A DNA stretch of 52,042 bases, filler included, from Bipalium vagum (lineage: Eukaryota): NCBI GenBank assembly GCA_037834085.1. It is 3 parts of 3 records of this genome, joined end to end, with 100 filler letters (N's around TTAATTAATTAA, not from the genome) between each part and the next. Parts side by side here need not be neighbours in the genome. Positions count along the whole stretch, not along the records: positions 1 to 17,288 come from JBBMKC010072559.1; 2 more parts are not named here. The stretch is one strand, 5' to 3'. This document shows, piece by piece, positions 1 to 52,042 of this stretch. Under the pieces are notes generated by a model. It ran no database searches, was not told the origin of the DNA, and saw only the letters and a program-made list of their open reading frames with translations. Both the position numbers and the translations under genes were made by a program. Numbering within the stretch: the stretch's first letter is position 1; each line of letters starts with the position of its first letter.

Positions 1-739
1 TTCATTCAATTGCGTACACGTATAGGAACAAGTGAAGGGGTCAGTAACGTTTTGAGCTAAGGTTACGACAGGGTTCAAGTGAAATAATATCGTAACAAAA
101 AGAACTAAAATTCTAGTTTAATGATTCTATTATAAAAAGGTATGGATTCTAGATTCGAGAGCCTAAATCAAGTCATTTTGAATGGTGTCTTTATTATAAA
201 ATCTTTTTTTATAAAAATACAATCTTTTTGTTGAACGAGTTATAATGACTTTCAAAAATCTGAGTTATAATGTTGATGAGACAACTCCTTATTTCCTGTC
301 TTTCAATCTTTATATGGTCACTGTGTATTAAAGTTTTTCTCTTTCGATTACTGATACAAAACTCAATGATATTTCTTCAGCATTCCATACAAAATCTTGA
401 CCTTTGAGATTGATCTCAAAATTTCCCATATAATGTTAAAGAATCTAAAAGAACAATAAGACAAAACATACAATTATATACAGAGTCTTTCAAAATAAAT
501 CTACCATCTTTTTTTAGTTTTTTTTTAAATAAATCGATTTTTTTAAAAAAAACGATATTTGTTTATCTCAAGAAATAAAGCAGTTTTGAAAACAAATAAA
601 AAATCTAGAGTATATAAGACCGTGTATTTCTTGTAAAGCTGTATTTTAAGAAAGGTTAATCTATTGGACAAAATATTCGAGGATTTGGAGCAGCATAGAA
701 TATCAAAACACGATAGCACTCTCCTGATTGTCATACTGT

Positions 740-1400
740 GTGCTGATTACAAAATTTTAGAAATATGAAACAGTTTATGATCTACGAGAAGTGAGCGAAA
801 ACAAAATGCAGAAATGAGAAACATCTTAAAGTCAGTTGCAGAACAGACTTTGTCAAGTGTTATCTGAAGCTAACCAAATAACCCGAATTTGAGGTCGATG
901 AGATGTTCCTGAACAATACCTGGTGAAGCGATAGTCCAACAAAATAGTCACTGTTGGACTGAAGGCAAATGTGGTGTACCAGTAATTGAGACACCTTTGT
1001 TTTCTTCATCAATAACGGGATCTGTCGCATTCAATAATCTCTATGTTATTGAACCTTTTTTCTTTGACGAAAACGGAGATCATATAAATGGTGACAGATA
1101 TCCACAATGATTGGTGATCACCTACATACACAGTTTAACTCCTCCACTCAATGCTATTGCCACAAAAATCCTGCCTACCTCCAAGTTCGGTGTTATCTGA
1201 AATACTATCTGAGTAATTGGTTAATAACTCTCAGTGACATGACCAGCATGCAACTCTGATCTCATACCATGTAACTTCTGGTTGTGGAATTCTGTGAAGG
1301 AGGGCGTGTATGCTGATCTTTATCAGATGAGAGCTGATACAAAATAATTCCCTTGCAGAATTCCTAAACACATCGGATCTTTGACATAATTTGATACATA
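740..1400 (+). mobile_element. Decayed Tc1/mariner-superfamily transposase (rosa/DUF4817-like)
   Basis: Manual translation gives VIEPFF..DENG..INGDRY and (W)PACNSDLIPCNFWLWNSVKEGVY, matching the VIGPFFF and WPPRSPDLTPCDFFLWGYLK motifs; many stops and frameshifts. Confidence 0.7.
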
Positions 1401-1499
1401 TTTTCTGATCTTAGACTACATTCTCTTGTGCTTAAAATTATTTTTAAAAACTTATGTTTAATCCCTTGTGACCAATCACTTTAAAAATTGATCTGTGTT

Positions 1500-1740
1500 G
1501 CTTTTATTCAATAGAATTGAGAAATGAATTTCACCGATCTTTCATTTTTTCCCGTTAATTCTTGGGTTACCATTCCAAATTTACACAATCGTCTAAATAC
1601 TGTTAAATGATTTATTCCAAGAGTGTAATCCGTCAATCGCGTTTTTAGATGCTGATCATTTTCGATCAGCCTTAATAAATCAATGTTAGAAATGCTAATC
1701 TATCTCTCAGAATGTGGGCATCGGCAAGATCAATTTTTGT
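1500..1740 (-). mobile_element. Mariner transposase fragment
   Basis: Minus strand reads LGINHLTVFRRL and then WVTQEL, similar to the second HTH and WVPHEL motif. Confidence 0.5.
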
Positions 1741-1904
1741 TTAAAATTAAAATCTTACTGGTAAAACACAAACTTTACAATTATATAATGTACCAAATAA
1801 ATCAAATTATATATTTATTGCTTTTAGAGAAATAGAATTTAATTTTAATAAAAAAATAGTCTGTTTATTGAAAATAAAAAAGTTTAAGAGTTTAAGTTAA
1901 TAGT

Positions 1905-2205
1905 TCATACTATCCTTTAAATTCTATATAATTTGAAAAGGTAAAAATATTAGAACTTATTCAAATTATGTAAAAGCATATAAATATTTTAATAATTATC
2001 CACAACTAAGTTTATTGGAATATCAAAATTTATATTCATTTTTTGTTTTCATCAACCTGAAGATTTATGTTTAAATGGTGTTATAGTAACTTTACATATT
2101 TCAAAAGATTCAGATTTTAAATGAATAATAATGTTGTTTTGTTACAAGAACAACTTTGAGAAATAAAATTAGAGGTTGGTAAAATGTTTAATATTGAAAT
2201 AGAGA
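1905..2205 (+). pseudogene. Probable Polinton-like major capsid protein C-terminal remnant
   Basis: Frameshifted translation YPLNS..NIRTYSNYVKAYKYFNNYPQLSFI/EYQNLYSFFVF..QPEDLCLNGVIVTLHI..VLLQEQL*EIKLEVGK resembles the C-terminus of Polinton double-jelly-roll capsids; adjacent to a viral-type HNH gene. Confidence 0.45.
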
Positions 2206-2289
2206 AAAAACAGTATAAGAAAAAAATGAAGGGAAAATAGTGATTAATTATTATATATGTATAGTGATAATTATTTTTAAAAAATTATT

Positions 2290-2640
2290 AAAGATTATCA
2301 TTTCTTACTCATATTTCTTGAAATATATATTACCAATAATCTACTTTATCACTTTTTGATAAATTATTTGGACCAGTTTAAGGTCTTAAATTGCTCCAAT
2401 TATAACAACATTTTAAAAGAATTTTACTATCTAAATTAAATTTTGAAATTATTAAAACATGATCCATATGCCAGTATTTTCTTTGATTTTTCCAAGTTAT
2501 TTCATCATAAAATTGAAATTGAAAACAATTAATTAGAAAATCAAAACTATATCCAAATAATTCTTAAATTTTTATCTTCTCTTTGTTCCCTTATAGCTCC
2601 ATTTAAGGTATTATATAAATGTTGCTTACATTTTAACATT
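2290..2640 (-). pseudogene. HNH endonuclease of giant-virus/prasinovirus type, pseudogenised
   Basis: Minus strand: LFGYSFDFLINCFQFQFYDEITWKNQRKYWHMDHVLIISKFNLDSKILLKCCYNWSNLRP*TGPNNLSKSDK, matching the family pattern LGC..QF...MTWDNYG.WHIDH..P...F.L....CF.WTNLQPL...N.SK. Confidence 0.8.
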
Positions 2641-2669
2641 AGATTTTCTTGTTTTCTATTTCTATGAAA

Positions 2670-3460
2670 ATCATTTTATTTTATTTTCTGGAATATTTCT
2701 ATGATTTTTAATATGGATTAAATGATAACTTTTATAATTATTCATTTTAGAATAAAAATCTGTTATTTGTTTTATTTGAAAACATTTATGACATTCTTTT
2801 GTTTATATTTAAAAAATAGATTTATTATTTAAAGCTTTCTCTTCATAAATATCAAAGTTTTCATTCTCTATTTTTTAAATTAAAAAAAATAATTTGTCTT
2901 TTTGTAATTCACTCCGTTCAATTATATTCAATGTATGATTAACAAAGATGACTTTGATTAATTTTATTTAATTTTTAAATATAATACTGGTGTAAGACTG
3001 TTATAAGATAAAAATAAAAAAAATTAAATTTCTAATCTTTCCAGGGGAGAAAATTTTCAGTTTCTATATAATCATAAATATCTTGTAAGGGATTTATTGT
3101 TATATTTTCTAATTCAAGATATAAATTTTTAAAATACAAGATTTTGCTTAACTCAAAATATTTTTTTTATTTATTCCAATGATTTTTATAAATTATATTT
3201 ATTTTATATAAATTTATTTTCAGGAATATTTCTATGATTTTTAAAATGGGTTAGGTGATAAGATTTACAATTATTTATTTCTTCAATAAAAATCTGTAAT
3301 TAGTTTTAGTTCTTTAGTTTTGCCTAATATCGATATTGTATAGTTATTATATTTTCATTTTATAAATATTTAATTTATCTTTATACTTAACGTATGTTTA
3401 ACAAAGTATATTTTTATTAATTTCATCTAATTTATAAATATAATAATTGCGTGTTATGTA
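2670..3460 (-). repeat. Diverged tandem duplication (about 0.5 kb period) upstream of the HNH gene
   Basis: ggaatatttctatgattttta...aataaaaatctgt near 2690-2763 and again near 3223-3297; gtatg.ttaacaaag...aaatataata near 2933-2986 and 3392-3445. Confidence 0.75.
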
Positions 3461-3571
3461 ATTATGTTTTGTTTGAATAGATACTTTTTATAATTCTGCG
3501 TCTTTTCAATTTGAAGTAAAGAAGACCTTACTGGCGACCACACCGAAAATGTACATGTTATAACCAGAAGC

Positions 3572-3900
3572 ATGAGAAAAATTAGTCATGGACGCGTTAC
3601 CAAAAAAACACACAGGAAATTTTGGAATTTCAAATCAAACGATATAATGGCCGAAAGATGGTTGAAAGATATTGAGGAATGGCTCAGTATAAATGGTTTA
3701 TGCCTGGTCAACGTATTTAATTTGCTATTATTTAACGAAGCTTCAACCTTATGGAAGAGTTTCAAGACAGAAGCAACAACAAAAGAAGAAACAAAGTAGT
3801 GGTTTGCTGACACATTTATGGAGAAGAATCCAATAACCGATTTAATTTGCAAATTGACAGAATTCACACAAAACCTCACAGAACTGTCAAAGTCAGCTTC
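3572..3900 (+). mobile_element. LTR retrotransposon gag fragment
   Basis: ORF 3572-3799 contains AERWLKDIEEWLSING...LLFNEASTLWKSF, the W.....E / L...A..W pattern of Ty3/Gypsy-type gag. Confidence 0.5.
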
Positions 3901-4244
3901 TGTTAACAACTGAACCAATCTGGTGATGTATAATTTAAAATATTACAAATAATAAAATAATACAATGTCTCAACAACTTTACGGATTGTTTCATGTTAAC
4001 ATAAACTTCGTTGGACAAGATTCTAAGTTATGTGTTGGGCCTTTCTTGCGACAGTTGATTAATCTTTTTATCAAAAAATTTTTGGTTCAACCAAGACACT
4101 TCTAATTTGAGGGATTTTTAAAATATTGCGTTGGTCGTTGGTCTACCTGCTGAATCGCAATTTATTTCCCGTTTGACTCATATTCTTTGAGTTTTTATGG
4201 GTGAGTTAAATTTGTATCTCAAATCAAAGATTTTAGCTCGCTCA

Positions 4245-6182
4245 TTTTTTTATACACCTTAGCCAGTTTACACGCCGGTGGTGGCCTAGACCCCACATAC
4301 CCCGTATGAGCAGAACATACAACAAATAGTACACCAACACAACCCCACCCATCACCAAACATCAAACAATCAATCATACAATCAATAAATCCAACAGACA
4401 TTCCTAACAGAACAGGAAACGGAAGAAATAAAAGAAAATAACATAAAACTTACCTAACTTACCTGCCTCAGGGGTATACATTTTGACCAGGTCCCCTTTC
4501 CCTGGTCTTAAATGACCTCAGGTTCCTCCCTAGCCCAATCGCCGGACACCCGTACACTTTTCCCTCCCTGCTCGACAGAGATCCAACACCACTCGCCGAA
4601 CAGAGAATCGAGCCCTAAGGATGGCTGTTTCTTAGGGCGTCCGTACGGCCACACATTCAGTTCAATGTACGTCGACCAGATCCAGATACGGCATGCCTGA
4701 ATCGAATCATCGCAGCAGAGCCCTCCAAAGACCTCACAGTCATTACCTTCAGGTCCCCGAGCGTGAACCCGAGTTCCTTGAGTAATAACCATGTGCTATA
4801 ACACCAAGCTCCTCTCCAATTGAGTTTTATACCTGCTAAAAAGGGTACACTCGTCCCGCTGGGGTCTACATACCGATGTACCGCGCTTATATCATATTTA
4901 CGGACCTTGATCTTATTATCTTCCTCCAAGTTTACCAAACTTGAGTCGCTGACAATCTGGGCATCTAAAACGAGAGGAGGAACACCGTCCTTAAAGGCTA
5001 CGATATCAGGCTTTAGAAAACTGCTGTTATAGGGGATTTTCGGTTCGACCTCGACCCGATAGCCTAAGGCTTTAAGCTGAGCCACCACATAATCGACTAC
5101 ACGATTGCGCTTCCAGAGACGCAGGCCTTTTGCAGCACCACATTCCTGGAGTATATGGTTGAGGCTCTCGAGCTTGTCACCACAGCCTTTATCACAGAAT
5201 GGGCTCCCAGAGCCAGCTCTACCACTTAATGCTCTTGTCGCAGTATGAATCAGGTTACTCCGAATCCTGATCACGTAAATATAATCTTTCCCGCTCATAA
5301 GTTTGGTACCATTGCTGACCCTCGAATGCACCCCTGGGACTCGATCCATCTCCGCCAATCCTTTTCCGTCCAACAACATACACGCAGAAACGCGACAGTA
5401 GTCGTTCATCGATCCCGCTTCGTCAGAGCCCACCACCAACGGTTCGTTCCACAATGCGACCTCCTTACCAAACTTCAGACACTCACCTGCCGCACACACA
5501 GCCGGGTCAGTGCTCTCAGCCAACTTCGCCAGTCGCCGTGCCTTTCCGAAGTATACTGTAACCAAGAGTGACGGCAACCCAATACCACCATCCGACACTC
5601 TAGCATGGATATACGCTGATGTCGTATCACTTGGTAATTTCAGCCATTCACGAACTTTCTGCCGCATATACTTATCGAGCGTTCTCAACTCGGTTGAGGT
5701 TACCGATCCCAACACCCGAACATGTTGGACCTTAGGGATCAGGTAGTCGCGGAGGAGCCTTTGAAAGCCCACCTAAACCCCTCAAGATCAATCGACTAAA
5801 ATCCTCTTTGACTGAACCCTTCGCCGAGAATCGAATACCCAAATACTTATATTCATTGCCGGCTGAGTGACACGACCACGGGTAAGGTGGCCGCCTCACC
5901 AACAACCGGCTCGGAGTTCGGAGGATCCTAAATTCAACGGTAATTCTGAAGTTGTCTTAATCTGAATTTCTCCTCACTTTCTGTGCCATGCCATATGGAT
6001 AGCCAGACCCCCTCGGGCCTTTGCAGACATTCGGGTAGATCGTACACCGAACCTCAACTCCGTGGGACGCCTCAGACTCGTCTTCGTCTTGAACGCCCAT
6101 GAATGCAAGTGTGGAGACTACGACCAAAGCCACCAAAGCCATCTGTTACAATTCAAACAAACTCAATCCTTCCAATCAACCC
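4245..6182 (-). mobile_element. R2-clade non-LTR retrotransposon, internally deleted
   Basis: GC-rich island. N-terminal C2H2 finger (CTIYPNVCKGPRG/LAIHMAWH across a frameshift, about 5980-6050), RT motif 7 YKYLGIRF (about 5830-5855), thumb LRDYLIPK, CCHC knuckle CDKGC..ESLNHILQEC, REL nuclease EPKI..KPDIV..LDAQIV..KVRKY and LNWRGAW; 3' UTR ends in a short A run near 4245-4251. Confidence 0.9.
4657..5772 (-). CDS. C-terminal part of R2-like ORF (thumb, zinc knuckle, restriction-like endonuclease)
   Basis: 371-aa ORF in the track with CCHC and PD..D..K motifs; RT core absent, so probably non-functional. Confidence 0.85.
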   Translation of the reverse strand: MGFQRLLRDYLIPKVQHVRVLGSVTSTELRTLDKYMRQKVREWLKLPSDTTSAYIHARVSDGGIGLPSLLVTVYFGKARRLAKLAESTDPAVCAAGECLKFGKEVALWNEPLVVGSDEAGSMNDYCRVSACMLLDGKGLAEMDRVPGVHSRVSNGTKLMSGKDYIYVIRIRSNLIHTATRALSGRAGSGSPFCDKGCGDKLESLNHILQECGAAKGLRLWKRNRVVDYVVAQLKALGYRVEVEPKIPYNSSFLKPDIVAFKDGVPPLVLDAQIVSDSSLVNLEEDNKIKVRKYDISAVHRYVDPSGTSVPFLAGIKLNWRGAWCYSTWLLLKELGFTLGDLKVMTVRSLEGSAAMIRFRHAVSGSGRRTLN

Positions 6183-7179
6183 GGAGTAATGACATTATGC
6201 TGATAATTGTGATTCTTATGATATTTGACAATTATGTACTGATCTTTAATTGTGTAATATTCTCTGTAGCAGTGTTTAACATTATTTATGGCAGTGTATT
6301 GGCCTTTTATTGCTTATAATTTCAAAATATATGTATTGTAAAAATCGATTTTGACAGATTTATATAAAATAATAAATAATAAAACGATAATTAAATAATA
6401 AACAAAAGGAAGTAAAATATCATAATAAATAAGATAAGGTATAATAATAACATGTATAAATTATTATTAACATTAATATTAGTTGTGATTATATTTTTTA
6501 AAAGAAAATTTATAATAACGTAACATCAAGTTACCATTAATAGAAAACAGATCAGAAATTTTATATTAAAAAATGAAAAAATGGTAAAAATGGAAAAAAG
6601 AAGGATAACAGAATTATATTAAGAAAGAGAAAGTTACTAATTATGGAAGAGAAGGAAAAAAGAAGTGTATAAAAGCAAACAGAAATTATAAGAAGGGCAG
6701 AAAAAAAAATAATGACAGTTTATAAGAATCCAAAGCAGACGAATTCAAACGAAGTAGAACAGACCAAAAACTACAGAATACAACTATTCAATAATCTAAT
6801 CACAAACCCACAGATTGAACTCAGTCAGCTGTATAAACCTACAAACCAAACTCAGCCTAAAAGTGACTACCACTTATGACTCTAATACATTCCATTGTTA
6901 CGAAGGACTTGTAAACGCCAATTCGCCTACGGATATTGACTATTTAAAGGGTCGACAACAATCAAAAAATAGAAATAATAAAGAAAAAGTAAGAGCATAA
7001 AAATAGAGAAAAGAAAACCTCAAAGATCTTCAATCAGCGCTAAAGACAGGACGAATACGAAAACCCGACTAAACTAAAGGCAAGCAGAACATTGAATCAC
7101 TGAAGAGAAAAGGAACTTACGACGATCAAGTGGACCAATATATGACAATTGTTTTGTTGATAAAGTAAATTTCATAATT

Positions 7180-7426
7180 GATAACTTGTTACATCATTGT
7201 AACAAAGTTTTAGTATTCAATAAATTTTAACTAACGTTTTATATTATTACTATCTTAATTTTAAATTTTGTCGTCAATTTTAAGTATTTCAAACATTGAT
7301 TTTGGTCGTAACGATTAGAAAAGTTTTAGTGAAAAGAAATTGATTTAGTAATCTATTATTCGATTAAGTTATCCTTTATTGATACTTGTTACATTCTTGT
7401 AACAAAGTTTTATTATTATTAAATTT
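7180..7426. repeat. Pair of about 45-bp direct repeats 200 bp apart, each with a palindromic core
   Basis: acttgttacatcattgtaacaaagtttta at about 7184 and acttgttacattcttgtaacaaagtttta at about 7384; core ttgttaca-N4-tgtaacaa. Confidence 0.8.
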
Positions 7427-8134
7427 ACACCTATATCAATAATATAATATAAAACTAGCTCGGAACCCAAGGTTCACAAGACTAGTCTCAATTTTCAATA
7501 AATAATTATATTTCGTTCCTTTATTAAGCAAGCGTGTCTTGTTAGGCAAGACAAAGTTTGTCCTAACTAAGTAAATACTCAGGCCAGGACCTGAGGATTA
7601 TATAACTTTTTAAGTTCCCATTTCTTATTACTTTATTCTTTTTTCTTGTTTTTACTTCATACACTAAGTATGGTGGTGAAGTATATTTTTTCTTCATATA
7701 TTGATGACCTCTGATCCTAAGAGCGAGGAGATTTTTCTAAATAATAATTATAATTAATAAAATCATTTTAAACTCTTTAAATCAATCAGAACAGATATCA
7801 CGCAGTTTTAACTTTATTTTGAATAAAATAAAAGTATTAAAAAGTCAAGCGTTTTCTTAGTTATTTCAACCGAACACATAATAAGCAACCTTCACTCGTT
7901 AAGGCCTAAGCATCATAGTAAGCTCCACTTGTAACATCAATTTAACCCATCTTAGGATCTTAACACAAGCTAAATTAATAGTAGTGAACTTTTCATGAAT
8001 TGCACGAAGATGTGTACCCAGCCGAAACCGAGTATGTGTTTCAGGTGATTACAGGGTCGATGCCATCCCTGTAACCACCCTAGCCCTGGATCGGCTTTTA
8101 CGCGGCTATCAACCATCGTATCCTCCAACCCTAA

Positions 8135-8228
8135 CCACAGTCAAATTGGTCCCTATTCAGGTTAACAACTCCACCGCGAGAAGGTTTTGATCATGGGCTG
8201 ACCCAGGCAGGCCAGTTTTGTCGGAGTC
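8135..8228 (-). ncRNA. HDV-like (CPEB3-type) self-cleaving ribozyme
   Basis: Minus strand folds as P1 GACUCC/GGAGUU (G1-U wobble), P2 CCAUGAUCAAA/UUUGACUGUGG, P3 ACC/GGU, L3 UUCUCGC, J1/4 GU, short P4 CCU-GAAU-AGG, J4/2 CCAA, all in the correct order. Confidence 0.75.
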
Positions 8229-8613
8229 AAAACTGACTATAAGTCAGTAGATGCATAATCTAAAATTAACTATATCACAATTTTACATGTTGTCAACCTA
8301 TATGTGACAATAGTTCAGCTAAAAATCTAAATATTCAAAGATTTATATACTTGTAAAGTTAAAGTTTTAAAGCTACTTAACTGATACCATATAATATTGC
8401 ATAACTTTTATATAACCAAGATTTTAAGGTTATTTTGTTTTATTAAGATATTTTGGTAAATTGAGAAAAAATAAGTTCTATTATTATTCATAATTTAACA
8501 ATATAAAAATACAATTTCTCACTTCATCTAATAAATCTAAATACCTAATATTTGTTTTACTACATAATAACTATTGAACTAAACATTCATAGTGCATATT
8601 TAAATTTCTCTAA

Positions 8614-11600
8614 ATGACTAATACGACTAACCTTTCTCGAGTTCCTTCTCGTAGATTGTCGTAATAAATGATTGTTCTATATTCGCATAAATTAGTTTTT
8701 TTTAATTTTCAGAACTAGTGGTATTAGTCTGTATGAAATTTTAGAAATAAACAAAACTGCAACAGAATCAGATATTAAAAAATCATACAGAAAAGTGATT
8801 GATAAATATTTATCTATCTTGAACCATAATATTTTCCAAAATTCTAGCTTGCTTTAAAATATCATCCTGATAAAAATGCCAATGAACCTGCGGCTACTGA
8901 AATGGTATTGTTTAATGTTTATATTACAACCACTTATTTTAGTGTTTAGTTCAGAAATATTAACAGAGCTTACTCAGTTTTGATCGATTCAAGAAAAAGA
9001 AATTTTTATGATAAATATGGATCACTGGGATTACAGTTTTTAAATCAAATGGGCGAAGATAATGCACAGTTCGTATTAAAATCCGCACATCCTTGTTTTA
9101 AGGTATTTATTGATTTTTTTATTGAAATACATCTGAAATCTTAAATTAGTAAAGGTATTTAACCGTCAGAAATAAAATTTTAATTTATTTTTAAGATTAT
9201 TATTCATTTATGTTTTGCTTATTCGTAAAAGTATATATCAGTCGTGTCCAGTTTACATTTATTGGTCGAATGTGGATAAATATCATTTATTTAAGAACAA
9301 TCAGATTCACATAAATTTAAATTATATGTAAGACTAATAAAATACACTTGACAAATAGAGCAATATCAGTATAGAATCAAACCTCACAGAAAACCGAAAA
9401 AACAAATAGATGTTAGCTAAAGCGTAAATATGACATGTGACACTGATTAATGTTAAAATTAATGGTATAATTCGGTCTGGGTTACTAAGTAGACATCGAA
9501 TTATGGATTGCAGTTGCTCGTTTGTCAACATCAAGAAAAAGCTCTTTGGTAGGAGAGCTCAGAAGTTTTTAAAATATTTCTGGAAAGTGAAATCTTCCTG
9601 CAGATCCATTAGGTCAAGCTGCACATCTTATTGGTACATCTTTATGTGAACTACAAAAGGATAAGTAAACCAATTAAGCTTTCTTTAGAAAACTCTGAAA
9701 ATTTTGTTTTTTTTTGAAATTTTTTTTTGAAAAAACGTATCTTTTTGGTGCCTGTTATGAAAGTCTATCAAATAGTTCTTGAGATACAAAAAACCAGGTT
9801 GTGTGAATATTTCTTTTTTAGGCCCAGTGAGCACCTAAAAATTAGTACTATATATTTTTGCCCGTTTACCGTACACTCTGGACATTTATAATTAGTCAAA
9901 ATTCAACACCTTTTTTCGGCTTTTCAAATTTGGTTTATGTTAAAAATAAAGTCTGAAATTCCATAAAAATTGATTTTCAGTTACTGAAATAATTTTTCAA
10001 GCAGGATTGTTCTTAATCAATTAATATCATAAATACATCCGTTGTCAATTTCTTTTTCTCAAATATTTTATTTTTCAATGACAACTGTTTAGTTTGTTTT
10101 GATAACAATTTTAATTTTCTCTATTTCGAATGAAATTTATTGTCTTTTTCAAATTTAAAGTTTTCTGTTATAAAGATAAAACTTTTGATAAACAGTCAGA
10201 AATATTCATAAAATAATTTATTTTGTTCTCTGCTTTATTTAATACGAATATCAGACATTTGAATATTATATTTTACCGATAATGTTGCGAAATAATAACT
10301 GGATCTTTTGTTTGAACACTTAAACCTATTCCACAACACGGTCATCACATTCGATTTTATTTAGAAAAATAATAATTATTGTTAGTATTTCGACTTTAAT
10401 TATTAAAATCATATGAAAGAATGACATGATAATTATTTCATGTGAACAGTGTTGAATTTCAGAATAATTATTATTAATTCTCTCAAAGTCTGATATTTGA
10501 AATTCTGGGTGTATTTCAAATAAAGAGAGAAGGTTCTAATTGAAATTTCCAAAAATACGAAGTTGAGAGTTTGTGAAATATTTAACTTTTTGTGAGATCA
10601 AAATAAAAATTCATTAAATTTCTTAACGCTGCGCAGTCTGGCATATTTAGATTTAATGAAATTTTGGTTTTTGAATTACCCAAAAATTATGTATAGAATA
10701 TTTCTCTTAGAAAATGAAAACCCATATTTTGAAGTCATAATTCAGTTCTAATACCATTGACTGAAATGATGTTATTTTGCATCAGTGCTATAAATTTCAT
10801 TGCTAAATTCGAAGTTTCACACGCTAAAACAATATTTTCATTTCATTTAGACAAGACAATTATTAATCTTGTTTAACAAGATTTATATTTATTATATTTT
10901 TAAATAAAAAAAACAGTTAAAAATTATCTAAGTATATATGTAATGCAATTTCCTAATACAAATTTAGCGTAAAAAGGCTAAAAGAATTAATGCAAAAAGT
11001 TTTGAAGATTTACGATCCAGAATTATTATGAATTCTACTAAAAATTCCGCGAATATTGCAAAGATTTTAGGTTTGAAATGAACAACGGTGTATTCAATTA
11101 TTAAGAAAAATCAGATCACTGATAGTAGTAAGTTAGAAACAAAAGGTTCTCATCGTCCAAAAGTTACAAGTGTGGAAGGGGAGGGGAGGTACAAATTCGA
11201 GAATAGGTTGTTGTCAATTGTGCTTTAACATTGGCAAAAATATCCAGAATGTATGAAAAAAAGGAGTTAAAATATCACCAACAACTGTGTATAGAAGATT
11301 AAAATGGTTTCATTATACCCTTAAAAGAATACACAGCATGCCTGAACTCCGAAATTTCCTCGTCACCATTGAAAAAAGAGTATTTTATTCAGCCTCATTT
11401 TTGGATGACTGTTTTTGCAAAGGATAAGATAATAGATGTTTCGATATGCTCAAGAGAGAGATGATCTTTGAAGGGTTCTCCGGCAGCATTAAATGTCCCA
11501 GGATTAAGATCAAGAAACATCTCTTGCGGAGCTATGAATGTGATGGACTATTATACTTTGGAAATAGAATCAAAGCCTATAATACAGAAAGTTATATTTC

Positions 11601-14600
11601 TTTTCTTGATAACCTCCATGTGAAGCTACAAATGTGTGGTGTTGTTAAGGGAGCTTTTGTCATGCATAATGTTCCATGACAATGTACTTCACTTGTTGAC
11701 GAAAAATACCAGAACTTGTGTATCGATGTGTCTATCTACCACCTTATTCTTCATTTTTAAACCAGATTAAGATGTGGAAAGGATTGGTTCAAAGATCAGC
11801 TCCTACAAATGAATCTGATTTAATAGAACTGGTTGAAGACATATCTCTTCTTATTACAAGCAGTTATTAGTTATGATTTTATAAACATGATAAAATATCT
11901 GTCAAGATGAGCAAGAAAAGAAGTGATCATGGACTAAAAACTTTTCGCAATAAATGTTGTTATTTGTCTAAATTAAATGATTAATTAACAAGATAATTTT
12001 ATATAATGTTATTTTTCGCTAAAACTGAAAAATTTTCTTTAAAAATAGTATATTTCATAAAAATGGGTAAAACCTCAAAAACACTAAAAAAAATTAGCTT
12101 TAATTTTAGGTTAATCAATTGAATCTTGGGACGGGTTTTATTGAAAGTGTTTTATTTCTTTTAAATCATATTATTGATAATTCTGAGTAATCTAAAAATT
12201 TCTCAAATAATTAATTGAATTAGTCAATTTATTTTAAATATTAATACAATAATAGCCTTGTTTAAATTGAAAATTGATCTTTTAGCATTAAATAATTAGA
12301 TATAATGATTGTCTAGAAACTTTTGATTGCTTTTTCATTGTTTAATAAAATTTGTTTACATTAAATTTTTTGTCTAATAAATTAGTATTGGCTCTCCAAT
12401 TTAGTTTTTAATATTTACAAGTATCGATTCAAGGAGATTTTATATATTTGAAATTGGCACGAGAAAATAACAGAGGTTCGTTGAATGTTTGACTTCTTCT
12501 CACAGTAATTGATACAATTTGAGAATAGTTGACATTTTTTATTACTGCATATAGTTTTCAATCAGTGAAATTTAATAAAATTTATTGTACCAAAAGACAT
12601 TTTATACGCGACTTGGAAATTCTTGGGTCCTTTGAATCGAATGTTTGAAAATAAGAAAAAGTTTCATTATTTACTTACCAAATTTATACTCAATTTTAAT
12701 ACATTAAAAATCGATTGATTTTTAATAAAAAATGTAAATTTAAAAAGTAAATAAAGATATCTATAGGAATTCTTCTAAAATATTCAAGGTTGACCTCGTC
12801 CAGAGGAAATAAAACAATAAAGGTTAAAATATTAGATTTCTCATAATTGATTTTTTATGGTTATTATTGATTTCATGTCTGATATTATCGATTGTATAAA
12901 AGATCTATTTTATTTCTTTAAAAATATTTTTACACTCTTCCAATCATTTGATTCCACAATAGTAATTAATTTAATTTAAACTTAGAATCATTTATTATTA
13001 GATTTTTATTATTAATTTTAAACAGGTTTTACTTATTGCAACCTGTATCCTAACTGGGTGTTGCTATTGCTGCTTTTGTTATTGTTTCTGTTGTTACAAC
13101 TTCTGTTGTGGAAAATTTGCTCCAAAAGAACAGACAGAGTTTGAAGAGCCATTAACCGAAAAAGTTGATTTTGTTAGTTTTTTATTTAAATTAATTGACC
13201 AGAAATATTTTTTGCAACCAAATAGATAAGAAAGTTTTACATTTTAAAAAAATATACGGGTATTCTGAAAGTATTTAGATATAGTAATTGATTTTTCAAT
13301 ACTTCATTAAAATAGTAAAAATATTTTATTTTTCAAAATGTATTCTTCAGAGATCAATGATCTTCTGTTATCTTTTTCCAATCTATATCACACCATCTAT
13401 GTACATAAAAAACTTGACAAGTAATTTTGAAATAGAAAGCTGTATCTTTTTAGGAAGTTGATTATATCATATGTTGATTAAAAGGAGCTAAATATAAAAT
13501 TTATGCTAGATAACAGAATAAATCTTAATGGTTTTTTTCTCTTTTGATTCTTCATTATTCTTTTGAATAAATAATGTTTTTTACGATTGATTGAGATTTG
13601 TTAAAAGTTCTCTAGGACTGAATTTGGACTGAAATCAGCATTTGTTTTTCTTTCCTTCGGAATAATAAGTAAGAAAGATTCAATTTGAAGTTGATCATTG
13701 ATCAGATAAAATATGTTACCTCTCAATTTTAAAATCAAAATCACAAAATCACTCCCATTCCTTTCGCGGATATTTCTATATTCTTTTATTTCAGTATGGC
13801 TTATTTGAAACAGTTCTTTAATTTTGATTTTATATTTGTTAAAATGATCAATAAATTCAATTTTTAAAATGTTTTTATATATATTTTTCTGAAAAAACAA
13901 TTATTTCGTGACACTACAATTACCAAGCACATTTTAATGAATTTTCGCATTTCTTAATACTTTTATAGAATTACTCACTATAATAATTTCTAACTGTATC
14001 CTAGTTGGGATACGTTACATTTTGTTGTTAATAATTTTTGGTTTTATTCATTTACATAAGATATTTAACAATGTCGAACTTCAGATTTTCAATGAATTAA
14101 CGGTTTTTTGTGAATTTTTATGAAATTATTGATTATCCAAGAAGTTTTATTCTTTAAAAAAGGGAAGTTTACAGTGACTTTTATCACTACAAATTTTTCA
14201 ATATGAATATTAAATTTCGTTAATTCAATTGATTTTTTATTTTCCAATAACAACTAATTTCAGGAAATTTTATTTTTAGAATGAGAGTGTGGAAGAGAAC
14301 CAGAAATTCAAAATTTATAAACTGTCGGTTAAATTCCAAGTTTAATCAACCATAAATCGATAATTGTTGAAATTTTAAAATACTACTTTAAAAAGTGACT
14401 TCACAATTTTTTTTGCAAAACCCCCTACCATCACCATACAATATTGTTAGATTAAATTTTCGTAGTTCTATTTCTTTAATCAATTGTTCTGTTGATCCTT
14501 GAGTACTCTGTGAGGGGCTAATGGTTGTGGGCCAAGTCTGTTTAAAATATCTTTTCAAATTGTAGCACCAATTTAGTAAAATGGTCATATTCTTAAAGTA

Positions 14601-14754
14601 TTTTTGATTTATTAAACAATTATTTTTGTTGAAAATTTTTGCGTTTCATTTTATCAAATTACTTTTCTTTTTAAAGGAAGCTCCAGAACATGTTATCGTT
14701 AACCAGCCCATTGATTCGTCTGTCAACAACCCAACTTATGGTACTGTTGAATAG
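8614..14754 (+). CDS. DNAJC5: Cysteine string protein (DnaJ subfamily C member 5), 6 exons
   Basis: Exons 8614-8660, 8713-8794, 8848-8904, 8950-9102, 13026-13163 (or 13172), 14677-14754, all GT-AG and in frame. Protein: [41 protein letters not shown]...YDKYGSLGL...LTGCCYCCFCYCFCCYNFCCGKFAPK (J domain with HPD plus cysteine string). Last exon is least certain. Confidence 0.92.
10940..11940 (+). mobile_element. Decayed IS630/Tc1-type DDE transposase in DNAJC5 intron 4
   Basis: HTH region (NIAKILGLK*TTVYSIIKK), FVMHNVP (VMDN..H) and YLPPYSSFLNQIK (LPPYSPFLNPIE). Confidence 0.8.
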
Positions 14755-16095
14755 ATTCTACCGATGCATTACCGAATTTTTTGTGATATTGATTTATTGA
14801 TTAAAAATTCTGCCTTACAGAAGAAGCGATCGACTTTAAATTATTTCAAACTTTATGCATAATGGATTTTTGACTTGTCTTCCTTTATATTTTTTTATTC
14901 AAAATTAATTGAAGTGTTTTATTGTTTCTGTCTTGTGAAATTTTTATTTAGGTTTATTTTATGATGTGCAAGGTATTAATTTATTTTATATTGTGATGGA
15001 CAACATTTTCATGCACTTTAATTGTGATAAATTTATTAAATTATAAATGGTTTAAAAAATATATATATATTGATTATTATTGAATTAACTCTATTAATAA
15101 AAATTAAAGATCTCGTCAATTTAATTCATTTATGTTGTGGAGCTTCAATTTTAATGTCATAATTTTACAGAGAATTATAATTTAAAAATTAATTATTTGT
15201 AAAATTAATTTATGAATGCTTTAAATGTGAAATTTTATTTAAAATACATAAATCTTTAAATTAGTATGACCGAAAATGTATATAATCTTCGAATAATTAA
15301 TACTTTTCATTCTATTTCTGTTTTTTCAAGCTGGATTAGATAAAAAATTTGGTTAATAGTTCTAAATATTAAGTTTTTATCAGGTCTTAGGTTTCATATT
15401 CAGTTTATTAATGATTCAAAATCTTTTTCCACAAAATTATGTGAGTTATATTAATATATAAATATTAATCCTTTCTTAAGTTAAAAATAAATTTAAGATT
15501 ACACAATTAAAACAATTAAGTAGTTCATAAAAAGACATTACTTACTGTTCTTTATTTATTCAGGTATACATTTTTAAATTTCTAAAAATAGGTGGTTGAT
15601 AATAGAATATTTCTATCCACCCTGCGTTTATGTATTCGACTGAATTAATTAGAATTTCTCATTGGATTTTATATCGGAAATTAATGTGTTTATTCCCAAA
15701 TTTCATTACAAATGATCTTAGATTATCATGGTTCTTGAATTTGCCTTACATTATCGTTTTTAAAATATTTTCTTAAGCTTTAACACAGATTTCAAATTTA
15801 TTTTTCTTTATCTGACTCTATTGTATATAACTCATAAATATGGAAACTTGACAAATAGTTTAATTTCAATTTAGTTGGATTAAATAGATTGCTTATTTCT
15901 TTAAAAATAAAACTTTAATATTTTTGAAATGAAATAATCATTATAGATATATTTTGTAAAATTCGTTTAAAATTGTAATTGTTATAATACAATAATTTAA
16001 CATAACTTTTAAATTGAATTTCTTTCTTTGAAATTTATAAAATATCTTTGAATGTTAGTTTATTTTATTTTTTTGTCAAATTGACACCTTTCAAG

Positions 16096-17288
16096 GCCAA
16101 TAGAAGAAAATATTAAAGTCTTAATACGAATAAGACCTAATAACAATATTGCTGGAAAAGATTACTTGTCAAGATATAAAGACTCGAATTCAATAATAAT
16201 TCCATCAGAGTTTGAGCCTAAAAGATTTACATTTGACAAAGTGGCAAATGAAAATACAAGCCAAGTTGAATACTTAATTATTTATGAATTCTTAATATAA
16301 TCTAGGAAGAAATATTTCAAAATTTTAGATCTCTTTTTGAATCGTTTTTTTCTGGATATAATTGTACTATATTTGCCTAGTAATTTTTAATATTTTGTTA
16401 AACTTTTATTTCTTGTTTATAGTGGTCAAACAGGTAGTGGGAAAACTTACACCATGACTGGTGATTCATGCTATAACTGTCTTGGTCAAAATCCGGGGTT
16501 GGTTCCTCAAGGGCTTGAATATATTTTTGATAAAATAAATGACCATTCAATTACGGTAATAATTTGAGTATATTAAAAGTATACTATTATTTATTATTTA
16601 ATTGAGTATGTAAGCCCAAAGCTTACCAAGTGAATTTAATAATTTACTCGTTAGTAAAGATTTATCAGTATTTTTACTAAATTTAATATTAAAAATATTT
16701 TAAAAATTAAATATATTTAATTTTTATTTGCAGGATCAAGTGGAATATTTAGTAAAATGTTCATTTGTAGAAATATATAACGAGCAGTTGTTCGATCTGC
16801 TTGATCCAAAGGGTCAAAAAGTGCAGCTAAAAGATAACTTTTTGCAGGGAGTTTATGTTGACAATTTAACGGAAAAGATTCTGAACAATACGAGTGAGGC
16901 TCTTGAGGTATATTTCTTTGTAAAGTTCTGAGTTTATATTTTTGATTAAATTTTTAGATTTTACAGAAAGGCCTAGAGAGTCGGCATGTTGGAAGTACTG
17001 CGATGAACCGTGAGAGTTCCCGAAGTCACGCAGTATTTTCCATTATTCTTGAATCCAGCGTAAAAGAAGATGGCTTAGAAAACATTCGAAAAAGTGTTCT
17101 CCATTTGGTAGATTTAGCTGGCAGCGAGAGACAGAAAGACACCAAATCGGACGGAGTTAGGCTGAAGGTCATTAAGGATAAAATCTGAAATCGTAATTAA
17201 CTTTTGCAATATTGATTATAGGAAGCCGGTTCCATTAATAAATCTCTTCACGTTCTTGGTCAAGTGATAAGTGCTCATGTGGACATTG
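16096..17288 (+). CDS. KIF15: Kinesin-12/KIF15-like motor domain, partial
   Basis: Exons 16096-16264, 16306-16379, 16423-16555, 16734-16907, 16958-17167, 17222-17288. Motifs [71 protein letters not shown]. First exon not located; truncated by the gap. Confidence 0.88.
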
Positions 17289-17388
17289 NNNNNNNNNNNN
17301 NNNNNNNNNNNNNNNNNNNNNNNNNNNNNNNNTTAATTAATTAANNNNNNNNNNNNNNNNNNNNNNNNNNNNNNNNNNNNNNNNNNNN
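17289..17388. other. Assembly spacer N44-TTAATTAATTAA-N44
   Basis: 100-bp gap containing a six-frame-stop linker. Confidence 0.95.
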
Positions 17389-17504
17389 ACTTAAACAATT
17401 TTTGATTTTCAATTTAGTAAATTACTGAGTCATACATAACATTATCTTTATCATCACCATGTCTAATTTTCTTAAAATAAACTAACAATAGAAAAAATTT
17501 GAAT

Positions 17505-17567
17505 AGGGGTCCAAATGGACCCCAACGGTAGTGAGTGTAACATTTCCTCTGGTAGCACTAGTGTTAA
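17505..17567. mobile_element. piggyBac-like element terminus
   Basis: Subterminal palindrome ggggtccaaatggacccc and end ...ggtagcactagtg-TTAA. Confidence 0.55.
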
Positions 17568-17750
17568 TGTTAATTAAACATTATTTGACTTGAAGAATGC
17601 ATTAAAAATACGTGATTATTGTAAAATCCGGAATCATACATGTACAACACCTAATAAATTTTCTTATATTGTGTCTATTAAAACTTTTATAGAATATAAA
17701 AATATCATCTTAATCCTTTCAGGTGTCGATTTAAATAATAATAAACTTAC

Positions 17751-20700
17751 GTGCACTGCATGAGAAATATGGATAGTTTCTGTCACATCTCTCAACATCT
17801 TTGTCAATTCTGTGCATGTTATCTGCCATGCTCAATAACTGATCATCCTGAAAAAAAATCCCAAAATAAATAATTTTATTTGGTTAAGTTTGGTATCCAA
17901 ACCTGGAATATCATATCTTGATTGGTCGATGATCCTGCATCTATACTATTATCAGAGGAGTAAAACCCTTTTGAAGGCCTGAGATCTGAAAGATTTGATT
18001 TATATATTTCAAAAACACAAAAATTCAGACCACAGTTTGAAACATTGATAATTTTATCTTTTTGGGGACTAGAGTTTTTGGATTTTTCATTTGATATATT
18101 ATTGAAATTGATTTCACTCTGACAATTAAACAAAGAATTTGGTTTCGCTTGTGAATTTGAAACCAGTTGTGGCTGGCATTCACTTTCTCGTTGACTAATG
18201 ATAACTTCTATTGCTTTCCACTGACTGAGGGTTTTTTCGTAATTCAATTCCGTAACCAGGTTTATCTCGGAATTATCAGTTGAACACCATTCGTAATGAC
18301 CCAGCATTCGAGGCCAAACCTAGCATTGCAACTTATACATTCATCGACGAAGACAGGTAATCAATATAAAAACCTCGTTTCTCAAAGATTCCGCACATCC
18401 TCCAAAATATATATACCTGTATAATTCAGTTTCTGATAAATCCTGATAAGAATTAAAAAATAATCAATATTTCTCAACAAAAAGAAAATTATTTCATTTG
18501 GAAAACTGAGCTATCCAGAAAAGCTTATATATTTAAGTTAAGTTATAGAACAGCTTCCGTCATTAGCTTAGGTGAAATCACATTTTTCAACGAAAATGGA
18601 GTCAAGTTCTTATGAACGATTAACATATAATGTTATATATCAATTATCATTTAACGGGAGATATATAGGAGCAGCCCATTACATTTGTAATATCAATGAT
18701 AAAAGTATTAAAAACTATCGTTACATTTTATTTTCATAATGGAAATTAATATGCTTTCCACTTATTCTTTAAAGATATTACAAAGAAATTTCCAAATGGA
18801 ATAAAAAATGTAATTACAAATATTGATGAAATATATCAGTTTTAGCTTTAAAAATATTAGAATTTTAGATTCATTAACAATGGTGGATTCTTCAATATCA
18901 ATAACTGAAACAATAAGAAAAATATTGACAGATACATCTAAACATGAAACATTTAATGAATATAATCTCATACCAAGAAAGTAGATATATTCAATGAAAA
19001 AACGTAAATGAATGAATTATTATTTTAAAAAAGATATTCCTCTGAAAATAATTTTTTATTCCGTTTTGAAAAAACCACAATTTCAGATGAAGACTAAAAA
19101 TATTTTTTAAAGATTATAAGAACTTTAAGAATCTAAAAGAATATATTACTTTACAATATACTTTACTAATACTTTACACTATTGGAATTAGATATTTTAA
19201 TTTTAGCTGATTTTATGGAAAATATAAGAAAAAAATGTTTAGAGTATGATTATGATATAGATTTGTTATCGTGCTCCAGGAATAAGTTTGAATTGTTAGT
19301 AAAGGAAAATTAAAATATTATAAAGAAAAAACATGATTATTTATTATTAATATAAACAGGAATAAGAGTAAGAATATCTAGTATTCAGAGATATAGAAAA
19401 GTAAAATTAAAACTATTATAAATAATAATAATAATTATTATTAACCCGAGAAAATGAGATCATGTTATAAATGATTTTAACAGATATCTTTAATATTATG
19501 ATGCAAATTATATTCAAGTTGCATAACAATGCATTACCAACAGGAGAAATGAAAAAAATTTAATTTATGAAAGAACATCGATATCATCATCTAATAAAGA
19601 AGGATTTATATATGTACTTGATTTAGAATATACTTTTGAATTACATGATAAAACTAAATATTTTTCATTCTATTCAGTAAAAGAGAGTATAATATTAAAT
19701 TATCAAATTATAAATAATACTTTATACATCTCAGAAAAATTAATATTAACAAGATTTGAAAAATATAATTATATAATATAAGGTTCAATGTTAGGTTGGT
19801 ATTTAGATCGGGGAATGGTAATAAAGAAGATTCACAAAAAATAGTTTTTAAAAAAAACAACTTTGGAAAAATCAAACATAGAATTTAATATAAAAAAAGA
19901 AGCTAAAAGAAATAAAGATGGATTTGGTGATTTCTTTTTACAAATTAAAAAATAATTCAATTTATGAAAAACTTTTAGAAAAAGACAAATTATAGAAATA
20001 GTTAAATTGAATATTTATAAAAAGAAAATATAATAACTATCATATAGATATTAATTTTTTAATTTAAAACTGGTGAATGAAATCTTCAATATTTATAAAC
20101 CGGAAGCCATAAATAATAAGTTTACTTTTCAAATAAGAACATAAGATAGTCATAAATGTTTTCAAATAAAATCAATTTCAGATTTTTATTCAAAAATAAA
20201 TAATGGTGAATCTTATCACTTAACCTGTATTAAAAATCATAGAAATATTTTTGAAAATAACTTTATAAATAATCATGATAATTGTTAAAAATGAGTGAAA
20301 TAGGTAAAAAAATATGTTGAGTAAAACAAAATTTTTTTAAAAAAATATTTATATCCGGAATCAGAAATGTAAATTTTTAATTCGCATTAATTAACATATA
20401 TGATTGAAATTAAAAAACTTCCATATAAAAATAAAAATTATTATCACTCTCATATTACGACAAAAAAATAAGTAGCTAACCTTGTTATTTTTATATCTAT
20501 TCCAAATTTCGACAGTCAATCCTTCGCTGGCATCACAAGGAACATCACATTGTACTGATCCAGGGAGAACAAGGGAGATACATTTCGTTCTGACAGTTTT
20601 TAAATTTCGATAATAATGATACCCTATTAGAAACAAGTGATTTCATTAAAAAAATTGATTTTAAGTCACTTACATCCATAAAAGGCCCTTGACAAAATCT

Positions 20701-23700
20701 GACGTCTCATTACTGTACAAAGACTGGTGAGGGAATCGTTTAACTGGTCAAGCTTAGAATGGTCAACAAATTCATTATCCAAAGTAAAAACAGAACTGCT
20801 TTTATCGTCTTTACAAGAATCTGTACTTGGACTGTTGAAGTAGTCTGACGTCGTCTCGGTTCCTGGATCCTGGTTCAAAATTAAGGAGAAAAGAAATTTT
20901 AAAAAATTACTGTCGATACTGATGTGCTTTCGTACACAATCCGAAAAACAAAGTCAGACAGACATGAATTGCATTCATCGTCATCTAAAACGGTACTTTC
21001 AACCAATTTATCCACAGATGAATTCGAACGCATTTTCAAAGTCCTGAAACTATCGAATAAACTAAACCCTTTCGACCGAATGCTTTTATAAATATTTCTG
21101 TCGTCATCCGATGTCAAGCTGCAATTACTACGTCTTCTGACCATCTTAGGAAAAGCCTTTTCTCCTAAAATGAAAATTATTTTTACATAAATGTTATTAA
21201 GTTTATTAAAGTTCGTCCACTACTAGTGAAATGTTTACCAGATAAATGACAATAAAACCTTAACGAGGAAAACGATTATGACCGAATAATATTCAAGCTA
21301 TATGTATTAGGTTGTCGAAAAAGTTCTGCAACAACTAAATAAAACTGTTTTCTTTGTGAAATTAGATTATAACAAATCTTAAGATTAATTCTCCAATTGA
21401 TTATCAATAAATCGATAAAAATTTATATTTTTGTTATACATTATACCTCAAACGGCTCTCATTAAATTTGAACTTCGGGTTTTAATCGGTCATTGTTGAA
21501 ATCAAGAACAATCCATAAGAGATGCGCTGCAAAGGAAATGTGTGTTGAAGAAAGAGAAGAAATTGTAAGTTACAGTACCGTTTCAAGGTGATGCAATCAA
21601 TTTGATTTCGGTGACTTGAGTCTTTAAGATCAGCCTCGCTCTGGTAAACTTTCAGATTTAGGCGGCAAAGGCTCTCCAAGCTTTATTGGAATTTGAATCA
21701 TTAACAAGCACTTGTGATTTGGAACTTGAAATTGGAATAAACAAATCAACGATTCATCGTCATCTGCAATAACTTGATTTTATCCACAAGAAACTGCTTT
21801 AAGATCAACATGGTCTCACCGAAGTACAAAGTGGTAGATAATGATGGATTGTATTTTAAATTTAAACAATGTTGTCTGTTTTAAAAACTTTAAATAAAGT
21901 TGTATATCTTTCGTCGTAAAATGACAAACTATTCTTAGCATTAGTGACTTCTAAAACCAAATATAACATGCCAATCATCAAACGATTCATTGATTAACAA
22001 TCCTGTTACCCATATTGATTTTCTCTATAAATATAATTTAAAAAACAACAGTTTAAGATAATCAAAATAATATAAATATATAAAAGTATAATACAACCTA
22101 TGTCCCAAAAAATGATTTGTTGATTTTAATATTAATTTTGTTTTACTGAGCTACTTTGTATATTTTTAGGATACATTTTCAATTTTTAATAAATATTCTT
22201 TTAGAAGAACAGGAAATATTATTTTTATTATATTACGAGAGAGTACTACTCAAAATGGGAAAATTCGAACTAAATTAAGAGTCAATACTTAATTATGGAA
22301 TGGCATATCGATCACTGTGTATAATAAAAGAACGTTGAATTATGATAAAATAGTTCTGTTCACTTTGTATAAGTCTATACTAATCCAAATCCGTAATTTA
22401 TAACAGTCCGCTTCATTTATCGGTACGAAAAAGATTTAAAATCCGTAAATTATCTAGAATGATTACCGTCATTGACTTGAAGTAGGGGCGGCTCCAGCCT
22501 GCCAGTTGGCATTAAACCGTTTTCCAGACACGTTAAAAATTGCAATAAATGACAGCCCGAAGGAAAATATAACGGCGGGTGTTGAACACCATCTTGACAA
22601 ACAAGAGTCACCTTTCCACTTTTGTCGTCTGGAAAATATCAAAAAGCGATCAGATATCAGATAGTCTTGATCAAAAAGTACCGTTTTGATGAACATGGAG
22701 GTACACAATATTTTCTAACTTAATCAACAGAGCACTGTCCCATTGAAGCCTGGACATAAAAATGGCCATTAAATCAAACAAAATATATTCAATTTTAATA
22801 AAGACCAAGTTTAACAAACTTTGGACGGTTAAAATATTGATTTAATTAAATTAAAACTAAGGTCTCTTTCCAAAAGAAAAGCGGTATCAATTTTTTACTG
22901 AATAATGACAATAAATGATTTTTTTCGATTTATTTTTAAAATAATAATAATAATATTAATATTAATATTAATATTAAAAATAATAACAATGATTAATAAG
23001 TAGTCTATCAAAATCATCATTTCCGAAAAGGTTGATTCTTAAATTGATTAGTGATTTATTTTACGAAATCTTGTAAAGATAGAGAAATAAAGACATGAAA
23101 ATCAATAGAATAATCGTTGAGAACAGCAGATTAAATGGAAGGTTAATGAATAACGTACGCTTTTGAAGATCCTGGAGAGATACAATTATAGGAATCTTTA
23201 TCACTAGGCATAAACAAATCAGCTTCATTCATGGTTTCCATATCATGATGGGTTTGACAGTTCATCAATTGATTGGGCGTCCATTTGAGTCTTAGTTTAT
23301 CTCCAAAGGTTTGGTGCAACGATAGATACCCTTGCATTTCATTCAGATCGTCTTTCTGTAACAAAAAGGCAGAGGAAAGAGGTAATTAAATTAAAAAAAT
23401 ATTAATGACTGATACATATTCCATTTTTATCAAAAATTTTTCTAACTAACTGAAAAATGCTCTTGTTTCATTGGATTCACAGGTGCAAATTAAGAAGGTC
23501 TTGTAAGCAGAGAATCGATTGAATATTTTGAAGATAAAAGAAAATGTTGAGGCATTTCAATTCAAAATAGCTTGAAATCATTAAGACACGATTGCAAACA
23601 CGAGTGGTCATTCATGTTTGGTCTCCATGTGAACATCTTCTCAGCCAAAATTTTATAATTAAAATAACACAGGTAAGCTTCTATTATATTAGAACTTTAT

Positions 23701-26700
23701 GTTATTATTTTAGGTTTGTTTTAATAACATAAAACGTTTTTTAACAGACAATGACAACGGCGCAAATTAGAACTTGCTTACTTTATGAATATATGTTAAA
23801 GAAAAATGCACCACATGCTGTGCGAAATATTTGCCAAGCGTGTGGTAAGGATTCAGTTACTAAACGAGATGCTCATCGTTGTTTCAAACGATTCCGTTCT
23901 GGGGACACATCGATTAAAGCTCAGGTCGACCATCAGCGATTTATAATAGCTCTTTAAAACCCAAGATCGAGCCCAACCCTCAACAATAAACTCCTGCACT
24001 TGTAGATATATTTAAAGTAGGCAACCAAACAGTTGGCGATCATCTTAAACCAATTGGAAAAGTAAAAAAACTACAAAAATAGATCCCACATCAATTAAGA
24101 GAAAATTGCAAAAATCAGCGATTATCCATTGGCTCTTCTTTGTTGATAAAAAACAAAAATGAAGCTATCCTTAAAAGAATTATTACCTGTGACGAGAAAT
24201 GGATATTCTTTGACAGGACATGACGTTCCGGTTGCAAACACGGTTGCAAAACAAGGAAATAATCCAAAGAAAAGAAGAATAACCGTTTGGTGGTCTATGA
24301 TCGGTATTATTCATTATGATTTCTTGAATTTTAGGGAAACTGTCACAGCATAATCATATTATCGTGAACTCGATGATTGTTATGAAAAACTGAAATAAAA
24401 CCACCCTGTCTTGGATAATCAAAAATCCATTACTTTTGCACGATAATGCTCTACAAAAATTGCAGGAACTGAATTACGAAACTTTACCTCACCAACCTCA
24501 TTCCCCAGATATATCTCCCACGGATTATCATCTATTCCAATCACTTGACAATTTCCTATCAAAATAAGCAGTTCAAAAATCAGGATGATGTTCAAAATAC
24601 CTTCGCTTCTTTCATTGAATCCCGTGACCTGGACTTTTTCAGAAACTGTAAAAAGAAACTCGTACAACATTGGCGACGTATCGTAGATGTCAATGATGCA
24701 CATTGTGATTAATAAAAATTTTTATAGTGACTTATCGACTTTTGATTTGTGAGATGAAAAAGCGACAATACTTTTCCTTCAATCTAATATTAAAATTTCC
24801 AAATTTAATTTTCATTTGTTTAAATGCATTAATTTAATAAAATGTTCACCTCAACCAGATAACACTTTAAACTGTTCAGTGCAGAAATCATAACATATTT
24901 CCGCCAGATTCAATTTTATGAATTGAGATTTGACTAAATCGGTGTGCAGCAGGATGAGATAATAATTTTGTATGGGACGCATAAAGCCTAAACAAACAAA
25001 GTTCTAACATTCATTTATGTAAGAAGAACGACCCCTTTCTCTATCAGAAAATGATTAGACAAATATAAAAACTTTGGGAAAAACATGTAACCCTTCACTC
25101 TATGACTAGACCACAGTTAACTGAAATCATGAAAAGTTTTCTGTGAGGAGTATATGATCTAATTCATCAAGGATTTTGAAAGCTGATGAGACAACAACTC
25201 CAACTTCGTTCACTGAATGATAAAATGACCAGAGATGTCAAAATAAAAGTACTGGCTTAGTACACTCAAAAGTACTAATTACTCTCGACGACAATGTTTA
25301 TTTGGAGACCACAAATTTAACACTACATGAGTTGAACGACCTAGACTAGAAAACCCATAATTTAGCCTTTTCCCTGGTACCTTAAACAGCAGAATTTAAT
25401 CTTTTCAGGTATTTGAAAAACTTCTGTTCAGAAAGAAGGCGATGACAATCTTCAAATCTACATGAATTCCTAAGCTGTGAAAAACCAAAGTTCCTTTGCA
25501 GTGGAATCAAATGAATAACTTTGATTAGTAAAAGTTTTTGCTTAAAAGCGTGCTCAAATGTGCTAAAGTTCACCGTGAAATGTTCCATGAATGTTGAATT
25601 AACTTAATAACATGGGGTTCAGAAATGAAGAATAGAAACCAGAGATAGATTTGAAAGAATCGTTTGAAATTTCAAAAGGTTAATGTAGTGAATGGTTTCT
25701 TTCGATTTGGAGACCTTTAAGAATTAATTTGTCTTATTTTTACTTGAAAAATAACGAGGAAATTAAAAATGCCTCATTTAGGCTGAGGAAGAGAGCATCA
25801 AGAAAATATGCCTTCCTGCCAGATTAAAAAAGAACACAAAAGTCAAAATATTACCCCTCGAGAACGATAACTTAGGACCATCAAGTCCGACAATGACATA
25901 CCAGACATAAAATTCAGCTTAAAAAGAATAATAATAATAATAAAATGAAACATTTTTTTTCTCTAAAGTTTCATTGGTGGATTTGTATAAATAAACAAAT
26001 CTCGATTCCAAAAAGAACTTTAAAATATTTAATGTTGGTGGTCACAGTCTTGAATAAGTAATGGATCTTGAAATAAGACAACAAAAACACAAGAGTGTAA
26101 ATACAATTTAATCTCTTTAGAGATCCCTAGACGAGAAAAGTACGGGTGACGAATGTAAATAATGAAACAGTCCTCTTTTTGTTTCAGTCCAATGTCTGCA
26201 GAGAAACAGAAAACCAGCTGATCATTTTCTTCGAGACAGTTTTCAATAAAGAAAAACCTGTGCTCGTCAACTATGACAGCACAACCTTTACTTGAAATCA
26301 GTTCCGAACTCAAGTCCCGCATTTATTAAGGAATTATAATATTTCTACGTGATATTTTTACGGTGCTCAGTGTGCGAGGTCAAGAAGAATAATAATGAAC
26401 ACAATTTGCACTTTATAAAACGAAAATTTGAAATATATTTTCTTATTTAATATTTCAAGCACGACTTTAACGCTATCAATGCCGAGAACAAACGCTAGCT
26501 TAATAGAAAATCAATTGATTGTTCTCTAATATGAGCACTAAATATTATTATAATAATAGATCAGCATTAAATCAAGCTACAGACAAAAAGGACGATGTTT
26601 TGTCATTTTTAAACGGCCTAAATCAGCACAAGTCATTTATTACAGTTCAAAACGACATGCCAACCATTTGAACCAAGAAGAGTGCACTGGAGTGCAGTAA

Positions 26701-29700
26701 TGACCATATTTGGCTGAACAAAAAGTTCGTTACTTATTATTTTGAACTGATTATTAAAAAATTGTTCTAAAAACATTTTGTTATATTAAGTGTATCGCAT
26801 GAGATTTATTGGCTTGTAAAGTTCAAAAGGCAATTAATACAATTTATTGAAAATAATCGATTTTGGTCAAATGAAAAGTAACAACATTAATCACAGTAAT
26901 TTCTATTATTATACATTGTATATGACCTATTTCCATCTTAAATGTTTAAGTATCATCTCATCTTTATAAAAAGTGAAGGACTTTGATGTAAAGAAAGTGT
27001 CCAGGGTAGTTTTGATATTTTCTTCTGTTGAAAATTACCTAACACTTAGGTCATTTTGTACAGACATGAACAAGTGATAATCTAAAGGAGCGATGTCATG
27101 TGAGTATGCAAAGATGCAGAAGAAGTCCTCATTCTAAATTTTTGATTTTTTGTAATGTCAATTTTGAAGAATTGGAAAGGACACTGTTATTTTAATGAAT
27201 TTCATTCTATTGATTTCAATTCAGCTTCGAGCTTCCCTAATTGATCACATTAGACGTTTGCTGTTTTTGACATAAATTTTGGCAATACTCAAAAAAGATT
27301 AGACATCATTAGCGGGCGGGCATGAAGCCAACTTGGTATTAGCTTATGACAGGTTTTAAACACTGCTGCTTTAATATAGACGTGATACAATCACTTTTCA
27401 TCACATGTCACAGTTCTTTTCAAAAAGTTTTCTTTCTTAATTTTGAAGAGAAGAATAAATTTGTAACTTCTTCCATTTGCTGTTATCACTCAAGCAATAA
27501 AGAATGTGTGGCCCTTCTTAACTTATTTTCCTTAATTGATGAAGAGTGGAAATTGTGGTGTGATAGACTTGTAAGCGACGTCCTTACTCTCATGGTACAT
27601 TAAGTCTTGGTTCTTCCAATAGTCAAAAGAGCATGGGCATCAAAATTTGAAAAAACTTTCTCCTCTACTTTCCGATAGATCACAATCCCCAATCTATTAA
27701 ACTTTCAGAACCATTTTTAGCATTCTTGATAAACAGATAATATACAAAATTTCCAAATGAATTTGACGTAGTTGATCATTTTCCATACGCATATAATAGA
27801 CAATGACGAATATAAATTTCTTCAGCTTTCATTTAAAAATATTTATATTTTATGATTTGATTTCTAAATAAAGATCGAAAATTTAATTAAATTAATACAG
27901 TAAAACAAATTTCAAAACAATATTTGAAGTTATTATTCGAATATTTTAATAAGTGTCAAATAGATTTTTAAATGAATTATTTTGTTAGATTAGTTACAGA
28001 TACGGAGGAGATAATAGTCATTAGTAACAGTGATGTTTTAAAATGATAATATCGGTGAAAATAATATGGTTTCTAAAAAATGGTTTCATTGAGATTATAA
28101 AGTCTTACCGGCTGAACTACAACATTATTTTTGCCGTACAGTATAATATTCTTCATATTTTGATGTAGAGATTCCACGTAATCTTTAGCCAGGGATTTAT
28201 TTTCTGTATTACCTCCGTTCGATAATTGCTGAGGTGACATAGTAAAAATGTTCCCAAAAGCATTATTTGTAGCTGGATCTTGAAATTTTAGCGATGGACA
28301 AGTGTGGTGCTGAATTTTGAGATTAGGTCGGTTTTTATTAGAGCAAGTTATCTTCAACCCGGACCGATAAATATTTCGATCAAGATTCATTGCCCAAGAA
28401 CCTTTACTGTGAATATTATGACGATCAAGCAGTTCAGATGCGTCAGGATCAGCCCACAAATGGTCACTTGGTTTCACAAGACTGAAATCAAGTGAACATG
28501 GTCCCGCTGAAAGACATCATTTTTTATACATGTTATGAAAATACAAATTCTAGTGTGGCATTTTCTCCAGCAAAATATTAAAAGAATTACAAATTAATAA
28601 GCGCTTTTCTTTTTCATTTTATGGTTTACTTTTAAATCATTTAAATCATAGGTAACCAATGATTTCTTTGACGATATAAGTTGTTTTAGAAATAACCCTT
28701 TTTCTCTTGACATCGAATTTCGGGGACTTAATACGATTAGACAAATATACGACTCCTCTCTCCAATATTGAATTACTCCCATTACTGTGATAATCGACTC
28801 CGTTGTAACCAGAGTAGTCTGTATTCATCCTTTTTGAATTTATAAAACCCGAAAAAAATTTACTTCACCCAAATATAACAAAAAATCTCAGAACTTTATT
28901 ATCGACTTTCCTGAAAAAGAAATTTAAATAAATTTAAGTTAATTTTGTCTTTCTTAATCTTTGTTTAAATAGATTCAAATAGAAATCACCAAGACTACGG
29001 TTCGTCTTTCCAATTTTGTGAGTTTTTCAGTGAAATTAAAAACGGATTAAAATAAAATGAGATGGTTACGCATTGATAACATTCCCTAAATAAGATACAA
29101 ATCAAGACAAAATATTAAGTGACAAGCAAAATAAATGAGTAGTAGAATTAATGCGTCACAGAATACACCAAAATCCGATAACACCACCAACACGGTCTAC
29201 TCAATAAGTTTTCAGCTTACTGATCAGGTCTTTAAGATAAGATCAAAATAAGATTACAGTTGAAATGTTCTCTTATTTCTAAAAAGTTGGAAACTTTGTC
29301 ACTGCTTGGAGTCACTCCTCTTTGAACTTTGATAAGACCATTAGCATATCATTTGATATTTCTAGTGGTTCTATGGACTTTGGTAATTTAAGCAGTCGAA
29401 TCGAATAATTGAGGTTGACTTTCCCTGTATGGGATATAAATAATCCCGTTGGTATTGGAACCAAACTTAGTGCTCCCATGTCGTCGTTACTAGTTATGAT
29501 AGATCTCGACTCCCTAGGTCTATTAATGTGATGTATTTGGTAATTTTTGCAGCGAGTAACACCTCCTGGTCGTCAGATGATCATAAAAAAATGTGGCTTT
29601 TAAATGAAAAATAGACCAAACTATATTCAGGATAGTTTAAGGAACGATAACAATCATTAATGGCAATAAGGACCACTATTCTCGGCAATCATCAGTTATA

Positions 29701-32700
29701 AATCTGTGAACTTTTTTGATTTATTCGAATTCAGATTTTATTAAATTATTGGATGATCATTAAACGACCTCAGGTTTCGATTGAGATTCAATTGAAATGG
29801 GATGAAGATTTTAAGATGGCGGAAAAAATTGGAAATATTCGGTTTATTCAAAAGATTTATGTGAACAATAATCCACGTAATGTAAAACAATCAAAATTGT
29901 CTAAATCCTAATGGATCGTATGGTTTCAGATCTAGGGCGAAGCTTGTTTCTCATAGATTGCTTCTCTGAGATTGACGTTTTGCAAACCAGTAATAAATTA
30001 TCCGTTCGTTACCTTGGATGGTCCCAGTTGCATTTGATCCCAGTTATGATAATCTCTTCAATATTCATATTGACTAAATTTTTCAACAAGAAAGGCGAAT
30101 TTAAAAATTGATATTTTCACATCACGGATAAAAACTGCAGAATGATTGGATCAATATTTTGATAAGAAGTCCCTTTTTTGTTTTAATCATAAAACTCATT
30201 TATAAACCAGAATTTTTTTTATTTTAAAACGGCAAAAAATAGTGGGTTCGGCAATCAATAAAGATATATAAATAATTTGTTTAACTCGAAGAAATGATTT
30301 ATTTCATTGAAGAACAGTCCAACAACACTTCATTTAGTGACATGGAATTAAAATTGTTCGAAAAAAAACAAAAATTACCTAGAAGATCAATAAACAATGT
30401 CCCACTGAGAGATCCGGACATTATGGACGTTTCATTATAAAATGATCTGAGGGTTACATATAAAAATTCAATATGTTAAATTTTTACAGAAAAATTACAT
30501 ACGAATGATGTTTCATAAGATGATCGATAATAAGCACCAGTTTCTTTTCCACGAGAGATAATTTGATCCACAAATATTTCATCAGAAAAGGTTTGGGCCT
30601 GATAAAATTGAAAATTTTACAGATTTCTTCTTTATCAATAATTATTAGAACCAGACAAAGGAAAATGCATGTCATATTTCATAATAAACCAAAACAAATT
30701 TCGGAGATTTTATAAATAAATGAACAGGGTGTCCCAAGATTCACGCAAGAATAATTCTGGCACAAAGCACGTGTAATTTATCAAGAATAGTACATTTTAT
30801 TGATTATTAATACAGTATAGGGTTGGTTATGAAATAACATATTGGATATATGACTTCCACAACTATATCCACTTTTTGTCGAATTTCTCAGAGATTAAGA
30901 AAATATAAAGTAAGACGAATTGCTTTTCCTTGGCATAAAAAGGAACCATTTCTTGAAACTGGAAATTAAAAAGAGTAATGGATTCGTAGATGATTTTAAT
31001 CATTCAGCAAAACCGATTGAGGATCACATTTTTTTCTAAAAGAACCCAGTCCGACGTTGGTATTAGTTTGTTCAAGTAGTAATGTTACTTTTAAATTGAA
31101 AAGTTAAATCTACACAAATGTCGATTGAAATGTGCACGCATTCCAGCTGCTCATAAAAAAATCGGAATTGATAGCCCAGCAGTCCTTAACCAATTCAAAG
31201 TGTAGAATCCTCTCAAAGTTCCACCAAACACAAAGCATGAATTTTCTGCCTAACCGATTTTTCTTTGGAATTGAAGGCGTTACTTGTCTCTTCTCCACAC
31301 ATCACTTGTCTCGATTATGTTTGAATAAATACACCCATTTCTCGTTTGACGTCAAACTTCATTCCAGAATCGATCATCCAATGGAAAGTTGAGTAATTTA
31401 GAGAAAAACTCGACCTGCCTGCTGGCTTGTGCTTCGGTGAGTTCGTTCGGATCTTGATGCGCATTCTCGTGAACAGAATCAAGTTTTTGCAATTTATTCC
31501 ATACTGTCAAGTGAGAAACTCCAAGTACAGTCTCTAAATCTCGAGTGCTCACTGATGGTTCTATAACCAAAGCAGCTTGCAAGTCACTTTTGTCTAAAAC
31601 AGTAGGTCGTCCAGAACCACGACTGTCTTCCAAATCAAAGTTTCCTTCGTGGAAGCGATTAAAGCATTTGCCCACAGCAGTTATGCCAATTTTCTTTTCG
31701 CCTTCAATTTTATTGATTTTTACCGTAGAATCTTTTATTGTCAATCCTTTCTTCCAGTAGTGACGTAGCAACACCTGAATCTCGAACTTTGTAATCTCGT
31801 AACCAGCATAAGACATTTCCCAACAAAAATGAATTCCAAGATCGAAATAAATTTTAAAAAACAATTTTAAGTTTGTTCACGAACTTTATGTACAACCAAT
31901 AATGCTCATCTTCACGTCCCACAAACATCATCGTTAAAAACTAGAAAAGAAAAATCCATAGAACAGACTCATGATTACACGATTAATATCAGCAATAAAA
32001 CAGTAATTATGTCAGTTCGAGTACTAATAAATGATTTATGGTTCTCAAATCAATATAATTCAATAAAATCACTGAAGTGCTGGTTAATAAAACAACCATA
32101 AATCTTAGAGGCTGTCTTGAGAACGTAAGTCAACCTAAAACACATTTCTTTCATAAGTAAAATGAAAATTCATAATGATGATATAAGATCTCAGGTCCGT
32201 TCAAACGTTAATAACAACTTAAAATCGGTGGACTATGAACCTCGTCGACTATCTACCTTACTTTTCAGACATGTATAAGGGGAACCCAAAAATAGTGCTT
32301 TTAATAATTTATTTATATTTCGTGTAAAATATTCTTTATATTATAAAACCACATTTTCATGATATCTTGTTTGAATCAACCAATTTGAGGAGCAAACATC
32401 ACCATGGAAACCTCACCATAATGCAGGACCACTCCCGCTCTCACGCAGTCAAATTTTCTAATTCCTTCTTGATGCAGATGCAATCAAGCGTACTCCACAT
32501 CCACCATACTTTGCTGTCATGGACCAGATGGATTGCCTCATATTCCGTAGTTTAGAGTCAAAGAGAAGAATGAAATCATTCAAATCCGTGCATGAAATAA
32601 AAAATTTCGTAAATAGATGAGCTGACACGTGAGTTGAGCCACTTCAGAGACGACCTGGACAATATCACTTTATGTAATGGTGAATATTGATCATAAAATG

Positions 32701-33486
32701 TTGTACGATTTTTTGAATAAATGTCGTGTAAAAATTCTGTCTTCGGGTCCATCGATTTTTAATTTGGCGGTAATAGAGATTTATTTGACTATTTAAAAGG
32801 ATAAAATAAAAACAATCGTTATTTTTCCTTTTAAATTGTTCCTTATCAACCTGATGCAAGAATCTTGTGTCACCAAAAATTAATTTTACTTCGGACGTTA
32901 CAAATATAAAGTGAAATGATCAATAGACGAACTTGTTGAAAATCCCACTCAACGTGCTGGGCAAGCTTATCGTATTGGGAGATTTCTGATTTGATCCGAA
33001 GCTCTCATTTTCTGAGAAAAAACGTCCATTCAACCCAGAAAGTGCTGGATTTGAAAAAGACTTCATTTTTTGAAGTATAAAAGAAGCGGCTTCACAATCC
33101 TTGGATATTTTCTTGAGAAGCCCAACGCAGTGATGATCCTCAAACAGACCGATGGTTCTGCGCTGCAGATTGTCCAAAACGCAAATTTCAATAGCACCTG
33201 AACAATGAAAAATAAAGTTTCCAAACACTTCTCAAGCAGAGAACAGACCACATAATACATTGACAGTGCTGCAATCGATGTAAATCAGCTTTTTCGTTGC
33301 GGCTTCTTCCATAACCCTTTTTGCCTGTAATAAAGTATTTTTTGAGTAAAAACATTAACAGATGGTCGCTACAAAAAAATATTATTTTCACTAACAGCCA
33401 CTTTTAATTGAGTAAGCAGATTGCTATGACGACTGTAGACTGTGGTCGAGAGCTCTGAGGCTGAGGCTGAATCGAAAATGGGATCT
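17751..33486 (-). CDS. SGSM1: Small G protein signalling modulator (SGSM1/2, RUTBC) RUN-PH-TBC Rab-GAP, multi-exon, 3' end missing
   Basis: Approximate exons: 33395-33486, 33249-33324 ([12 protein letters not shown]), 32940-33197 ([13 protein letters not shown]), 30500-30620 ([13 protein letters not shown]), 30379-30447, 28109-28507 ([20 protein letters not shown]; [22 protein letters not shown]), 23160-23357 ([17 protein letters not shown]), 22682-22750 (IVYLHVHQ), 22467-22629 ([23 protein letters not shown]), 20900-21165, 20672-20875 ([12 protein letters not shown]), 20480-20623, 18375-18444, 17903-18320 (LGHY), 17751-17847 ([14 protein letters not shown]). Start codon not identified. Confidence 0.9.
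18640..20040 (+). pseudogene. Polinton/Maverick (adintovirus-like) protein-primed DNA polymerase B with N-terminal endonuclease VII domain, decayed
   Basis: Ordered motifs across frameshifts: [15 protein letters not shown] (about 18645-18690), FYFHNG..Y.FHLF (18727), [37 protein letters not shown] (19180), APGIS, YYDAN.LY (19495), [26 protein letters not shown] (19936). Lies in an SGSM intron. Confidence 0.88.
20175..20285 (+). repeat. Third copy of the module found upstream of the HNH gene
   Basis: cagatttttattcaaaaataaataat...tattaaaaatcatagaaatatt matches the reverse complement of 2690-2763 and 3223-3297. Confidence 0.8.
21305..21840 (+). mobile_element. Mariner 5' fragment
   Basis: TA-TTAGGTTG terminal sequence at 21305; GDLSL*DQPRSGK and [12 protein letters not shown]-type motifs. 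Confidence 0.65.
23690..24788 (+). mobile_element. Near full-length decayed mariner (DD34D)
   Basis: [56 protein letters not shown]; right end caatctaa-TA. Confidence 0.85.
26790..27800 (-). mobile_element. Decayed mariner
   Basis: Minus strand [19 protein letters not shown] (YSPDLAPSDYHLF), and VTCDEK near 27390-27410. Confidence 0.75.
30815..31901 (-). mobile_element. Decayed mariner with open N-terminal ORF
   Basis: ORF 31352-31864 with [20 protein letters not shown] and PNELTEAQ, then DEKWV and KFMLCVWWN in shifted frames; end caaccaa-TA at 31901. Confidence 0.85.
32380..32720 (+). mobile_element. Mariner 3' fragment
   Basis: MQDHSRSH (HDNARPH) and VLPHPPY...DCLIFRSL. Confidence 0.6.
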
Positions 33487-33789
33487 GTCAATTTCGCCCC
33501 ACCATACCATATATTTATGATTGGCCAAATCTTTCTCGTAAAGCAAAGACAGAAGTAATCAAAAAATCAGATTTAGTCAAATACGCTTGCTAAATTTTAT
33601 CGCAAGCCCAAAAGAGATAATCTTTAAGTCAGCAAAGGAAAATCAAATCCATCAATTGTGTTGTGACTGTAAGTGATCGCGGAATGCCTTTACCGTTTAT
33701 CGTAATAAATCAAAGGAAATTTAAATATAAATAAAAAGATAATAAACTAAAATTTAAAAAATGAAAAATTTTACTATTATAATAATAAG

Positions 33790-33859
<70 letters not shown>

Positions 33860-33959
33860 NNNNNNNNNNNNNNNNNNNNNNNNNNNNNNNNNNNNNNNNN
33901 NNNTTAATTAATTAANNNNNNNNNNNNNNNNNNNNNNNNNNNNNNNNNNNNNNNNNNNN

Positions 33960-34035
<76 letters not shown>

Positions 34036-34036
34036 T
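33790..34036. repeat. (TTA)n and (TAA)n microsatellites flanking a second N44-TTAATTAATTAA-N44 spacer (33860-33959)
   Basis: Directly visible; repeat orientation flips across the gap. Confidence 0.95.
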
Positions 34037-35232
34037 AGATATTAAATGCATTTGTTATAATCTGCGCTGTTCAATTTATATATTATATTTTTTATTATTG
34101 TTAATTAAGTATAAGCATCTATAAATCTTATTATTTTAATTGGTTAATAAATATAATAATTTAGTATCAGATTTTTCCAGATTTATTAAATATTTTTTCA
34201 AACAAATTTCTGAACATAAAATTGAATACAAAACTATTCCAAAAGAAATCTTATTATAAAATTATTACGAGATTATTTTTCCAGGAAAACATATATTAAT
34301 TAAAAGATTTTGATATTTTTCCCGATTTTTTAAAATTATATTCCAAATATATATATATATATATATAATAATTGAGATGAAGAAACTGTATTAGAGACAT
34401 TAACTTGGCAGTTACAGATGGAAGATAAAATGTTGAGATTCCGATTTAAAATAAAATAAAAGCTGGAATAAATTAATTTTATTAATAGATCAGATTACAA
34501 CACGGAATTAATAGGCAAGCGATAAATCAGAAATAAAAATGGTAATGTAAATTGTATGCTTAATTTGATCAATTGTTGTATGGATCAAAGTCAGTGGGCA
34601 TCAGCAGATCAGAATGGATCGTTTATCATGACATTAATAGAAGGAAATACGGATGTCGGTACTTATATACTTTACATTCTTTCCAAATCAAGTGTTTTTT
34701 AAAGGGTTCTTATTTATGTTTTTGTGGAATTGTTGAATTATTTTTTATACTTATCTAACGACCTGTAGATATTTTTTAATAAATCACGACGTTTTACCTG
34801 CGGGTCATCGAGATAAATCCGGAAATTTTTAATCTTAATTAATTAAAAGAAGAAAAAAGACAAAACTAATAACTATATTAAAATAAAAATTGGTACACAA
34901 CTAAATTATTTTTATTATTCGATGTGATCACCATTATTTACTGTTCTGTATATACTGATTTTTTTGAACCTGATCTTAGAATATCTTTGTTAAATCCTAA
35001 ATTTCAAATAACTTTTATAAAGTTCATCATTTGAAATCATTTCAATATTCGTATTTTTTAAAATAAGAAAGGTTAAATTAATACAGTCAAACTCGATTAA
35101 TATCATTGCCTCCGTTCCAGGAAAAATGATGATAATAAACAGAACGTGATTATAGCCGAAAAGTTGTTTAACTTCACGATGAATGATATTAACCAATGAC
35201 ATAATCACAAAATAGCGTTATAAAATACGATA

Positions 35233-35454
35233 CAGTCGGCGCTCAGTTATTTGAACTCGTAGGGATTTCAAAAAAGTTCAAATAACTCAATTATTGAAAT
35301 AACTATATTACAAATAAAATTTATTTTAAAACAAATCCATGATCTTCCAGCTTTGTTTGAATAGACATGTTTTCATTTTCCAAATTTTTCAAAAAATTAT
35401 TCAAATAACTTAAAGTTTAAATAACTAAGCGTTCAAATAACTGAGCGCCGACTG
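35233..35454. mobile_element. Pogo/Tigger-like MITE, 222 bp
   Basis: Perfect 24-bp TIRs cagtcggcgctcagttatttgaac, TA duplicated on both sides, internal ttcaaataact repeats. Confidence 0.92.
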
Positions 35455-35599
35455 TATATACAAAAAAACTAAGATTAAGGCATAAAAAATTCTTTTTACT
35501 GCATCACTTTTAACCACAAAAAATATTCAATATATTGAGGTTCAAGACTCAAAAGAGAAAACAGATTTGATCATTACAAACGTAGGTTAAAATGTTACT

Positions 35600-35985
35600 T
35601 ACTTGATGGATTTAAAATTTACAATTGACTCTTTAAGAAACTTGGATATCAGTGATAATAAAAATATTGTAAAGAATTCAGACTTGAAGAGGAAAATTAA
35701 ACTGACAAAACTTGATTATAATATCCAACTGAATTCCATGATTATTGGATCTCTTTGGACGATACATCCGGATGCAATAGATCTTCTAATCAATATTGAA
35801 ATCATAAAAAGGAAATCAAGTGCACTCTTAAAGCCATGTGCAATATTAAATATTGAGCAGTCAACGAAGATCTGGAACTGCAATGCTATATTTGGCTAAT
35901 TTTATATAGACTGTACCAAATCAATTGATCCGATGAATAAAATTTATCATAAACCCATGCTGGTTGATATATTAAAAAAATCTAT
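35600..35985 (+). mobile_element. Degraded LINE (RTE-like) reverse transcriptase fragment
   Basis: EQ..GT.NAIF and YIDCTKSID resemble the QxGF..GTRNAIF and FIDYxKAFD RT motifs. Confidence 0.35.
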
Positions 35986-37387
35986 GTCACTTATACTTGT
36001 TTATTTAATTTATTTAATTTAATTTAATTTAATTTAATTTATTAATTTAAGTCTTGTATACGAAAAATTTGTTTAATAAATAAAATGTTGTGTTAAGCCA
36101 ATTAAAATTACAAATGCTGATTGGTCGCCATTGAATGAAAGGCTTCAATGAATAGAACTGAGGGTGTCCTCTATTTCAAATTTACTTAAGGAAACTGAAA
36201 AATATTGCTCTGCAAAGCTTGAACCTCAGAGACTTTAACGAAATAAAACAAAAACGTCCCAAACAAGAATGCAAACATACTGGCGATTATTTACAATTAT
36301 TCTTTTAAAACAAAGAAATTAACTTTTATTATTTTATTAAAACTGTTAAGTTAATTAGAGCAGTTATTTTTAAAGGTGCACTGAATTGTTATGTAGAGTT
36401 CATGTTTCATTTTAAACAAAAAACTCGGAAATTAATATAAAAGAAACTAGTTTACTCTTTTGTAATTGTAAATATATAATTCTGAGCAGAAGACCATTTT
36501 AAGTCAATAAATTTTATTAATTGTTCTCTTATTAAATCGTCTTGGAATAAAAAAAGATGTTTTCTTTTTTTTTTATTAAATACATAATGAATATATTATG
36601 TGTATAATGGGTTTTCATAATTATACAATAATTACATATCTTCTAAGCAGTTGTTCCAAGAAATTTTTAATTATTATAATTAATTTTTTCTATATTTTGA
36701 GTTTTGGGGAATTCAAAATTAAATTATTATTTTGAGATATATAAATACAAATATAATGATAAATAATTATTACCAATTTTTAATAAATTAATTACTTATA
36801 TTATTTATTATATTATTTATGTTTTTAAGTTACATAAAATTAAATTTTCCTTTTCTGAGTTAATTTCATGGAATTATTTATATTTTATTATATTTATTTA
36901 TTTTATTATAATTTCAAAAATCAATAGTTCTTCTTACAATATATTTACTTTACTGACACAAAAGCGGGTAAGAGTACTAAAGCACATTAGTGCACAACCA
37001 GCCAGTTAAGCATCTGATCATGATCATAACTCAAACCCCTTCGCTTCACAATGACAATTTCTACTTGCCGCGTTACTGTTGAGATCTGCTTATATAAAGG
37101 ATCACAATTATTTGTAATTAAATTTCTGTTTTATTTTATTAAAGCGGACATAAAGTATTAATAATGAAATTCAATGATAACTTTTAATATATTAGAATTT
37201 TTAATATTATTAAAATAATTTATAAAACGTTAAAAATTTCCCTTTAATCCTTTTCCTTCNNNNNNNNNNNNNNNNNNNNNNNNNNNNNNNNNNNNNNNNN
37301 NNNNNNNNNNNNNNNNNNNNNNNNNNNNNNNNNNNNNNNNNNNNNNNNNNNNNNNNNNNNNNNNNNNNNNNNNNNNNNNNNNNNNNN

Positions 37388-38236
37388 AGAGCATCTTAAG
37401 CTAATCTCGACATATGTTTGAAATTCTTGATCCCCATGACAGAGTCGTAAGAGTTTTAGGGTTTTGTTTGAAAACGAATGTCCTCTGAGCTGCTGGTGTT
37501 GGGAAAATAGGAAAAAATAAAATTTCTGAAACCCATTCCATGTGTAATAAAATATTTTGTGAAACCAGATTTGGAAGTTGTTTTCTGTTTTCATTTTCAA
37601 ACCTCCATAATTGTGGGAAAGTACATTTGAGGTTTCAGATTGTACCAGTTGGAAATTGTCAATGTTTCTGAAGGATATAACTGGCAAATTTAACCGTAAG
37701 GGATCAAAAAGTAGATTTCTCTGAGTGACCACAATTAATTGTTCATTGACGTAAGATATTATACTTGTTCCTCGTGGATCTGAATTTAAAACGGGTGTTA
37801 AATGTTTATTTGGATTTTTCATTTGTATGATCATGCCATTTTTATTCACAATATACTTTTTGCAGTAGCCTTGGTAAATATTGAAGCAAATAATAAAGAT
37901 ATTTTTTTCTCGAACATATGTCCAGGCTTTCACTGTGACATGTGTCAATTTCGGTTTACAGTACGACAAGGAATCCGAACAGAGATTATCACATTCTTCT
38001 GGACTGATACAATATAAAGAATCCATCACCGGTCCAATGTCGATGTTATATACCATTTGATGATCTGTTAGGTCTATAATCATGATAGTGTTTGTTGTGG
38101 CAACAAGAATTTTTTTCTGAATAATATGAATATGATCAATGATTGAGTGAGACTTTATGATACGTTCCTGAAGAACCTTTCTACACATTATAAACATAAT
38201 TTGCAATCTTATTCCATAGAGAATTGAAAAATTCAT
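37388..38236 (-). CDS. Plexin/MET-family Sema domain N-terminal exon, partial
   Basis: IDHIHI..KILVATTNTI..IGPVMDSLYC..C..IICFNIYQGYC and KLLRLCHGDQEFQTYVEISLRC match the plexin patterns TGP..DS..C, CGS..QG.C and RLC..D..F.SYVE.PL.C; runs into the N gap at 37260-37387. Confidence 0.75.
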
Positions 38237-39329
38237 TTAAAAATGTATTTTGTTGAGAACTAAATAAACTTGGCATCCTTTTATTTAAAGAAAGATTAGA
38301 GATTGGTCGAATGATATTGATGATAAAAGATAATTGGATGAATATTTGAATTAAGATGCAACTTACTGAAAAAATATACAAAATATAATTATTTATTTTT
38401 CCAAAATTAATTTCGAAACATTAATTGTGTAATTAATAATAATTCATGAAAAAAAGAATTTGTCATTTTTTGTTTTTTTAATATTTTGTCTTGATAAATG
38501 AATTATCATAATATTTCAAGAAGTGAATTTTTTTTTAAATTGCGACTGTTTCAAAAGTTTTCCTTGTAATAAATAATTCTGTTAACATGTATATATTTAA
38601 ACAAAAAAAAGTATATTTAATTTGATTAATTGTTCCTGTTTATATTCAATAAGAAGTTTATAAAATTGGAATTTAAATCAGCAATTGCGATTGTTTCAAC
38701 AGTGGAGATGGATCAGCTGAAATATTAATCGGATAATTAGAGAAAACACAGGGGAAAATAGTTGGATTGATTCATTATTGAATATGATAGCTATATTACT
38801 CTGTGCTCCTAAATGGACCTATGATCTTTAAATCAAATATACCAAGGATCATTGATACTTATCTGAAAATAAAAAATTTTATTTCGCAATGTATTATATA
38901 ATATAATAATATATTCCATTGTGATTTAGTAATTTACTATATATTTAAATATTGCTCTACATCAAAGCAATGTCTAGATTCACTTCAATTATCCTTTGAA
39001 TGAAACAACATGCCAGGATACCCTATTTACATATTTTCTTTCGTTATAAGATCAATAATTTCCGATTTCAGTACCCGAATGTTTATTCGGAACTTTAAGA
39101 TACTAGATTCCACAAAATTGTCAAATATCTAAGTAATAAATTTAACTCGACATACTTAGTTCCACCTGCTTTTTGGCTTTTACATAAGATAAAATGTAGT
39201 CTTTTGTCGTAAACACATGTACAAATTATAAATCAAAACCAATATCCTACATTAACCTTAAAGATGTAACGATTTCTGAAATATTAATGAGATCAGATAT
39301 CATTTTCAAATTACGCAGTCCATTAATAT

Positions 39330-39900
39330 TTGATCAAAATTTTAATTATAAATTATATTTTATTTAAATTTTATCATTTAATTATAATACAAGTCACAAA
39401 TCATAGACGTAATCAAAAACCTATAAATAACAAATAATTGAAATATCTAAATCAATTGAAAATGAATTTAAATGTGATAAATTTAAAGAGAATGAATATT
39501 ATATAAAAGTGAAACAAAATAAAATGTATGTAAATGGTATTATGATATTAGATAAAGATTTTGAACTTATATTTCAAACCGAGAAATCTTTAGACAATGT
39601 TTTAGAATTGGAAGTTGGTAAAAATATATTGAAAAACTACTTTACTCAAAAAAGTTAACATTAAAAATATAAATAAAATTATGATTGAATGTAATCGTTG
39701 AATATCGTTGTTATAATAGAGAAAGAGCAAATTGAAGATTCGATTTTAAAAATAATTTAATTAGACAAGAATACAGAATTATGCGTAATTTTCCAATTTA
39801 TTATCCAGCAATTGTAAAGACAAATAATGAAATAAAGTTTAAAATAATTGATGATAACTGCGATTTGGTAGAGTTTAATATTTAAGAAATAAGTTTCAGT
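39330..39900 (+). pseudogene. Probable Polinton-like minor capsid (penton) remnant
   Basis: FELIFQTEKSLDNVL..IMIECN..KNNLIRQEYRIMRNFPIYYPAIVKTNNEIKFKIIDDNCDLVEFN resembles the penton C-terminus (I.CN.., P...IY.P....I..I.I.I.DQ.G.L.DF). Confidence 0.6.
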
Positions 39901-40049
39901 TCAAATTTGTATTAAATGTAAATTTATTTATCCATTCAAAATTAGCTTAGCTTCCAATAAATCCAAAACATTTACTGTTTGTACTAAAGAAAACGTCAAA
40001 TTTCCGTTTGTATTTAAATTTGATTTTGCAATTTTTTAATAAAATGAAA

Positions 40050-40140
40050 TGCCGTAATTTGCGGGCTATAAACCGCGTGTTTTTAGCAAAATAATTTCGT
40101 TTTTCTAACTTTGCGGTTTATATACCGATACGACTTAAAC
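40050..40140 (+). mobile_element. Tc2/pogo-like terminal remnant
   Basis: tgccgtaatttgcgggctataaaccgc and tgcggtttatataccg resemble TA-CCGTATTTTCCGGACTATAA-type ends. Confidence 0.4.
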
Positions 40141-42559
40141 ATTGTTTTTTTAAAATTGTTTAACATCAAATACTTAATTATTATGAATTGCTTTTTTAAA
40201 ACTTAGTTCAAATTAAAACTGAATTTAAATATAATATGGACGAATCATTAAATAAATTTTTTAATTTAAATATATTTATTTTTTTAATTATCTTTATATA
40301 TAATTTAATATTTTCATTTAATAAAAAACTATTTACTGAAATCACTAAATATAATATTACAATTTCTAAATGTCTATTCAATTATTTGTTTATCATATTT
40401 TATTTCATTGTTGACTTAAAATTTTAAAAAATAATAAATAATTTATAAAAAATTACCGCAACGTTTTAACCCGTACTATTTCATTTTATTTTTGATTAAG
40501 ATTGAAAAATATTAATTTTTATTTTAAATTAGTTATACTCTGTGAGAACTTTCTTGATATTTAATTTAAAACTAATGCATTAAAACAATGGAAAATAATA
40601 TTTATCAGAAACTATACAAGTATTTTAAAGATGTTTTAAGTACATAAAAAGTATGCCAATATTATTTTTTCAATATCATTCTTTTTATTTCTCGTAAAAA
40701 GTATTTATTAGCCAAAAGCACTTTAAATATCAAAACCGTGCTGGAAACGAGGTGAGAAAAATTAGAGTCTATTTCCGAACATTTATGATATATTGGTTTT
40801 CTTTTTTATTTTTAGTCCAGTTTAAATCATCAAAACTTAGTGAAAAGAATTAGAAATATTCATCTATTAAAGCCACTTCGTTATTTCGCAAGTATTTTTA
40901 TCAATATAATTAAATTAAATTAAGACATCGTATTTAAAGAGTAAAATATGTAGGGTTTATTTTAAAATGAAAATTGATATAGTACAAAATTAAAAAGTGA
41001 AGTAAAAATAAAAATTTTAAATAAAATACAATTTACATTATTATTATTATTATTTTTACTTTATTTTTTGAGGAAAAATTTCATATAAATTATAGTATTG
41101 ATAATGACCAATTTTATTATAAGAATAAAAAATATAGCGATTCAACTTATAATAAAAGTAATCAAATTAAAAATTATTAAGGAACTTCTAATTTCACAGA
41201 CTAATTCGTATACTCCCTTTATATATAAGGTCATTAAGTGTGAAATGTTGAATTGTAAAATCTAAAGTTTGAAATTTGATAGTCTAAATAAGTCTCAATC
41301 GAAGTTTGATTGTTTATTAGAGACCTTTAATATTACACAGAGATGTATTTGAGTATCCATTGGTATTGTTGGAATTGTAACAAATTTAATTATATTTATT
41401 ATCATATTATACATTATAATATTAAATTTCGAATAAAGTAGTGAAATCTTATTTTTATATAATAATTGATATCAGTAATTATATAATTAATTAAAACAAA
41501 CAACATAAAATAAAATTTACCAATTAACTGTTCAACGAGAAATTTTAGTTAAGTCAGAAAAACGCTGGAAGCTAATCAAAAATTTATAATATATGACAAC
41601 CAGGAGAAAAGTTCTCAATAAAAAATTAAAGTTTCTCTAAGCATTGTAATTAACGCATCAATAATTCCAGAGCATCAGAACCTGGTCCGTTTTAAAATTG
41701 ATATATAATTTAATTACTTCCAAATCTGATATAAACATCGGGGATATATGTTTCTATTTGTTTAAAAAAGTAAATATCTTACATTCATATTCAAGCTTAC
41801 TATGCTCTGAAGGGTCTGAATCGGAACAATTAGAAAGCAGTAAAATTCCATTATTCTAAATGTGATATTACCAGACTACTCAACGTGAGGATGCAAATCA
41901 AAAAGACATTAGACCACAAAGACAAAAGAAAAGAAAAAAGTGAAAGTTTTCTAATTTACTAATCATGTGCATGTTTATAAAAGTTTTCTGAAATTAAAAC
42001 TGGCATTTATTCAATCGATTTATTTAAATTTTCATACATAAATGTGACAATGTAAATAAATCGATTGGGTAATTTTTTATAAAACCCATTATAGATATTT
42101 TTTGAAAATTATGGAACTCGTGGAACCATTGTTTAATAGTGGGGGAAATACTATATGTTTGTCTCAGTAAACCATATAACGATAAAATTTTCAAGATTAA
42201 GTATTATTAAATACTTAGACTCGGCAGGAAATAATTACTTTATAAAAAAAGATATTGAAAGCGATTAATTCTAAAATATATATATGTAATGAAAATATAT
42301 ATTTGTTTTTCTAAATCTACAAAAAACTAGTTGATGCTTTTCTCAATAACATAATCACGGAAGATGAGACACCTTTGAGCTTGTATATACCGGAGAGTAA
42401 ACGCGAATCTGCCGAATAAAAGATACCAGGGGAGAAACCAAGACTAAAATTGAAAACTGGCACATTTCATAAAAAAAATCTCTGATATTGACAATCTTTT
42501 GGGATATGAAAGGCAATTTTGTTGCATCTGATGTCAAAAATAATTCAGAATAATATGCA

Positions 42560-42930
42560 CAACTTATAGATGGAGTAAGAGAAAACCGGAAAAAAAGGGG
42601 ATAGGCTGAACTTATCCAGTCCACATATCTCATCTGACAAAAGCACTTATCCTCATCCACCATACAGTCCCGATCTCGTTCCCAGCGACTTTCACTTTTT
42701 CCGAGAACTGAGAAGGATTTGCAAGGAAAATTTCTTCCAGAGGAAAAGTACTCCAAAATCTTTTGTGAAAAGTGTATTTTTGATTTGTTGACTTGTTGGA
42801 ATAAATGTATGTAATTTGGTGGGGATCATATTGAAAAATAAATATAGGCTTGCTACATGTTTTGTTATTGAAAGTTTAAATAAAATATGTATATGTATTG
42901 TATGTATCTAAATACTTAATAGGCGCACTA
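42560..42930 (+). mobile_element. Mariner 3' fragment
   Basis: PHPPYSPDLVPSDFHFFREL at about 42650-42710. Confidence 0.8.
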
Positions 42931-43299
42931 CACATATAATAAACTTAAAATAAGAGCGGTACCATAACAAATTTTATTTTTGCTTAAACTATTTAAATAG
43001 TATTATCATCTAAAACTCTGGGTATTACGTTACCAAATTTTATTTTACATTAAATACTAAGAGTAGCTTGTAATAAAAAGAAAAATCTAATAGTCATAGT
43101 ACCAAAAATATAAGAACCTTGATCAAAATTTTATTCCTTGAAGAGAGTTTTATTAATAGTCAAAAACAGAATAGATGGAAATGACTTATGAAAGTTATTT
43201 GATGCTGAGAACTTGGAACCAAAATTGATCTGTTCTTCATTGTAGATCCCAAACAAGAAAATTCCAAGATAATCTTTAATGCGATCAAATTCTAAGGTA

Positions 43300-44800
43300 G
43301 AGTTTTCTCTTTTTTATTTTGGCTTGTCCACTGTTTCTCGAAAATGCCGACATATATCCATGTTTATATGGATATTTTTCAAAAACATATTTTACGCTTA
43401 AGCTTATTATGACTTCTGGAGCTGCCCTGGTGTTTACTTTGTTCTTTTGGCAATGTACTAATTATTTTATTGTCTCACTTGCCATTTTATTCAGCTCCTC
43501 CATGTCATAATTATTTTTTATAAAATTGATATTTTTCTATACTCTTTCGTGAGTTAATAATGTATGGATCTCTATAATCATGACTGTTCTTTTCACTTTT
43601 AAGATCAAAATTTTCCATTTTCTTGTTTTTACTACATTTTTCTCTAGTCGAAATTGTGTTCACTTCTCTTATTAAGTATCTCTTTTGATCTTCTCATTTT
43701 TTTCGACCCTTCTTGTCACTTAAAAATTTCTATTTTCATCTTCTTATTAATCTGTCTTGTTCTCATTTTCTTTCTCTCTTCATCTACATAATTCATTAGA
43801 CGTTGACTAAACCTTTTACATTTAATTCTCGAGAGGATATCTGCATTTGTATGTTTATCTCCTTGTCTATAATTCAATTCCATATCCAAGTCATTGATAT
43901 AGTTCATCCACATCTGGAACTGCTGTGTTATAGATTTGCTCGTCTTCTTCATAAATACAATAATTTTGTTATCTGTTCTTGCTATGAATATTTTTCCGTA
44001 TAAATAATGTTTAAATTGATTGCAAAAATAATAAGTCTTGAGTAAGTGTTTTCTAGTCATCCATGTGCTGACAATGCATGTTATTCATATGCAATAACTA
44101 TTTCATTTCCATAATTATCCATTTGTGATAAAACTTCTCCAATTACACCAAAGCTAGAATAACTGGCTTTTTATATCTGAGAAACCTAGAATGGGTGACC
44201 GATTTAATGTTTGCTTCATTTACCTAGATGCTTTCTCGTTTCCCTCTGAACATAAAAAGTTTATGTTATCGTTATCACATAATATTTTTGAAGCTCTTGA
44301 TTTCTGAGTCATTATTTACTAATCTCCTTTGCTAATTGCATATTCTCAGGAGGCTTCCCAGAGTCTTTACACATCTTGGCTTTTCAAAATTCTAGATAGT
44401 TTCAATATTCATAGGATATGTTCGAATCCTTTCTTTATCTATTATATGTCCAAGGAACTTTACGTCTTCTCGGAATAGGTTTCATTTTATTGGGTTCATT
44501 CTCAACCATGTCTTTTGAATACAATCTAATACTCATCCCAAGCTTACATAATCTTGATTTAATTCCTTAGGAAATATCATTTTGCCATCCATATAAATCA
44601 TTGTTTTTTCTAGCTTATATAATACTTTCGTCAGTAGTTCCTGGAATATTCCTGGTATTATCATGAAGTAATATTAATCTGCTTTAGTATAAAATGTAGT
44701 GCAAATCTTTTTTAAGAATACCTGATAATTTGCGTTTTCTACGTCTATGGTATTAAAATATTTTGCCCCATGTAAATTTACAAAAGCTTTCAGGATAACT
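43300..44800 (-). mobile_element. Decayed Ty3/Gypsy pol (RT and RNase H)
   Basis: ORF 43716-44060 FKHYLYGKIFIARTDNK..YRQGDKHTNADILSR (RNase H); upstream IYMDG (YxDD) and VKFLGHII. Confidence 0.85.
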
Positions 44801-47800
44801 ACGGAAAAGAATAATTCAAAAATAATATATCCCTTACAATTTTTAAAATCAAGTAATTTGTTGTACTTAATTGAAACTCCTGCATAAATTAATTACTACA
44901 GAAAAGCGCAGAATTTAAATTCAGGGATTTTGGGATAAACTTCCAGTTCATTTTGTTAAAATTGATCTAGTTAATATCAATTGGCTTACTATCAATAAGA
45001 CAAAACATTTTTCAAATAATTTTATTACGTGATGAAAAACTAATATTCATACATATACTTTTTAAAATATTAACTAATACATATGCAATATTTATCATAA
45101 TTAATTTCTTAAAATTATTTCGTTTTAAAAAATTAAATTTTTTCAAGTCTGATTAGCTTCCTCATAGATCTAAAACGAAAGAAAAAGAAACCAAGATAGT
45201 CGAAAACCAGAGGAAAACCCTATGCAATATTTTTAGCATCGATCTGATTTTAAAATTCCAGTTACAATGTTTTAAGTTGTCCGACTGCACCTTAAATAAT
45301 TGAGGAACAAATAAGACCTTGATGGTTGAAGATTTTAATGCGTGATTTTATACTTTAAATAAACAAAACTTAATAATCATTTTATAAATTTTATTAATAA
45401 AATCAAATGTTTACAGAAGATCGTATTTTACACGATTAAGAATGATTGCTGTAATAACATTCCTCTTAAAAAAAATTCACAAATTAACGATTACAGTACA
45501 GATATCTTTTCGTACTGATACAAATACTATTATCTCAGAGGTCCTCAAAGAAAAGTAGTTCAGTAACCTAATTTGGTATGAGAATTACAAAAACAAATAT
45601 TCAATGCCTAAAGTTAAAAAAATTATATTGATATAGTAAAATTCCAATTATACTCTAAATAAGCATGAGTATCGACTGAAAAAGACGTTGGTATGAGAAT
45701 TAAATTCTAATACGATCATCAGCGTTGAAAGGGAGCTTCATGATCTGAGCCCAGTATACAGTTTAGATTCGGTGACTCTAAAGGCACTATACACCAGTGA
45801 GATCATGACAACATAAGACAACTAAAAAAACTCAATAACCAACAAATAATGGAAAGTCTTTATTTTTAAACAACTACGATAAACCCAAAGCTGCAAAATT
45901 CTACCATTCTAATAAAAACATTTAAGTTAATAAAACCAGTTATAAAGCCATCAGATTCGGAATTTTTCTGAAAAAATACTTTAAATATTACATTTTTATA
46001 TTGATTCAAATTACTTTTACCACTTTCTTTATTTGGATTCGTGTTTTACAAAATACGACAACCTACAAACTGAGATTCGATTTTGAGAGCAATTTTGTGT
46101 TGTTTCCTTTGATTGTATAAGATTAACGGCCCTATACAGATGATAAGAGTCTACTCTTTGAACCTATCTGATCTAAGAGAAGCAGGTTAAGAATGAAAAA
46201 CTCAAAATCTGGGCAGACTATTGCAAAATTTATTTGTAGACAAAGCAGAGAATACCAGTCACCCGTATATTAACTGAAATTTTTAAGTTCACTATTCATC
46301 AAGATAATAATGTTTGTCAAAAGATAGGGCAATTTTTTACAATTACAATTTTTTTGTGGAACCCTAACACATTTTAACAGATAAGTAATCACATTAAAAT
46401 CAATAGCTAATCACCGTCGCTTTCAAAGTGAATAGTATTTTTTGCAGATGTAACCGCATAATACTAGTACATAATTAGTAATACCAAAGAATGAAAAAAT
46501 TAATTTACATTTTAGTGAAACATATTTCAAAATGGTGTAATTAATATAAATACAGCAAATATAAAATGTATGATATGATAATAACTCATAGTTCGGTTCA
46601 ATCCATGTGTACCAAAATATTATAATGCGAATTTTGTTAGATTCATCACAGTGGTTTAGGTTTGTTTATCCCAGACCAACCAGATTTTTATGAGTTTATA
46701 TTATCAGGAGCGAGTTCGCAGTTATCAAACAAGTATCTAGAAAATGTGATGTTATAAAATTCCAATGATACTGTAATAATGCATATAATAATTTGCTTAC
46801 CACATGATACTTAAATATAATATTCAAACAAATGATATGTTATTGAATTAAACTAAAACCTGAAAAAATACCCTATATTTTCCAATGTTAGAATAAGCTG
46901 TAGATGTTTTATTAATTTATGAAAATTTAAATAAACAACCATATTCAAAAACTGTAGAAAGATAAAATATTTACTTATTGAATTATATTATAATTAATCA
47001 TACATAAGTATAAATAGAATTACTAAAAAATCTAATTTTGATTTTCTGCAAAACCGGAAGACAGATTGACGACATATTTTACATACATTTGTTGAAGTAA
47101 GACAATTCCGAATATGTAAAAATTTTCGATAAGAAAATAAATTTTTTGTCATACATGTAAGAAATAAATGTATATAAAGTGAATAAAAACATTCGAAAAA
47201 CAGATAATAAATTTATGATCAATCATAAGATCATCAAGGGGTGGTTAGATGATGATGACATGATTATCAACTTTCAATACCGGGCAATATAAGTCGTATG
47301 TAGGAAGAAAAAGGCAATGATCATATTTTTTAGAGCAAATTTAATATTCCGAGTAGAAAATGATCGTCTTCCAAGAAAAGCAGTTAATAAATCTGACATC
47401 TTGAAATGTACCAAAGAAATCCCTGAGGCGTTAATAAATCTCAAAGCATAAAATGGTTGACTTGAATTTTTTCTGAAAACAAAATTTTGTGCAATTCAAA
47501 AAGGTAATCAACCATTTTAAAAAAATAACTACTGAACTTGATATTCAATTTGAAAATATTTATAAAACTCCATTTTTGCAAAGGAGTACATCAAACCCAT
47601 CATTTACAAAGTTGGTGCAAAGATAATTGTATTTTCACCGCTAATTTAGTGAAATTCCGAATAACTGTAATCTGTAAAAACGTGATCCAAAAATAATACG
47701 GAAAGTGTATTTATTTGCTCAAAGGAGGGCATTGTTCAATTAATTTCTTTAAAGGCGTGGATCGATTCAAACCTTTTTATCAAGTGGAATTAATTTTATT

Positions 47801-50251
47801 TTTCCACCAATCACTACTCCTGTTAACTCAATTTTGCTGATTCTTGGCAGTGCTAGGTCTCATATTTCAATGAACGTCAAAAACGTTCTACAAAAAGAAA
47901 GATTTAATATTATAATAATTTAATAAAATCAAATCTGTGAAAAGTCAAAAATAACTAAATAAAAATTAAATGAAAATTCTGGTGACGTATAATATTGATC
48001 ATCTAAATTTAATAGTAAAGTATTCTACATATTAGACTAATGCCAGGAATATTCTTTTAATCAATAATTGGAGTATCAACCAATATTGATATGTAAAATT
48101 TTCTATTATGTAAAAATTATTTACAGTGATTCCTGTCACTCTCCGACCATCAGTGGGCTTGACCTGAACAAGACTTTTCTTTCAACATGTATTTCAAAGC
48201 GATCATCAATTTGAAATGGATCCCAACCACAACAACCAGGTTGGAGTCACTGTCTATACCATTATTCATCGATTAGTCATCGGGATCGTGTCTCAAAAAT
48301 ACACTTACTATTAAATCGAGTTTATTTAAACTGAACCAACTGTTTATTTTCCCTTCAAAATGAAAATATATATCTAAATACTTATCAAAAACCTTCTTAT
48401 AACTTATCTTTATTTTAATTACTTGTTGCAGCCCATGACTTAGAGTCAGTTGGTGAAATCCCTAAACTGTTTCACAATTTTTAATTTTTAGATTATTAAA
48501 CTCAAATTATTGATAGTAAATGATATCAGTAATCACGGGTAAATAAATTATACTTTTAAGAAAGTATTTTAATTTATTTTTCCAACACAGTTGCAAAACT
48601 AAAGCAGTATAATTTTATTTATTAATCTCTTTTAGTTCGAGAAAATTAAAAGTTATCATAAATATAAGAATCTTTTTAATAAAATATTATAATTAATATT
48701 ATAAATTAAAAAATTATTTTAAATTTACTATAGTAAAATGATTTATATTTTTATAAATTTATTTGAAATTCTTTTAATATAAAAAAGTTCAGAAAAATAT
48801 TATTAAAAAAATTCTTAAGATGAAAATTAAAGTTGTTTATCTAGTCAAATTCAAGGTTGTATAATTAGAAACCTAATTTTAAATTTAATTGGTTTTCGAA
48901 CTCGGTGATAATTAGATAATATATTTCAGAGTAAAAATATTAAATATTCAATATTGTAATAATTTATATTTATCTCAATAACAGTCTGCGCAGTGTGAAT
49001 CTAATATGCGATCTCAAAAGAACATTGTTAAAATGAAAAGGTGATTTCATTTTCATTTATTCATTTTTTTGTATTTTTGTTTTGAACTTATTAACATATT
49101 TTTTGATTTTAATTAGCTTTCAACAGCGATTTTTAGATTTTAGTATTAATATCACTAAATTTCTTTCATAAATATTGTCTCAGTTATTAAATAATATTAT
49201 GAATCATTACTGAAAATCTTTTTCATGTTAATTTTGTAACAATATAATATTTCTACATTGATTCTTTTTTTATTCATTTTAATTATTAAGAAAAAAAATA
49301 TATGAATATCATGATTTTTACCAGAGCTTTTAATTTCAGAATTATTTAATAAAATTAACGGTATGATGCTAGATTTAATTTTAAATTAATTTAAAGTTTT
49401 CTTAGAAATAATAATCATTTTATAATTATTATAACTTGTATTCACGTTTGTAATTCGCTTTTTTATAAAAATTACAGGCTTTTACTTGGGTGTCAAACCA
49501 TGCAAATTTTGTGATTTCATAAGGAGAAATAATGATATATTAATGTAACCTTTATGTAAAGTTAAGTTTTAAAAATAATGCATGGGACAGTATTTTTTTA
49601 TTTTCAGAATAATATTAATATTAATTTGGTTTTTATTTAACTCTAAAAAATTTAAAATCAACTAATTTTAATTTCTAAATGAAATTCTATTAGATGAGCT
49701 TAAATGTTTCCACCCTTTTTAAAATTATAAAAAAAAATTATAATAAAATTATAAAATTATAAAAAAATTATAAAATTATAAAAAAATTATTTATATAACA
49801 AATAATCTTTATTGAATCAATATTTTCTTTTTTGATAACCTTTTACCATTTATCTGGTTAATTTCTGTAGAATTTCTGATATTTCTGATAAAAATTGAAT
49901 TTTAAACTTAATTATTGGTTTTAATTTAAATTAAAACAATCTATAATGAAAACAGTGGAAATTTTTTAGGGAATTTAATAAGTTTAGTATTAAATTCTAA
50001 GGGCTAGCTATATTTATGTGCCATTTTGATACCGATTTTATAGTTTCTGTTTGTTTCAAGAAAATGTGTAGATGTGACCACCAGATGTATCCAGTTTAAC
50101 TAAAAACATTAAAAAAAGAATAACAGCATAAAGCACAATGTTGATGAAATGCTTTAGTGAGATTCGGTTGGGGTATGAGAAAGAAAAAGAATATTAAAAT
50201 GATATAAAAATAACTGTGTATGTATAATGATGAAATTCATAAATTAATATA

Positions 50252-50344
50252 CAGTGGACCCTCTATACAACGACACCTCTATATATCGACATCCTCTATA
50301 TAATGGCTGTTGTCGAGAGATGTGGTCATAAAGAAGTTTAACTG
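50252..50344. mobile_element. Short Tigger-like MITE remnant
   Basis: TA-cagtggaccctctat...gaagtttaactg-TA with internal ctctata..a.cgaca repeats. Confidence 0.6.
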
Positions 50345-52042
50345 TATTAGTATTTTTAACTTTAAGGAACAGGAAACCGTTTACACGCTTGTATCGAACA
50401 ATTGAATTAGGACTTTGCTGCTCAATGAATGAGGAAACTAGTTCCTGATGATTGGATGAATTTCAAGCTGCCATATTCGTTTTGATTTGGTTTTAAACCA
50501 TTATACACCATAGGTATCAAAAAAGTGGGAAACACTTAATGCTATAATGCATCAAACAGTTAAATTATAAAAACTAATGCCAATTTCAATAGAGTATGGT
50601 TCTACCATATTAAGTTTATTGCTGACCAGTATAACTGTCAATGGCCAGTTTTAATTTTATAATTCCCAAAAATGTTTTCATTTCTTAAAATTTGAAATGT
50701 ACTAAGTAATATACACAAGTATTTGAAATTGTGAAAAACTTAACATTTCAGAAAAAATCTACATAAGGAAGAAAATTACATTAACTTGTTAAATATATAT
50801 AAATATATACAATACCAATTTTCCAAATCACACTTCAATTCCATGAGAAATGAATGGACAAGTCCACATGTATTTTTGAAAAGCAAAGACTGTCTAATTA
50901 TCATGATGACAAAGTTGTGGTGAAATACTAATTAATTTAATATCTGTGATAATGGATTTTTAAACCAGTACTTGATCAAGAAAACCTGAAATAGATTCCA
51001 TAGCCATGCTGAAATGATAACCGGAATAGAAATATTTCATATCTTTTTCATTTTAAAAATAAATATGGAATACTATTTTCATTATCTAATTTGATAATTC
51101 AAGCACATTTCTACTACAAAAATATCTCGTCTACTATGAATAATTAGAAAAATATTTGGTTATTTATATTATTTTTTCCTCTTGCTACAGAACGAATGAA
51201 GAAAATACCAGAAAATATGGTAGAAAAACCATATTAATCTTGGAATTAAAATTAACTTTTCCCTTTAAATTATTGAATTAATTATAAAAATTAATCTGAT
51301 ATCTTGGTACACATTTAATTGAAAATTAAATCAATTTCTCAGTCTCCCTCATAATGAATTGACAGAATTAAAATTCAATTGTAACTTTGTAAAAATAATT
51401 CAGCTTTTCCTTACAAATTTTCCAAATCAACAAAACTGTATGCTAAAATAATAATACTTTATAATAAAATCTTTGGGAAGTCATATAAAAAAAACTGCCA
51501 TATATTTCAACCAGAATTTATTTGTCTACAGTGTTTATTGTTTCAGATTAGAATAATCATATCAGTTGTAATTAAAAAGCAAATTAAATTAATTAAAATA
51601 AATGAAAAAAGAAAAAAGACTGAAGCTGTACATATTATAATTTTGTTCTGAAAAATGGAAATCAACATTTTTGTAACTTTCTTAAATGCTGTTCTGCAGT
51701 GGTGAAATACTTTTTGTAATCTCTAGCAGAATTGATGGAAATTATTAGACTAGATCATGATTATTATAATAGTAATAATTATTATTTTCTTCTTCATTAT
51801 AAAACAAAAACTTAATATTTTTTGAAATTTTATTTCTAATTCTCGTGTTTAGTTTAAGATAAATAATCAATTTTCAACTTAACAAATATTTAGATTAAAT
51901 TTATTAAATAATAATTTATTCAAGTTTTAAGAAAAATTTATCTAATGAAAAATAATTATTTTTTAATTATTGTTAGCAGCTATTTCAATGAAGTCACTCA
52001 TAGTTTCAAAAATTTTATTAATCCAATAAAAATAAAAATACT

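Follow-up and report, generated by a model that had tools for sequence, protein, structure and literature searches.

Polintons (Mavericks) are thought to copy themselves with a protein-primed DNA polymerase B (pPolB), to insert with an integrase and to pack into jelly-roll capsids. The animal Polintons and adintoviruses (PMC8502044) have in common with the element described here a pPolB with an endonuclease-VII-like N-terminal motif, many decayed copies and, likely, a PF21738-type capsid. A free-standing HNH gene is, in contrast, a feature of the present element; in the main text and supplement of the adintovirus paper, as far as these were covered, the words 'HNH' and 'endonuclease' occur 0 times (PMC8502044). 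HNH homing genes are described in parts of the literature on cryptophyte and other Polinton-like viruses (PMC12220804; PMC5499653; PMC11161782; 10.64898/2026.07.28.741278), and the introduction of another paper names HNH among the giant-virus genes present in some polintons (PMC12721341). The sections consulted on protist Polinton-like viruses (PMC12220804, PMC5499653, PMC12721341, bioRxiv 10.64898/2026.07.28.741278) read their patchy accessory HNH genes as homing genes, a likeness to our case, but these genes, compared by description, are mostly helicase-fused or of the I-HmuI/HNH_3 type. Similarly, an HNH nuclease in an animal Polinton appears in the material covered on nematode and oomycete Polintons (bioRxiv 10.1101/2023.08.22.554363), where it is a PacI-like domain inserted in pPolB2, whereas here it is a separate gene of another family. 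Intron HNH genes are found in Bodo saltans virus, according to the part of the source covered (PMC5871332). The giant-virus intron HNH homing endonucleases (our loci L106-L108 and L190-L197; PMC5871332, same part) share with the gene described here the nuclease family with its WHxDH...NLxP...N..K core, the N-terminal CxxC ribbons and the adjacency to a capsid gene. Here, however, the gene stands antisense behind a capsid-like gene, has no group I intron match and is borne by a Polinton-like carrier. Mirusvirus shintrons, in the sections consulted (PMC12768974), also tie HNH nucleases to capsid genes of nuclear viruses; theirs sit inside spliceosomal introns, whereas here the capsid-like match is complete before the nuclease starts, and the nuclease may lie in a GT-AG intron of another, plus-strand host gene. 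Endonuclease genes near replicases are noted in one preprint (10.64898/2026.10.13.758929, part covered), a figure legend carries a mention (PMC10120064, part covered), and the covered part of PMC3671162 contains no 'HNH'. We found no report of a free-standing HNH of this type in an animal Polinton in the open-access literature; bioRxiv supplements may list some.

The window, which is the whole stretch of 52,042 nucleotides of Bipalium vagum DNA that was analyzed (assembly GCA_037834085.1; three parts of three records joined end to end), consists of AT-rich eukaryotic DNA in which introns are short and transposon debris is abundant. An AT-rich block lacking any ORF had been noted in it, and this was borne out by a composition count (GC 0.176-0.182 versus 0.34 on either side) and by an ORF scan, which gave no stop-to-stop frame of 80 amino acids. 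From one public run, 2,279 contigs fell on positions 1-3170, with 143 of them at an identity of at least 99%, 1,745 below 95% and 936 below 90%. The summed word depth in one public run, which gives no copy number, was 600-34,000 over 1697-3170 as compared to 22-217 over 107-1696. The block is plainly a large, diverged, many-copy interspersed repeat family, and gene finders and Pfam overlook this very abundant family. Terminal repeats were sought in 1-8000 and no convincing inverted repeat was found there, both element pieces being cut off; element ends were not found. The features assigned to the element are listed in Table 1.

Table 1. Features of the element in the window, with the evidence for each
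Feature	Position	Strand	Evidence
Likely C-terminal third of a Polinton-type (PF21738-like) double-jelly-roll major capsid gene	1766..2238	+	Frameshift-aware profile match
HNH/endonuclease-VII-like nuclease domain and preceding helix	2303..2675	-	Profile score 117.5; similarity searches
Second N-terminal repeat unit of the nuclease gene	2680..2990	-	Repeat of about 80% identity; zinc-ribbon profile
First, more decayed N-terminal repeat unit of the nuclease gene	3106..3445	-	Repeat of about 80% identity; zinc-ribbon remnant
Decayed Polinton-type protein-primed DNA polymerase B	18648..19980	+	tblastn E 1.6e-10; frameshift-aware score
Second copy of the N-terminal repeat of the nuclease gene	20000..20367	+	80-88% identity to 2681-2887, 3106-3311 and 3325-3380; E down to 4e-50

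The HNH nuclease foreseen on the minus strand was recovered by several comparisons. Its motifs lie in one frame at 2339-2563, which contains 1 stop in 75 codons whereas 8.2 would be expected at such a composition. This frame matched the PHROG endonuclease VII (E 2e-4), gave 46 matches among phage records (best 41% identity, E 7e-8) and matched 7,839 representative proteins at E<=0.001 (best E 3.7e-18, 46% identity), the top matches among which bear no useful names. The invariant WHxDH, NLxP, N and K of the family are all retained. A profile made from the 50 best matches extended the nuclease to the limits given in Table 1; the match contains a single frameshift, near 2561, as well as three stops, and stops fall in the 3′ part of the domain. 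Upstream, the zinc-ribbon profile revealed a zinc-ribbon-like CxxC start at 2752-2802 (23.8 bits, 0 of 300 shuffles) and a remnant in the first repeat unit (13.9 bits, 1 of 300 shuffles). Since the nuclease domain is preceded by these two repeat units, the gene spanned from about 3445 to about 2290 and is now broken. Judged by its sequence, the decayed gene is that of a real HNH/endonuclease-VII-like nuclease, a label that comes from PHROG endonuclease VII and the source names, and it has the build of the homing endonucleases, in which zinc ribbons, predicted to bind DNA, are followed by the HNH domain.

Other searches were negative or nearly so. The nuclease matched no Pfam or NCBIfam family in the frames and parts scanned, and PDB sequence searches gave no match. 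The decayed nuclease and polymerase, used as queries in word-indexed protein searches, returned 0 of 24 and 0 of 950 candidates, a result of little weight. When IMG/VR was scanned directly with the decayed proteins, one scan yielded one weak locus and the other zero, and two motif scans of IMG/VR gave no match. The differences between the two copies of the nuclease gene in the window amounted to 9, 6 and 6 of 40 by codon position, a small sample; as the third position shows no bias, there is no sign of selection between the two copies, which is the pattern that neutral decay would produce.

The relatives of the nuclease were then considered. The family is wide, with a search estimate of about 8,500 stretches in IMG/VR; a giant-virus label was carried by four of the 80 loci kept. 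The best two of these 80 are L106, at a split giant-virus RNA polymerase gene, and L107, with half of a giant-virus capsid gene on each side, and in L108 such nuclease genes are located inside an Rfam group I intron. A search with a subfamily motif, chosen by the analyst from the top matches, placed 7 of 12 loci (several of them near-duplicates) at giant-virus capsid genes; 6 of these are flanked on either side by capsid pieces. Furthermore, N-terminal CxxC ribbons, several in each protein, are common to the query and the nucleases of the giant-virus capsid genes. A quick tree of 121 rows and 114 columns drew on some 90 cores of the 80 IMG/VR loci plus a random 30 of 117 further cores, and on none of the 7,839 representative-protein matches. 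In it the query, on a long branch, fell together with L106, L107 and two rows labelled as giant viruses (SH-aLRT 81). The description of the nuclease as 'giant-virus-type' thus holds for the nearest placed relatives, whereas most of the family comes from phages and the tree supports the grouping weakly. From these sequence relationships it is fairly likely that the donor was a giant virus. Because the closest placed relatives lie inside giant-virus genes, the gene is likely a selfish nuclease picked up by the element. In L108 (6832-10624), L107 and L190-L197, giant-virus capsid genes are interrupted by HNH-bearing inserts, one or two in number, with an Rfam group I intron match for L108 only.

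No Rfam group I intron was detected in 1500-3170, where decay could hide an intron core, and the nuclease gene is antisense to the capsid-like gene and behind it, and does not split it. These two observations favor a free-standing homing gene. None of the 102 related Polinton-like loci, of which many are short, carried the nuclease, a distribution in keeping with a patchy mobile gene. Polinton genes were found at 0 of 92 nuclease loci, so that there is no second example of the pairing. Whether homing was the job of the nuclease we put at an even chance. The main rival, a domesticated accessory gene of the same Polinton remnant that served to process or package the genome or to attack host DNA, would equally be free-standing, antisense to the capsid-like gene and present in many copies, and packaging or restriction has been proposed for the HNH gene of a cryptophyte Polinton-like virus (PMC12220804, in the part covered). 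Such a role is nonetheless unlikely, given that the closest placed relatives are intron-borne homing nucleases and that the absence from the related loci is the patchiness of a mobile gene.

On the plus strand, a capsid-like C-terminus had been proposed from position 1905. A frameshift-aware match lends it support, with a start near 1766 instead, but single frames do not: those of 1904-2238 gave no match in Pfam, PHROGs or NCBIfam, a profile of 63 PF21738-type capsids matched none of the single frames, and a PDB sequence search with one capsid-like frame gave no match. The stretch, which is truncated on its 5′ side and interrupted by several frameshifts and stops, aligns at 1766-2103 with positions 268-394 of the 428 of the model. 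The PF21738-type reference family has a double-jelly-roll fold, and it occurs together with the same type of pPolB on contigs in 18 loci. One contig (L017, 1058-2932) was also seen to combine a Sputnik-type virophage capsid with a Polinton-type pPolB.

The frameshift-aware results vary with the penalties. Under strict penalties, the score of the full capsid model was reached by 1-6 of 100 shuffles in eight of nine settings and by 0 in one. The C-terminal model was reached in four settings by 0 or 1 of 500 shuffles and by 0 of 120 real AT-rich windows (23.9 bits at 0 of 500). The locus came first among 146 real AT-rich windows, with 27.6 as compared to 25.5 for the runner-up, and the Polinton capsid was the best of 11 viral gene models on this strand (z 4.5), followed by the NCLDV capsid (z 3.3, 1 of 60 shuffles); the ATPase gave z 2.9 and the decoys z 2.5-3.3. 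A penton reading was rejected since its scores were at chance (z -0.4 to 0.1). Five motifs, picked after the alignment had been inspected, scored best in the right order and with near-right spacing (1793, 1890, 2009, 2050 and 2136). In an unbiased tiling, the 10-mers were significant (10 of 16, 0 of 300 shuffles), whereas the 12- and 14-mers were not, and the last 40 positions of the model were not significant on their own. References of the insect type gave 17.9 bits (2 of 100 shuffles) versus 26.8 bits (0 of 100) for the others.

Taken as sequence, the plus-strand stretch is likely a Polinton-type capsid gene, on statistics that are modest. As these statistics are weak or mixed, one could read it as another accessory gene, or as AT-rich noise, next to a nuclease that still belongs to a Polinton. 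We regard this as highly improbable, because the five conserved motifs, ordered and spaced correctly, extend from the left edge of the block to a stop at the end of the model, and because the penton models stay at chance. The capsid-like frame runs from about 1766, the left edge of the repeat, to a stop near 2240, and the nuclease match ends near 2303, about 60 bases off. The two genes hence converge tail to tail, in the arrangement first reported. The runner-up window of the capsid profile corresponds to 34376-34624; adjoining it, 34070-34161 shows a weak 72% match to 3354-3448 (E 1e-4), which is either a third decayed piece or chance.

The second locus carries a pPolB piece that begins with the endonuclease-VII-like N-terminal motif and reaches as far as polymerase motif B, where it is truncated. 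Its frameshift-aware score was 100, against a maximum of 17 in 30 shuffles, with 10 frameshifts and 14 stops. The pPolB frames were without a Pfam match, and one polymerase frame gave no usable Atlas match. Only 20 bases separate the end of pPolB at 19980 from the start of the nuclease-gene homology at 20000, on the same strand, and both pieces have a GC content of about 17-20% as compared to 35% next door. This junction lies about 16.5 kb from the first nuclease locus. The Polinton-like origin first suggested for the block is supported because a pPolB fragment is joined to this second nuclease piece and because diverged copies are many. Read most simply, the joined piece is a copy of a single element shortened by an internal deletion; in that element polymerase and nuclease would be codirectional and the capsid opposite. 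Polymerase, nuclease and capsid would with high probability once have stood in one element, the link to pPolB being one junction. In the window, where only element fragments are present, tblastn with 3,397 reference frames gave no integrase, ATPase, protease or penton, and the same search gave no pPolB at the first locus. The pPolB-nuclease piece (18600-20480) may fill one large intron of a minus-strand host gene, a GT following the open stretch at 20480.

These data also bear on whether the block could instead stem from an endogenous giant virus (NCLDV) or from a mobile element that carried only the nuclease, pPolB then being its neighbor by chance or nested insertion. The relatives of the nuclease are giant-virus and phage genes, the NCLDV capsid model ranks second on the plus strand, and the first locus has no other Polinton gene, as this explanation would have it. 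It is nevertheless improbable: the Polinton-type capsid model scores above the NCLDV one and over a longer collinear span, the junction with pPolB is tight and on one strand, and the search for a group I intron around the nuclease gave no match.

We therefore consider it probable that the block is an inactivated fragment, present in many copies, of a likely Polinton (Maverick) with a captured HNH homing gene placed tail to tail to a likely capsid gene. The Polinton would have captured its HNH nuclease gene, likely from the pool of giant-virus homing endonucleases, and the gene, free-standing, would then have propagated by homing. While the element was active, DNA binding would have fallen to the zinc-ribbon repeats and cleavage to the HNH domain, the target being a site in related elements devoid of the nuclease, most plausibly near the neighboring capsid gene, towards its end. 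Repair of the cut could then copy the nuclease and its flanks in, or the cut could remove a competitor. The spread of the element itself, by pPolB self-synthesis and integrase insertion, is assumed from known Polinton biology. A bolder version, in which the Polinton was armed with a giant-virus capsid-intron nuclease as a weapon that cuts the capsid gene of co-infecting giant viruses, and then expanded to hundreds of germline copies as a virophage-like defence in an animal, seems to us quite remote.

If the preferred reading of a captured homing gene is right, gene flow between giant viruses and Polintons would extend to a likely animal germline, and a giant virus and a Polinton would once have met in the same cells. 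An accessory HNH nuclease in an animal Polinton lineage, as originally predicted, is in keeping with a nuclease beside a likely capsid and pPolB, but HNH cargo of Polinton-like elements is already in print. What is likely new is the free-standing HNH gene of this family in a likely animal Polinton, HNH cargo being known in protist Polinton-like elements and in nematode pPolB. As this copy is dead and such cargo is known from protists, the value of the locus is evolutionary rather than mechanistic, and the activity of the nuclease is putative.

Several other sequences were observed in the window. Positions 1-106, with a summed depth of 108,822 in the same public run, are the end of another abundant repeat. 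The flanks of the block at 3515-3940 (+) and 900-1200 (+) appeared by eye as retrotransposon Gag-like and DDE-transposase-like remnants, without a Pfam match. A GC-rich frame of 371 amino acids at 4657-5772 (-), also without a Pfam match, presumably corresponds to the 3′ end of an R2-like non-LTR retrotransposon, which it resembles. Remnants of a Mariner-type HTH (PF17906; 31352-31876, -) and of a retrotransposon RNase H (PF17917; 43716-44084, -) are located further downstream. Two host genes were recognized on the plus strand, and they suggest an animal host, DNAJC5 being an animal gene: KIF15-like kinesin exons with short introns at 16300-17290 (E 1e-8), and exons of DNAJC5 (cysteine string protein) at 8600-13100 (E 3e-9), with the J domain near 8600-9110, the cysteine string near 13050 and a Tc1/IS630-like remnant between the two.

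Follow-up and report, generated by a model that had tools for sequence, protein, structure and literature searches.

A module repeated three times in Bipalium vagum DNA, read as the knuckle of a dead HNH endonuclease gene that was probably carried by a Polinton-type element

The window analysed here, a stretch of 52,042 nucleotides from the genome of Bipalium vagum, holds the remains of an HNH endonuclease gene and of a Polinton-type protein-primed polymerase (pPolB), with copies of one module beside both. The question raised by this locus is what the module was while it was alive, and whether its presence beside two different genes tells us how the element that carried them was built. The features needed to follow the argument are listed below, with the evidence for each in brackets.

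1780..2310, plus strand: putative capsid-like stretch of the original prediction (two short collinear motif matches, negative bit scores)
2309..2602, minus strand: HNH / endonuclease VII-like catalytic core, a pseudogene (profile E = 6e-22; tblastn; phrog_1035)
2550..2690, minus strand: putative bridge from knuckle to core, the helix before the HNH, in another frame (giant-virus-type profile columns 96-142, E = 0.22, weak when taken alone)
2676..2909, minus strand: copy A, read as the HNH gene's zinc knuckle together with the extension N-terminal to it, interrupted by in-frame stops (alignments; knuckle profile)
2922..2993, minus strand: upstream block common to A and B and absent before C (57/72 identical to 3381-3452)
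3106..3402, minus strand: copy B, read as the same 5' part of the gene, with internal deletions, a frameshift and a Lys-rich spacer (self-BLAST; alignments)
3381..3452, minus strand: upstream block of copy B; element-like sequence stops shortly past it (alignments)
18653..20003, plus strand: relic of a Polinton-type protein-primed polymerase, from the endonuclease VII-like insert to motif B (tblastn to E = 3e-12; profile)
19999..20367, plus strand: copy C, read as knuckle and spacer preceded by the N-terminal extension, and truncated at either end (alignments; knuckle profile)

At 28% GC the window is AT-rich; its genes have short introns, and it contains many decayed transposons. Just past copy B, at 3530-3900 (plus), lies what we take by eye to be a Gag-like stretch, which marks the end of the left relic. 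A 371-codon open frame at 4657-5772 (minus) forms an island of 50% GC without a Pfam match, and by eye it is presumably the C-terminal end of an R2/NeSL-type non-LTR retrotransposon. Farther along are an intron-split DnaJ gene at 8700-9200 (plus), the first exon of which has DNAJC5 as its best PDB matches and so points to a probable animal host, and a kinesin gene with very short introns at 16000-17280 (plus), presumably KIF15-like by eye, which runs into an N gap. Decayed mariner-type transposases occupy 23400-24700, 26900-27200, 31350-31900 and 42600-42800, with matches at 24430, 27011 and 42651 and the others recognised by eye. The N gaps lie at 17289-17388, 33860-33959 and 37260-37387, and because the first two share one form (44 N, 12 bases, 44 N), the order across gaps is scaffolded rather than read. 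The stretch is present in one sequencing run, and no RNA dataset containing it is listed.

Three copies and their divergence

The module occurs three times in the window, as originally predicted, with copies A and B on the minus strand and copy C on the plus strand. The motif positions are 2760/2730/2709 in A, 3294/3263/3242 in B and 20181/20211/20232 in C. The expectation that every copy carries the motif holds for A and C and fails for B, where an internal frameshift keeps the full motif out of any single frame. Pairwise alignment gave 304/400 identical nucleotides for A-C, 316/402 for B-C and 268/341 for A-B, so that the copies are 76-79% identical over about 340-400 aligned nt. The corresponding local scores (276, 282.5 and 218.5) lie far above the maxima of 100 shuffles for each pair (115.5, 130 and 112.5), being at least 1.9 times the best shuffle. 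Self-BLAST over the whole window returned these pairs, one unrelated 51-nt pair and nothing else. When the core of copy A was compared with 300-nt tiles, the three copy tiles scored 116-200 and all others at most 56.5, and neither the tile scan nor the whole-window self-BLAST revealed a fourth copy in the window.

The common unit exceeds the motif that was first noticed. A and C align over 229 nt at 77% identity (2681-2909 with 20032-20260), whereas the similarity of B and C extends to 3106/20367, where both copies end in a Lys-rich tail. The unit thereby gains some 28 or more upstream codons and a Cys-containing stretch, the latter deleted in B. Upstream of both A and B stands a further block of 72 nt (57/72 identical), which is missing before C: compared with the sequence upstream of C, the two blocks score 33 and 26.5, against a shuffle mean of 31.

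Coding-type conservation among the copies, which the original prediction had named as its own test, is not what the differences display. Between A and C they fall on codon positions 1 to 3 in 17/64, 12/64 and 10/64 cases, without a third-position excess; a pattern with half of the changes at third positions is rejected (P = 0.0017), while the one-third expected by chance gives P = 0.20. The pN/pS ratio of this pair is 0.74, and the five other frames give 0.45-0.98. Third-position changes are even fewer between C and B, and a small codon-position sample (3/20, 5/21 and 4/21) is likewise without third-position excess. Over 83 common columns the differences are star-like, with 12 for A-B, 10 for C-B and 15 for C-A. 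The even distribution over codon positions means that the copies diverged as dead DNA and, together with the star-like pattern, that they parted as near-identical DNA and decayed afterward.

The HNH gene, its knuckle and its relatives

The best tblastn match of the catalytic core, to the nearest giant-virus-type relative in IMG/VR, is 46% over 72 aa (E = 2e-15), and the core also matches phrog_1035 (E = 2.4e-4). The piece at 2318-2551 resembles phage proteins annotated as 'endonuclease VII' or HNH (E = 2e-6), but the giant-virus-type proteins are closer. These relatives were obtained by a motif fetch from IMG/VR, which yielded 19 ORFs in 24 loci, 17 of them unique. The active site D-H, N, N is retained, and 13 of the 16 family columns that were checked are kept, including these four residues; the core pattern reads W-x-x-D-H followed by C-x-N-W-x-N-L-R-P...N-x-x-K. 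Neither Pfam nor NCBIfam recognises the module, the HNH piece or the intact relatives, no solved structure matches by sequence, and word-indexed protein searches with copy C and with the HNH piece gave no match.

An N-terminal CxxC...CxxC knuckle is found in 37 of 77 unique relatives (phage and IMG/VR, from 93 loci) and in 16 of the 17 giant-virus-type ones, followed by a charged spacer and then by the HNH core. In a six-frame scan of the window, a knuckle-only profile ranked copy A first (E = 4e-4) and copy C second (0.036), the next value being 2.6; these E-values are modest, and the profile used a pattern picked after the module had been seen. A full-length family profile built without a motif filter on the knuckle placed A third and C fourth after the HNH core, at N-terminal columns (11-64 for A, 17-86 for C). 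With the giant-virus-type profile, copy A matches columns 3-57 (E = 0.65) and the core columns 128-222 (E = 6e-22), so that A, bridge and core are collinear across three frames. Copy B was scored in part in these later profile scans, since a short internal stretch of it was omitted. A frameshift-aware scan was run in three exploratory settings, all of which are given here: A and C each stood above all decoy peaks in 3/3, and a mariner stretch slightly beat C in one. Furthermore, four of the six PHROG families that weakly match A (30859, 5558, 2340 and 12813) match the knuckles of an intact relative, L124, at the same profile positions, which provides support independent of the knuckle pattern. 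Two other candidates were rejected: P0007, a tandem-repeat ORF and the sole match to copy C in an exhaustive search, did not hold up when compared pairwise (E 0.09), and L001 matched an antisense frame of a phage gene.

The spacing of 22 between the second and third Cys is the mode among the relatives (51 of 78 knuckles). Two of the four knuckle Cys remain in A and two in C, whereas B has lost the first pair by deletion and has no HNH core behind it; the fourth is missing from all three copies, a state in which decay and a His-type variant look alike. The charged spacer, about 50-100 residues long in the family, follows both B and C, where the profile matches extend to columns 86-99. After A it is shortened, and A leads almost straight into the HNH core: the distance from the first Cys to the DH motif is 111 codons, compared with 125-182 in 16 relatives, which leaves A short of spacer by roughly 15-70 codons. 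The N-terminal extension of some 28 or more residues had no homologue in two large protein searches.

Read from its sequence, the module is thus the N-terminal zinc-knuckle region of the adjoining HNH gene and not a separate repeat protein. A coding origin is supported, and the uncharacterised repeat-domain protein of the original prediction gives way, on the evidence of profiles, PHROG families and relatives, to a knuckle of known type. The predicted sense of the module relative to the neighbouring genes was confirmed for both, the HNH gene being on the minus strand and the pPolB on the plus strand.

Some indication of how the intact nuclease would have worked comes from the structural model of one relative, L110 (pLDDT 86, from a 16-row alignment), in which a small knuckle, made of a hairpin and a helix, is followed by a long helical arm and the core. 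Residues 4-44 of the model overlay residues 55-106 of Hpy99I (Z 5.6, rmsd 2.6, 41 aligned), a Z value in the range that the tool calls common and close to that of an unrelated chain (Z 5.5). Foldseek gave this knuckle a probability of 0.93 and an E of 0.71 against Hpy99I, and no solved structure matched the model at E <= 0.001. The first beta4-alpha2 repeat of Hpy99I is described in PMC2699513 as binding zinc through two CxxC motifs and reading the major groove (PDB 3fc3). At the head of its viral matches stand mimivirus L246, with E = 1e-21, and an 'intron encoded endonuclease' of Bodo saltans virus, with E = 6e-14.

Flanks were scanned for 16 of the 17 giant-virus-type relatives, one being omitted: a capsid, RNA polymerase or Hsp70 gene is divided in two by 5 of them, 8 adjoin a piece of such a gene, and 3 do neither. 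Rfam group I cores occur in 7 of 10 relatives' loci, in 6 of them directly behind the HNH, and the description of homing endonucleases in Bodo saltans virus in PMC5871332 agrees with this setting. Because most of the relatives reside in group I introns interrupting essential genes of viruses, namely those for capsid, RNA polymerase and Hsp70, the knuckle-HNH family would work like homing endonucleases. Within this group, three giant-virus Hsp70 genes (L106, L124 and L127) are interrupted by knuckle-HNH ORFs with 2-3 tandem knuckles, and L127 has a group I core. Four other loci, in capsid or RNA polymerase regions (L110, L111, L112 and L115), have two group I intron cores each within 8 kb.

In living form, the gene would have encoded a giant-virus-type HNH (beta-beta-alpha-metal) endonuclease built of a zinc knuckle, a charged helical spacer and a catalytic core. 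To judge from its similarity in fold to the first repeat of Hpy99I, which is non-catalytic, the knuckle most likely bound zinc and read DNA bases, while the core most likely cut DNA in the manner of the homing endonucleases that the setting of the intact relatives suggests.

The polymerase relic and the search for Polinton genes

The pPolB relic covers columns 519-956 of a 1216-column profile (best E = 1.4e-10), and its frameshift-aware score of 434 compares with at most 67 for decoys. This alignment ends at 20003, around column 954 and just past motif B, so that about 260 last residues are missing (intact relatives run on for 250-280); a C-terminal profile found nothing of this part in the window (best E = 2.1). 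Since the pPolB coding sequence is interrupted there, the place where it meets the module is a point of breakage or insertion and not native gene spacing. The predicted native order of pPolB followed by the module is therefore not borne out. An in-frame pPolB-HNH fusion was likewise discarded as the native state, because A and B carry an upstream block that is not pPolB.

At copy C the distance from the end of the gene half to the first Cys column is about 142 nt, compared with 76-180 nt in 6 relatives. The 5' half of the pPolB lies before C, and no 3' half is found in the window. Rfam showed no group I ribozyme core in the window, nor did a profile made from the cores of 11 relatives, although this profile recovered 18/18 held-out cores at 12% simulated decay and 10/12 at 20%. 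The window copy is accordingly not placed in the intron-borne homing class.

A major capsid gene beside the HNH gene, another part of the original prediction, stayed below the level of decoys. For the double jelly-roll major capsid (PF21738), the stretch at 1780-2310 showed no significant match to a profile built from one Polinton capsid and 120 of its close homologues, a narrow profile set against a frameshifted target; in two of the three exploratory settings it gave the highest peak on the plus strand, which did not exceed the minus-strand or decoy peaks. Pfam gave no match there, nor did giant-virus capsids. Capsid locus searches returned the query's own contig alone, and a locus search with the pPolB piece returned nothing. 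A possible trace of a Polinton integrase at 48309-48530 (minus), within a very AT-rich region (48250-48600), depends on one tblastn match (E = 0.003) without profile support. No integrase, ATPase, capsid or terminal repeat was confirmed in the window, and neither terminal inverted repeats nor target-site duplications were seen around either relic, a loss that is expected in fragments.

At least 132 loci with this pPolB type were listed (11 viral, 121 metagenomic; median 2.7 kb), 24 of them informative in having the whole pPolB end and 1 kb downstream, and this HNH core was absent among the matches listed; conversely, no Polinton genes occurred in 104 HNH loci. It is consequently copy C that carries the placement of the HNH gene in a Polinton. 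No intact element with the order pPolB, module/HNH, capsid was found. Two Polinton-like loci, L095 (4236-4580) and L182 (1-255, running off the contig), contain a knuckle-plus-spacer ORF near integrase and pPolB, with no HNH core seen.

One insertion or two, and known systems

The reading that we prefer, with a probability of about 0.8, is that a giant-virus-type knuckle-HNH gene carried by a Polinton lies dead in an animal-like genome, its copies having been near-identical when decay began. In outline, the gene would have ridden a Polinton-type element that integrated into the animal-like genome and died there; A and B would have arisen by a tandem DNA duplication of about 460-530 nt, and C either from another insertion of this family or from local rearrangement of the one already there.

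Several alternatives concern the nature of the module. If it were a non-coding repeat, dispersed independently and standing beside these genes by chance, this would explain why there is no codon bias among the copies and no significant sequence match in two large protein searches. However, the collinear profile match to the N-terminus of the HNH family, right beside the core of that family, and the lack of terminal repeats or a tandem array around the module in the window make this view highly improbable. A and B might also be true intragenic repeats of a living virus, or an ORF with the knuckle alone and, behind it, a paralogous HNH gene, given that 3 of the 17 giant-virus-type relatives have 2-3 tandem knuckles, that knuckle-only ORFs exist in the two Polinton-like loci, and that B closes with a short unique tail and a stop. 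Natural tandem knuckles, however, are 50-53 residues apart and about one-third identical, whereas A and B lie about 530 nt apart, include their common upstream block, differ from each other no more (12/83) than either does from C (10 and 15), and show no third-position excess in the small sample mentioned above. This explanation thus appears improbable; since A and B are unlike natural tandem knuckles, a tandem duplication at the DNA level explains them better than a repeat protein, and a duplication is what they look like.

Other alternatives concern the way in which the two relics, which are probably of one Polinton-type family, are related. They face opposite ways, 17 kb apart, share the module alone, and each ends at its module copy. 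The original prediction saw independent fragments of one element family; one family remains likely, but independence does not follow, as a single inverted insertion gives the same geometry. In such a case, an inversion spanning about 3.5-20.4 kb would have divided one insertion, with the 5' part of the gene duplicated at the break points and a deletion in the pPolB. Flipping the middle segment puts both relics in one line, and their orientation, their single common part, their ends and their neutral, equal divergence despite the distance are all accommodated. However, there is no duplicated host sequence at the two ends, the tails of B and C do not align above shuffles (161/500 reach the score), two N gaps lie inside the segment, and overlapping ends would be expected for any two partly overlapping fragments. 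The split insertion is a tentative explanation, and so, to about the same degree, are the two independent insertions originally proposed, in which the HNH gene lies downstream of pPolB and the capsid gene is convergent. The latter draw on the linkage of pPolB and module on one strand at C, on the equal neutral divergence, which suits near-identical elements inserted in one burst, and on the weak collinear capsid-like motifs. They have to contend with the cut inside the pPolB, which implies at least about 780 nt missing at the junction, with the different block upstream of A and B, with a capsid signal not above decoys, and with the absence of this order among the matches listed (at least 132 loci, 24 informative downstream). 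The two models are about equally probable and cannot be separated. Compatible with either, the junction at C might be a homing site: a homing endonuclease of the giant-virus intron family would have entered an animal Polinton and inserted into the polymerase gene just behind motif B, C being that site and A/B a second one. The relatives are found within essential viral genes, on the strand of those genes and inside group I introns, the distance of about 142 nt is within their range, the cut falls in the most conserved stretch of the pPolB, and Polinton pPolBs with inserted HNH or VSR domains are described (PMC10748475; PMC11071308). Nevertheless, this event seems unlikely, as no 3' part of the pPolB exists anywhere in the window, neither Rfam nor the 11-core profile finds a ribozyme core, A and B follow a block that is not pPolB, and a plain deletion yields the same picture.

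Under the preferred reading, the locus is a small fossil: a Polinton-type element in an animal-like host probably carried a giant-virus-type gene of the knuckle-HNH family, now dead. This reading takes the place of the supposed new repeat protein and serves as a reminder that adjacency in decayed relics need not equal gene order. As a by-product, a family without a Pfam entry can be described compactly as intron-borne homing endonucleases with a putative Hpy99I-like reading knuckle. If the junction at the pPolB were a true homing site, a selfish nuclease would link Polintons and giant viruses, with a testable target sequence, and the locus would preserve a fossil trace of genes moving, and of nucleases in conflict, between giant viruses and animal Polintons.

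Regarding known systems, the window shares with Polintons/Mavericks a pPolB relic that carries the endonuclease VII-like insert and whose matches are Polinton-like pPolBs of IMG/VR and metagenomic origin, although this HNH family is absent among the matches listed for at least 132 pPolB loci. Nuclease domains inside Polinton pPolBs are reported in PMC11071308, HNH and VSR domains in the pPolB2 of nematode, oomycete and mollusc Polintons in PMC10748475, and HNH and GIY-YIG homing genes in PLVs in PMC12220804 and PMC11296320; further context is given by PMC11131425, PMC5714182 and a 2026 bioRxiv PLV framework. In the literature searched, no description of the knuckle-HNH family in animal Polintons turned up, and supplements may list such genes. 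As in the window, these cases tie a homing-type nuclease to a Polinton replication gene. However, those in pPolB2 are in-frame domains (PacI-like HNH, VSR) and those in PLVs are GIY-YIG or HNH_3 genes, whereas here a knuckle-bearing gene of giant-virus type is joined to the pPolB at a break point. The first beta4-alpha2 repeat of Hpy99I, with two CxxC on a hairpin and a helix, is like the knuckle in the model of the relative; this likeness concerns that model alone, at a middling Z of 5.6, and the window copies are without the full Cys set. The closest parallel is the family of mimivirus L246, the Bodo saltans virus intron-encoded endonuclease and phrog_1035 (Rhizobium phage 16-3 p100), with which the window gene shares the layout of knuckle, helical spacer and HNH as well as the active site D-H/N/N, its core being 46% identical to the nearest IMG/VR relative. 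Unlike the members of this family, the window gene is dead and in pieces, has a longer N-terminal extension, lacks the fourth Cys and an intron core behind it, and lies beside a Polinton pPolB in a cellular genome. It is best regarded as a dead member of a known viral nuclease family that was probably carried by a Polinton-type element.

What the first reader, a model, noticed from the sequence alone, without database searches (positions are those of the whole stretch)
8135..8228. HDV/CPEB3-like self-cleaving ribozyme about 390 bp upstream of, and divergent from, DNAJC5
Seen: all elements of the nested double pseudoknot in order on minus: G1-U wobble at the predicted cut site (5' of 8228), 6-bp P1, 11-position P2 with one mismatch, P3 ACC/GGU, L3 UUCUCGC, GU after P1 (single-pair P1.1 as in CPEB3), short P4, J4/2 CCAA with the putative catalytic C. 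Known: such ribozymes process 5' ends of R2, R4, RTE and L1Tc elements. Caveats: P1 is one pair shorter than canonical and P4 is weak. Inference: it could cleave divergent transcripts from the DNAJC5 promoter region.
Basis: partly seen in the sequence, partly recalled or inferred. Interest (0 to 1): 0.8.

Follow-up and report, generated by a model that had tools for sequence, protein, structure and literature searches.

The report
R2 retrotransposon's 5' HDV-like ribozyme relic
The predicted self-cleaving RNA fold is real, but it is the ordinary 5' end of a dead, dispersed copy of an R2-type jumping gene and not a device serving the neighbouring DNAJC5 gene.

Summary
A generic HDV-like descriptor hits only this site in the window and none of 100 shuffles.

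The fold is the first 94 nt of a repeat with at least 77 genomic copies. Homology to the other copies begins at the predicted cut site, G1 at 8228.

The repeat is an R2-clade non-LTR retrotransposon. It spans 8228-4245 on the minus strand, is internally deleted, and is split by a nested 1.86 kb repeat. Its 371-aa ORF matches Bombyx R2 protein residues 739-1105 (E 8e-41).

An intact relative in the same genome (1061-aa ORF, 53% identical) sits at the R2 site of a 28S-like sequence. It carries a homologous ribozyme with compensatory changes in P1, P2 and P4, and its P1 uses 28S bases. Five ectopic copies of that relative all start at its G1 and carry 12 nt of 28S-derived sequence, which is a genomic record of cleavage at G1.

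Rfam models miss the fold. No RNA data were available, so activity of this copy is untested.

This is a new member of a known kind: R2 ribozymes (Eickbush 2010 and 2013) and non-target-specific R2 families (Kojima 2016). No evidence supports a role at the DNAJC5 promoter.

The parts
8135..8228 (-). HDV-like self-cleaving ribozyme fold (94 nt), with the predicted cut 5' of G at 8228
   Evidence: Sequence read. Unique descriptor hit. Own covariance model scores 110 bits here. 88-93% of pair cells are paired, against 26-52% when partners are slid.
8223..8228 (-). P1 5' strand GACUCC. It pairs with 8172-8167 (GGAGUU). A possible 7th pair is G7(8222).U56(8173).
   Evidence: C6-G57 becomes U-A in the 28S-type relative in 5 sequences. 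G1.U becomes G1-C in a subfamily.
8197..8222 (-). J1/2 insert (26 nt) with a 7-bp hairpin at 8215-8198
   Evidence: strand folding. The 28S-type relative has a different hairpin, a 5-bp stem with a GAAA loop, at the same place.
8186..8196 (-). P2 5' strand. It pairs with 8145-8135.
   Evidence: Four P2 pairs show changes on both sides. This copy has one A.C mismatch (8191/8140), which is G-C in the family consensus.
8173..8185 (-). P3 (ACC/GGU) enclosing L3 (UUCUCGC). Together they form the core motif CCUUCUCGCGG.
   Evidence: This is one base away from the most conserved R2 ribozyme motif, CCUCCUCGUGG, quoted in PMC5035012.
8166..8172 (-). P1 3' strand GGAGUU (8172-8167), then G (8166), which forms the single P1.1 pair with C at 8180
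8152..8161 (-). Short P4: CCU[GAAU]AGG
   Evidence: Predicted. U-A becomes C-G as a compensatory change in 4 copies of the 18-sequence alignment (seen in more copies).
8146..8149 (-). J4/2 CCAA, with the putative catalytic C at 8149
   Evidence: The C is nearly invariant among copies and is identical in the 28S-type relative.
7969..8134 (-). Rest of the element's first 5' UTR segment
   Evidence: Contiguous in other copies with 6106-5852.
6107..7968 (.). Nested insertion of an unrelated, very abundant ~1.86 kb AT-rich repeat. It is not part of the R2-type element.
   Evidence: Other R2-type copies join 7969 directly to 6106. The insert alone has thousands of first-look candidates.
5852..6106 (-). 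Second 5' UTR segment of the element. It is followed at about 5851 by an internal deletion that removes the N-terminal zinc finger and most of the RT.
   Evidence: other copies continue with sequence absent from the window. Searches show that the YKYLGI region is retained.
4245..5850 (-). 3' part of the element: the end of the RT, the CCHC motif and the restriction-like endonuclease (ORF 5772-4657, 371 aa), then a 3' UTR ending in an A7 run (4251-4245)
   Evidence: PDB R2Bm residues 739-1105 match at E 8e-41. The 3' end is conserved and followed by unrelated flanks in other copies.

Best explanation
The 94 nt at 8228-8135 (minus strand) are the HDV-like self-cleaving ribozyme at the 5' end of an R2-clade non-LTR retrotransposon. 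The family is dispersed and not specific to rDNA.

In the active source elements the RNA is made as part of a longer transcript. The double pseudoknot folds, and the J4/2 cytosine together with a bound Mg2+ catalyse attack of the 2'-OH of the upstream nucleotide. The RNA is cut immediately 5' of G1. The released RNA, which begins with the ribozyme, is then copied by target-primed reverse transcription, so full-length DNA copies begin at G1.

The window copy (8228-4245) is a dead relic. It is internally deleted and split by a nested repeat. Its ribozyme keeps all core residues and has only one P2 mismatch, so it might still cut any transcript that reads through it. Nothing suggests a host function.

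Shown here: the fold, its homology to R2 ribozymes, the covariation, the repeat boundary at G1, and the R2 identity of the ORF. Inferred: the catalytic mechanism (from the HDV/R2 literature) and the activity of this copy.
For: 1. All motif elements are present in order, with a unique descriptor hit and 0 of 100 shuffles.
2. At least 40 BLAST copies and 77 covariance-model hits exist in the genome. K-mer depth in a DNA run jumps from about 25 to 400-2000 at about 8228.
3. In 19 aligned copies the upstream flanks are unrelated and homology starts at GACTCC.
4. The downstream ORF is R2-type. The window ORF matches R2Bm 739-1105 at E 8e-41. The intact relative L041 matches R2Bm at E 2.5e-124, with RVT_1 and an N-terminal C2H2 finger.
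5. In L041 the homologous ribozyme lies at the junction with a 28S-like sequence (Rfam LSU hit), and its P1 is GACUCUU/AAGAGUC, built from 28S bases.
6. Five of six L041-type 5' ends lie at non-28S sites and all start at that G1, carrying the 12 nt GACTCTTTTAAG.
7. Covariation: 93.4% of cells are paired against 31-52% when slid. There are 29 double-change cells against 12.6 +/- 2.7 in shuffles, in P1, P2 and P4.
8. Literature: R2 ribozymes have a 6-7 bp P1, a variable or absent P4, a J1/2 of tens to hundreds of nt, and cleavage at 0 or 9-36 nt upstream in 28S, including -13 (PMC3774820). Non-target-specific R2 families exist (PMC5035012).
Against: No Rfam family (HDV, CPEB3, drz-Agam and others) matches, even at E<=10 in a 600-nt search. 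Those models omit the pseudoknot, and Rfam returned no R2 ribozyme family either.

MFE folding without pseudoknots prefers another nested fold, with a z-score of only -1.5.

No RNA run holds the locus, so neither transcription nor a 5'-OH end at 8228 is shown.

Most within-family variation is decay of dead copies. The covariation therefore rests mainly on two lineages plus a few subfamilies, not on many independent events.

The window copy has an A.C mismatch in P2 and only 6 certain P1 pairs.
Confidence: 0.9

Rival explanations
1. In this dispersed family the uniform 5' end at G1 is set by an internal promoter starting transcription there. The ribozyme fold would then be an inherited, no longer used fossil of the rDNA-specific ancestor.
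For: A family that inserts outside rDNA cannot rely on rRNA co-transcription and needs some promoter. L1Tc combines a promoter and a ribozyme in the same 77 nt (PMC3383444, listed). No copy of the window-type family was found in an intact 28S context.
Against: Subfamilies of the dispersed family show pair-preserving changes: P4 U-A to C-G, P2 U.G to C-G, and P1 G.U to G-C. This suggests the fold was still selected while the family spread. L041-type ectopic copies begin inside 28S-derived bases, where a promoter start is unlikely. A promoter and a ribozyme are not mutually exclusive.
Confidence: 0.08
2. One reading: a ribozyme retained or used by the host to cleave divergent (upstream antisense) transcripts from the DNAJC5 promoter region.
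For: The element points away from a DnaJ/CSP-like gene whose J-domain exons lie at about 8845-9090 on the + strand. The core residues of this copy are intact.
Against: The site is one of about 50-80 near-identical dispersed repeat copies with unrelated flanks. The copy is internally deleted and carries a nested repeat. No RNA evidence exists. Conservation is explained by the recent common origin of the copies.
Confidence: 0.03
3. A chance resemblance: the pairings are fortuitous and the RNA does not fold as an HDV-like ribozyme.
For: Rfam finds nothing. MFE folding does not recover the fold. P1 and P4 are short.
Against: The repeat boundary falls at G1. A homologous core with compensatory P1/P2/P4 changes lies at an R2/28S junction. 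The core motif is one base from the published R2 ribozyme motif. There were zero descriptor hits in shuffles.
Confidence: 0.02

Closest known systems
R2 retrotransposon HDV-like ribozymes (Eickbush & Eickbush 2010; Ruminski et al. 2011; Eickbush, Burke & Eickbush 2013, PMC3774820)
   Same: Position at the extreme 5' end of an R2-clade element. Double-pseudoknot order. A core P3/L3 motif one base from CCUCCUCGUGG. A 6-7 bp P1, a long J1/2, a short P4 and a J4/2 C. In the intact relative L041, P1 is built from 28S bases, with the cut 12-13 nt upstream of the junction, as in the -13 sites of Nasonia vitripennis and Tribolium B.
   Different: In the window family the P1 5' strand (GACUCC) is internal to the element and the copies are not in 28S. 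The P1' strand has co-changed (GGAGUU/GGAGUC against AAGAGUC). Activity has not been assayed.
[quoted passage not shown] 2016, PMC5035012)
   Same: An R2-clade ORF, dispersed insertions with unrelated flanks, and coexistence with canonical 28S-inserted R2 and other 28S-targeting elements in an AT-rich genome.
   Different: The organism and identity with a named family could not be established here. That paper's main text describes no ribozyme for these families.
CPEB3 ribozyme (mammalian intronic HDV-like ribozyme)
   Same: A 7-nt L3 of the form UUCNCGY, and 'GU' after P1, which gives a single C-G P1.1 pair.
   Different: No homology or Rfam RF00622 hit. The context differs: a retrotransposon 5' end rather than a conserved intron. 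There is a long J1/2 insert, and P4 is much shorter.
HDV genomic/antigenomic ribozymes
   Same: The same topology and presumed chemistry: a catalytic C in J4/2, a G.U at the base of P1, and a U...G reverse wobble in L3.
   Different: There is no J1/2 insert in HDV. HDV has a two-pair P1.1 and a long P4. It is viral and belongs to no retrotransposon.

Membership tests
HDV-like self-cleaving ribozymes | Nested double pseudoknot with strands in the order P1-(J1/2)-P2-P3-L3-P3'-P1'-P1.1-P4-J4/2-P2' | tested here: met
   Pair counts are: 88-93% paired, against 26-52% for slid controls.
HDV-like self-cleaving ribozymes | Cleavage site immediately 5' of a G that opens P1 (G.U or G-C closing pair) | tested here: met
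   G at 8228 pairs with U at 8167, and the pair is G-C in a subfamily and in L041. Repeat copies begin at this G.
HDV-like self-cleaving ribozymes | Conserved active-site residues: C in J4/2; U, C and G of L3 (reverse wobble and P1.1) | tested here: met
   Present at 8149, 8182, 8180 and 8177. Invariant or nearly invariant in alignments A1 and A2.
HDV-like self-cleaving ribozymes | Helices supported by compensatory change among homologues | tested here: met
   7 pairs with double changes in P1, P2 and P4, and a covariation score of 0.268 against 0.175 +/- 0.014. This rests on two lineages plus subfamilies, so there are few independent events.
HDV-like self-cleaving ribozymes | Match to curated covariance models (Rfam HDV, CPEB3, drz-Agam and others) | tested here: not met
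   Searches gave no hit. These models cannot encode the pseudoknot, and Rfam returned no R2 ribozyme family, so this is weak negative evidence.
HDV-like self-cleaving ribozymes | Mg2+-dependent self-cleavage yielding a 5'-OH and a 2',3'-cyclic phosphate | not testable with these tools
   No RNA runs were available. The only evidence is the indirect genomic record of 5' ends at G1.
R2 clade of non-LTR retrotransposons | A single ORF with an N-terminal zinc finger, an RT, and a C-terminal CCHC motif plus restriction-like endonuclease, homologous to R2 proteins | tested here: met
   L041 has a 1061-aa ORF with RVT_1 and C2H2 and matches R2Bm at E 2.5e-124. The window ORF matches R2Bm 739-1105 at E 8e-41. 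The window copy itself lacks the N-terminal two thirds.
R2 clade of non-LTR retrotransposons | Site-specific insertion at the R2 site of the 28S rRNA gene | tested here: not met
   Window-family copies have unrelated 5' and 3' flanks, and none was found in an intact 28S context. The relative L041 is at the R2 site of a 28S-like sequence. The window family therefore fits the 'R2NS' type of PMC5035012.
CPEB3 ribozyme family | Homology to the mammalian CPEB3 intron ribozyme (Rfam RF00622) | tested here: not met
   The resemblance is limited to L3 and the single-pair P1.1.

The most novel reading that the evidence does not exclude
A lineage of R2 that escaped rDNA specificity kept a working HDV-like ribozyme, and its P1 5' strand is a fossil of the 28S -13 cleavage site that has been internalised into the element. 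If so, this genome preserves both stages: a 28S-inserted R2 that cuts inside 28S, and dispersed descendants that start at G1. Ectopic copies carrying a 12-nt 28S tag act as a natural map of the in vivo cleavage site. That would illustrate the route proposed in Figure 8 of Eickbush et al. 2013 and tie it to loss of target specificity.
Probability: 0.45. Interest if true: 0.45.

Novelty: new member of a known kind. Interest (0 to 1): 0.35.

Why it matters
The finding shows that a motif read by eye was a genuine HDV-like ribozyme, and it explains why it is there: it is retrotransposon baggage and does not regulate a gene.

For ribozyme and transposon specialists, this genome offers paired rDNA-specific and dispersed R2 lineages with homologous ribozymes. 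It also holds ectopic copies whose 5' ends record the cleavage site, including a 12-nt 28S tag. This material is useful for studying how R2 cleavage sites move and how target specificity is lost. It does not open a new class of system.

Tried and rejected
- Rfam at gathering and at E<=10 found no ribozyme family, only chance hits.
- Pfam on the 371-aa window ORF found nothing. The PDB sequence search resolved it as R2.
- MFE folding of the nested part does not reproduce P2/P3. It supports only P4 and the J1/2 hairpins.
- The RNA-run search found no RNA holder. The one run laid (X1) consists of contigs of unrecorded library type, and it gives only a repeat-depth boundary.
- I looked for a full-length intact master of the window family. 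All copies examined are broken or deleted.
- I looked for window-type copies in an intact 28S context and found none. One degenerate case, L097, has a 28S-like upstream flank.
- No target-site duplication or target consensus was evident at the window copy. Flanks are simply AT-rich.
- I did not run the large protein searches, because the protein was already identified.
- The organism was not identified. The AT-rich genome, multiple 28S-targeting elements and an R2NS-like family recall a planarian, but that is only an impression.

Full report
**The observation.** On the minus strand from 8228 to 8135 the sequence contains, in order:
- P1 5' strand GACUCC.
- A 26-nt J1/2.
- P2 5' strand CCAUGAUCAAA.
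- P3 ACC.
- L3 UUCUCGC.
- P3' GGU.
- P1' GGAGUU, giving a G1.U wobble.
- GU, of which the G can pair with the C of L3 to give a single-pair P1.1.
- A small hairpin CCU[GAAU]AGG, which is P4.
- GA-CCAA, which is J4/2.
- P2' UUUGACUGUGG, which gives 11 positions with one A.C mismatch.

I wrote a simple descriptor for generic HDV-like constraints and scanned both strands of the 17,288-nt window. It hit only this site, and it hit nothing in 100 block shuffles. The descriptor was written after I had seen the candidate. Rfam finds no ribozyme family here, at gathering thresholds or at E<=10. MFE folding without pseudoknots prefers another nested fold. Both results are usual for this class of RNA and are weak evidence.

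**What the site is.**
- A search of the window's own genome with 8300-8100 (minus strand) returned at least 40 copies at 83-94% identity. In nearly all of them homology begins at query position 69-77, which is window 8232-8224.
- An alignment of 19 copies with their flanks shows unrelated upstream DNA. The repeat starts at GACTCC in 12 of the 19 and in the window copy. Four more copies have an altered first base, and three are short by a few bases.
- A covariance model built from the copies finds 77 sites in the genome.
- In contigs of a public run of unrecorded library type, summed k-mer depth rises from about 25 in the unique flank (8229-8700) to 400-2000 inside 7969-8223.

The predicted cleavage site is therefore the 5' boundary of a repeat with about 50-80 copies.

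**Anatomy of the window copy.** Comparison with other copies shows that the window copy runs 8228-7969 and is then interrupted by 1.86 kb (7968-6107). That insert is itself a very abundant unrelated repeat. The copy continues at 6106-5852, has an internal deletion at about 5851, and continues from 5850 to an A7 run ending at 4245. The 3' end is conserved among copies and followed by unrelated AT-rich flanks.

**The element is R2-type.**
- The 371-aa ORF at 5772-4657 carries a CCHC motif and a PD..D..K-type endonuclease region. It matches residues 739-1105 of the Bombyx mori R2 protein (PDB 8gh6, 8ibw) at E 8e-41.
- At least 120 related protein matches occur in the genome.
- One relative, contig C200135 (L041), has an intact 1061-aa ORF that is 53% identical to the window ORF. 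It has RVT_1 and an N-terminal C2H2 finger and matches R2Bm at E 2.5e-124.

The repeat is an R2-clade non-LTR retrotransposon, and the window copy is a dead, deleted one.

**The comparative test.** Upstream of the L041 ORF lies a 28S-like sequence (Rfam LSU hit) that ends in ...GTAACTATGACTCTTTTAAG, which is the R2 target site. It is followed by a ribozyme with the same core as the window: ACC-UUCUCGU-GGU, GU, and GGGGA-CCAA. The helices differ as follows.
- P1 is GACUCUU/AAGAGUC (7 bp), and its 5' strand is made of 28S bases.
- P2 is CUCCUU[AU]GCUAAA/UUUAGCAAGGAG.
- P4 is longer.
- J1/2 holds a different hairpin with a GAAA loop.

I counted pairs on an 18-sequence alignment of both lineages. 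93.4% of cells are paired, against 31-52% when the partners are slid. There are 29 cells with changes on both sides, against 12.6 +/- 2.7 in shuffles (0 of 500 reach the observed value). The double changes include P1 C-G to U-A, P2 C-G to U-A, and P4 U-A to C-G. The covariation comes from two lineages plus a few subfamilies, so independent events are few. Even so, they fall in all three variable helices.

**A genomic record of cleavage.** Six L041-type 5' ends exist in the assembly. One is in the 28S-like context. The other five have unrelated upstream flanks, and all begin at G1 of GACTCTTTTAAG, so they carry 12 nt of 28S-derived sequence. RNA cut by the ribozyme inside the 28S part of a co-transcript and then reverse-transcribed to its 5' end would give this pattern. 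It parallels the -13 cleavage sites shown for Nasonia vitripennis and Tribolium B R2 (PMC3774820).

The window family's P1 strand GACUCC looks like a descendant of the same 28S bases, now internal to the element. One degenerate copy (L097) still has a 28S-like upstream flank. No window-type copy sits in an intact 28S context.

**Comparison with what is known.** Eickbush, Burke and Eickbush (2013) describe R2 ribozymes with the following features:
- a 6-7 bp P1;
- a P2 of at least 5 bp, often with mismatches;
- a P4 that ranges from absent to long;
- 23 to more than 700 nt between P1 and P1';
- cleavage at the junction or 9-36 nt upstream in 28S.

Kojima et al. (2016) quote CCUCCUCGUGG as the most conserved R2 ribozyme sequence. 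The window has CCUUCUCGCGG, the family consensus has CCUUCUCGUGG, and one copy has the exact motif. The same paper reports non-target-specific R2 families in a planarian and a fluke. In the planarian they coexist with canonical R2 and other 28S-targeting elements. The window family fits that type. I could not identify the organism or name the family.

**Mechanism and status.**
- Shown: the fold, the homology, the covariation, the boundary at G1, and the R2 identity.
- Inferred from the HDV/R2 literature: the ribozyme folds co-transcriptionally, the J4/2 C and Mg2+ catalyse cleavage 5' of G1, and the released RNA serves as the template for target-primed reverse transcription.
- Unknown: whether this copy is still active. 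It keeps every core residue, has one A.C mismatch in P2, and has 6 certain P1 pairs. No RNA run was available.

A role in processing divergent DNAJC5-promoter transcripts is unsupported. A DnaJ J-domain is encoded at about 8845-9090 on the + strand, but the ribozyme is there because a retrotransposon landed there.

**Verdict.** The ribozyme call is supported and the functional inference is not. This is a new member of a known kind (R2 5' ribozymes in a dispersed R2 family), of moderate interest mainly for R2 and ribozyme evolution.

Noticed in passing
window 6107-7968: A nested copy of a very abundant ~1.86 kb AT-rich repeat (3650 first-look candidates; copies 75-91% identical) splits the R2-type element. 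Its type was not determined.
   Followed up: partly
L068, L070-L072, L074, L076, L077, L084 (other contigs of the same genome): 28S-like fragments stop at ...GTAACTAT(GACT), just upstream of the R2 site, and are followed by diverse unrelated sequences. In L076 and L084 the fragment spans LSU model positions ~1906-2346 and is bounded by non-rRNA DNA on both sides. In several of these loci a second, more diverged copy of the fragment lies ~300-360 bp away with the same downstream sequence (tandem units). They may belong to other 28S-targeting elements.
   Followed up: no
L066 and L073: A 28S-like sequence ending ...TTAAG is joined to a different element start (GGCCGATATATTGACTCCC...). This is probably another lineage inserted at the R2 site.
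   Followed up: no
L081 versus L041:3955-4050: A canonical 28S fragment (702 bits to the eukaryotic LSU model) is only 94% identical to the AT-richer 28S-like flank of the intact R2. The genome or assembly therefore holds two versions of this normally invariant region. Which one is functional, or whether one is foreign, is open.
   Followed up: no
L075: The 28S-like sequence is interrupted near the R2 site by a short T-rich insert (TTTTTG-type repeats) and then resumes with ...TAAGGTAGCCAAATG.
   Followed up: no
window 4500-6000 versus the rest: The element's coding part is about 50% G+C in a window that is otherwise 17-37% G+C. This is a sharp compositional island marking the retrotransposon.
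   Followed up: yes
L099 (C197745:1950-2100): An L041-type copy starts at G1 but has the ribozyme core deleted. Its upstream flank resembles the antisense strand of an R2 ORF, so it is an R2 copy inserted into, or recombined with, another R2 copy.
   Followed up: partly
window 8845-9090 (+): Exons encode a DnaJ J-domain (..LALKYHPDKN.. and ..YDKYGSLGL..) that resembles cysteine-string protein. The first exon and the exact distance to the ribozyme were not determined.
   Followed up: partly

Follow-up and report, generated by a model that had tools for sequence, protein, structure and literature searches.

A decayed Polinton-type DNA polymerase fragment lies antisense in an SGSM intron of Bipalium vagum

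What is the sequence that fills an intron of the SGSM gene of Bipalium vagum, and by what route did it arrive there? A first-pass annotation, made from the letters alone, proposed that the intron hides a fossil Polinton/adintovirus DNA polymerase. The stretch of DNA analysed here (the window) is 52,042 nucleotides long, filler included, and consists of three parts of assembly GCA_037834085.1 joined end to end.

A decayed fragment of a protein-primed DNA polymerase (pPolB), about 1.35 kb long and very AT-rich (20% GC), lies on the plus strand at 18650-20003 and fills most of one SGSM intron. When frame 3 of 18642-20027 (with X for stops) was compared with 1.84 billion proteins by HMMER, 121 relatives were obtained at E≤1e-3, 12 of them at E≤1e-10; the top match had an E value of 2.3e-39 and 43% identity. 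Sixteen of these relatives were scanned against Pfam: DNA_pol_B_2 (PF03175) was found in eight, Endonuclease_7 (EndoVII; PF02945) in seven, and neither in two. Matches obtained by tblastn with 125 relatives were all confined to 18.6-20.0 kb of the plus strand. Frameshift-aware local alignment placed residues 35-535 of one relative, P0122, on 18650-19989 at 44% identity; scores against the fossil were 429 (for the polymerase of locus L001) and 329, compared to 42±4 for shuffled sequences (20 Markov shuffles each). A profile built from 10 intact natural relatives gave 140 bits on the fossil, while the maximum among ten shuffled windows was 5.7. Searches of single frames were silent: Pfam returned no family on the three X-read frames of 18400-20300 (neither EndoVII nor DNA_pol_B_2), PHROGs gave no match to frame 3, and none of 1125 candidates from a word-indexed protein search with frame 3 passed. 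Fossils of this kind are overlooked by ORF- and Pfam-based scans and recovered by direct protein search. At 49257-49481 a further signal resembling polymerase (score 60) has none of the key residues and was rejected.

The fossil begins in the last part of the EndoVII insert and runs slightly past polymerase motif B, which corresponds to 39-46% of the length of three full-length relatives. Degenerate motifs were recognized at nine of ten positions checked (EndoVII end, ExoII, LDS, KxxY, ExoIII, GIR, Pol A, YxxDLEY and Pol B); motif C was not found in the fossil, and both motif C and the N-terminal half of the enzyme are absent from the entire window. With P0122 as guide the reading frame is broken by 10 stops and 8 frame changes (8-13 of each with other guides), and the longest run without a stop is 84 codons. 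The largest insert on the DNA side of the alignment amounts to eight codons, and the net change has been by deletion. The first-pass annotation had described about nine collinear motifs from EndoVII to Pol B, the lack of motif C, and an ORF hidden by stops and frameshifts, and all three descriptions hold, the motifs being present far beyond chance. Its extent of 18640-20040 needs revision: the polymerase is there and ends at about 20003, but repeat-derived DNA continues to about 20367. Similarly, the end of EndoVII is in place before exonuclease II, but just the last 15 or so residues survive, with no direct Pfam match. The features are listed in Table 1.

Table 1. Features of the polymerase fossil, its host intron and the HNH gene copies in the window.
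Feature	Position	Strand	Remarks	Basis
Polinton-type pPolB fragment, decayed	18650..20003	+	about 40% of enzyme, 10 stops, 8-12 frame changes, without N-terminal domains, without motif C	homology search, alignment, profile
EndoVII insert, C-terminal end (GAAHxxCN)	18650..18700	+	Pfam silent on fossil	intact relatives carry PF02945 here
Exonuclease II motif, then LDS motif	18720..18880	+		tblastn, motif check
Exonuclease III motif region	19170..19211	+		8 of 11 positions match P0126
Polymerase motif A, then YxxDLEY motif	19494..19640	+		frameshift-aware alignment, motif check
Polymerase motif B and final alignable residues	19936..20003	+		tblastn, alignment, motif check
HNH/EndoVII-like nuclease gene, front part (CxxC-like region and linker)	20002..20367	+	abuts polymerase piece	
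Second HNH gene remnant, with catalytic domain at 2339-2590	2339..2993	-	2552-2993 leads into HNH domain	
Third HNH copy, front part, tandem	3063..3452	-	79% identical to 2552-2993	
SGSM intron (host gene with RUN / PH_RBD / Rab-GAP TBC)	18443..20480	-	2,038 nt, GT...AG	
SGSM exon upstream of intron	20481..20623	-		tblastn with P0272, splice sites
SGSM exon downstream of intron	18374..18442	-	23 codons, in frame with next exon at 18319	splice sites

The intronic position, also claimed at first pass, is borne out by minus-strand exons on each side, by a donor GT at 20480 and an acceptor AG ending at 18443, and by P0272 (a named TBC-domain protein), whose residues 385-431 match upstream of the intron and 432-500 downstream, that is, consecutively. 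The next SGSM intron measures 54 nt. The fossil, being on the plus strand, is antisense to SGSM. Elsewhere in the window, a host kinesin motor gene with short introns (16085-17290, plus strand) stands tail to tail with SGSM across the N gap at 17289-17388, which is filler between joined parts; a host DnaJ protein with a cysteine string, presumably DNAJC5-like, is encoded at 8950-14751 (plus strand).

Why does the polymerase stop short of motif C? At about position 20002 it is joined to the front part of a different gene, encoding an HNH nuclease, and this accounts for the missing motif. The HNH gene is separate from the polymerase, broken and multi-copy: three copies of its front part occur in the window, the piece at 20002-20367 being 75-80% identical at the nucleotide level to 2552-2993 and 3063-3452 (both minus strand, in tandem). 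The intron copy has no catalytic half, but the catalytic domain at 2339-2590 upholds the earlier report of an HNH remnant in the window. It is matched by 37 phage records (best E 1e-7, 37-41% identity) and by phrog_1035 (endonuclease VII; E 0.001), with alignment scores of 126 and 113 (medians 36 and 33); Atlas matches for the HNH piece were all under 0.9 and give no more than a lead. The catalytic domain thus resembles free-standing HNH or endonuclease VII-like genes of phages, such as p100 of Rhizobium phage 16-3, but unlike these the copies in the window are broken, multiple and carried by an animal genome, the intron copy having lost its catalytic half. Alternative identities for 20003-20367 (polymerase C- or N-terminus, integrase) were rejected, nothing rising above shuffles, and the one locus returned by an IMG/VR scan for HNH was weak, out of register and likewise discarded.

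It is not proven that polymerase and HNH gene were parts of one element. In L001 the polymerase is followed on the same strand by an ORF with a zinc finger, and such an arrangement fits a deletion inside one element, with the qualification that 829 of 2000 shuffles resembled this ORF as well as the fossil tail does, so that the likeness is not significant; nor does the tail significantly resemble the Rhizobium phage protein at its N-terminus. HNH elements are described in association with Tlr1 and PLVs (PMC5499653), and some pPolB2 carry HNH domains (PMC10748475). An account of pPolB domain layout includes polinton pPolBs with homing endonuclease inserts (PMC11161782).

Evidence on copy number comes from a DNA sequencing run, X1, that contains 95% of the sampled words; it may be the window's own source, and what it provides is therefore not independent of the window. 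Contigs with no differences bridge the polymerase/HNH junction, as well as the junctions between exon and fossil and between HNH piece and exon: all three are real. Over the pieces listed, X1 contigs repeat the window letter for letter. A total of 885 contigs fall on 17900-21000, of which 65 are at least 99% alike, 124 are 95-99%, 246 are 90-95% and 450 are below 90% alike. Summed depth, which is not equivalent to copy number, rises from 25-65 beside the exons to 270-7450 within 18628-20291; by the same measure, again not a count of copies, the HNH part reaches 19782 and the polymerase part a few hundred to 5389. The many differing contigs on the fossil point to a dispersed, diverged, high-copy family. 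At least three of the 10 stops stand at positions where most X1 contigs differ (among the 40 of 99 differences listed), so that those stops look private to the copy in the window. A second organism (run X2) yielded 18 weaker pieces with similarity to both the polymerase and the HNH parts. The earlier description of the element as formerly abundant is half sustained: the family is abundant, but "formerly" is not borne out since intact copies may still exist. Together these data show a broken, non-coding pPolB fragment, antisense in an SGSM intron, joined to an HNH piece and kin to many diverged contigs.

Polinton/Maverick elements are bounded by terminal inverted repeats and flanked by a 6-bp target duplication. 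Neither was found around the fragment, and neither is to be expected, because the fragment is an internal piece. For the remaining genes, eleven profiles were made from ORF clusters of L001 and 20 EndoVII-type loci of IMG/VR and run against the window and ten shuffled windows. The ORF clusters of the 20 loci include capsid (7), A32 ATPase (15), adenain-like protease (8) and PLA2 (3), cluster names resting on one or two members each, on Pfam scans of 12 sample ORFs and, for "minor capsid", on our own label; among the sample ORFs Pfam recognized double jelly-roll capsid, A32 ATPase, adenain-like protease and PLA2. Only the polymerase profile clearly beat the shuffled windows. Nothing clearly above shuffles was seen in the window for capsid, ATPase, protease, integrase or PLA2, although a diverged, broken capsid could escape these profiles from 21 EndoVII-type loci. 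The capsid-like remnants of the first-pass annotation are accordingly not supported: the best capsid score is 4.6 bits compared to 4.4 in shuffled windows, at a sensitivity to diverged, frameshifted capsid genes that is limited. Two tblastn leads, one integrase-like (48309-48530) and one minor-capsid-like (39431-39604), failed against profiles or shuffles, and no rve integrase is present in the window.

We regard it as very likely that the sequence is a Polinton/Maverick relic, element-level features beyond the polymerase not being seen on this copy. The history that we strongly favor begins with integrase-driven insertion: a whole element of the family would have inserted into a small intron, deletions would then have taken away the element's ends and the polymerase's front, as well as everything between motif B and a point inside the following gene, and the remaining DNA would have decayed neutrally, the remnant being spliced out normally with the intron. 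A remnant removed in this way makes no protein; in a living element, pPolB would copy the linear genome by protein priming. Since nothing remains here of inverted repeats, a target duplication, an integrase or a capsid gene, the insertion route is one that we infer.

The most serious competitor, though an unlikely one, is a patchwork, in which the intron received fragments of Polinton DNA, or a transcript copied back by reverse transcription, as patches, the polymerase and HNH sequences being perhaps two different repeats. It would explain the lack of surviving element ends and the two further HNH front parts in the window that come without polymerase sequence, and it fits both the greater summed depth of the HNH part and the presence of LINE- and LTR-type remnants nearby. 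However, the polymerase and HNH pieces abut directly on one strand, the X2 pieces resemble both parts, and L001 shows the same succession of polymerase and downstream ORF, even if likeness between that ORF and the tail is not significant.

The hypothesis of insertion by an integrating element receives further support from the position of the fossil among polymerases. From 235 candidate proteins, 219 with a sufficiently long match were kept, and 122 remained after redundancy filtering. In a FastTree phylogeny of 116 rows (rows below 330 residues dropped, short subclade members added back) the fossil falls in a clade of 16 rows with a support of 100 and a stem of 0.44, next to P0001 and P0122; IQ-TREE with a mixture model and 37 rows, including the 12 most AT-biased outside rows, recovered the same clade (SH-aLRT 100). 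Both trees are unrooted and made of rows other than labelled references and bidnavirus, adenovirus or plasmid polymerases. In keeping with decay, the terminal branch of the fossil (1.05-1.18) exceeds the medians (0.46-0.53). Its letter make-up raised a warning in each of the two trees; the placement is nevertheless matched by discrete signatures: a GxxLDxxLDxGM-type motif is found in 13 of the 15 other subclade members and in none of 100 other rows, while DxNLYG is found in none of the 15 and in 75 of the 100. PF02945 was detected in all five long subclade polymerases that span the insert (E 1e-5 to 0.03; P0122 alone above the curated cut-off). A polymerase phylogeny, proposed at first pass as a check, thus nests the fossil in a fully supported subclade of EndoVII-type Polinton polymerases.

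In one member of this subclade, L001 (1-4738), the polymerase is immediately preceded by an rve integrase (E 2e-16): integrase, polymerase (here broken into three frames) and C2H2 zinc-finger ORF follow on one strand. This speaks against a polymerase derived from a non-integrating relative (a bidnavirus, adenovirus or linear plasmid) and endogenised passively, as do the hundreds of diverged contigs, which fit an integrating element, although the trees hold no bidnavirus, adenovirus or plasmid rows. Such a source gains something from the closeness of EndoVII-type Maverick polymerases to bidnavirus PolB (PMC5803895) and from the fact that no capsid or integrase adjoins the fossil; we nevertheless consider it very improbable. 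Least credible of all is a live gene whose breaks are introns or assembly errors, given that the frame is disrupted by in-frame stops and by small shifts, that no insert exceeds eight codons (far below host introns of about 54 nt, so that spliceosomal introns do not sit at the frame breaks), that X1 contigs agree to the letter over the pieces listed, and that the whole window has neither motif C nor the N-terminal half of the enzyme.

How does this relic, which we take to stem from an inserted element, compare to known ones? Its polymerase, present as a fragment, is of the EndoVII-bearing Polinton/adintovirus type originally proposed: one or other of the two Pfam domains occurs in 14 of the 16 relatives scanned, PF02945 in about 75 of 120 relatives of P0122 (by hand count, among matches listed), and the same pair is found in insect Mavericks, whose POLBs are annotated with both DNA polymerase B2 and endonuclease VII domains and lie close to bidnavirus PolB (PMC5803895). 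With Sf Maverick 1 and 2 the fossil shares the order EndoVII end, exonuclease II and III, polymerase A and B, but the window copy is a dead fragment of some 40% of the enzyme from a subclade with its own signatures. The multi-copy habit of Polinton/Maverick is equally evident (885 X1 contigs, most below 95% alike; three occurrences of the HNH part in the window). Adintovirus PolBs have been divided into Alpha and Beta classes by PMC8502044, whose main text makes no mention of endonuclease; the Alpha class was binned with Polinton group 2. Alpha PolBs match bidnavirus at about 1e-60 (PMC8502044), and the Sf Maverick POLBs at 6e-58 and 4e-67 (PMC5803895). The EndoVII-type loci retrieved include ORFs for PLA2, an Alpha hallmark. 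The fossil's class is therefore likely that of Alpha adintovirus PolB, an assignment drawn from the bidnavirus E values and PLA2 ORFs in place of labelled Alpha references. An N-terminal OTU domain characterizes Alpha PolB, and the corresponding half of the enzyme is absent from the window. Degraded adintovirus relics are known in animals: like the fossil they are pseudogenes that sit in host chromosomes and are disrupted by nonsense mutations and frameshifts, but the relic described is of Beta class and keeps several genes, whereas here only parts of the polymerase and HNH gene are left (PMC8502044).

None of the 12 subclade proteins looked up has an informative name, and the subclade consists, besides the fossil, of 15 unnamed members. 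Two members were returned by a JGI scan; IMG/VR scans aimed at the subclade gave neither members nor complete elements. No paper on the subclade was found in the literature covered, a search outside of which lie Repbase, paywalled papers and parts of supplements that could well contain it. Neither the supplement of PMC8502044 (in part) nor that of PMC10748475 (tables giving coordinates) yielded its motifs, a weak negative given the nature of these sources. The subclade is real and possibly unnamed, judging from the database entries of its members. Tentatively, and with more doubt than conviction, the fossil may mark a deep branch of EndoVII-type polintoviruses that has no name yet, is absent from IMG/VR and has spread to hundreds of copies in the host; its polymerase would carry a distinctive signature and be followed by a free-standing HNH gene.

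A single copy matters little, because Polinton polymerases are widely known from animals, in hundreds of genomes (PMC10748475 counts 20,702 copies of pPolB1 across 960 genomes, with 748 in flatworms), and degraded relics have been described; Polintons are also reported as abundant in corals and planarians (PMC11131425, PMC8532177, bioRxiv 10.64898/2025.12.11.693146). Such fossils are common, and the sole twist is likely to be that this one belongs to a little-sampled branch of Polinton-type elements. Should the subclade indeed be undescribed, it would extend the diversity of Polinton polymerases by one branch and supply a host where the family has expanded: a modest addition to taxonomy, with no new mechanism.

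Other repeats and open frames are scattered over the window. Mariner transposase remnants with HTH_48 and Transposase_1 lie at 23745-24564 (plus strand, inside the SGSM gene span) and 31113-31876 (minus strand), and pieces at 11082-11867 (plus strand) resemble IS630/Tc1-type transposase by eye, the one piece scanned giving no Pfam match. An RT_RNaseH match at 43719-44084 (minus strand) marks an LTR-retrotransposon RNase H remnant. An open frame of about 280 codons at 37391-38236 (minus strand), of no Pfam family, ends at a run of Ns. Finally, a 371-codon open frame at 4660-5956 (minus strand) is GC-rich (about 50%), has no Pfam match and is far less decayed than its neighbors; we take it to resemble the C-terminal end, zinc knuckle plus nuclease, of an R2/NeSL-type retrotransposon.
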